A DNA stretch of 60,581 bases, the filler included, from Hausera hauseri (taxonomy: Eukaryota): assembly GCA_046269625.1 (NCBI GenBank). It is 9 parts of 9 records of this genome, joined end to end, with 100 filler letters (N's around TTAATTAATTAA, not from the genome) between each part and the next. Parts side by side here need not be neighbours in the genome. Positions count along the whole stretch, not along the records: positions 14,730 to 19,907 come from JBJURY010315163.1; 8 more parts are not named here. One strand, given 5' to 3'. Every line of letters begins with the position of its first letter. Positions within the stretch are counted from its first letter, which is position 1. Positions 1 to 60,581 of this stretch are shown here, one piece after another. The position numbers and the translations under genes were made by a program. The notes beneath the pieces were generated by a model, which was not told the origin of the DNA, did not search any database, and saw nothing but the letters and a program-made list of their open reading frames with translations.

Positions 1-3000
1 AGTCCAAAATATTTTCTACTCAATTCATTGCGTTGATTCTAAATATGCAGGTGTCCGTAACTGGGTCAGTCCAAAATTTTTTCAACTCAACTCATTGCCG
101 TGAGTGCAAATGTGCAGGTCCTGAGATGGGTCAGTCCAAAATTTCTCCGACACAACATATTGCGGTGAGTCCGAATATGCAGGTGTCCGGAACTGGGTCA
201 GTCCAAAATTTTTTCCACGCAACTTATTGCGATAAGTCCGAATATGCAGGTCAGTACAAAATGTTTTCTACTCAATTCATTGCGTTGATTCTAAATATGC
301 AGGTGTCCGTAATTGGGTCAGTCCAAAATGTTTTCTACTCAACTCATTGCGGTGAGTCCGAATATGCACGTGTCCCGAACTGGGTCAGTCCATAATTTTT
401 TTGACGCAATTTATTGGGATAAGTCCGAATATGCAGGTCTTCGTAACTGGGTCAGTCCAAAATATTTTCTACTCAATTCATTGCGTTGATTCTAAATATG
501 CAGGTGTCCGTAACTGGGTCAGTCCAAAATGTTTCCTACTCAACTCATTGCGTTGAGTACAAATACGCAAATGTCCGGAACTGGGTCAGTCCGAAATTTT
601 TTTCGACTCAATTCATTGCGTTGAGTCCAAATGTGCAGGTTTCCGGAATTAGGTCAGTCCGAAATTTTTTTCTACTCAACTCATTGAGATAAGTCCGAAT
701 ATGCAGGATTCCTGAACTGGGTCAGTCCAAAATATTTTTCAACTCAACTCATTGCGGTCAGTCCGAATATGCAGGTGTCCGGAATTTGGTTAAATCAAAA
801 TTTTTTCCGTCTCATCTCATTGCGGTGAGTCCGAATATGCTGGTCTCCGGAATTTGGTTAAATCAAAATTTTTTCCGTCTCATCTCATTGCGGTGAGTCC
901 GAATATGCAGGTCTTCATAACTCGGTCAAATCAAAACTTTTTTTTACTGACCTCATTGAGGTGCGTCCCAATATGCAGGTGTCCGGAACTGGGTTAGTCC
1001 AAAATATTTTTCGACTCAAATGATTGCGTTGATTCCGAATATGCAAGTGTAACGAACTGGGTCAGTCAGAAATTTTATTCGACTCAAATCATTGTGGTGT
1101 GTCCGAATATGCAAGTGTCCGGAACTGGAGGAGTCCAAAATTTTTTCAGCTCAACTCTTTGCGGTGTGTCCAAATATGCAGGTCTAGAGCTGCGTCAGTC
1201 CAAAATTTTTTTCGAATCATCTCATTGCGAGGAGTCCAAATGTGCAGGTGTCCGGAACTGGATCAGTCCAAAATTTTTCCAACTCAAATAATTGCGGTGA
1301 GTCGATTATATAGGTCTCCGTAACTGGATCAGTCCAAAATGTTTTTTACTCAACTCATTGCGTTGAGTCCAAATGTGCAGGTGTCCGGAATTAGGTCAGG
1401 GTAAAATTTTTTGGGAGTCAACTTATTGCGATGAGTCCTAATATGCAGGTCTCCAGAACTGGGTCAGTCCAAAATTTCTCCGACACAACTCATTGCGGTG
1501 AGTCCAAATGTGCAGGTCGAGAGATGGGTCAATCCAAAATTTTTCCGACTCAACTCATTGCGATGAGTCGAAATATGCAGGTCTCCGTAACTGGGTTAAT
1601 CCGAAATGTTTTCTACTCAACTCATTGCGTTGAGTCCAAATATGCAAGTGTCCGGAACTGGGTCAGTCCGAAATTTTTTTCGACTCAACTCGTTGCGGTG
1701 AGACCGAATATGCAGGTTTCCGGAATTAGGTCAGTCCAAAATGTTTTGCGAAGCAACGTATTGCGATGAGTTCTAATATGCAGGTCTCCAGAACTGGGTC
1801 AGGCCAAAATTTCTCCCACACAACTCATTGCGGTGAGTTCGAATATGCAGGTGTCCCGAACTGGGTCAGTCCAAAATATTTTTCAACTCAACTCATTGCG
1901 GTGAGTTCGAATATGCAGGTGTCCGGAACTGGGTCAGTCCAAAATTTTTTCGACGCAATATATTGCGATAAGTCCGAATATGCAGGTCTTCGTAACTGGA
2001 TCAAACCAAAACTTTTTTTTACTGACCTCATTGAGGTGCGTCCGAATATGCAGGTGTCCGGAACTGGATCAGTCCCGAATTTTTTCAACTCAACTTATTG
2101 CGGTGAGTCCAAATGTGCAGGTCCAGAGATGGGTCAGTCCAAAATTTTTCCGACTCAACTCATTGCTGTGAGTCGAAATATGCAGGTCTCCGTAACTGGG
2201 TCAATCCAAAACATTTTTTTACTCAAATCATTGCGGTGTGTCCGAATATGTAGGTGTCCGGAACTGGATCAGTCCAAAATTTTTTCAACTCAACTCTTTG
2301 CGGTGAGTACAAATGTTCAGACCCAGAGCTTGGTCAGTCCAAAATTTTTTCGACTCATCTCATTGCGGTGTGTCCGTATATCCAGGTGTCCGGAACTGGA
2401 TCAGTCCAAAATTTTTTTCGACTCAAATCATTGCGGTGTGTCCGAATATACAGGAGTCCGGAACGGGATCAGTCCAAAATTTTTTTCGACTCAACTCTAT
2501 GCGGTGAATCCAAATGTTCAGGTCCAGAGCTTGGTCAGTCCAAAATTTTTTCGACTGATCTCATTGCGATGAGTGCAAATGTGTAGGTGCCCGGAACTGG
2601 ATCAATCCAAAATATTTCCGACTCAACTAATTGCGGTGAGTCCGAATATGCAGCTGTCCGTAACTGGGTCAGTCCAAAATATTTTCTACTCAATTCATTG
2701 CGTTGATTATAAATATGCAGGTATCCGGTACTGGGCCAGTCCGAAATATTTTTCGACTCAACTGATTGCGTTGAGTCCGAATATGCTGGTCTTCGTAACT
2801 GGGTCAATCCAAACCTTTTTCTTACTGACCTCATTGAGGTGCGTCCGAATATGCAGGTGTCCGGAACTGGATCAGTCAGAAATTTTTTTCGACTCAAATC
2901 ATTGTGGTGTGTCCGAATATGCAAGAGTCCGGAACTGGGTCAGTCCAAAATTTTTTCGACTCAATTGATCGCGATAAGTCCGAATATGCAGGTCTTCGTA

Positions 3001-6000
3001 ACTGGGTCAGTCCAAAATTCTTTTTACTCAACTCATTGTGGTGCGTCCGAATATGCAGCTGTCCGGAAATGGATCAGTCCCTAATTTTTTCAACTCAACA
3101 TATTGGGGTGAGTCCAAATGTGCAGGTGCAGAGATGGGTCAGTTCCAAATTTTTCCGACTCAACTCATTGCGTTGAATCCAAATATGCAGGTTTCCGGAA
3201 TTAGGTCAGTCCAAAATTTTTTCGTCGCAACTTATTGCGATAAGTGCGAATATGCAGGTCTTCGTAACTGGGTCAGTCCAAAACTATTTTTAACTCAACT
3301 CATTGAGGTGCGTCCGAATATGCAGGTGTACGGAACTGGATCAATCCAAAATATTTTCGACTCAACTAATTGCGGTAAGTCCGAGTAGGCAGGTCTCCGT
3401 AACGGGGTCAGTCCAAAATGTTTCCTACTCAACTCATTGCGTTGAGTCCAAATATGCAAGTGTCCGGATCTGGTTCAGTCCAAAATTCTTTCGACTCAAC
3501 TCATTACGGTGAGTCCGAATATGCATGTGTCTCAAACTGGGTCAGTCCATAATTTTTTTCTACTCAACACCATAGGGTGCGGCCGAATATGCAGGTGTCC
3601 AGAACTGGATCAATCCAAAATTTTCTCAACTCAATTCATTGCGGTGAGTCCAAATATGCATGTGTCCGGAACTGGGTCAGTCCAAAATATTTTTCGACTC
3701 AACTCATTGCGGTTAGTCCCAATATGCAGGTGTCCGGAACTGGATCAGTCCAAAATTTTTTTCGACTCAAATCATTGCGGTGTGTCCGAATATACAGGTG
3801 TCCGGAACTGGGTCAGTCCAAAATTTTTTCGACGCAATTTATAGCGAAAATTCCGAATATGCAGGTCTTCGTAATTGGGTCAGTCCAAAATATTTTGTAC
3901 TCAACTCATTGCGTTGAGTCTAAATATGCAGGTGTCCGTAAATGGGTTAGTCCAAAAGTTTTTTCGACTCAACTCACTGCGGTTAGTCCGAATATGCAGG
4001 TGTCCGGAACTGAGTCAGTCCAAAATTTCTCCGACACAACATATTGCGGTGAGTCCGAATATGCTGGTCTCCGGAATTTGGGTAATCAAAATTTTTTCCG
4101 TCTCATCTCATTGCGGTGAGTCCGAAAATGCAGATCTTCGTAACTGGGTCAATCCAAAACTTTTTTTTACTGACCTCATTGAGGTGCGTCCGAATATGCA
4201 GGTGTCCGGAACTGGATCAGTCCCGAATTTTTTCAACTCAACTTATTGCGGTGAGTCCAAATGTGCAGGTCCAGAGATGGGTCAGTCCAAAATTTTTCCA
4301 ACTCAACTCATTGCTGTGAGTCGAAATATGCAGGTCTCCGTAACTGGGTCAGTCCAAAACTTTTTTTTACTCAACTCATTGAGGTGCGTCCGAATATGCA
4401 AGTGTCCGGAACTGGGACAGTCCAAAATTTTTCTACTCAACCCATTGAGGTGCGTCCGAATATGCAGGTCTTCTTAACTGGGTCAGTCCAAAATTTATTT
4501 TACTCAATTCATTGAGGTGCGTCCGAATATGCAGGTCTTCGTAATTGGGTCAGTCCAAAACTTTTTTTACTCAACTCATTGAGGTGCGTCCGAATATGCA
4601 GGTCTTCGTAACTGGGTCAGTCCAAAACTTTTTTTTACTCAACTCATTGAGGTGCGTCCAAATGTGCAGGTGTCCGGAATTGGATCAGTCCAAAATTTTT
4701 CCGAATCAAATAATTGCAGTGAGTCCGAATATGCAGGTCTCCGTAACTGGGTCAGTCCAAAATATTTTCTACTCAACTTATTGCGTTGAGTCCAAATATG
4801 CAAGAGTCCGGAACTGGGTCAGTCCAAAATTTTTCCGACACAACTAGTTGCTGTGAGTCCGAATATGCAGGTCTCCGTAACTGGGTCAGTCCAAAATATT
4901 TTCTACTCAACTTATTGCGTTGAGTCCGAATATGCAGGTGTCCCGAACTGGGTCAGTCCAAAATTTTTTCGACGCAATTTATTGGGATAAGTCCGAATAT
5001 GCAGGTCTTCGTAATTGGGTCAGTCCAAAATGTTTTCTACTCAACTCATTGCGGTGAGTCCGAATATGCAGGTGTCCTGAACTGGGTCAGTCCAAAATTT
5101 TTCCGACTCAACTAGTTGCTGTGAGTCCGAATTTGCAGGTCGCCGTAACTGGGTTAGTCCAAAATGTTTTCTGCTCAACTCATTGCGTTGAGTCCAAATA
5201 TGCAAGTGTCCGGAACTGGGTCATTCCGAAATTTTTTTCGACTCAATTCATTGCGTGGAGTCCAAATGTGCAGGTGTCCGGAATTAGGTCAGTCCAAAAT
5301 TTTTTGCGAATCATCTTATTGCGATGAGTCCTAATATGCAGGTCTCCAGAATTGGGTTAGTCCAAAATTTCTCCGACACAACTTATTGAGGTGAGTCCGA
5401 ATATACAGGTCTCCGGAATTAGGTCAATGCGAAATTTTCTCCGACTCAACTCATTACGGTGAGTCCGAATATGCAGGTGTCCCGAACTGGGTCAGTCCAA
5501 AATTTTTTCGACGCAATTTATTGGGATAAGTCCGAANNNNNNNNNNNNNNNNNNNNNNNNNNNNNNNNNNNNNNNNNNNNNNNNNNNNNNNNNNNNNNNN
5601 NNNNNNNNNNNNNNNNNNNNNNNNNNNNNNNNNNNNTTGCGTGGAGTCCAAATGTGCAGGTGTCCGGAATTAGGTCAGTCCAAAATTTTTTGCGAATCAT
5701 CTTATTGCGATGACTCCTAATATGCAGGTCTCCAAAACTGGGTTAGTCCAAAATTTCTCCGACTCAACACATTACGGTGAGTCCGAATATGCAGGTGTCC
5801 GGAACTGGGTCAGTCCAAAATGTTTTCTACTCAATACATTGCGTTGATTCTAAATATGCAGGTGTCCGTAACTGGGTCAGTCCAAAATATTTTCTACTCA
5901 ACTCATTGCGGTGACTGCAAATGTGCAGGTCCAGAGACGGGTCAGTCCAAAATTTTTCCGACTCAACTCATTGCGATGAGTCCTAATATGCAGGTCTCCA

Positions 6001-9000
6001 GAACTGGGTCAGCCCAAAATTTCTCGGACACAACATATTGCGGTGAGTCCGAATAAGCAAGTCTCCGGAATTTGGTTAATCCAAAATTTTTTTAGACTCA
6101 ACTCATTGCAGTGAGACTGATTATGTAGGTCTCCGGAACTGGGTCAATCCAAAATTTTTTTCGACTCAACTCATTGCGAAAGTCCGAATATGCTGTTCTT
6201 CGTTACTGTGTCAGTCCAAAGTGTTTTCTACTCAACTCATTGCGTTGAGTCTAAATATGCAGGTGTCCGTAACAGGGGCAGTCCAAAATTTTTTCAACTC
6301 AAATCATTGCGGTGAGTCCGAATATGCAGGTCTCCACAACTGGGTCAGTCAATATGTTTTCTACTCAACTCATTGCGTTGAATCCAAATATGCAGGTGTA
6401 CGGAATTAGGTCAATCCAAAATTTTTCCGACTCAACTCATTGCGATGAGTCCTAATATGCAGGTCTCCAGAACTGGGTCAGTCCAAAATTTCTCGGACAC
6501 AACATATTGCGGTGAGTCCAAATATGCAAGTCTCCCGAATTTGGTTAATCCAAAATTTTTTTAGACTCAACTCATTGCAGTGAATCCGATTATGTATGTC
6601 TCCGGAACTGGGTCAATCCAAATTTTTTTCCACTCAACTCATTGCGAAAGTCCGAATATGCATGTCTTCGTTACTGTGTCAGTCCAAAATGTTTTCTACT
6701 CAACTTATTGCGTTGAGTCTAAATATGCAGGTGTCCGTAACAGGGTCAGTCCAAAATTTTTTCAACTTAACTCATTGCGGTGAGTCCGAATATGCAAGTC
6801 TTCGCAACTGGGTCAGTCAAAAATGTTTTCTACTCAACTCATTGCGTTGAATCCAAATATGCAAGTGTCCGGAACTGGGTCAGTCCGAAATTTTTTTCTA
6901 CGCAAATATTTGGTTGAGTTTAAATATGCAGGTGTCCGGAATTAGGTCAGTCAGAAATTTTTTGCGAATCAACTTATTGCGATCAGTCCTAATATGCAGG
7001 TCTTCAGAACTGGGTCAATCCAAAATTTTTTCCGACTAAACTCATTGCGGTGAGTCCGAATATGCAGGTGTCCGGAACTGGATCAGGCCAAAATTTTTTC
7101 GCGACACAACTCAATGCGATACGTCCGAATATGCAGGTTTCCTTAACTGGGTCAGTCCAAAATGTTTGTTTACTCAACCCATTGCGTTGAGTCTAAATAT
7201 GCATGTGTCCGGAAATGGGTCAGTCCTAAATTTTTTTTGACCCATCTCATTGCGTTGAGTCCGAATATGGAGGTGTCCTAAATTGAGTCAGTCCAAATTG
7301 ATTCGACGCAACTTATTGCGATATGTCCGACTATGCAGGTATTCTTAAGTGGGTCACTCCCAAATTATTTTCGACTCAACTCATTGTGTTGATTCCAAAT
7401 TTGCAAATGTCCGGAACTGGGTCAGTCCAATTTTTTTTTTCTACTCAACTCATTGAGGTGTGTCCGAATATGCAGGTGTCCGGAACTGGGTCAGTACAAA
7501 ATTTTCTTCAACTCAACTCATTGGAGTGCGGCCGAATATGCAGGTGTCCGGAACTGGATGAGTCCAAAATTTTTTCAACAAAACTCATTGCGGTGAGTGC
7601 AAATGTGTAGGTCCAGAGATGGGTCAAACCAAAATTTTTCCGACTCAACTGATTGCGAGGAGTCCAAATATGCAGTTCGCCGTAACTGGGTCAATCCAAA
7701 ATGTTTTCTACTCAACTCATTGCGTTGAGTCCAAATATGCACGTGTCCGGAACAAGGTCAGTCCGAAATTTTTTTCGACACAATCCATTGCGTTAAGTCC
7801 AAATGTGCAGGTGTCAGGAATTAGGTCAGTGCAAAATTTTTTGCGAATCAGCTTATTGCGGTGAGTCCGAATATGCAGGTCTCCGGAATAAAGTCAATCC
7901 TAAATGTTTTCCGACTCAACTCATTGCGGTGAGTCCGAATATTCAGGTCTCCGGAATTAGGTCAATCCAAAATTTTTTCCGACTCAACTCATTGCGGTGT
8001 GTGCGAATATGCACGTGTCCGGAGCTGGGTCAATTCAAAAATTTTTTCGACTCAACTCATTGCGAAAGTGCGAATATGCAGGTCTCCGTAACTGGGCCAG
8101 TCCAAAACGTTTTCTACTCAACTCATTGCGTTGAGTCCGAATATGCAGGTGTCCGGATTTAGGTCAATCCAAAAATTTTTCCGACTCAACTCATTGCGGT
8201 GAGTCCGAATATGCAGGTGTCCGGAACTGGGTCAATCCAAAATGTTTTCTACTCAACTCATTGCGTTGAGTCTAAATATGCAGGTGTTCGTAACTGGGTC
8301 AGTCCAAAATTTTTTCGACTCAACTCATTGAGGTGCGCCGAATATGCAGGTGTCCGTAACTGGGTCAGTCCAAAATTTTTTCAACTCAACTCGTTGCGTT
8401 GAATCCAAATATGCATGTGTCCGCAACTTGGTCAGTCCGAAATTTTTTCAACTCAACTCCTTGCGGTGAGTCCAAATGTGCAGATCCAGAGCTGGGTCAG
8501 TCCAAAATATTTTTCCACTCAACTCATTACGGTGTGTCCGAATATGCAGGTGTCCGGAACTGGATCAGTCCAAAATTTTTTCAACTCAACTCATTGCGTT
8601 GAGAACAAATGTGCAGGTCCAGAGCTGGGTCATTCCGAAATATTTTTCGACACAACCCACTGCATTGAGTCCAAATGTGCAGGTGTCCGGAATTAGGTCA
8701 GTCCAAAATTTTTTGCGAATCAGCTTATTGCGATGAGTCCTAATATGCAAGTCCCCAGAACTGGGTCAGTAGAAAATTTCTCCGAAACAACTCATTGCGG
8801 TGAGTCCGAATATGCAGGTCACCGGAATTAGGTCAATCCAAAATTTTTTCCGACTCAACTCATTGCGGTGAGTCCGAATATGCAGGTCTCCGGAACTGGG
8901 TCAATCCAAAACATTTTTCGACTCATCTCATTTTGAAAGTCCGAATATGCAGGTCTCCGTAACTGGGTCAGTCCACAATGTTTTCTACTCAACTCCTTGC

Positions 9001-12000
9001 GTTGAGTTTAAATATGCAGGTGTCCGTAACTGGGTCATTCCAAAATTTTTTCGACTCAACTCATTGAGGTGCGTCCGAATATGCAGGTGTCCGGAACTGG
9101 TTCAGTCCAAAATTTTTTTAACTCAACTCGTTGCGGTAAGTGCAAATGTGCAGGTCCAGAGATGGGCAGTCCAAAATTTTTCCGACCCAACTCATTGCGC
9201 TGAGTCCAAATATGCAGGTCTCCGTAACTGGGTCAGTCCAAAATGTTTTCTACTTAACTCGTTGCGTTGAGTCCGAATATGCATGTGTCCGCAACAGGGT
9301 CAGTCCGAAATTTTTTCAACTCAACTTATTACGGTGTGTCCGAATATGCATGTGTCCGGAACTGGATCACTATAAAATTTTTTCAACTCAACTCATCGCG
9401 TTGAGACCAAATGTGCAGGGCTAGAGCTGGCTCAGTCCAAAATTTTTCGACTTAACTCATTGCGATGAATGCATATGAGCAGGTGTCCGGAAATGGATCA
9501 ATCCAAAATTTTTCCGACTCAACTAATAGCGGTGAGTTCGAATATGCAAGTGTCCGGAACTGGGATAGTCCAAAATTTTTTTCAACTCAACTCATTGCGT
9601 TGAGTGTAAATATGCAAGTGTCAGAAACTGTGTCAGTCCGAAATTTTTTTCTACTCAACACATTGCGGTGAGTCGAAATATGCAGGTCCAGAGCTCGGTC
9701 AGTCCAAAACTTTTCGACTCAACCCATTGCGATGAGTCCACATGAGCAGGTGTCCGGAACTGGATCAGTCCAAAATTTTTCCGACTCAACTCATTGCGTT
9801 GAGTCCAAATGTGCACGTGTCCGGAATTAGGTCAGTCCAAAATTTTTTGCGAAGCAACCTATTGCGATGAGTCCTAATATGCAGGTCTCCAGAACTGGGT
9901 CAGTCCAAAATTTTTGCAACTCAACTCATTGCGGTGAGTCCGAATATGCAGGTCTCCGGAATTAGGTCAATCCAAAATTTTTTCCGACTCAACTCATTGC
10001 GAAAGTGCGAATATGCAGGTCTCCGTAAGTGGGCCAGTCCAAAACGTTTTCTACTCAACTCATTGCGTTGAGTCCGAATATGCAGGTGTCCGGATTTAGG
10101 TCAATCCAAAAATTTTTCCGACTCAACTCATTGCGGTGAGTCCGAATATGCAGGTGTCCGGAACTGGGTCAATCCAAAATGTTTTCTACTCAACTCATTG
10201 CGTTGAGTCTAAATATGCAGGTGTTCGTAACTGGGTCAGTCCAAAATTTTTTCGACTCAACTCATTGAGGTGCGCCGAATATGCAGGTGTCCGTAACTGG
10301 GTCAGTCCAAAATTTTTTCAACTCAACTCGTTGCGTTGAATCCAAATATGCATGTGTCCGCAACTTGGTCAGTCCGAAATTTTTTCAACTCAACTCCTTG
10401 CGGTGAGTCCAAATGTGCAGATCCAGAGCTGGGTCAGTCCAAAATATTTTTCCACTCAACTCATTACGGTGTGTCCGAATATGCAGGTGTCCGGAACTGG
10501 ATCAGTCCAAAATTTTTTCAACTCAACTCATTGCGTTGAGAACAAATGTGCAGGTCCAGAGCTGGGTCATTCCGAAATATTTTTCGACACAACCCACTGC
10601 ATTGAGTCCAAATGTGCAGGTGTCCGGAATTAGGTCAGTCCAAAATTTTTTGCGAATCAGCTTATTGCGATGAGTCCTAATATGCAAGTCCCCAGAACTG
10701 GGTCAGTAGAAAATTTCTCCGAAACAACTCATTGCGGTGAGTCCGAATATGCAGGTCACCGGAATTAGGTCAATCCAAAATTTTTTCCGACTCAACTCAT
10801 TGCGGTGAGTCCGAATATGCAGGTCTCCGGAACTGGGTCAATCCAAAATATTTTTCGACTCAACTCATTGCGAAAGTGCGAATATGCAGGTCTCCGTAAC
10901 TGGGCCAGTCCAAAATGTTTTCTACTCAACTCATTGCGTTGAATCCGAATGTGCAGGTGTCCGGAAATAGGTCAGTTCAAAGTTTTTTGCGAATCAACTA
11001 AATTCGATGAGTTCTTATATGCAGGCCTCCAGAACTTTGTCAGTCCAAAATTTCTCCGACACAACTCATTGCGGTGTGTGAGAATATGCACGTGTCCGGA
11101 GCTGGGTGAATTCAAAATTTTTTTCGACTCAACTCATTGCGGTGTGTGAGAATATGCACGTGTCCGGAGCTGGGTGAATTCAAAATATTTTTTGACTCAA
11201 CTCATTGCCGTGAGTTTGAATATGCAGGTCTCAGTAATTAGGTCAATCCAAATTTTTTCCGACTCAACTCATTGCGCTGAGTCCGAATATGCAGGTCTCC
11301 GTAAATGGGTCGGTCCAAAATGTTTTTTACTCTACTCATTGCGTGGAGTCTAAATATGCAGGTGTCCGTAAGTGGGTCAGTACAAAATTTTTTCGACTCA
11401 ACTCATTGCGTTGAGTGTAAATATGCAAGTGTCAGAAACTGTGTCAGTCCGAAACTTTTTTCTACTCAACACATTGCGGTGAGTCGAAATATGCAGGTCC
11501 AGAGCTGGGTCAGTCCAAAGTTTTTCGACTCAACTCATTCCGTGAGTCCAAATGTGCAGGTGTCCGGAATTAAGTCAGTCCAAAATTTTTTGCGAATCAA
11601 TTTATTGCGATGAGTCCTAATATGCATGTCTCCATAACTGGGTCAGTCCAAAATTTCTCCGACACAACTCATTGCGGTGAGTCCGAATATGCAGGTCTCC
11701 GGATTTAGGTTAATCCAAAAATTTTTCCGACTCAACTCATTGCGCTGAGTCCGAATATGCATGTGTCTGGAACTAGGTCAGTCCAAAATTTTTTTCGACT
11801 CAACTCATTGCGAAAGTCCGAATATGCAGGTCTCCGTAACTGGGTCAGTACAAAATGTTTTCTACTCAACTCATGGCGTCGACTCTAAATATGCAGGTGT
11901 CCGTAACTGGGAAAGTACAAAATTTTTTTCTACTCAACTCATTGCTTTGAGTCCAAATGTGCAGGCGTCCGGAATTAGGTCAGTCCAAAATTTTTTGCGA

Positions 12001-14629
12001 ATCAATTTATTGCGATGAGTCCTAATATGCAGGTCTCCAGAACTGGGTCAGTCCAAAATTTCTCCGACACAACATATTGCAGTGAGTCCAAATATGCAGG
12101 TCTCCGGAATATGGTTAAACCAAAATTTCTTCCGACTCAACTCATTGTGGTGAGTCCAAATATGCAAGTGTCCGGAACTGGGTTAGTCTGAAATTTTTTT
12201 CGACTCAACTCATTGCGGTGAGTCAAAATAAGCAAGTGTCCTAAACTGGGTCAGTCAAAAATTTTCTTCTACTCAACCCATTGAGATGCGACCGAATTAG
12301 CAGCTGTCCGTAACTGGGTCGGTACAAAATGTTTTCTACTCAACACATTGCGTTCAGTCCAAATATGCATGTGTCCGGAACGGGGTCAGTCCAAAATTTT
12401 TTCGACTCAACTCATTGCGTTGAGTCTAAATATCCAAGTGTCCAGAACAGGGTCAGTCCAAAATTTTTTTGAATCAATTTTTTGCGATCAGTCCTAATAT
12501 GCAGGTCTCCAGAACAGGGTCAGAGTAAAATTTCTCCGACACAACTCATTGCGGAGAGTCCGAATATGCAGGTGTCCGGAACTGGGTCAGTCCAAAATTT
12601 TTTCCGACACAACTCATTACGATCATTCCTAATATGCAGGTCTCCGGAATTTGGTTAATCCAAAATTTTTTCCGACACAAATCATTGCGGTGAGTCCGAA
12701 TATGCAGGTGTTCGTAACTGGATCAGTGCAAAATGTTTTCGCCTCAACTCATTGCGTTGAGTCCAAATATGCAGGTGTCCGGAACTGTGTCAGTCCAAAA
12801 TTTTCTTCTACTCAACTCACTGAGATGCGTCCGAATATGCAGGTGTCCGGAACTGGCTCATTCCAAAATTTTTTAGACGCAAATTATTGCGATAAGTCCA
12901 ATTATGCAGGTGTTCGTAACTGGATCAGTGCAAAATGTTTTCGCCTCAACTCATTGCGGTGAGTCCAAATATGCATTTGTCCGGAACTGGATCAGTCCCG
13001 AATTTTTTCAACTCAACTTATTGCGTTGAGTCTAAATATCCAAGTGTCCAAAACAGGGTCAGTCCAATATTTCTCCGACGCAACTCATTACGGTGTGTCC
13101 GAATATGCAGGTGTCCGGAACTGAGTCAATCCAAAATTTTTTTCTACTCAACTCATTGAGGTGCGTCCGAATATGCAGATGTCCGGAACTGGATCAGTCC
13201 AAAATTTTTTCAATTCAACTCATTGCAGGGAGTGCAAATGTGCAGGTCCAGAGCTGGTTCAGTCCAAAATTTTTCGCCTAAGCACACTGCGAATAGTGCA
13301 TATATGCTGGTGTCCAGAATTTGATCAGTACAAATTTTTCCGACACAGATAATTGCGGTGAGTCCGAATATGCAGGTGTACGTAACTGGGTCAGTCCAAA
13401 GTGTTTTCTACTCAGCTCATTGCGCTGAGTCCAAATATGCAGGTGTCCGTAACTGGGTCAGTCCACAATTGCTCCGACACAACACATTGCGGTGCGTCCG
13501 AATATGCAGGTCTCCGGAATTTGGTTAATCCAAAATTTTTTCCGACACAAAACTTTGCGGTGAGTCCGAATTTGTACTTGTCCGGAACTGGCTCACTCCA
13601 AAATTTTTTCGACGCAACATATTGCGATAAGTCCGACTATGCAGGTGTTCGTAACTGCGTCAGTCGAAAATTTTTCGACTCAACTCATTGCGTTGAGTCC
13701 GAATATGCAGGTGTCCGAAACTGGATCAGTCCAAAATTTTTTCAACTCAACTCATTGCAGTGAATGCAAATGTGCAGGTCCAGAGATGGGTCAGTCCAAA
13801 ATTTTTCCGACTCAACTCATTGCGCTGAGTCCAAATATGCAGGTCTCCGTAACTGGGTCAGTCCAAAAGTTTTTGCGAATCAATATATTGCGATGAGTCC
13901 TAATATGCAGGTCTCCAGAACTGGGTCAGTCCAAAATTTCTCCTACACAACTCATTGCGATAAGTCCGAATATGCAGGTCTCCGCAACTGGGTCATTCCA
14001 AAATACTTTCTGCTCAGCTCATTGCGTTGAGTCTAAATATGAAAGTGTCCGGAACTGGGGCAGTCCGAAATTTTTTTCGAATCAACTCATTGCGTTAAGT
14101 CCGAATATGCAGGCCTCCGTAACTGGGTCAGTCCAAAATGTTTCCTACTCAACTCATTGCGTTGAGTCCAATTATGCAGGTGTCCGGAACTGCATCAGTC
14201 CAAAATGTTTCCTACTCAACTCATTGCGTTGAATCCAAATATGCAGGTGTCCGTAACTGCATCAGTCCAAAATTTTTCCGACTCAACTAATTGCGGTGAG
14301 TGCGAATATGCAGGCCTCCGTAACTGGGTCAGTCCAAAATGTTTTCTACTCAACTCATTGCGTTGAATCAAAATATGCAGGTGTCCTGAACTGGGTCATT
14401 CCAAAATTTTATCTACTCAACTCATTGCTTTGAGTCTAAATATGCAAGTGTCCGTAACTGAGTCAGTCCAAAATTTTTTCGACTCAACCCATTGCTTTGA
14501 GTCTAAATATGCAGGTGTCCGTAACTGGGTCAGTCCAAAACTTTTCGATTCCAATCATTGCGGTGAGTCCGAATATGCAGGTTTCCGGAACTGGGTCATT
14601 CCAAAATTTTTTCGACGCAACTTATAGCG
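1..14629 (+). repeat. Satellite DNA array, ~67-bp monomer (66-68 bp), roughly 215 copies
   Basis: Continuous head-to-tail repeats of approximate consensus gtccgaatatgcaggtgtccggaactgggtcagtccaaaattttttcgactcaactcattgcggtga (67 bp). Runs to the scaffold end. Contains a 100-N gap at 5537-5636. Confidence 0.98.
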
Positions 14630-14729
14630 NNNNNNNNNNNNNNNNNNNNNNNNNNNNNNNNNNNNNNNNNNNNTTAATTAATTAANNNNNNNNNNNNNNN
14701 NNNNNNNNNNNNNNNNNNNNNNNNNNNNN
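14630..14729. other. Artificial scaffold linker N44-TTAATTAATTAA-N44
   Basis: Exactly 100 bp. The central 12-mer (14674-14685) has stops in all six frames. The same structure recurs 8 times. Confidence 0.97.
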
Positions 14730-15135
14730 AAGAAAATTTACATCCAACCAGTAATGACAATTTTGCCTGTTCACTTTTCCATTTAGAAAGAATTGTGACT
14801 CATCAGAAAAGACTATTAATCTATTATACTGATTATCATGTTTAATATTAATTAGCATTACATTAAAAAAATCAAGGCGATTGGCATAATCTTCTTCATT
14901 CAACTCCTGAGAGGTAAAGATTTTAAATGGATGGAACTTGTTTTTTTTAATCCTAACAATGTACGACTGACTGACACCTGTTTCACTTGCTGCTAATCTT
15001 GTGGAGATTTGGGGATTTGTAACAAAGGTGGCTAAATTGCTGTACTTATAACTTCATCTGTGGAAGTTCTTGCCCTCCCAGAACATTTTTTGTCTGCAAC
15101 ATTTTCATCTCGATATCTGCATACTTTTCCTCCGT
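14730..15135 (-). mobile_element. Tc1/mariner-superfamily transposase fragment (DUF4817-type HTH region to first catalytic Asp), decayed
   Basis: Minus strand reads VADKKCSGRARTST...NPQISTRLAASETGVSQS...KFHPFKIFTSQELNEEDYANRLDF...IVFSDESQFFLNGKVNRQNCHYW. This matches the SGRPRT and FSDE-x-F-x-LNG-x-VNRQN-x-R-x-W signatures. Has an internal stop and is cut by the scaffold end. Confidence 0.88.
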
Positions 15136-15564
15136 TGTGGTATGTATGGAGCGGGGATCGGTGCCAAGCCCGTAAAAGTTGCAACGGAAAATGGCAGACG
15201 AAAAATACGCAACTTTGAATGCAAAGCACCGATGACGCGCTCGGAAATATTAAAATTCTTGTCTAATGATAATAAGGAAAAAGATTGAGCGTCTATTTGT
15301 GTCATAGGGACCAAAAGACACGATGAAATTAATATGACAGAAAATGAAAAATTCAGAAGGAACCTGTATGGGATGACAAGGATTAAAATGATAGAAGAAA
15401 TAAGTCAAAAGAATCTGAATGGTATTAGGGAATGGTCGTCAGAAGGGAATTGAAGAAAAGAGAAGTTAAACCATCTGAAGAAAGGCGTCACAGTGGAACA
15501 AAGTAAACTGAGAAAATTAAACGGCAAAGTTATGAGAGAAAATTCTGTCCCCCCAGTGAAACAA

Positions 15565-15786
15565 ATGGAGAAACAAATAATTGTACGTTGTAGTGGACGT
15601 CACTACGTGATAGAGTCAATATAATTACAATCCTACCATGCTCTAATCGATCAAGTGAAGAAGTATCTAAGGATTAACGGTGAGTTTACGTTACCGTATA
15701 TCGGAAAACCACTGCGCACAGACGATGAAGTGAAGAATCTGAAGTACGGCTCAACAATTCACATAATGTTTCAGTTAAAAGGAGGA
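15565..15786 (+). pseudogene. Ubiquitin-like domain ending in di-Gly, in frame with BEL/Pao Gag
   Basis: Frame-1 translation MEKQIIVRCSGRHYVIESI*LQSYHALIDQVKKYLRINGEFTLPYIGKPLRTDDEVKNLKYGSTIHIMFQLKGG (74 codons, one stop at 15622). Aligns by eye to ubiquitin QIFVK...LIFAGKQL...STLHLVLRLRGG. Confidence 0.8.
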
Positions 15787-16897
15787 AGCGAACTGACTGC
15801 GGAGGATCTTGAAGAACGTATTGCCTAATGACGAAGACATATAAACGAATTAGCCTTTATTAGAAGGAGATTGATGGACACAAATTTGAGTGAACATGAC
15901 TACGACGTATTATACCAAAGTTACGAAAAGATTTTCTTAAATGACCAAGAAGAACTGCCTTTACTGACAACAGCAGCTAGAACATTAAAAACAAAAGAAA
16001 ACGTAACACTACTGGAGAACGAAATGGAGAAGTTAGACGAACAAAACGAGAAGATCAACACGATAATTTACTAGCGGAGCCTGTGAGATAACAAAATGGT
16101 CGCCAATGTAACATAAAAAACAGTGAATGACAAAGTGAAAGAGAAAGTAATCCTGCCGAAACTACAAAGCCTAGAGTTGCCAAAATTTGGTGGTGCAGTC
16201 TTCGAATACAACCGTTGGAGAAAAACTTTCGGTACGTGTGTGGATAAAACATTAATTTCTACCATATGCAAACAATTGCAGTTGGAAAGGTGCTTATATG
16301 GCGAGCCGAAAATGCTGACAGAAAACTTAGAATTATCGGAAGAAGGGTATAAGGCATCACTGGAAAAATTAGATTCTTACTACGGTGGTGAACAGCGCTC
16401 CTACGCGACGCTTATGACCGGAAGTCGTAAGGATCCGGGCAATAGACGAAGGAGACATTATCGGGCTAGACGAGTTAATATCACTTTTAGATGTAATAAT
16501 AGTGAGATTGAGAAATCCAGGGTGAACAGAGGAACTTGGGGAGGTTTATTGTACCAAAAACTTATGGAGAAACTCCCAGAATCAATCGTGTTACTGTGGG
16601 AAAGGCACGTCGTCGAGAAAAAGGCGAACAGGACCGTTGAAGAATTGAAGAATTGGATAGAAATAGAAGCGATGGTCAGGAGAAATGCCATAGAAAGAGT
16701 AAGAAAAATAGATGCGTTTAATACAAGTTAAGGTGGTCGATATTCGTCGTTAGGAGATGGTCGGTCGTATTTCACAAAGAAATCACAGTCGATAAAAAAG
16801 GGTTCGCGAATCCCAGTTTCAGAAAAATGATCAAGAGGTTAAAAAAGGGATACAGGCTAGCAGCACCAATTCAGAGCAAGAGGTCCGATCCCAAATA

Positions 16898-17043
16898 TGT
16901 TGGAACTACTATAAAAATGGTCAATGCAGGTTTGGGAATAATTGCAAATATTCACATGAACCTAGAAAAATGATCAGAGATGGTTATATAGGTTCTTTAT
17001 AAATGGGGGATGTAGGTATGGTGATGACTGTAAATTCCTACAT
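16898..17043 (+). pseudogene. Tandem CCCH-type zinc fingers in BEL/Pao Gag C-terminal region
   Basis: 16898-16957 CWNYYKNGQCRFGNNCKYSH is C-x8-C-x5-C-x3-H. 16987-17043 YRFFINGGCRYGDDCKFLH is (C>Y)-x7-C-x5-C-x3-H and lies in frame with the downstream protease ORF at 17095. One frameshift separates the fingers. Confidence 0.85.
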
Positions 17044-19907
17044 GAAAAAATTAGAAATAAGGAAAATAATAAAAATGGTTATAATAGAAGGAGAATGGAG
17101 AGCGAAACTGAAAATTCCTGTGCAAATATGGTAGGCACGGCACCAGAGGAGTCAGTGACACGGACGTTAAACAATAAAGAAGAAGGGGTACAAAATAAAC
17201 AAAAACGTGTCAGAACCTACGTAACCCAAGGTTCTCAGGGGGCAGACGAAAAAGAAGAAATGGTAGCTCTGAGGACAATGGAAGTATGGCTAAAGAATGG
17301 ACATAAAATGAGGAAAGCAATAATGCTGCTAGACAAATCTAGTAGGGAGAGTTTCGTAGATTCAAAAGTGTGTGAAGAGTTAGAGGTTGGTAGAAGACAG
17401 AGAGGCTGACGATAACAGTTGTCGGAGGAAAACAAACTGAGATATCCATTGGTAGGGTCAAAATGGAATTGATAAGTCTGGATCGATCGACGGAGGTCAA
17501 ATTCGCAGCGTTGGCCATGAGAAACCCAACCGGAAGGATGAGGGCAGTGAACTGGTCTATATAAATACAGAGGTAACCCCATCTAAAGAACATAAAATTC
17601 CCTACGATGTCCCACAGGTTAGAAGTGGATGGTATTATTGGGGCGAATCATATGGAATTATACCGATCAATTAAGGTATACGGCAAAAAGTGTGTGCCAG
17701 TGACGCGGTTAACTCTGTTGGGCTGGACTTGTGTTGGATAAATAAAGAAGGGAAAAAAGAACGTGAACAGCAATTTCGTAAGAACCTTTTTGACAAGGAC
17801 CGAAGAACTTCAAAATGACTTGAATTAATTGTGGGAGGTCGAAATATAGTCAAAGGAATCTCAATGAAGTATACTAAACGAGAAGATCATAAAGCAGGTA
17901 ATAGAAGAAACAACTTATGAGGAGAATAGGTACTGTGTGCCGTTACCATAAAAATGAGAAAGACAACCTAAAATGGAAAGTAACGGATGGATGGCACAAA
18001 ACGGTTAGATACTCTACGGAATAAGTTGGATAAAGATGGGAAGGTAAAGGCAGCCTACGAGAAGGTAATAGAAGCGCATACGAAGGAAAGATATATCCGA
18101 GTGGTGGAAGAACGAGCAGAACAGGAAACAGCTTGGCTGTTACCACATTTCCCGGTCATGAAAATTGACAGGGAAATAACAAAATGCCGAATAGATTTCG
18201 ATGCTGCTTCAAGATATCGGGGAAGTGTCTGAACGACTTTCTCAACCCCGGTCCAAAATTACAACTGGATATTATAGACATACTACTGAGGATGAGAAAA
18301 CGCCCATGGGTCGTCATATGTGACATCCAAGAAATGTTCTTGCAGATTAAGGTAAAGCAAGAGGATAACAAATATCTGAGATTCCTATGGTATAAGGATG
18401 AAAAACTCAAGACATACGAGTTCAATAGGTTGGTATTTGGGCTGAATGCCTCTCCGTTTATGGCGCAACTGATCTCAATGCATAAGGCCGAAAAGTTTAA
18501 AGAGAAATTCCCTAGAGATGTGGAAACAATAGAGTGCTCTACATACATGGATGACTTCATTGATTCAGTCAGTACCAAAAAGGAAGCTGTTTCACTATAC
18601 AATGAGCTAAATGAAATCTGAAAAAAGGCTGGGATGGAGCCACAGAAGTGGGTATCAAACTCCAATGAATTACTAAATTTAATACCTACTACAAGTCGAG
18701 CAAAGAAATTTAGTATAGTTGAAAAAACGGACGTTGTCACCAAGACGCTGGGGATGAAATGGAAAATCGAAGATGATACATTTGGATTTGAGAATCGCGA
18801 CAAGCAAGGGATAGAAATAACGAAAAGAACACTATGAAGTGTTCTAGCGAAGGTATTCGATCCGTTAGGCTTTCTTAATTGCTACACATTGTTGGGTAAA
18901 GTATACTTACAACAACTGTGGATGATGAATGTGGATTGGGACGAGAAGATCCCAAAGGAATAAAATGAGAAAATAAGAACATGGGTAAAAGGAATGGAGA
19001 GGTTGAGTGTAGTGAAAATACCAAGGTATTTACAATTCCAAGAGAACGGCGACAGTAAGATACATATATTTTGTGACATCTCAAGATGGGAATACGGGAC
19101 GGTAGCATATTTAAGAAATACAGTGGGAGACGAAATGAAGGTAGTAATTATATATTCGAAAGGTAAGGTGACACCAGTAAAGTCTGTAGCTATACCCGGC
19201 TGCAGTTGATGGCAGCCTGCATAGGGGTCAATCTGGAGAGGAAAGTGAGAAAGACCTTGTGCAACAATAAGGAAGACGTACAATATAGGACGGACAGTAT
19301 GAACGTACTGTACTGGATCAAAGGCTGTAGTAAGTATTACAAGACGTTTGTTGCGAATAGAGTCGGATACATCAACGAGGAATCAGCCGGAACACAATGG
19401 AGCTACGTGAAATCAGAACAAAACCCAGCAGACTACATGTCTAGGGGGTTAGACATCGAGGAACTAAAAAACAAAACAGAGTGGTGAAACGGTCCGGAGT
19501 TTCTTAAAAAGACGGAAGAACAATGGCCAAGTCAGCCCAGTGAGTTACCAAAGCCAAAGGACGAGGAAAGAAGAAAGGATGCGTTTACGTTGATGTCTTT
19601 GAGAAACATTGCGCCAGAAGGAGAAAATCGAAATCAGGAAGATGTAAACGACACGCAACAATATGTCGAGTCTCGTTGAGAGGAAATGGTCAGACGAAAG
19701 GTAGAAGAAATTGCGCAAACAGACGAAAATAATAATAGAACGAACCGAAATTGAGAAGGAATGCAAATTTAGAAATAATAAAGGAGGTCCAAGGAAAGAA
19801 GTTTTTTACAGAAATGAAAAATATACAATCTATTAAGCAAATTGACGTTAAAAGTGCCATCGCGAAGTCCAATCTCATTCTAAATGATGAAGGGGTATTG
19901 AAATCAA

Positions 19908-20007
19908 NNNNNNNNNNNNNNNNNNNNNNNNNNNNNNNNNNNNNNNNNNNNTTAATTAATTAANNNNNNNNNNNNNNNNNNNNNNNNNNNNNNNNNNNNN
20001 NNNNNNN
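19908..20007. other. Artificial scaffold linker
   Basis: N44-TTAATTAATTAA(19952-19963)-N44. Confidence 0.97.
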
Positions 20008-22668
<2,661 letters not shown>

Positions 22669-22734
22669 TCAGCCTTGATATATCTGACGCCAAGGTTGTT
22701 TATAGGGTTTTTTCATAATAAAATCCAGTATCGC

Positions 22735-23233
22735 TGTAATAAAGATTTATATTTTTTCAATTCAAACAAAACTAATTGATTATTTCAAAATCAATATCTA
22801 CAATATTTATATATACTGTACAAATATTTACATACGGTTTTGACATTTGTGGTAGAATTCGATGAATATTTTCTTTCCGGCGGAATATCAATTCATTCCT
22901 ATGTATATCTTTGTTTTTTGCCGAACATATTGAATTTTGACCAAAGGAATACTCAAATTCGTATTATGACCCGACATGACAGTAAAATTCGTTATAATTT
23001 CTTTATCTTGAGTAAAAGAACAATAACATGTTTCCGACTGTAAACTCGATTGTTTGGTTTGGTTGTTATAGTTCGTATAGGACGTTCCGGGACGACGAAA
23101 TAAAACACCAAAACACATCAATTCGTCGGCGAATGAGAAACAAGTGAAAATAAAATTGTATTTCTATTTAAATAAAAAAATGAAATAAAAACGAAAGCAC
23201 GATCTCGTTGTGCACAACATCACCCCCCCCTCG
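22735..23233 (-). repeat. Polypurine tract and probable 3' LTR of Gypsy copy 1
   Basis: Minus strand GAGGGGGGGGTGA is immediately followed by TGTTGTGCAC at 23219. A candidate LTR end ...TTATTACA lies at 22735 (alternative ...CCACA at 22848). The LTR end cannot be confirmed without the partner LTR. Confidence 0.55.
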
Positions 23234-26200
23234 TGACAAAGGTGAAAACTACAAGGATGAAGATCAAGACGTAGACTTTGTGGTTTGACTATTCTGTTTT
23301 GGTATGGACCAGACCTTGTATCCCTTCAATGTATCTCTCTTTACTGTACTTGCTAAAAGTGACAGTTTTGCGATGTCTTTGTTTTTGTCTCTAGTTGTTA
23401 AGGTGTTTCGGGGGGGGGAATGTCACATTCTGTCGCGTTGAGTGCAGTGTCTTGCTGAGGCAAAATAGGCAAAGGAAAAGGAGTAATTGAAGGTAAATAT
23501 TTGAAATTGTCGAAGGGAGTTCCCAAAGATAAGGTGTTGGAGGGAAAAGTAGTAACTGGTAAAGAGGCGGGAGAAGTAAATGAAGTAGTGGTAGGGGTAG
23601 GATTAGTAGTTGTAGTGGATGTGTGAACAGAAACAGGAACAGAAGAAACTGGAGTAGGAGTAGAGACAGGAGTAGAGGCAGAAGGGAATGCAGGAGTCAG
23701 AAAATTTGTCGAAACTTCAGTTGGAGAGGTGTCATCTACAAGAAGGGCATGTTTCACATTATTTACATGGACTGCTATTTCCTTACCGTCTTTGAGAATT
23801 ATAGTGTTGTGGGAATGTAGTTGAATTAGCTTATAGGGCCCTAGATACTGCGGTTGAAAACCAAAGGGTGTTTGATTTCGTAGCCAAACGAACTGTGCAG
23901 AATACAAGTCGTCGGGTAAATACGTTTTATTGTTGTGTAGTATTCTACAAAACGAGTCTTTACTGACCGCGACAAAATGATCCTGTGCTGCTCTGATCTT
24001 TTCGTCTGTAGGCGTATTATCTAGGGCGGTCAATTCGAACAAGGAGCGAACCGGTGTTCCAAATAAGGCTTCGGTAGGTGAGCATCCTGTAGAAGTGGAC
24101 GGAGTGTTTCACCAGCCGAGCAGTACGAACGGTAGAAGTGTGGTCCAATTGGTGTTTGACTGCGCAAGGATCCGAAGTTATGTTTTCAAGGTTCGGTGGA
24201 AACGTTCGAGCAGGCAATTTGATTGAGGATGATAGGGTGTAGTATGAATATGATTTATACCTAATCGGTTGACTAATGATCTGAACAGATTTGATTCGAA
24301 TTGAGAGCCATGATCCGAGATGATGTAATGAGGGGATCCGAATCTACTAATCCACGTACGAATAAAAGTATCAGCTATTGTATCAGTATTTGTGCTCCGT
24401 AGTGGAATGGCTTCTGGCCATCGTGAGGCACGGTCCATCATGGTCAGAATAAATTGGTGGACGTTGTCTATTTGGAGAGGACCAACGATATCAATATGCA
24501 CAGTTTCAAAGCGTGATGTGCATGGAGAGTGGCATAATGGAGGTTTTAGGTGTTTTATTGTTTTATATATCTGACAAGGCACACATGTTTTAACCCATGC
24601 TTGCACATCGGAGCGCATGGTTGGCAACACTACTTGTCGTTGAAGTAGACGAAAGGTTGCTTTGGCTCCAGGATAATGTAACGAATGTACATTACGAAAT
24701 GCCTGTTTGTGTAAGGATGGAGCAAGAATTATCCAGGACTGTCCTGGTTTCGAGGTATCTAAGGCCACGTCATCAACTATCTGATGAAATGGGTGAAAAT
24801 TGGCGAAAAGTTGATCGAACCGACTGATCTAGATAAGAAATCAGCAACTAGGTTGTCCACACCCTCAATATGTTTGATATCGAAGTTGAAAGTTGATAAA
24901 TATGAAATTTGCCGTTCTTGTCGAGTGGAAGGATGCTTCATTGTCATTATATTAATCAGTGGCTTGTGATCAGTCTGTATAACAAAATGGCGTGCCGTAA
25001 GTAAATGTGAAAAATGTTTTAAAGCGAGGACTATTGCTAACAGTTCCCGGTCAAAAGTTGAGTATCTTGTTCCTGGTGGAGTTAATTTTCTAGAAAAGAA
25101 TTCTAGAGGCTGATTTTCTCTATTGTATAGCTGGTGTAGTACAGCTCCTACTGCAGTGTTTGATGCATCTGTAGTTAAAATTAACTCAGCGTCTGGTTTA
25201 AGGAATGCAGGTATTTCCACAATCTTTAACCCTTCACGTAACCCGTCAAAATCATTCACTAGTTGTGGCGTCCACATGATTTTCTGATGTTTTTTTCCTC
25301 CAATGAAGTGAACGAAAGGTGCTATAAGTTCCAAACAGTACGGAATATACTTGTGGGCGAAATGTAAGGTACCAAGAAAACTGCGCATTTCTGTGGTTTT
25401 CTTAGGTAGTTGGACATTTTTAAGAGTCTCAACTCGATCAGGTTGAGGTGAATGGCCCTCTGGTGAGATAATATGTCCGAGGAAATTAACACGTTTTTTA
25501 AAGAAATTACATTTCGAAAAATTGATTTGTAGATTAAACTGGTTAAGACGTTTGAATATAGATTGTAGATGTTCTTCGTGCTGTTTAACTGATGATGAGG
25601 CAACTAAGATTTCGTCAATATAGGGATGTGCAAAAGTGAAGTCTGAAAGTATTGAATCGATATGTCTTTGAAACGTCTGCGCAGCATTCCGGAGATTAAA
25701 AGGCATATACAAGTACTCGTAAAGTTTAAAAGGTGTGGTGACTGCTGTTTCCTCGATGTCTTCCGGTGCTACAGGAATTTGGTGGTAAGCCTTAGTTAAA
25801 TCGATCGTCAAATAAATTGAGGTAGTATTGAGTCGATGTAATATGTCCTTGACTAATGGTAATGGATATGCGTCCATTGTTGTTAACGTATTAAGTTGAC
25901 GATAATCGCCACATGGTCGGAAAGATCCATCTTTTTTGTACAACATGGAGAGGTAAAGACCATGGTAATTTAGATCTGCGGACGATACCTGATTGTTCTA
26001 GTTCCATAAATTCAGCTTCTACTGCCTGTTTGCGTCGCGGTGGCAATGGACGGACCTTTTGTCTAATTGACCTTTGATGTCTTGTAATTATTTGGTGTAA
26101 ATGCTATTTACTGGAGTGAAATTCCTATCTTTCTGAAGTATCCGAGGACAAAAGGCATGAACAAATTGTTGTAGACTTGAGGGTAATTGTTGGAATGTTG

Positions 26201-27073
26201 AACTGATGATGAACCGAAATTGCTAGCAGTACTTGGTATATGAATAGTTTTTATGAGGAATCAAGTGGAGCGTGAAGTAGGATTGCCTGGTCCGGAACTG
26301 TGTTTGAGCAAGTGTTAGTGTTCAGTGATTTTACAGAAAATACTAGATTGTTATTGTGAGCAGAACGAAGTACCGAGTGTTTTAAAACAGATGGCTTATT
26401 TAACGTGGACTGTGTTGTCGTTGTGATGCTGTCTATTTTTGTATTAAGGTTTTCAAATGTATTTGCTTTCAAACAGCGTCGTTTACAATCAACTAGTAAA
26501 TTGTAATTTGAAAGGAAATCTGAGCCAAGTATTGCAGTCTGGACGTTAGCGACTGTAAACGTTTAATGAAATGACGAGGACAAATTTTGTAGAGTGAAAG
26601 AAAGTTTGCAGGTTCCGGCGACACGAAGAGTTTTACCAGATGCAGTGTATAAAGGTTTTATTTTAGATGAAACATGTTGAACCGGAAAAGAAAATGGAAG
26701 CAGTGATATCGCTGCACCAGTATCGATGAGAAAATCTATGGATTGGATATTTGGATTGGAGATAGTAGCTTTTAATGTGAAAACGGCAAATAAAACGTGT
26801 CGGCTAAAAAAATTAGATAGGTTGCCATTGCCAGTATCTGCCGAGAATACTGGTGGCGAAATCAGTGTTTTTGGATTGGTGAATTAGAACGGCTGCTATA
26901 AGAGATGTTGGTACGTCTATCGATGGAATAGTTATTTTAGTTTTGTATGTACGGCCAGAAATACAATTCCGAACATTAGGACCGAATTTTGAATAGTAGA
27001 CGCAAATTATATTACTTGAATCTAGATTTGGCGAATAATATTTACACCCTAAGCAACACTTATTTGCGTTGTT
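22735..27073 (-). mobile_element. Ty3/Gypsy LTR retrotransposon (lineage 1, copy 1): Gag C-terminus, PR, RT, RNase H, integrase, PPT, probable 3' LTR
   Basis: FLIDTGAAISLL (~26730); RT RPCGDYRQLN...MPFNLRNAAQTFQR...YIDEIL; RNase H LTTDASNTAVGAVL...DRELLA...TDHKPL...ADFLSR (24777-25946); integrase HSLHYPG...CVPCQ...VHIDIVGPL...ERFHRTLK (24178-24768); GPY module (23398-24042). Confidence 0.96.
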
Positions 27074-27173
27074 NNNNNNNNNNNNNNNNNNNNNNNNNNN
27101 NNNNNNNNNNNNNNNNNTTAATTAATTAANNNNNNNNNNNNNNNNNNNNNNNNNNNNNNNNNNNNNNNNNNNN
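27074..27173. other. Artificial scaffold linker
   Basis: N44-TTAATTAATTAA(27118-27129)-N44. Confidence 0.97.
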
Positions 27174-28619
27174 TTTTCTGGTGAATACAATTTTCGGCCA
27201 TGATCAACATGTTTGGGTACTGTTCTTCTTTTACTACATCCTTTATAAGTGCCTTTGATTCCGTTGATATCTTTCTTCCCTTTTGCAAAACGTTAACTTC
27301 GGTCATTTTTTCTTTGTTGCTTGGGGTGCTTATTGTTGTTTCTTGGTTCAATTGGTCATTTAGAATTTTTTGTTCGCTCTTCTCCGATGTGCCTTTTCTT
27401 CCGACGATATAATCAAAAAGTGACTACCATTTCTTTTCTATTGGGGCTTACTCAACTTTCGCCTTCTTTGATTTTGATTCTTGTGGAGTTTCTTTCTTTT
27501 TCTTTATTTTCTTCAGAACTTCTGATATTTTGAATTGTTCTTTTTCTGATATTTGACCTATCGGTACGTCTGAATTAAATCCGTAACTGGTACTTGGACG
27601 ATTTGTTCCTTCGCGTATAGTCCTTGAGTTGTCGAACTGTTTTAGTTCTGTCCATGTGGGAATCGTAACTTGGAAATTGTATCCTTCCACTGGATTAATA
27701 GTTTGTGTTGGGGAATAAGCGCGGTAATTTCTTAGGTGTTTATGGTTTAGCGTTTCTGGACTAGTAGTGCTACGAAGATGTTGTGTTAGGTTTCCTGGTA
27801 ATTAGTCACGGTTCCAGTTTAACGCCACATAAATGTCGTTAAGATATATTGTTTGTTTTGTCCTACTGATAATAGTTTCCGTATACGAAAAAATCTGCCG
27901 CTTGTAGCTTCCAACATCAGTTTAAATCGAATTTCGACGGTTGGGGGCAAACACTCGATTTTCTGTTGTAATGTGGTTCCTAATAGTATTTCTACCACCG
28001 GGTGCATCTCTGTCTCACATATTCCTACTATGTTCTCAAGTTAATATCCATCTCCTCTATAATTTTCTGGAGTTTATATCCAGCGATTATGCAACCGCAT
28101 ATGGCATGATTTATTTCATCTTTGAGTATTTTCATATTCTTTCCTTCGGTGAGATTTTGTTTTCATTCCGTTAAGGTCTGGAAATTTTTTCCTGAATCTT
28201 TCCGAAGTGCAATGACTTTAGAAAGCGTGTCAGTTCCGCTTATTTCTGATTGAAATTTCAACGGGGACATTAAAACCTTTTTTGTCTTTTCCACAGTTTA
28301 TCGCCATTATATGGACGTTTCGTTCATCTTGAACTAGTCGGTATGATCCTAGATGTTGTTCTACATGTTCTTTTGATGGTAGTTGTTGATATTGTTAAGG
28401 GGACAAAATGATGAAATACATCCCGTTCGTAATTTCAAACATAATTGTCGTTGAAAGTGGATAGATATCTTCTACAGAGAATATGTCCCGTATCCATTGG
28501 GTATTTATTTTTGGCTCATATGATGCAATAAATGATAGTGAAAGAATTATTTGAACGTAAAATGTTGGTCTAGCAATTATTGAAAAAGTTTTTATTTCTT
28601 TTCTACTTTAATCCGAATT

Positions 28620-31600
28620 TTTGTTAATCGAGCATAAATTATAGCGTTTATTTAGCCTTATTTCCGTTTTAACAAATTTTAGTACTGACGCAACTTCTTC
28701 TTTACAATTTTTGTTAATATAGACTGTAGTTGGTGTAGTTTCGTAGTTCGTATGGTCATCTTCCAGTACGAGTAAATTTCAAAGATGTGTCTTTTTTGGC
28801 TACTAGTTACTGTATGTAAATCCAATTTCCTTGTTCTAAGTCGTGCGGCTTGGCCTTTTTTATCGCACTTCTTCTTTAACTGTTCTTGATATACTTAAGA
28901 TAACTCTTTTTCTATTTCCCAACACTTTTGTAATCTTGTCTGCAATACTTTGATGAAATTCTGTTTTAAATCTTCAGGATTTAACATACACGGTGTCATT
29001 CCTAAATCCGTTGGTAATTTGGCTTGTCTTCTATTCATCATGAAAATGGTGTAAATCCAGTTGCGGAATGTGGCGTGGCATTTATAGCAAATTGAGTACC
29101 TTCTAAAACTTTACCACAATCCTTCTGATCTTTTGCGACTACTGTTGACAAAATTCGTATAACCGTTGCGTTTATTCGTTGAACTATCCAGTTACGTTGA
29201 GGATGATAGACTGTCGTAGTTAAACGTTCTACCTCAAATATTTTGATAATTTGGTGAAATAATTCACTTGTAAAATTCCTTCCTGGATACGTCAAAATCT
29301 GTTCAGGTGGACTATATCTACAAGTAATTTTTCTTACTACGGCTTCTGCAAGGGTCTCAGCTTTTTGATTGATTAATGCTATTAATTCCACAAAGTGAGT
29401 TAGTCTGTCAATACATGTCAGAATGTATTTATTACTTTTGTGAGTTGCAGGTAATGATCCTACAATATCCATGAACACTGCTAGCATCGGCTTATCCGGT
29501 TCAGCAATATAGTTTCGCACTTTTCTTTGTTTATTAACGCATGCTTCACAAGCGTTTACCCATTTTTTCACATCAATATAAATGCGTGGCTAGTAATATT
29601 TGTTTAATATTCTTTCTAATGTCTTTTTCCAAGACATGTGTCCAGCTACGTACGAGTCATGTTTGACTATTAGCACTTCAGTTCGTAAACCTTTTTGTAT
29701 AACTACCAATTTTCGTCCTTTACGTTCGTAATTTAAAACATTTCCGTGACTTGATACACAATATTTATGATCGTGTCTGTATAAATGTTTTCTTAACTGG
29801 TGGACTTTTCCTGCAAATTCAATAATTTCTTGGATAACTCTATCCTTCTTCTGTTCTATCGAAATCATAATTGCTTTACCCATCGTTAAAGCTCGTTGTC
29901 TATCTACTAACTCTTCGGATTGAGTTTTCTCATTACAGAAACTGCGTTTGTTTTAGTTTTTATTCTAGATAGTACATCGGCATCGACATCTTTACTTCCG
30001 GGCTTATATTGGAATTCGATATTATATCGTGAAATTTTATCAATCTATCTATTGAGTATACACGTCGCATTATTCGCTTTTCCTTTTAAAGCCATAACGG
30101 CATTATGATCAGTAACAATTATAATTTTTTGTCCGTAGACGTAAACGTTGAAATATCGTAGAGCTTCTTTTACAGCTACCGTTTCTAACTCTGACTGAAT
30201 AATTTTTCTCGGCTTTCTTCAGTGATTGTTCGCCATAGGCGATTGGGTGTTCTAATTCCTCATCGTCACGTTCCTGGGCTAATTCGTATTCAATGCCTTC
30301 TGTACTTTCATCCATGTTAATTATCAGTGACAGATTAAATTCAAGATATTTTAAAACAAGTTTGCTTGTTAGAATTTTCTTCACTTCATCGGAAGCTTTT
30401 TGTTCGACATGTGTCCATTTCCATTTAATTCCTTTTTAGAAGGCGATACAATGGTTCATTTATTTTCGAATTATCTGGTACGTATGTAGAGTAGCATCCA
30501 CACAAGCCTAACCAATGTCTCAACTCTTTTTGGTTCTGTGGTTCTATACAGTTCGATATTTTGTTTAACAATGACTTATCTGGTTTCGGTCCTCCTTCTC
30601 TAATTATATATCCAAGATAAGTCAATGCATATTGAGCCCATTTTCGTTTCTTAGAATTCAACTTCAATCCTGCTTGGTCCAATCTCATGAGCGTATATTC
30701 AAGATCTTTTAAGTTTTCCTCTTCCGTCCTTGACGCGATCGTTACGTCGTCCAAATATGCAAATGCGTGCTCCAGTCCCATCAGCATTCTGTTCATCATT
30801 CGAGTCAAAATAGCCGGTCCGGCTGTTATCCCGAATGGCATAACGTTAAATTCGTATACGCCATCATGAATTAAAATGCTGTTTTATAGCAGTCTTTAGC
30901 CTCTATCTGTATCTGTCAATATCCGAATTGCAAGTCTAGTGTGGTAAACCATTTTGCTCTGGACAGTCTATCCAGGTCTTCTTTTACTGATGGTAATGGA
31001 AAAGAGTCTTTCATCATAAGGGTATTCAACGCTCAATAATCGATGTTTTGTGGAACCTTTTTTTCTAACCATGAGTATAGGTGAACAACAAGGTCTATAA
31101 CTTGTCTAATTATGTCGGCCTTAAGCATTTGTTCAATTTCCATTGTTATTCCAGGTCTAATGAGTGCGGCGGAGGATACCATTTCGGCATCTTTTGTTCT
31201 TCAAGATCGATTTCATTATTTAAACCAAGCTTTTTCTTAAGTGGAATCGTTAACCTCAGAGCTTTAGCTCTGCCAATATTTTCTTAGTCTTTAGAAATAA
31301 TTGATTTATAACGACACAGGGGATTGTAAAAGCGACAATATGATTCTTGTGAGAACCTAGTTTCAACATTAGGTGAAAATTCGGCATATTTATAAGGTTT
31401 TTCCTCAATAGTGATCGACGATACTTTATACGTGTGACCCAAAGTAGTGTTAGAGTAAAATTGTATTTAGGTTGGCGCATTGTCAGTTATTCTGATCGGT
31501 ACACGACCTATTGATAATCTAGTTAATATATTACTGAGCACGATACTCGGGTTTAACTTTTCTTTTAGTTCGAAATATACTGGGTCATTGTCGTCTTGGC

Positions 31601-31920
31601 AAATTTGTGCGTAAATCAGCATCTCTGTTCTGGGTGAAATATTCTCAGCCACAGGAATCCATACTTCGCCCAATTTTTTATCTTTAGTAGTTTTTACTCC
31701 CTTTATTTGTCAAAATTCTATTAATTTTCCAGCAAGAAAATCTATTGCTACATTTGGTAATTGTCTTTACAAATTGCATCTCAATACTACATGATCCGTT
31801 AACTGTTCCGTTATTAAAAATTCATAGAGAAAAGATTGTCTCGTTATGTAAATTTTCGGATTCCGTCGATTTTTACCTTTTGATAACTTTCCAAAAGCTT
31901 CAATGTTTCCTGGAGCTGTT
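28620..31920 (-). mobile_element. Ty3/Gypsy pol (lineage 2), heavily decayed: RT, RNase H, integrase
   Basis: SFPLPSVKEDLDRLSRAKWFTTLDL (~30960), MPFGITAGPAIL...YLDDV (30425-30841), HPIAYGEQSLKKAEKNYSV, HDSYVAGHMSWKKT...CEAC, FMDIVGSLP...CIDRLTHF...YHPQRN...NATPHSATGFTPF. Degenerate GPY module near 28760. Confidence 0.93.
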
Positions 31921-32020
31921 NNNNNNNNNNNNNNNNNNNNNNNNNNNNNNNNNNNNNNNNNNNNTTAATTAATTAANNNNNNNNNNNNNNNNNNNNNNNN
32001 NNNNNNNNNNNNNNNNNNNN
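31921..32020. other. Artificial scaffold linker
   Basis: N44-TTAATTAATTAA(31965-31976)-N44. Confidence 0.97.
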
Positions 32021-32669
32021 AGAGTAGGTATAACGGATAAATTGTAGGCAAAACTTACAGAGTACAAGTGAGTAAGTGATTGGATGAGAACGGAGCACTT
32101 ACGGGTGCATATCAGTGGCGAAGATGTTGACCCTTGGACTAAACCATATAAATTAAATGGAGATTAAGTAAGGGATTTGTATGAATGGTATGACACTCTT
32201 TTTGTCAAGAAATATTTCAGATTATCAGAACACCGACCAGACGTGGCCGAAATCTGACGGCAGCAAGCCAAAAGCCCTTCTTGAACAGACCAGAAAGACG
32301 AAGAGGCACGAACTGAGGTCACAGTGATTTGTTGTTATTGATGTTTGAACTCAATTAAAGAAAAAGGGATGCTAGTAGCAAAATTATTACTTGTTTAAGG
32401 GAAATAACTCTGTATTAAATTTTATTTTAATATAGTGATAATAGCTTCACGAAAGTCCAAAATTTTACCCAACCTCTATTTTTTTCAGATACCACCATAA
32501 AGATTTTACAAACTTAAACAAAGAAACATACTCTTATGATTGTAATACAATGATCGTAATATTTTTATTTAGTTTAATAAATGTATATCAGTTTTTTTGT
32601 TTGTTCACATAGTTTTCTTAAATAACTAATAAGTGCCGGTACTTGCGTGAAATTTCCTACGATATCTGG

Positions 32670-35600
32670 TTTTTGTTTTTTTTTTAAGTGTAATAAAACA
32701 TAATTAAGACAACCCTGTGGTTCCAGGATAAACATTGGGTAAACCAATGTCCCACTGAAAAAAAAACCAGGGAAGAGGACCAAAACAAAGAAGCAGCAAA
32801 CGTTAACGAGAAGCAAACGGAAAATTCGCAAAAGACAATCTCAACACGAAGAACAGTGGGAATAAAACAGAGGTAGAAACCCCAGACCAAAAACATAAAC
32901 AAAAGTTTAGTAAACGAAGAAAGCGACCGAGCAGTGCTATAATACTTGGTGTACGTATTCGTGGGATACCTTTTCAGAGACTTATTGTAACAAAGTCTAC
33001 AAATCGGGATGCACTTGGCGCTGGATTTGTCAATGTGTCTGATAGGGGTCATGTTGTAAATTAGACGGTAGGTGATTTCTTTGGATCTGGACGAAACTGG
33101 TGTGGAATGTAAATTTGTAAACACCGTTTTATGATCGGTGATAAAATATTTGTAACCTTGTTTGATACGGAACAAGAGGGGTGGAGCTTGTGCTTTTACA
33201 AGGTCTTTGTATATCTGTCTTGTGGGTTGGTGAACTAGGTGGTCTTTTTTGTGGATGTAAGATACGCATTCCTGGTAAAAAGGTGGCAGTTTACCAAAGT
33301 AATGGGGTGTTGTGTTGTTGTATTTACACCATTTTACAAGATTTAACCCGATGTAATAATGAGCTAGGGGGTAAGCACGTGCGTTCTGAATTACAGTCCC
33401 TACGTATTTAATACGAAGTGCTTGGATCTTAGTTTGAATATCTTGTAGTCCGATTCCCCCATCTTCTTTCTCTTGTATGAGTGTTTTGTGTTGAATGTTG
33501 GATATGGTGTATAGAAATATATATCTTCTGATAAGGTGGTTGATTCGCGTAATTGTTTCAGCTGGAGGCGTGAAGATGTTAGCTTTGTACGTTAGTTTTG
33601 GAATGATGTATGTGTTCACTACCAGGCTTCTGCCAAAGATAGTCAATCTTTTGTATTTGTATCTGTCAAGCAAGGATTTTATTTTTATTACTAGCGTTGT
33701 CCACGTGGCTGAATTGCTTTGTGTGGGCTCTGCAAAGAAGTCGATGCCAAAAAGTTTGATTCTGTCTTGTTGTGTGAACGGGAAGGGGAAATCTGTTTTA
33801 TGTTTCCACTGACCAATACCCATCAAGGTTGATTTCTGTATGTTAATTTTTGAGCCACTAGCTGCGCAGAAATCATCGAGAACACCTAGTGTGTTTCTGA
33901 TTGCTCCTATGCTGCTCAGTAGAAGGGTAGTGTCGTCTGCATACGCAATGAGTTTGCGTTCCCCACTTCCTGGTATTTTTATGCCTGTGATCCGATCATT
34001 TTGCCTAATTGCTTCCAGCACTGGTTCTAAGGAGAGAATGTACAAGAACGGTGAAAGGGGGCATCCTTGTCTAACGGAACGTGTAAGCAAGATCGGCTCA
34101 CTGACTGTGTGATTAACTAACAGTCTACTTTCTGGATTTCTGTATAAGATTCTTACCCATAGTTTGAAATACTCGCCAACATTGCAGTGTTGTAATACTT
34201 GGTGTAAGTATTCGTGGGATACCCTATCAAAGGCTTTTTCCTGGTCTACAGACAGGATCGCCGCTTGAATATTTTTTTGGTGTGCATATTCTATAATATC
34301 ACGCATGAAGTGTGTGTGTTGTATGATATTACGCCGTGGCACGTTGGCTGCTTGGTCTTCGTGTATCAATGTGTGTATAACCGGTTTTAATTTGTTTACT
34401 AGGGTTTTTGCCAGTATTTTGTAGTCAGTATTTAATAGAGAGATGGGTCTGTAGTTCTTTAATACGGTTCTATCACAGTCTTTCTTAGGTATTAGGGTTA
34501 TGTATGCGTGTGTGAGACTGGGTGGAAGTTCTTGTTTTGCGACTATTTCCTCTGTTACCTTTAAAAATAGTGGCCCCAGTAAAGGCAGGAAATGTTGATA
34601 GAATTCGACTGTCAGACCGTCAGGTCCAGGTGTCTTGTTCTTTTTAAACGATAATACCGCGGCCTTGAGGTCTTCAAGCGTCAAGGGTTTGTCTAATTCT
34701 TGTTTGTCGTGATCACTAAGTTGTTTTGTGTATAAGAGGAAGTGTTGTTGTGCATCCGAGAGAGTTGTTTCAGCACTGTACAGTTGGGAATAAAATTTGT
34801 GAAACACGTTACAGATGTTTGTGTTGTCGTGTTGTATTTGCCCGTCCGTATCTACTATTTTAAGTATTTGTCTGTTCCGCTGTATATTTTGTTCAATGCA
34901 TAAGTATTGTTTATTGGGGGTTTCTTGTGTAATGATGGGTAATCGGGTCCTGATCTGAGCGCCCTGGTACCTATAGGTGTAAAGGTTGTCTAGCTCTTCT
35001 TGCAATATGTGTATGTGTGGTGAAGATCTGTCAATCTCTTTTGTTAGCTTGATAGCCTGTTGTAACATTTGGGCTTTACGTTTGTTTTGTCTGTGTATGT
35101 GTGTAGCTAAAGCTTGTGTTCTGTCCTGATTGTATTTTTTAATAGGTCCCAGTAGGGTAAGATATTTTCCGTGGGTGTGTCTTGTATGTATGTTTGTATT
35201 AACTGGTGTATGTGTTTTGTGTAGTATTCGTTTTGCAGTAAGGTGTTATTGAACTTCCAGTGGGGCGATTTGTGTGTGTGTGAATTGGGGGTAGTATTTA
35301 GGCTGACTAGTACTGCTTTGTGGTCAGTGAACTGTGTAGTGTGTGAGATGTGTCTCGCTTCAGTGATTACGCAGTTTTTTTGGAACATAGATTCTGTCTA
35401 ATCGTGACTTGCGTTGTGAGTTTGCCGTGTTCTCAAAAGTCGTTTCTTTGCCATCTGGCTGTATGTGTCTATTAGCATCTATCAGCCTGTGACTGTTTAT
35501 TATGTTCTCTAAGATTTGGTACTGTGAAGGTTGTTCTGTGTTGCGATATACTATTCGTTGGACAAAGGGGGCATTCGTGACGTCTAAGGGGGATAGTACG

Positions 35601-35810
35601 CAGTTGAAATCGCCGCCTAATATTATACTAGTACCTCTGTGACTATTGTTTAAGAAATCAAATAATTACTACTGGTAGGATACAGCAGCTGCGTACTGTA
35701 CAAGGCAGCTCTGTAGTGGTTGTCACCCCTAGCGGAACATTTATATGGGCGCGAATGTATGTAGATACAGAGTAGATACTTAGTGTGTGCTAATCGTCTA
35801 CGTGTTAATA
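32670..35810 (-). mobile_element. L1/Tx1-clade non-LTR retrotransposon ORF2 (APE endonuclease + RT), 5'-truncated, with 3' UTR and A-rich tail
   Basis: Endonuclease motifs IILGGDFNCVL (~35610), SRLDRIYV (~35395), FTDHKAV, WKFNNTLL. RT in ORF 32684-35068: KTPGPDGLTVEFY, NYRPISLLNTDYKILAK, DQEKAFDRVSH, RQGCPLSP, YADD, GGIGL. A-rich tail on the minus strand at 32670-32685. Confidence 0.95.
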
Positions 35811-35949
35811 CTTTCCTTGCCTCAGATGCCGGCACCTAAATGTCACTGGGAGATAGAATTGTGCCGTGGAAAGGGGAATATGTTGGTGTTAGTTTCTACA
35901 TTGAGGGGACATAATCCCATTGGAGGGAACCGCGATAACGTAGTGGTTA

Positions 35950-36370
35950 GTTGTTTACTCGTTTTCGATCCTAACTATGATTGAGATCATGAACTGGTCT
36001 TATAAAACCACCATCTTCAACTAAACAGAATAGCTGCAAATATTCAATAATCATAAGTACTACGTCCTTGTGAAGCAACTGTTTCCTGGGCACTGTATAT
36101 TTACTCAGTGTATCCAGTGTTGCTGTAATCGTCGGCTGAACGGTAGCCTGTAAATGTGTATAGGTAATGGTTGTGATCTGGGCTTGTGGGGATGTTGTGT
36201 TTACCTTTACAGGTGGAAACAATTCTACACATTCTACTTGATATCTCATTTTTGAATGTTTTAACAAATGACGGTGCTACTGGCAAATTTCATTCAGTAT
36301 TTACGGATATGATAGACCATTGAATCCCTATTTCTTTCCACACCGAACTACTATTACATCTTTTAGCCAT
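35950..36370 (-). mobile_element. hAT (ZBED/Ac-like) transposase N-terminal remnant
   Basis: MAKRCNSSSVWKE...SST../HLLKHSKMRY is a degenerate BED finger. It is followed by QPTITATL...LMIIEYLQLFCLVEDGGF, resembling the hAT MI-x2-D-x-QPFS-x-VED-x-GF motif. A possible hAT-like terminus CAGGGG starts at 36615 (minus). Confidence 0.65.
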
Positions 36371-37079
36371 TATTAAAGTCCAAAGTAAAAAACTGAACTC
36401 AAATAAACACAGAAGTAAAATAAAGTTAAACTGTTAAATGCGGCAAATTCAGAATACAAACTGAAAGGTGGGGGGAGGGGGTACAAATTTGATGAGCTGA
36501 TACGAACAGACGAACTCGTATACGGTTGTGGAATTAATTACTTGACACAAACTCTTGGTGTAATGACTTGACAATTTTAACCCAACGTTTCAATTATAAC
36601 TGATTGTTTCCCCTGAGAGGTGACGTTCGATGACTGAAGATCAAAGACAAAAGAAACCGAGTGAACAGATCCGGTTGTCTGTTCTCGGTTTGTGAAACGG
36701 GTCCTCGGACTCACTTTCATAATTGGCTTCAAGAAAACCAAGTAGGCTACTCAGTTTAAACTGAGGTTTTCAGGAACCGAGTAACTCGGTTCTGTGAGTA
36801 GATCCAGTTTAGCCGGATCTAGATTCGGTTTTTGCCTAGTACTAGTTTTAACTGGATAGTCTGAAACAAAGAAATTGACCCCTTTAATAGTTAGAGATAT
36901 CCAAGCAGGATAACAGTTGCACAGAGTGGCAGACAGTTGGAGACTCGCAGTCATATGGCGACAGTCATACAGAGACAACCATACAGAATCTGGAACATTA
37001 CCAGGTATTGACCAGGTATAATATCACTCTCAACATTCAGAGACATCCGGTCTGGCTTGCACTGTCCAGGCAACACATA

Positions 37080-49300: not shown

Positions 49301-49973
49301 TTAATAATGTCCGTAAGCAACACTCTGATTTTTATCAGTCCACTGATGTTTGTCGTCAAACGGGTCCAATTCTTTTTTTTGAACTGATTGTCATCAGCTG
49401 GTGGTTTTTACTGCCAATTCGCTCCTGGTCCACCATGGTGCTGCACCCGGTTTCATAAGCATGTAGGTAGTTACTAAACTGTAGGTCTGTCTGCTCGAGA
49501 TTGATACCTTTTATTTGAGGACTGGTCTGATTTGGGTTTTGAGGGCATAGGATTTTGGCCGTAGGAAAATCGCCTCTTGATACTGAATGCAGCCCTTGCT
49601 CTCGTCTTTAAATTTACCAATTACAGCTGCGAAACGAGTCCAGTACAATGGATCTGTCTTGTCATAGTCTGAGGTATCTAACTGCTCTTTGCTATCATTG
49701 CCGGTAACAGTTGCGATTTTAAGTCCACAGCACGGCATTAGATGAAAAAACTGTCTGTGTCACCAGCAACAATATTTAACTCGCAATTAAACTGGTGCCT
49801 ATATGTCTCCAACTCAATATAATTTAGCTCATACATCCGTAACTTAGAAAGATAAAGTACGGTCTAACCGATGTACGAGGGTCTATATAATGTAACCATG
49901 TCTTTATCGAAAACGGCAACCAGGTCATTATTTATAATAATACTGTCTTTAAAGTGGGCCTTACTGGCATATG
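49301..49973 (-). pseudogene. Protein-primed family B DNA polymerase C-terminus (Maverick/Polinton type), with stops and frameshifts
   Basis: RPSYIG*TVLYLSKLRMYE, IVAGDTDSFF, LDTSDY...VIGKFKDE...FLRPKSYA, KGI, KNHQLMTI, LDPFDDK...AYGHY* (stop 49301-49303). AATAAA on the minus strand at 49256-49261. Confidence 0.9.
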
Positions 49974-50073
49974 NNNNNNNNNNNNNNNNNNNNNNNNNNN
50001 NNNNNNNNNNNNNNNNNTTAATTAATTAANNNNNNNNNNNNNNNNNNNNNNNNNNNNNNNNNNNNNNNNNNNN
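49974..50073. other. Artificial scaffold linker
   Basis: N44-TTAATTAATTAA(50018-50029)-N44. Confidence 0.97.
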
Positions 50074-53000
50074 ATTTCAGACACACCCAGTTCCGGATAC
50101 ATATATATTTGGACATAGCGGAATGTGTTGGAATGAAAAAATGTAGACTGACCCAGTTCCTGGACACCTTCATATTTGGACTTAGCGGAATGAGTTGGAA
50201 TGAAAAAATTTAGACTGACCCAGTTCCTGGACACCTGCATATTTGGACTTTTCGGAATGAGTTGTGTCGAAAAATATTTCAGACACACCCAGTTCCGGAT
50301 ACATATATATTTGGACTTAGCGGAATGAATTAGGACGAAAAAATTTAGAGTGACTCAATTCCTGGACACCTGCATATTTGGACTTCGCGGAATGAGTTAG
50401 GACGAAAAATTTAGAGTGACCCATTTCCTTGACACTTGCATATTTGGACTCAGAGGAGTGAGTTTAGACGAAGAAAATTTGAGATTGACATAGTTCCGGA
50501 CACCTGCATATATGTACTCAGAGGAGGGAGTTGGGTCGAAAAAAATTTTAGGGTGCCCCAGTTCCGGACACCTGCATATTTGGACTTAGCGGAATGAGTT
50601 GGGCCTAAAAATTTTAGACTGACCCAATTCTGCGCATCTGTATATTTGGACTTAGCGGAATGATTTAGGACAAAAAAAATTTAGGCTGACCCAGTTCAGG
50701 AAACCTCCATGTGTAGAATTAGCGGAATGAGTTGGGTCGAAAAAATTTTCAGACACACCCAGTTCCGGACACCTACATATTTGGACTCAGAGGAATGAGT
50801 TGGGTCGAGAAAAATTTCAGACAGACCCAGTTCCGGACACCAACATATGTGGACTCAGGGGAATGAGTTGGATCGAAAAAAATTTTTGACTTACCCAGTT
50901 CAGGACACCTTCATATGTTGACTTAGCGGAATGAGTGGGACAAAAAAAATTTCAGCAGACTTAGTTCCGGATACATATATATTTGGACATAGCGGAATGT
51001 GTTGGAATGAAAAATTTTAGAGTGACCCAGTTCCTGGACACTTACATATGTAAACTCAGCGGAATGCGTTGGGTCGAAAAAAATTTTGGACTGACCCAGT
51101 TCAGGGCAGCTGCATAATTGGAATCAGTGAAACGAGTTGGTTGAAAAAAAATTTATCCTATCATACTACATGACAGCAACATATTTGGACTCAGCGGAAT
51201 TAGTTGGATCGAAAAAAAATTTTAGACTGAGCCAGTTAAGGACACCTCCATATGTGGTTTTAGCGGAATGAGTTGGGTTAAAAAATTTTTGGACCGAGGC
51301 AGTTTGGACACCTACATATTTTGACTCAAAGGAATGAGTTGGGACGTAAAATTTTAGAATGACCCAGTTTCGGACACCTGAATATTTGGACTCAGCGGAA
51401 TGAGTTGGATAGAAATAAATTTTAGACTGACACAGTTCCGGACACCTGTATATTTGGACTTAGCGGAATGAGTTGGGAAGAAAAAATTTAGAGTGACCCA
51501 GTTCCTGGACACCTGCATATTTGGACTTAGCGGAATGATTTGGGTCGAAAAAATTTTCAAAGTAACCCAGTTCCGGACACCTGTATATTTGGACTTAGCG
51601 GAATGAGATGGGACGAAAATATTTAGACTGACCCAGTTCCGGCACCTGCTTATTCGGACTTTGCGGAATGAGTTGGGTCAAAAAATTTTTGGACCGACCC
51701 AGTTTCGGACACCTGCATATTCGGACTTTGCGGAATGAGTTGGGTCGAAAAAAATTTTAGACTGACCCAGTTCCGCACTCCTGCATATTTCAGCTTAGCG
51801 GAATGAGTTGGGAAGAAAAAATTTAGAGTGATCCAGTTCCTGGACACCTGCATATTCGTAATTAGCGGAATGAATTGGGTCGAAAAACTTTTTAGAGTAA
51901 CCCAGTTTCGGACACCTGTATATTTGGACTTAGCGGAATGAGATGGGACGAAAAAATTTAGATTGACCCAGTTTTGGCACCTGCATATTCGGACTTTGCG
52001 GAATGAGTTGCGTCAAAAAATTTTTTGGACCGAACCAGTTCCGCACACTTACATATTTGGACTCAGCGGAATGAGTTGTGTCGAAAAAATTTTTGGACTG
52101 ACCCAGTTCCGGACACCTGCATATTCGGACTTAGCGGAATAAATAGGGTCGAAAAAATTTTTAGACTGACTTAGTTCGGGACACCTACATATTTGAAATC
52201 ATTGAAATGAGCTGGGTCGAAAAAATTTTAGACTTACCCAGTTCCGGACACCAACATATTTGGACTCAGCGGAATGAGTTGGGTGAAAAAAATTTTAGAC
52301 TGACACAGTTCCGGACACCTGTATATTTGGACTTAGCGTGATGAGTTGGGAAGAAAAAATTTAGAGTGACCCAGTTCCTGGACACCTGCATATTCGGACT
52401 TAGCGGAATGATTTGGGTCGAAAAAATTTTCAAAGTAACCCAGTTCCGGACACCTGTATATTTGGACTTAGCNNNNNNNNNNNNNNNNNNNNNNNNNNNN
52501 NNNNNNNNNNNNNNNNNNNNNNNNNNNNNNNNNNNNNNNNNNNNNNNNNNNNNNNNNNNNNNNNNNNNNNNNCGAAAATATTTAGACTGACCCAGTTCCG
52601 GCACCTGCTTATTCGGACTTTGCGGAATGAGTTGGGTCAAAAAATTTTTTGGACCGACCCAGTTCCGGACACCTGCATATTCGGACTTTGCGGAATGAGT
52701 TGGGTCGAAAAAAATTTTAGACTGACCCAGTTCGGGACACCTACATATTTGCAATCAGTGAAATGTGTTGGGTCGAAAAAAATTTTATTCTGACCCAGTT
52801 CCGGACACCAACATATTTGGACACAGCGGAATGCGTTGGGTCGAAAAAAATTTTAGACTGATCCAGTTCCGCACTCCTGCATATTTGGACTTAGCAGAGT
52901 GAACTGGTTCGAAAAGAATTTCAGACAGACCCAGTTCCGGACACCTACATATTTGGACATAGCGGAATGAGTTGGGTCGAGAAAAATTTCAGACTGACCC

Positions 53001-53365
53001 AGTTCCGGCACCTGCATATTCGGACTTTGCGGAATGAGTTGGGTCGAAAAAATTTTTCGACCGACCCAGTTCCGGACACCTACATTTTTGGACTTAACGG
53101 AATGACTTGGGACGAAAAAATTTAGAGCGACCCCGTTCCTGAAAACCTGCATATTTCGACTTAGCGGAATGAGCTAGGACGAAACAAGTTTTGGCCTGAC
53201 CCATTCACTGGACACCTGCATATTCGGACTTAGCGGAATGAGTTAGGTCGAAAAAATATTTGGACCGAGGCAGTTCGGACACCTACATATTTTGACTCAA
53301 AGGAATGAGTTTGGACGAAAAATTTTAGAATGACTTAGTTCCAGACAGCAGAATATTTGGACTCC
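50074..53365 (-). repeat. Satellite array, diverged subfamily of the 67-bp monomer in reverse orientation (~48 copies), with a real array boundary at ~53365
   Basis: Reverse complement reads gtccaaatatgcaggtgtccggaactgggtcagtctaaaattttttcgacccaactcattccgctaa. Contains a 100-N gap at 52473-52572. AT-rich unique DNA follows (53385-54515). Confidence 0.97.
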
Positions 53366-54515
53366 GATTTTGCCGAGCAAAATCTTCTTAACTACAGTAT
53401 TTCCATATACTTTGGTAATTTTGTTTGAACGTATTTGGCTTTTGAAACATTTTCTACTGAACTCATCTAACATGATATAACTATTAGTACATATTATACA
53501 TTCTTTAAATTTTGTTTCAAAAATTTTACTTCTTCAGCTTATAAGGAAATTTTAAAAAGTAAATGTTTAAAAGTTAAATGTTCAAAATACAACGTTTAAA
53601 AGGTGAATTTTAAATATAAATACATTGTTTTGCATCCCGCAATTGAATAAAACATTCTACTAAAATTAATCTTTCTGTTAACTTTTGAACTACCTAAATT
53701 CACTTTCGATTTTAACCGATTTGACCTAAAATAGTCAACATGCTTATAAAACTATAATTATATTATTAAATGTTGGTCAACCAAATATACAAAATTTCAT
53801 TATGAACTGTTTGTGATTTCCTGTGCAAATATTTGTTTCAAATTTACATAAATTTAATTTTGGATTATTGGTTAAGTAAAACAAATACCCCGGAATTATT
53901 TATCCACGAACTTTTTGAACTACCGTCGTATTGATTCTGAGGCATGTCACATTAACTTATTAATGCACCTATTAGCCTACACAATGTATTGAATTAAAAT
54001 ACGTCTTATATAGAAGTAATTTTTAATTCTTACAATTGTATTGAATAAAGTACATATATAAATTTAAATTTTACATTTTCCCGAAGGGGTTAATTCTCGA
54101 ACACCCTATATATTGAATCGTGCATTTCTGAGAGAAGTACAAAAAATTTGGATTCATATTATGTAAGTTGTTTAAATATTTTTTACTGACCCTGAATTTA
54201 TGAATTACAGATTTTTGATTCTTTTTGATAAAAGTCATCATTCGTTGTTAAGCATGAATATATACGTTTGAGATATACATTTTAGCTGAAATTATGAGAT
54301 GCTCAGTAGAGAAATCGGATTTAAATCATTACTGAACAATTCTAAATTACTTCTTTGTACAGATTTACAGGTGGGTATTGTGTACAAATAAGTAATAATA
54401 GAATCATTCACTAATTACTCTAAACCGATTCGCCCATTCCGTATATAACAGAGCTAGGTAATTCCATAGTATTTAGTTCGTTACTGACTCTACATTAACA
54501 AAACATTTACAATTG

Positions 54516-54615
54516 NNNNNNNNNNNNNNNNNNNNNNNNNNNNNNNNNNNNNNNNNNNNTTAATTAATTAANNNNNNNNNNNNNNNNNNNNNNNNNNNNN
54601 NNNNNNNNNNNNNNN
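54516..54615. other. Artificial scaffold linker
   Basis: N44-TTAATTAATTAA(54560-54571)-N44. Confidence 0.97.
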
Positions 54616-57000
54616 AAAGAAATGACACTTGGCGAAATTGACTTGCAAATTGCTATGATGTAATCTGTGAAAGATAACACGAAGGTGTTCTTTATGTTGT
54701 TTGACAGACGTAGAGGCAACTAGGATGTCATCAATATATGGATGAGCGAAATCTAGGCCTGAGAGTACGACATCAATGTGCCGTTGGAAAGTTTCAGAAG
54801 CACTGCATAAACCAAATGGCATAAAGATATATTCGTAGAGGCCAAATGGAGTAATGATAGCAGTTTTTGGAATTTACCTTATATATATATACCTTATGCA
54901 AGTCAGTTGTGGAGTACGTGTTATTGTTGGCAAGGCTGTGCAGGATGTCATTTATGAGAGGTAAAGGATAACATCCATGACTCTTAGATTATTTAACTGC
55001 TGATAATCACCACATGGTCTGTATGTGCCATCTTTCTTTGTCACAACATGCAAAGGCGAAGCCAATGGTAAATTGGATCGTCAAATAATGCCCTCCTTTT
55101 CGAGTTCATTGAACTCTGATTCAACAGCCTTTTGTTCGCGAGGTGAAAGCAGCCTTACCTTTTTTCTGATAGATCTTTGGTGTTCGGTGACTATGTGGTG
55201 ATGTTGTAGAATGCGGCTTGAAATTGATGTCCTTCTGAAGAGTACGGGAACAAGAAGTTTTAATGTAGGATTTAAGATCAGAACCCAACAATAAGAATGA
55301 TGATGGCATATCATTATAAGAATCAGTTGCTGTAATTGATGCAGAATAACTAAATGTTTCATTGACGACATTTGGTTCAACCGATTGTTTCAAGATTGAT
55401 TTGTTCCCACTTTACAAGATTGAAAATATTGATGAATTGTTAAACGTGTTGTTGTCAACCGATGAACAGTATGTCAAATTGACATTCGATTGAGCAGAGG
55501 AAGACAAAGTGTCCGACTGGTAAATTGGTGAGCATTTGGTAGAGTCTGAAATGAAGTTTCTGCGCAGGAGGCATTTATGCTTGCAGTCGACTAACAAATC
55601 GTATGCAGCCAAGAAATCGGACCCTGTTATGGGCCATCTCATGTTGGCTATGTAAAAATTCTAAGAAAATTTTCCTGGTAGGTTGGAAAATGTGAAGAAC
55701 AGTTTTGTGGTACCTACAATGTTCAAAGGTTTACCACAGGCAGTGAAGAGTGGAGGAGAGAAAGCTGTGTTAGATTTAGAAGCGAAAGACAAAGGAAGAA
55801 GTGAAAAGGAAGCTCCTTAATCAATAAGGAAATCTATGTGTGATGTATCTCCAAATAACAGATCAGCTTTCAACAGAAAGACTGCAGATGCGGTGTTGAA
55901 ACGGCCAGAAGATTGAACGATGTTGCCTGCGCCGGAAGGTGCTGTAAAATCTGGCGGCATTATTAGTTTTTTGGAGGATTTGGAGGAAAGAAAAAAGAGA
56001 AAGAAAAGCTAGAAGATTTTTTGTTGTAATGTCTACAGCCAGGCACGCATGATCTGGCCTGTGACTGATATTTATTGTGGTATATACAAATATGGTTATT
56101 TACAGCGTATCGCTCACTGAAGAATCGACAGCCCAAGAAACATTTCCCTCCTTCATTTCGAAAAAGCGTATGGTACAAACAAGTCATGCATCCGCCGGGT
56201 GAAATGGACCGAGAAGAGTGCACTGAAGTGCTTTGCTCCCGTGAACGTCTGGTTTCACTTCGTCGAGGCCCATTAAGATTATTTAATTGGGCGGTAATAG
56301 CCAAAATCGATTGTTGTAGCATGTCAAACTGTTGCTGCATCATTTGTAATTGTTGAGTAAAGAATGTTGTATCTGTAGTTGGAGCACATGTGGTTGCAGC
56401 AGCAACAGAGAGAGAACTGTTAGTATGAAGAATCCCAAAGGATTTGTCGGCCATTATTGCTAGTTTTTCGATAGCAGTGGATTCGTCAACAACAGTTAGT
56501 AAGGCCCTGGTTGAGGTGGACAAAGGCGATAAGAAATAACGGCAAATTAAATCCGCGTTATTCGTAGGGGTCACTCCTATCGCGCTGAGCTGTAGAATGT
56601 CCGTTTGGAGAAAGTCGGATGGCTTTTGGTTTCCTATCGCTTGGTCATTAAATTACTTTTGTATTATATTGTCAATTGAAGGATCCGTGACATGCAGTAC
56701 AGCGTCACAGAGTGTCTCATAAGGTGTTGAGGATTGTAGCAGTTCGGAGATATTCTTAATCTGCTGCTTGACGTTGGCAGGCAGAAGAATTAAATGGCTA
56801 TTGGCTCGCACAAAAAATCTATTATGTTATTCGATTTTAGTCACTGTTGGTGGAATTTGAGCCATGGTTTGCTGAAGTTGTTTTTATCAAGGAAAACTCC
56901 GCACAAGGCAAATTTAGCGAAATACAAGCCTGTTGGGAGTGTGGCAAACGGTAGATGTTGCCGGTATTCGTGGATTTGTCATCCGAGCAGGATGGATTTG
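54616..57000 (-). mobile_element. Ty3/Gypsy LTR retrotransposon (lineage 1, copy 3): Gag, PR and RT; cut by scaffold end
   Basis: Gag QKPSDFL...ICRYFLSPL...IEKLAIMADK...CLYHTLF...CIYHNKY (55963-56574 and upstream); FLID*GASFSLL (~55820); RPCGDYQQLN; MPFGLCSASETFQRHID...PYIDDILV. The 5' boundary is approximate. Confidence 0.93.
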
Positions 57001-57524
57001 TATCCGATCCACCCCGGAGGCAAAAATGGAGTATAAGGTAGATAACTGGACGTTCATGGCATACAAAAGAGAAGACTGAGTCGACGGAATGTACAGTGAT
57101 ACCTCGATCTGTGAAATAGAAATTTGCAGTGTCAAGTGAGGAGGATAGAGAGGTGTATAGTAGCTGCGCCGTGGAATTGATTGGAGCCTTAATGGTCGTT
57201 GTGTTGATTGTTATTGAAGATAAGGAAGGAGAGTTGCAGCGAAGCAATTCCAGAAGAATGGTAAAATGCAAAAGGAGCTTGTGCCGTTTGCTTCTGTGTT
57301 AACAAGAGATATTGGCGTGCAGTCGGGATAGCGGTGGCAAGTGATGATTGGAGTAATGAAGTATCCAAAGATATTAAGCTGAAAAACCTGTTAAAGTTAA
57401 AAATGGTGGGAACTATGAAGAATTTGTAGATGCGAAAAACCTGGCTGCACCGGTGAGCATAAATCAGTAAAAAGAACCTCACCCACCTGTGTTTGAATAT
57501 CTGAGTCCTGGGTGTCTAATTTGG

Positions 57525-60500
57525 CTACATCTGTAGTGTTTTCTTCAGTGGATAATCCTTGTTGATTAAATGGACGCCTGTCTCGTCGACGCCTCTGGAA
57601 TATTGGTTCTTTCTTCCTGAGGTTTTCGATAGCAATTCAACTAGACTTTTGCTGAGCATTTTGATTTCCAAGTTGATAGCCTGTTTTCGAGTCATCATTT
57701 CGAATTTCTTAGCAGTCTTTTCCAATTTTTTGCTCTGTTCAGCCTTTTTCTTTTGCAATTCATCAAGCATATCCGATATAGGAATTGTCGATAAGACGTT
57801 ATCAGTTGTGTTCACAAAGATATTAGACATATCACTACTGGTTATGCCATCCTCAATTTCACTCTGAATAAGACAGTCAACGAAACGATCCATTATTTGA
57901 AAGCTGACAATTGCAATATCCATGGACACCATCAGGACGTTGATCTCTTTCGTGATTATACTAGAAACAGTCTGTTGAAGAAGTAATTCTTGGATGATTT
58001 GTTTCCGTTTGTCAAGTCGAGATCGAACGATCAGTCGAATAAAAGAATCCATTACATAATCGAAAGTCTGTGTTAAATGTTCGACAAAAAATTGACACAA
58101 CAGTTCGCAACTAGTGACAGTTTGATCGGATTTGGTGTAGGACATTAATATGATATGTTCATCACTGTTTAGATGATGTGATGACAGTTCACTGTTACTT
58201 TCCCGAGTGGTCAATTGATTGATTTCCATTGTCGATGGTTTATAAAACTCTGATCTTTTTGGAAATTAACATAAATTGTGAATTGTGTGTACTGCGAAAC
58301 AAATTCGACGTTTGTTGACTCTTCGACACCAAATTCTGAATCGGTGCGGTCAACAGAAGCATGTTCATACTTTCACTTAACAATTGAAGTGTAGATTCGT
58401 ATTCAGTGCTGAATGAACTAGTTATATGGTCTGCCATTCCTGATGTGATCTTCACGGAAATATTCAATTCACATGGTTCTATATATTAGACATCATCACG
58501 ATTTATTTCAGACGAGCTTCGATATGAAATTATTCGGACAAGTGTTAATGCGTGATGAAAAAACATCAACGGGGGTTGAATATAAAATGATGATTTTGCT
58601 ATGGTTACATACGGCATTGCGTAACCAATCCATGTTTGTATAGTGCAATTGTGATACTTTTCGATGACGTAATAGAATGAAATTCGTTTGGCTTCCGATG
58701 TTTTCGAATTAAATCGTTGTGAAAGAATAGGAGAGTTAAGTGTACGCGGTGAGAATTGATGTATTGTCCGAAAGACTCGATTGACTAACATGATCGTTAT
58801 AAATTGATCCGACTGCATGTTGAAATGGTGAAGGTGACTCGATGCAATTCGACGTTTGCGATGTTGACATTCTTCTGTAGCCCGATTGGACTTTAGAACT
58901 GGACGTAATGAAACAAAATTTCTGGCAATACGAAAAACAACTCAAAGAAGAATTACTTGAATGGGATTCAACATCCTCAAAATAAATAGAGATTATTGTT
59001 TCATTAGACGTCGAAATCAGGTCCTGATAACTTGATGGTATATCAAACAACGTAAAATAGTAGACTTCAGTCGGTGATGAATGGATCCTATAGCTGGCTT
59101 CTATCGGGAACACGTTGGAGTCTGTGGAAATTTCATTATCAACAACAATAATACTCGTTGTTCGTTCAAAGAACTTATGCATCGATATCGAGATGGGTAT
59201 CTTTAGTTCTTCGAATGGATTTATATTAACATCCGATTTGTAAAAGTTAAACATTCCTCGATGGAGGACGTTCAAATCTGCTTGACGTGGTACAACATAA
59301 AAATCGTAGAATTCACATGCCATTCCAATATCAATAATACCCACAAGAGAGGGGAGAAAATTGGGAGCCGAAGTGGTCTCTGCAAAATTTGTCGAATGTT
59401 GAGGTTGAAAAAGGGTCTATATGTAGACACTTTAAAATACTCGTTACCGTTGACGTCTAAAAATGAGTGTTTTAAGATAGTACAGCTGACATGAAAAATT
59501 TCCGACGAAATAAATCCTGATGGTTTGTAACTGAGTTCGACAATTGCTAAGTCAATTAAGGTGTAGATAAAGAAATTTCTAATGCTCTGTGATGCTGCAA
59601 TACAAAGTTTGACAATGGTTTTGTCGTTTTCAATGAGAATTGAATCGTTCGTCAAGGGCTTGGGTATTTCAGTATCGATACTTATAGAAGACAACGCTGG
59701 TACATCAGTCTGTGTATTTCGTGAGTTGATGTAAAAAATTTGAGAATTCGAACTTATGTAAAACTGGGATGATGGTTCTGTGGAATTTTGAACAGAAGAT
59801 AAAATTCGGGAATTTAATAAAGGATGGATTTTGAAAATTTCTAAAATACCGAAAAATATATCGGTGTTATTTATTTCAAGATGAAGAACCACATTGTCGC
59901 GATCGAAAATTTCCCCAAAAACTTCGCGTTGGAACAATAAAATTTCCATAATCTTGTTGTCAGTCGGGTATTCAAAAATAAAGTCCAACACAACCCCCAT
60001 TAACTGACAAGGATGATCTCTCCTGTAATTCTGTTCTCAATAAACAGTCTCAAAAGCATATCGCCGACATTGAATGATTTTGTTATTACCAACAAAATAC
60101 ACAAATCTTTCTCGTAGATTATCATGTAGTTTCAACACAGTTCCTTCAAAATCTAAAACCTTGAATGTACAGTAAATCTCTGTTTTTAACACGGCATCAA
60201 AAGAGGACCCTGAAATTCAAGAGCATCGTGTGCTAAAAATACGAATTCGATGTGTGCTATAACATGCCTTTTTATGGAAAAGTAAGAGTAGTCACCCGCG
60301 TCCATTTCCAGCATCATTTGATTCTGTTCATTTGTCTTATGAAAACAGTTGATATTAAACATAAATCGTCTGAATGGTGTTTGATAAAGAAGAGATAATT
60401 CATGTGGCAGAGTTTGTAATGACCTGTGAAAATATGGCATTAAGCTACGTCTTGTACAGACAACTGCTGGGATTCTTTGTGATTTCGACGATCTGTTTTT

Positions 60501-60581
60501 GAAGTTCCATTATCTTCGTTTCTGGAAGGGAAACTTTTTCCGTTTGTAAAAGAATGGAACTAGGTCGACACAACGGATCAT
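57525..60581 (-). pseudogene. Unidentified decayed coding-like region (six consecutive same-strand ORF pieces)
   Basis: Minus-strand ORFs of 84, 242, 202, 110, 75 and 234 aa follow one another, mostly overlapping or nearly abutting, over ~3 kb. I recognise no motif. Confidence 0.4.

What the first reader, a model, noticed from the sequence alone, without database searches (positions are those of the whole stretch)
15181..16731. BEL/Pao retrotransposon Gag with an in-frame ubiquitin-like domain ending LKGG: candidate host-processed polyprotein
Seen: frame 1 encodes a 74-codon ubiquitin-like stretch (15565-15786): KQIIVRCSGRHYVIE...FTLPYIGKPL...NLKYGSTIHIMFQLKGG. It continues without frameshift into SELTAEDLEERIA, a helical segment (15871-16074) and the BEL/Pao capsid-like region (from 16123). 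Only point stops interrupt it (15622, 15826, 15829, 16072, 16084, 16114). The same frame is also nearly open for ~130 codons upstream. The ORF track misses this domain. Established: ubiquitin and Ubl fusions are cleaved after di-Gly by host proteases (UBA52, RPS27A, FAU), and cytopathic BVDV uses captured ubiquitin to release NS3. Canonical BEL/Pao Gag has no Ubl, though some carry an N-terminal PHD finger. Inference: this lineage captured a Ubl and may use host DUB/ULP cleavage to release a Gag starting at Ser, or use the Ubl as a conjugatable decoy or trafficking signal. Strong divergence from ubiquitin with the GG retained suggests long residence under selection. I cannot say whether this has been described.
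Basis: partly seen in the sequence, partly recalled or inferred. Interest (0 to 1): 0.88.

Follow-up and report, generated by a model that had tools for sequence, protein, structure and literature searches.

The report
Retrotransposon Gag fused behind captured ubiquitin
A decayed jumping gene of the BEL/Pao group encodes a domain predicted to have the ubiquitin fold, ending in the Gly-Gly cut signal, directly in front of its coat protein; eight related elements show the same layout, so host ubiquitin-cutting enzymes likely free the coat protein from a variable leader peptide.

Summary
Frame 1 at 15565-15786 has no Pfam ubiquitin hit but is modelled as a ubiquitin fold (TM 0.80; Z 10.0 over 73 of 74 residues). 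It ends in Leu-Lys-Gly-Gly, 124 residues before a BEL/Pao capsid. Eight other Gag proteins show the same junction at the same spacing. Their ubiquitin parts range from 76% to 21% identity with ubiquitin, yet Leu73 and Gly76 are kept in 9 of 9 and Gly75 in 8 of 9. One relative (58% identical) reads leader-Ubl-GG-Gag without a stop. The in-frame leaders upstream cannot be aligned with each other; one holds an HSP90 fragment. Best reading (0.6): captured ubiquitin acts as a host-cleaved spacer that frees Gag, as in cytopathic pestiviruses. Cleavage is inferred, not shown. Conjugation is unlikely. Corrections: the capsid frame also holds a frameshifted stretch (about 16412-16540), and two CCCH fingers replace the usual Cys-His box. 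The element is probably of the Flow superfamily. I found no description in 10 literature searches; this scan noted a similar layout in two other genomes.

The parts
15142..15564 (+). In-frame leader, 141 codons from an ATG, 2 stops; charged, low-confidence in the model; not alignable with the leaders of relatives; its true 5' end may be lost
   Evidence: contigs of both runs cover its 5' part (rows at 15223 and 15239)
15565..15786 (+). Ubiquitin-fold domain, 74 codons, one stop (15622), ending Leu-Lys-Gly-Gly (Gly-Gly at 15781-15786)
   Evidence: 33 of 73 identical to P0156
15787..16116 (+). Helical N-terminal part of Gag, starting Ser-Glu-Leu right after the di-Gly; 5 stops
   Evidence: model pLDDT 85-90 in its core; 65 of 104 identical to P0156
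16156..16707 (+). BEL/Pao capsid region (DUF1759); broken by a frameshifted stretch at about 16412-16540 (frame 2)
   Evidence: PF03564 E 7e-7
16898..17043 (+). Two CCCH-type zinc fingers (16898-16957 in frame 2; 16987-17043 in frame 1, first ligand missing in this copy) in place of the triple Cys-His box
   Evidence: PF18044 E 6e-9 and 1.7e-6; two in P0003, one in P0153
17263..17843 (+). Aspartic protease region (LLD motif at 17326, IIG motif at 17634), frameshifted, with stops
   Evidence: blastx to P0003 and P0085
18137..18678 (+). Reverse transcriptase (YMDD at 18544-18555), frameshifted, with stops
   Evidence: PF00078 E 3e-12
18838..19583 (+). Pao 'Peptidase_A17' / RNase H region; the contig ends at the assembly gap at 19908 before any integrase or 3' LTR is seen
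   Evidence: PF05380 E 4e-28

Best explanation
This is a decayed copy of a BEL/Pao retrotransposon whose gag frame reads leader, ubiquitin-fold domain, Gly-Gly, Gag, and the ubiquitin part likely works as a spacer that host deubiquitinases cut after the Gly-Gly. Steps: (1) Shown: the layout, and its presence in nine Gag sequences whose capsid regions are mostly only 21-27% identical to the window's. (2) Inferred: an ancestor picked up a host ubiquitin coding unit, probably by template switching onto a packaged mRNA; one origin is not rejected. (3) Shown: the domain then diverged, down to 21-24% identity in the window's clade, while Leu73 and the two glycines stayed. (4) Inferred: a host USP- or UCH-type protease cuts the new polyprotein there and releases Gag with a fixed N-terminus, mostly Ser followed by acidic residues. 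(5) Inferred: this frees the 5' end of the frame to vary or to carry captured host fragments without changing the capsid protein, and it may also help expression as in ubiquitin-ribosomal protein fusions. The copy in the window is dead (stops and frameshifts in gag and pol).
For: Fold; in the second model the tail (residues 213-216) is the only stretch under pLDDT 50 between the two folded parts, as an exposed linker would be. Family trait: of the 150 best hits of a full HMMER search (361 at E<=1e-3), 6 carry a ubiquitin part by local phmmer, 5 of them with PF00240 plus PF03564 (17 proteins scanned); P0003 begins inside the last strand; P0156 is an uninterrupted 640-aa leader-Ubl-GG-Gag, 58% identical. 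Spacing from di-Gly to capsid start is 109-126 residues in the 8 rows measured; LxGG sits there in 7 of 8 ubiquitin rows and 2 of 61 other rows. Tail: Leu73 9 of 9, Gly76 9 of 9, Gly75 8 of 9, against a mean retention of 48% per position; Ile44 1 of 7, Val70 1 of 9, Arg72 4 of 9. The next residue is Ser 6, Gly 1, Met 1, Asn 1, never Pro. Other copies: a contig of run X1 spans 15617-16328 (129 other letters, 2 gap letters), and a contig of run X2 (another organism) spans 15617-15836 across the junction without gaps. Leaders: in frame in the window, P0156 (160 aa), P0006 (78 aa or more) and P0026 (149 aa); 5 of 6 pairs score no better than shuffles and the sixth is borderline (48 of 1000); P0026 holds an HSP90 fragment just upstream (E 1e-11). 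Precedent: pestivirus ubiquitin inserts are processed by cellular hydrolases if a whole monomer is present (PMC5381556, passages); FUBI, 36% identical to ubiquitin, is cut by USP36 and USP16 and needs its di-Gly (PMC10611586, PMC8354635, passages); LTR elements, a Pao element among them, capture host mRNA pieces by template switching (PMC5131818, passages).
Against: No cleavage data. The window clade's domain is further from ubiquitin (21-24%) than FUBI is and has lost the Ile44 patch, which USPs read, so a general deubiquitinase may no longer see it. P0015 has Glu-Gly (it may be a decayed copy). The nine rows were found by similarity to a query that held the di-Gly, which favours keeping it, and three of them (window, P0156, P0003) are close kin. 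No dN/dS was possible: no second DNA copy could be read, and the variant table showed only 40 of 1233 rows. Run X1 may be the window's own source.
Confidence: 0.6

Rival explanations
1. The domain stays attached as an uncleaved UBL module (like those of RAD23, DSK2 or midnolin) that serves folding, trafficking or proteasome contact of Gag; the di-Gly is a leftover.
For: Loss of the Ile44 patch and of Arg42 and Arg72 in the window clade; VIA-align ranks integral UBL domains (OASL, midnolin, Dsk2) level with ubiquitin.
Against: The flexible tail is among the best-kept parts of the domain. Integral UBL domains usually lose the di-Gly (recalled); in P0154, a divergent poly-ubiquitin-like protein, 2 of the first 3 repeats have lost it.
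Confidence: 0.17
2. The domain is cut off, but its purpose is better expression or folding of Gag, as in ubiquitin-ribosomal protein fusions; the leader is incidental and translation starts at the Met just before the domain.
For: A Met stands at 15565 in the window and at the domain start in P0006; the leaders are not conserved in sequence.
Against: No Met at the domain start in P0156, P0009, P0026 or P0015; the window's leader is strongly stop-poor and P0156's is open for 160 codons.
Confidence: 0.12
3. The released leader-Ubl piece is itself the effector: it is conjugated to host proteins or acts as a decoy for ubiquitin receptors or deubiquitinases.
For: Cleavage would expose a free di-Gly; P0006 keeps the ubiquitin tail and 76% identity.
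Against: Arg72, which the ubiquitin E1 reads (recalled), is kept in 4 of 9 and lost in the window clade; Ile44 in 1 of 7. Conjugation would predict conservation of these surfaces.
Confidence: 0.06
4. The site is cut by the element's own aspartic protease or another non-DUB protease.
For: The element encodes a protease; ICTV assumes that it processes the polyproteins (PMC8742986, whole text).
Against: It explains neither a kept ubiquitin fold nor an invariant Leu-x-Gly-Gly; retroviral-type proteases prefer hydrophobic junctions (recalled).
Confidence: 0.04
5. One-off insertion, chance resemblance or assembly artefact.
For: No Pfam hit for the window domain; two word-based protein searches and three contig scans gave no further members.
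Against: Eight relatives with the same junction and spacing, and contigs of two organisms that bridge it.
Confidence: 0.01

Closest known systems
BEL/Pao LTR retrotransposons (Belpaoviridae), probably the Flow superfamily (de la Chaux and Wagner 2011, PMC3118150)
   Same: DUF1759 capsid, protease, RT with YMDD and Peptidase_A17/RNase H, in that order. The RT is about 60% identical, counted by eye over about 187 positions, to family NC-63 of Schmidtea mediterranea, listed under the paper's 'New' superfamily, which I read as Flow from the species; the long RT matches to stored proteins are 28-52%.
   Different: Leader plus ubiquitin-fold domain with di-Gly in front of Gag; two CCCH fingers instead of the triple Cys-His box. 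The word 'ubiquitin' occurs 0 times in five BEL/Pao papers searched and not in the ICTV profile.
Cellular ubiquitin inserts of cytopathic BVDV (pestivirus)
   Same: A captured whole ubiquitin unit inside a viral polyprotein, placed so that host hydrolases would free the downstream protein; the inserts are often mosaic (PMC13517609, PMC5381556, passages).
   Different: BVDV inserts are recent, independent events in single isolates. Here the unit appears ancient, is kept across capsids about 25% identical, and has diverged to 21% in one clade.
Ubiquitin and FUBI fusions to ribosomal proteins (UBA52, RPS27A, FAU)
   Same: Ubiquitin fold, di-Gly, in-frame downstream protein; FUBI shows that a 36%-identical domain can be cut by particular USPs.
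   Different: Host genes with the domain at the very N-terminus; here it is internal, behind a leader, in a mobile element.
Ubiquitin fusions of giant viruses and baculoviruses
   Same: Ubiquitin followed in frame by varied extensions (most of 115 loci).
   Different: Near-canonical ubiquitin in DNA viruses; 0 of 115 loci has a Gag match by tblastn.
LTR-mediated retroposition of host mRNA (Tan et al. 2016, PMC5131818)
   Same: Gives the likely route of capture, including multi-gene mosaics in a Pao element.
   Different: Those chimeras are mostly non-autonomous passengers; the paper has 0 occurrences of 'ubiquitin' and describes no cleavable spacer in the passages seen.

Membership tests
BEL/Pao (Belpaoviridae) | BEL/Pao-type capsid (DUF1759) and Pao Peptidase_A17/RNase H region | tested here: met
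   PF03564 E 7e-7; PF05380 E 4e-28
BEL/Pao (Belpaoviridae) | Order gag, protease, RT, RNase H | tested here: met
BEL/Pao (Belpaoviridae) | Integrase downstream of RNase H | not testable with these tools
   assembly gap at 19908; no genome held
BEL/Pao (Belpaoviridae) | Two LTRs and a primer-binding site | tested here: inconclusive
   no second copy of any part of 14730-19907 in the window; the 5' side abuts a transposase remnant and the 3' side a gap; no tRNA gene or Rfam match to test a PBS
BEL/Pao (Belpaoviridae) | Triple Cys-His box in Gag (typical but not universal: Tas lacks it, PMC554778) | tested here: not met
   two CCCH fingers instead, also in P0003; the ubiquitin-bearing P0007 keeps a BEL-type box. 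Since a named member lacks the box, I do not treat it as excluding.
Flow superfamily | Placement in the Flow clade on pol domains | tested here: inconclusive
   closest listed RTs are NC-63 and NC-703, compared by eye; no tree with reference elements was built
Ubiquitin family PF00240 | Pfam match above the curated cut-off | tested here: not met
   none for the window domain or P0156; met in 5 relatives
Cleavable (type I) ubiquitin-like precursors | Beta-grasp fold | tested here: met
   predicted models
Cleavable (type I) ubiquitin-like precursors | C-terminal di-Gly followed in frame by an extension | tested here: met
   8 of 9 rows
Cleavable (type I) ubiquitin-like precursors | Cut after the di-Gly by a host protease | not testable with these tools
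   needs an experiment
Conjugated ubiquitin-type modifiers | Arg42, Ile44 patch and Arg72 surfaces for E1 and receptors (roles recalled; Ile44 patch also in PMC10611586) | tested here: not met
   all three replaced in the window and in P0156

The most novel reading that the evidence does not exclude
One old branch of Flow-type BEL/Pao elements has handed the first cut of its Gag polyprotein to the host's deubiquitinases. The captured ubiquitin turns the 5' end of gag into an exchangeable cargo slot for captured host gene pieces. In the window's clade the unit has evolved into a private ubiquitin-like domain, invisible to Pfam and read by a particular host protease, alongside a switch to CCCH RNA-binding fingers.
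Probability: 0.35. Interest if true: 0.85.

Novelty: new variant of a known kind. Interest (0 to 1): 0.68.

Why it matters
LTR retrotransposons are assumed to process their polyproteins with their own protease (ICTV profile). A lineage that has kept a host-cleaved ubiquitin joint over deep time would be a stable, inherited version of a trick known from sporadic pestivirus mutants. It would make a host deubiquitinase a control point for transposition. It would also explain how such elements can carry host gene fragments in frame with gag without harming the capsid. Because the window's domain and P0156's escape Pfam, the trait is probably under-counted.

Tried and rejected
No whole genome is held, so further full copies, LTRs and dN/dS could not be had. 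Word-based protein search with residues 140-345 found nothing among 475 candidates although P0003 lies in its length range, so its blanks mean little. The profile search was swamped by ubiquitin proteins (7998 candidates, 8 hits, 1 new relative); one search returned only P0156 and P0003. Contig scans: a junction pattern gave 115 viral loci, 0 with Gag; the clade's capsid patterns gave 597 stretches, 0 confirmed; a second junction pattern gave 18 metagenome loci, 0 with Gag (stand-alone ubiquitin-like genes or chance). No RNA holder was listed, which says nothing about expression. The idea that the leader is a second decayed ubiquitin unit was rejected: no profile or pairwise signal and no such fold in the model. 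Homology of the leaders was not found. A hidden ubiquitin-like domain in the other Gags: of 54 rows with 150 or more residues before the capsid, the best (P0148) scored 8 bits on a helical stretch and the rest under 5; very divergent domains could still be missed. A possible primer-binding site near 15433 was noticed by eye but could not be tested. No complex prediction was run (enzyme-substrate pair; no host protease on hand). In some searches three stretches were read in the wrong frame and were ignored; two were redone. Literature: 10 searches, 7 of them aimed at ubiquitin in retrotransposon Gag or BEL elements; none listed a description. One review was not held. Repbase, Dfam and GyDB could not be searched, and the nucleotide supplement S1 of PMC3118150 was held only as a 50-character stub, so an existing database annotation is not excluded.

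Full report
Observation. Frame 1 from 15565 to 15786 is 74 codons with one stop (15622), ends in Leu-Lys-Gly-Gly and runs on into SELTAEDLEERIA; the other stops are at the stated places. Upstream, 141 codons from an ATG at 15142 hold 2 stops, against 16 and 11 in the other frames and 10.8 in shuffles (P=0.001). One point needs correcting: between about 16412 and 16540 the frame homologous to relatives is frame 2, so the capsid holds a pair of frameshifts.

The element. Pfam finds DUF1759, two CCCH fingers, RT and the Pao Peptidase_A17 region; blastx places protease, RT (YMDD) and RNase H in Gypsy/BEL order. The contig runs between assembly gaps at 14729 and 19908. No LTR or integrase is in view, nothing else in the window resembles it, and what looks like a transposase remnant on the minus strand abuts its 5' end. 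No genome is held. The RT is most like families NC-63 and NC-703 of Schmidtea mediterranea, filed under 'New' in the supplement of PMC3118150 (about 60% to NC-63, counted by eye). From the species I read 'New' as Flow (section 12). That paper gives 45% mean similarity within Flow and 30-37% to other superfamilies. Placement in Flow is likely but rests on no tree. The copy is dead.

Is the domain ubiquitin-like? By sequence alone barely: no Pfam family, and a weak tail match in the PDB. By fold clearly. The single-sequence model has the strand-strand-helix-strands order (pLDDT 64); Foldseek's best rows are ISG15, ubiquitin and NEDD8 chains (best TMq 0.80); VIA-align gives Z 10.0, rmsd 2.1 over 73 of 74 residues. 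A model built on a 10-row alignment raises the domain to pLDDT 81-88 by ten-residue block, shows a helical bundle after it, leaves the Gly-Gly tail flexible and most of the leader uncertain. A profile of six relatives' ubiquitin parts scores the window domain as high as only 1 of 2000 shuffles in each of two shuffle sets. These are predictions, and a model may lean towards a fold it knows well.

Is it a family trait? Yes. A full HMMER search with 15541-16728 gave 361 proteins at E<=1e-3, of which 150 were listed. Six of the 150 carry a ubiquitin part: P0006, P0007, P0009, P0015 and P0026 have PF00240 and PF03564 together, and P0066 begins within the domain. P0003 (59% identical) begins in its last strand. 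A profile search added P0156, an uninterrupted 640-residue frame of leader, divergent domain, Gly-Gly and Gag, 58% identical over 393 columns. All are unnamed metagenome-type records, so their hosts are unknown. The distance from di-Gly to capsid start is 109-126 residues in the 8 rows measured. Contigs from two public runs bridge the junction: one of X1 spans 15617-16328 at about 82% identity, and one of X2, another organism, spans 15617-15836 without gaps. X1 may be the window's source.

History. Of 151 rows with a capsid match I kept the 133 with 130 or more profile positions (18 dropped). All 8 ubiquitin rows then at hand fall outside a 99%-supported clade of 111 rows without it. In a careful tree of 50 chosen rows the 9 ubiquitin rows and 3 N-terminally truncated rows lie between that clade (99/99) and a distant group (100/100), with weak support among themselves; the label needs 2 changes. 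Holding the 12 together is not rejected (p-AU 0.47), but the group was named after the first tree was seen. One old capture is therefore possible, not shown. A shared Ile at position 67 in 6 of 8 rows fits it, though some viral ubiquitins have it too. Identity to a reference ubiquitin (from locus L002) is 76, 68, 57, 49, 47, 24 and 21% in the rows with most of the domain, so the source was ubiquitin itself.

What is conserved. Mean retention of ubiquitin residues is 48% per position. Leu73 and Gly76 are kept in 9 of 9, Gly75 in 8 of 9, and core or turn residues such as Gly10, Leu50 and Thr66 nearly always. The interaction surface is not: Ile44 1 of 7, Val70 1 of 9, Arg72 4 of 9, Arg74 3 of 9 (5 more have Lys). 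The residue after the site is Ser in 6, Gly, Met and Asn in one each, usually followed by acidic residues. A tail kept while the binding surface drifts is what cleavage without conjugation predicts. The caveats are ascertainment by a query that held the motif and the kinship of three rows.

The leader. The domain is internal. The frame is open upstream in the window, P0156, P0006 and P0026, and four relatives lack a Met at the domain start. The leaders do not align with each other, and P0026's holds an HSP90 fragment. Two earlier notes of this scan on other genomes describe LTR elements, one named as BEL/Pao, in which host gene pieces are read into Gag through one or two ubiquitin units (e1-7907883, e1-8073268). 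They are unchecked AI notes. They led me to the spacer reading, which I could test only in part: the window's leader matches no known protein and no LTR could be mapped.

Mechanism. Most likely (0.6) a host deubiquitinase cuts after the di-Gly and releases Gag with a fixed N-terminus, uncoupling it from the leader. The layout and the conservation pattern are shown; capture route, cleavage and purpose are inferred. Precedents, all read as passages: pestivirus inserts need a whole ubiquitin monomer for processing by cellular hydrolases (PMC5381556; PMC13517609); FUBI at 36% identity is cut by USP36 and USP16, needs the di-Gly, and its altered Ile44 patch restricts which enzymes see it (PMC10611586; PMC8354635); LTR elements capture mRNA pieces by template switching (PMC5131818). 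The window clade is further from ubiquitin than FUBI, which is the main doubt. Rivals: uncleaved UBL module 0.17, cleaved expression aid 0.12, conjugated decoy 0.06, own protease 0.04, artefact 0.01.

Comparison and novelty. It is a BEL/Pao element by capsid, RT and RNase H region. It lacks the typical triple Cys-His box, which Tas lacks too (PMC554778, passages). It works like a pestivirus ubiquitin insert or a ribosomal ubiquitin fusion but is a member of neither. Ten searches listed no description of ubiquitin in BEL/Pao Gag (listings and abstract starts only). The word is absent from PMC3118150 (term search, sections 3 and 12, nine supplements), PMC6238403, PMC8556966, PMC2774666 and PMC554778 (term searches) and from the ICTV profile PMC8742986 (whole text). 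Repbase, Dfam, GyDB, most subscription journals and supplement S1 of PMC3118150 were out of reach.

Verdict. Real, conserved across a divergent lineage, apparently undescribed in the papers I could search, and seen before by this scan on other DNA. New variant of a known kind; interest 0.68.

Noticed in passing
window 16898-17043; P0003, P0153: Tandem CCCH zinc fingers stand where BEL/Pao Gag has its triple Cys-His box. Among stored proteins only P0003 (2) and P0153 (1) have them, while 73 rows have a BEL-type motif. No earlier scan note matched.
   Followed up: partly
window 56840-57298, minus strand: A stop-free frame upstream of what looks like a Gypsy-type gag (about 55966-56900; label by eye) holds a hydrophobic strand ending Leu-Arg-Gly-Gly, then Ser-Asp. 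It scores no better than shuffles on the ubiquitin profiles and the Atlas offers only a weak PCNA-like lead (0.91). Unresolved; worth folding.
   Followed up: partly
P0003 701-1000; P0017 371-529; P0026 76-141: Host-like fragments (CFAP58, CCDC149, HSP90) are fused to three members of the same branch. P0017 is a JGI call on a 2153-base contig; the two ENA calls could be chimeric predictions.
   Followed up: partly
window 14730-15135, minus strand: Remnant that looks like a Tc1/mariner-type transposase (motifs recalled; Pfam gives only a weak helix-turn-helix, E 0.046) abuts the element's 5' end where an LTR would be expected.
   Followed up: partly
window 20664-21926, minus strand: Stop-free 420-codon frame with WD40 repeats, possibly a retroposed host gene.
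   Followed up: no
window 1-14630 and about 50070-53360: Arrays of a 67-68-base satellite, the second inverted relative to the first.
   Followed up: no
window 23400-27070, 29000-30900, 32684-35245, 43900-48000, 54600-57300: Several other decayed retroelements: LTR types with RT, RNase H and integrase, about 75% alike between copies, and one long RT frame of 853 codons, LINE-like by eye.
   Followed up: no
L001-L115: Giant-virus and baculovirus ubiquitins with many different in-frame C-terminal extensions.
   Followed up: no

Follow-up and report, generated by a model that had tools for sequence, protein, structure and literature searches.

What takes the place of the zinc knuckles in the Gag protein of a BEL/Pao retrotransposon is the question raised by a locus of Hausera hauseri. 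Retroviruses and LTR retrotransposons are regarded as sharing the CCHC knuckle as their nucleocapsid motif, and a set of three such knuckles is taken to characterize belpaoviruses. In a stretch of 60,581 nucleotides (filler included) from assembly GCA_046269625.1, referred to here as the window, a preliminary description had noticed a pair of CCCH zinc fingers at the position of these knuckles and had proposed that a captured host domain replaced the RNA-packaging module.

A decayed BEL/Pao element and its surroundings

The window harbors a decayed BEL/Pao LTR retrotransposon at 15.5–19.9 kb on the plus strand, enclosed by assembly spacers at 14729 and 19908, with Pfam matches in the order of the family, i.e. 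DUF1759 (capsid), RVT_1 and Peptidase_A17. This copy contains many stop codons and several frameshifts. The integrase and the 3′ end are cut off, the spacer at 19908 ending the element; the 3′ LTR is absent, and a repeat search of the window returned no repeat pair flanking the element. This dead copy represents a BEL/Pao lineage whose Gag comprises a ubiquitin-like domain (Ubl), a helical linker, a capsid and two CCCH fingers:

15571–15786, plus strand: ubiquitin-like domain, N-terminal part of Gag, ending in LKGG, one in-frame stop (57% identity to the relative P0001 over 391 residues starting here)
15787–16152, plus strand: helical, probably coiled-coil linker in the matrix position, with stops (aligns with P0001 and P0002)
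16153–16710, plus strand: capsid (DUF1759; PF03564, E 1e-7), out of frame at about 16420–16540
16898–16957, plus strand: CCCH zinc finger 1, C-x8-C-x5-C-x3-H, all ligands present (motif and Pfam; PDB sequence match to tristetraprolin)
16987–17043, plus strand: CCCH zinc finger 2, spacing x7-x5-x3, Tyr as first ligand, frame different from that of finger 1 (motif and Pfam)
17257–17741, plus strand: aspartic protease, decayed and frameshifted, LLDKSS at 17326–17343 versus LLDDAS in relatives (tblastn with P0002 and P0172)
18130–18780, plus strand: reverse transcriptase (RT), YMDD at 18544–18555, a frameshift and a stop (PF00078, E 3e-12; 90 of 148 positions identical to P0172)
18820–19484, plus strand: RNase H (the BEL/Pao-specific Pfam family Peptidase_A17), decayed (PF05380, E 3.5e-13 and 2.9e-11)
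19485–19907, plus strand: linker towards the integrase, ended by the spacer at 19908

Since the spacers (N-run, TTAATTAATTAA, N-run; 14674–14685 and similar positions) join short contigs, neighbours across them need not adjoin in the genome. Directly upstream of the element lies a minus-strand fragment (14733–15053; FSDES...) that has no Pfam match at 0.001 and resembles a Tc1/mariner transposase. Pieces of a WD40-repeat gene (20667–22668, minus strand) adjoin the element across a spacer. Decayed gypsy-type RT, RNase H and integrase pieces are found at 23398–25997, 29041–29589 and 43938–47782 (all minus strand), with two copies about 75% alike and 20 kb apart. Two gypsy-like Gag fragments (47132–47782 and 55966–56652, both minus strand; no Pfam match) end in two successive C-x2-H-x9-C motifs, which we take to resemble the doubled CHCC motif of the CsRN1 type. 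An open frame of 853 residues (32687–35245, minus strand; RVT_1, E 7e-36) is non-LTR retrotransposon-like. In addition, the window contains long 67–68-bp satellite arrays in opposite orientations (1–14629 and 50070–53364) and a low-complexity triplet repeat tract (37700–42800) that is TTG/TTC-rich on the plus strand and of extreme strand skew.

CCCH fingers in the nucleocapsid slot

In agreement with the preliminary description, which had reported a perfect finger between capsid and protease, finger 1 (CWNYYKNGQCRFGNNCKYSH, 16898–16957) is the sole C-x8-C-x5-C-x3-H match in all six frames of the 60.6-kb window and scores above the Pfam cut-offs (PF18044, 35.9 bits, E 6e-9; PF00642, 29.5 bits). 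Finger 2 (16987–17043, Y-x7-C-x5-C-x3-H) likewise passes the cut-offs for PF18345, PF18044 and PF00642 despite the Tyr at its first ligand, so the zf-CCCH scan that had been proposed as a check recovers both. By the general definition of such fingers (C-x7/8-C-x4/5-C-x3-H with a Pfam score above cut-off), finger 1 is thus complete and finger 2 has three of the four ligands. For the core G-x-C-x2-G-x2-C-x3-H, the window has just two matches, one in each finger. While the Cys-to-Tyr change and the shared core noted earlier for finger 2 stand, its spacing has to be corrected from x8 to x7, and it lies in another frame than finger 1. Because of this frameshift, the window copy does not encode the fingers as one pair. 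Neither the C-x7/8-C-x5-C-x3-H pattern nor the core arose in any of three frames in 20,000 base shuffles of 16731–17320.

No full CCHC regular expression match was found in six frames of 16700–17330, and a profile built from 60 triple boxes of relatives reached at most 1.2 bits on six frames of 15401–19900 versus 54–75 bits on three CCHC relatives. The earlier statement that 16731–17320 is devoid of a CCHC array is hence upheld by both approaches.

A search with the window capsid matched P0001 (63%) and P0002 (59%). HMMER with the capsid-to-protease stretch of P0002 on 1.84 billion representatives added P0068, P0024, P0028 and P0088. A near-length search with P0068 returned only P0068 itself, the members of its cluster gave P0172, and cluster look-up also yielded P0174. 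Among these, P0172 is an uninterrupted Gag-Pol of 1926 residues whose catalytic motifs are intact; it contains DUF1759, the CCCH pair at 541–580, LLDDAS, YMDD, DASG, the zinc motif and core of the integrase, and DUF5641. P0174, which stems from a separate source (JGI), also carries the pair between capsid and protease, and in P0002 a single frame covers the capsid, both CCCH fingers in complete form and the protease. The linker between the fingers spans 3 residues in P0172 and P0174 and 10 in P0002, in which the first Cys residues are 30 residues apart. P0002, P0174 and P0068 exceed the cut-off of at least one CCCH Pfam model; full-length P0172 stays below cut-off although its sequence equals that of P0068. 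P0024 starts inside a finger, of which it has the tail, and continues into the protease; its contig is as long as that of P0001, and the two are likely parts of one broken element. The Gag architecture is conserved among elements whose capsids share only 42–64% identity. Since P0002, P0174 and P0172 carry it and P0172 is uninterrupted, the CCCH pair is a trait of the lineage rather than a quirk of one dead copy.

In two predicted proteins, Gag sequence of the element is joined to host coiled-coil genes: residues ~700–1016 of P0002 are CFAP58 sequence, and the Gag of P0118 is joined to CC149. Both fusions probably reflect gene calling across intronic insertions.

Among 100 proteins spanning capsid to protease (of 170; some rows are near-duplicates), the slot holds CCHC in 95, only CCCH in 2 and neither in 3, whereby a loose CCCH regular expression also matches inside 5 of the 95 CCHC boxes. 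No element with both motifs was encountered, nor, within the CCCH clade, one with neither where the region was covered. The triple-box profile gave at most 1.2 bits on P0002 and P0068, and no match was listed for P0172 and P0174. Intact relatives with ordinary CCHC knuckles and without the CCCH pair had been named in advance as the observation that would overturn the proposal; none of the close relatives reaching the region is of this kind. Replacement of the CCHC module by the CCCH pair therefore extends across the lineage, including the intact P0172 as well as P0174 and P0002.

Further copies of the element were sought among the contigs of a sequencing run, X1, that holds the stretch and may be its source sample; no RNA dataset was among those found to hold it. 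As 918 contigs of this run map on the element, 647 of them with less than 90% identity, the family is large and diverged. A consensus of genomic copies had been suggested as a check: in 15 contigs, the first ligand of finger 2 is Cys instead of Tyr, and 9 contigs hold both fingers in one frame with the 30-residue period of P0002. Within the fingers, 10 of the 17 listed differences (those at ≥20% depth, among related, non-independent contigs) are synonymous versus an expected fraction of 0.16–0.33 (P 8e-5 to 0.02), and none of the 17 removes a ligand present in the window copy. With the reservation that the contigs are related and the table has a threshold, this excess fits purifying selection while the family spread.

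Structure prediction gave an AF2 model of the finger region with a pLDDT of only 50–63. The best Foldseek match of the P0174 capsid model was the weak one to the PNMA2 capsid (E 2.5e-3), and its capsid-finger model had no Foldseek match at E≤0.001. Searches for the element and its relatives found no related locus in metagenome or viral contigs, and only protease-like clusters, under 0.9, in the ESM Atlas.

Lineage, ubiquitin-like leader and order of events

The lineage shares with BEL/Pao (Belpaoviridae, Semotivirus) the order of DUF1759 capsid, LLD-type protease, RT, Peptidase_A17 RNase H and integrase as well as, in P0172, a single Gag-Pol ORF (PMC8742986). The corresponding Pol hallmarks (PR-RT-RH-IN with DUF1759, Peptidase_A17 and DUF5641) are complete in P0172 and present in the window up to the point where the integrase is cut off. 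Unlike BEL/Pao, however, the lineage lacks the triple Cys-His box, which is missing in the window element, carries two CCCH fingers instead and possesses an N-terminal Ubl. This box is called a hallmark or distinguishing feature of BEL/Pao in PMC554778 and 10.64898/2026.03.22.711591, the former of which also states that Tas lacks it. The ICTV profile, with Tas as its example species, does not list the box as defining (PMC8742986). Because the box is not defining there and is absent in Tas, the lineage is filed as a BEL/Pao variant on Pol evidence.

Within the family, the window RT (18226–18663) is identical to that of planarian NC-63 at 90 of 146 ungapped positions by hand count. NC-63, one of five Flow families and labelled 'New' (= Flow) in the accessible portion of PMC3118150, comes from Schmidtea mediterranea. 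It is about as close to the window RT as P0172 is (90/148) and closer than any CCHC relative in this study (52% at most). On account of the match to NC-63, the window element probably belongs to the Flow clade, a placement made by eye and not by tree, and its host may be a flatworm. As far as the accessible parts of PMC3118150 and PMC6238403 go, Flow is defined on Pol only. Since the classification rests on Pol and the words 'zinc' and 'Cys' are absent from that portion of PMC3118150, the Gag of NC-63 is undescribed there. The motif LLDDAS/LLDDGS is likewise absent from the accessible part of its supplements, in which 'protease' denotes Peptidase_A17.

In the openly available literature, our search turned up neither CCCH fingers nor a Ubl in any BEL/Pao Gag; a curated entry may exist in GyDB or in Repbase Reports, which hold a 2008 contribution on planarian BEL elements cited in PMC3118150. 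The accessible parts of PMC8321522, PMC2864245, PMC4157794, PMC10799480 and PMC12440569 contain no CCCH Gag. In these texts, 'CCCH' forms part of the name Ccchromovir (PMC2864245) or refers to a host chromatin protein and not to Gag (PMC10799480). Variation of nucleocapsid motifs as such is known from Troyka (CX2CX8-10HX4C), the third finger of Suzu, and Tas without triple box. In contrast to the present lineage, these either keep the CCHC order or lose the box, and none is described as a CCCH finger in the accessible parts of PMC12440569 and PMC554778.

All trees were built without the nucleocapsid region. In the capsid tree (104 rows, quick search; rows with <130 aligned residues, P0068 among them, were left out), the window, P0001, P0002, P0028, P0172, P0174 and P0088 form one clade (SH-aLRT 98). 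As it consists of four CCCH rows and three fragments that end before the nucleocapsid, one change between CCHC and CCCH suffices. P0026 and P0118 join this clade next (98). The RT tree (54 rows; rows with <150 aligned residues left out), a phylogeny called for at the outset to place the lineage, unites the window with the CCCH-bearing P0172 at 100/95. There, the window RT falls among DUF1759/Peptidase_A17-type relatives, far from the gypsy RT of the same window, in an ingroup chosen by similarity and free of named reference elements; the gypsy outgroup is a long branch, and the root at this position is not trusted. In a capsid-plus-protease tree of 40 hand-picked rows, support for the CCCH clade is no higher than 93/60, and without constraint P0026 does not come out as its sister, while the tree forcing the clade together with P0026 and P0118 is 5.4 lnL higher and not rejected (AU p 0.59). 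The direction of change is read from the fact that any root placed beyond the CCCH clade has CCHC elements to either side. Since CCHC lies on all sides of the clade and is general in Ortervirales according to PMC12440569, CCCH is the derived state.

For the leader at 15571–15786, Pfam gave no match, and neither did a PDB sequence search with the whole of P0001; a two-row Ubl profile only weakly matched UBL/ISG15 (E 0.1–0.2). An AF2 model of the P0001 domain with the window stretch as second row (pLDDT 82) superimposes on ubiquitin/ISG15 with TM scores of 0.72–0.78 (E 5e-4 to 1e-3). Judged by this model, the domain upstream of the capsid is ubiquitin-like, with a predicted beta-grasp fold and a C-terminal di-Gly. 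In the window, P0001, P0002, P0172 and P0026, the di-Gly end is separated from the capsid by 120–124 residues (121 in P0026). When P0172 is compared with P0001 by blastp, the body of the Ubl does not align, only the di-Gly end and the linker do.

P0026 (ENA, 799 residues) is a BEL/Pao Gag that combines an N-terminal ubiquitin (PF00240, E 4e-11) ending in LRGG with a normal triple CCHC box. It was the single ubiquitin-bearing protein in a Pfam scan of the N-termini of 30 chosen relatives (of ~100). A di-Gly motif test was positive for 4 of 65, i.e. P0001, P0172, P0026 and the distant P0021, and the literature search found no paper on a ubiquitin-Gag fusion such as that of P0026. Of the unusual Ubl-capsid-CCCH Gag suggested in the preliminary description, the Ubl thus gains support from the fold match of P0001; it is not unique to the CCCH lineage, as P0026 shows. 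Ubiquitin was likely gained before the finger swap, with P0026 as the intermediate; tree support for this order is moderate.

Proposed function, alternatives and implications

Because of its position and the loss of the canonical box, the CCCH pair is likely a functional nucleocapsid replacement. It would then bind the element RNA and draw it into the particle. As in cellular CCCH fingers, each finger would bind one zinc, and single-stranded bases would stack on the aromatics at position +2 from the second and from the third Cys, which are the base-stacking positions in TTP-type fingers. Both of these aromatics are present in both fingers of the window and of P0002; in P0172 and P0174, finger 2 retains just the one after the third Cys. 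Nonspecific RNA condensation and primer annealing could be supplied by the flanking basic residues, the linker in the nucleocapsid slot containing 24 K+R vs 14 D+E in P0172 and 26 vs 16 in P0174. That the fingers select and package the element RNA while the basic flanks do the chaperone work is a reading of the sequence that we moderately favour.

As to history, an ancestor would first have fused ubiquitin to the N-terminus of a Gag with triple CCHC box, a state kept in P0026. In a descendant, tandem CCCH fingers would then have taken the place of this box; their source was probably the mRNA of a cellular RNA-binding protein, onto which the reverse transcriptase switched templates. That a host mRNA was captured may be assumed because the fingers show the full cellular pattern and no likeness to knuckles. 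They share this pattern, the aromatic positions and PDB matches with cellular tandem CCCH proteins (TTP/ZFP36, CPSF30, MBNL). Tandem fingers of TTP/ZFP36 have a lead-in motif before each finger and an 18-residue spacer; those of the element differ by their linkers of 3–10 residues, the absence of the lead-in and their embedding in Gag. The nearest PDB matches vary from tristetraprolin for finger 1 of the window (E 2.5e-7) to CPSF30 for the pair of P0068/P0172 (E 1e-6); no donor gene was among the PDB sequence matches, and the pair is not assignable to one CCCH family. Retention of the di-Gly end suggests that host deubiquitinases may clip the Ubl leader off Gag. Whether Gag was rebuilt from host parts in these two steps, i.e. 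by a clipped ubiquitin leader and then a cellular-type CCCH module that fully replaces CCHC as genome selector, appears to us evenly balanced on the available sequences.

Cellular CCCH proteins act in mRNA decay and antiviral defence, which leaves room for another job in the element. Rather than serving in packaging, the CCCH pair might have been kept as an accessory RNA-binding module that steers element RNA to RNP granules, controls RNA stability or translation, or competes with host CCCH defence proteins, while the knuckles were lost and basic residues took over packaging. The basic linker in the slot of P0172 and P0174 would suit such a division of labour, as would Tas without triple box (PMC554778). 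Moreover, Atlas belpaovirus capsids package nucleic acid without nucleocapsid knuckles according to 10.64898/2026.03.22.711591, so that packaging may not depend on the fingers. Against an accessory role, the pair occupies precisely the place that the CCHC box has between the capsid and the protease, and elements with both motifs, or with neither inside the clade where the region is covered, were not found. We regard this main alternative as rather unlikely.

Still less probable is the formation of the fingers in place by ligand rearrangement of old knuckles without any host capture, even though the PDB matches point to no donor, Cys and His abound in the CCHC box itself, and 5 of 95 CCHC boxes accommodate the loose CCCH expression. 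The triple-box profile is virtually silent on P0002, P0068 and the window and without a listed match for P0172 and P0174, whereas the fingers display the full cellular CCCH pattern including the Gly and aromatic positions and exceed Pfam cut-offs. A chance host insertion in one dead copy or an artefact of assembly or gene calling might have been suspected, given that the window consists of short contigs joined by spacers, that its copy is decayed, and that P0002 runs into CFAP58 after residue ~700. Yet the pair is in frame in the complete ORF of P0172, in P0174, in P0002 (both ENA and JGI being represented) and in copies of run X1; P0172 refutes this explanation, and its probability is negligible.

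A lineage with an intact Gag-Pol whose knuckles were exchanged for an unrelated RNA-binding fold shows that the nucleocapsid slot is modular. A caution for annotation is that a CCCH match in an animal gene set may belong to the Gag of a retrotransposon, as exemplified by the P0002-CFAP58 chimera. The lineage lets one ask directly whether a knuckle is required for genome selection, tRNA annealing and strand-transfer chaperoning or whether an RNA-binding domain with basic residues is enough, for which P0172 (CCCH) and P0026 (CCHC, same Ubl leader) form a natural before-and-after pair. If the proposal is true, this would be the first Ortervirales Gag to package RNA through CCCH fingers and would offer a natural experiment on how far the functions of the nucleocapsid, one by one, depend on the knuckle fold.
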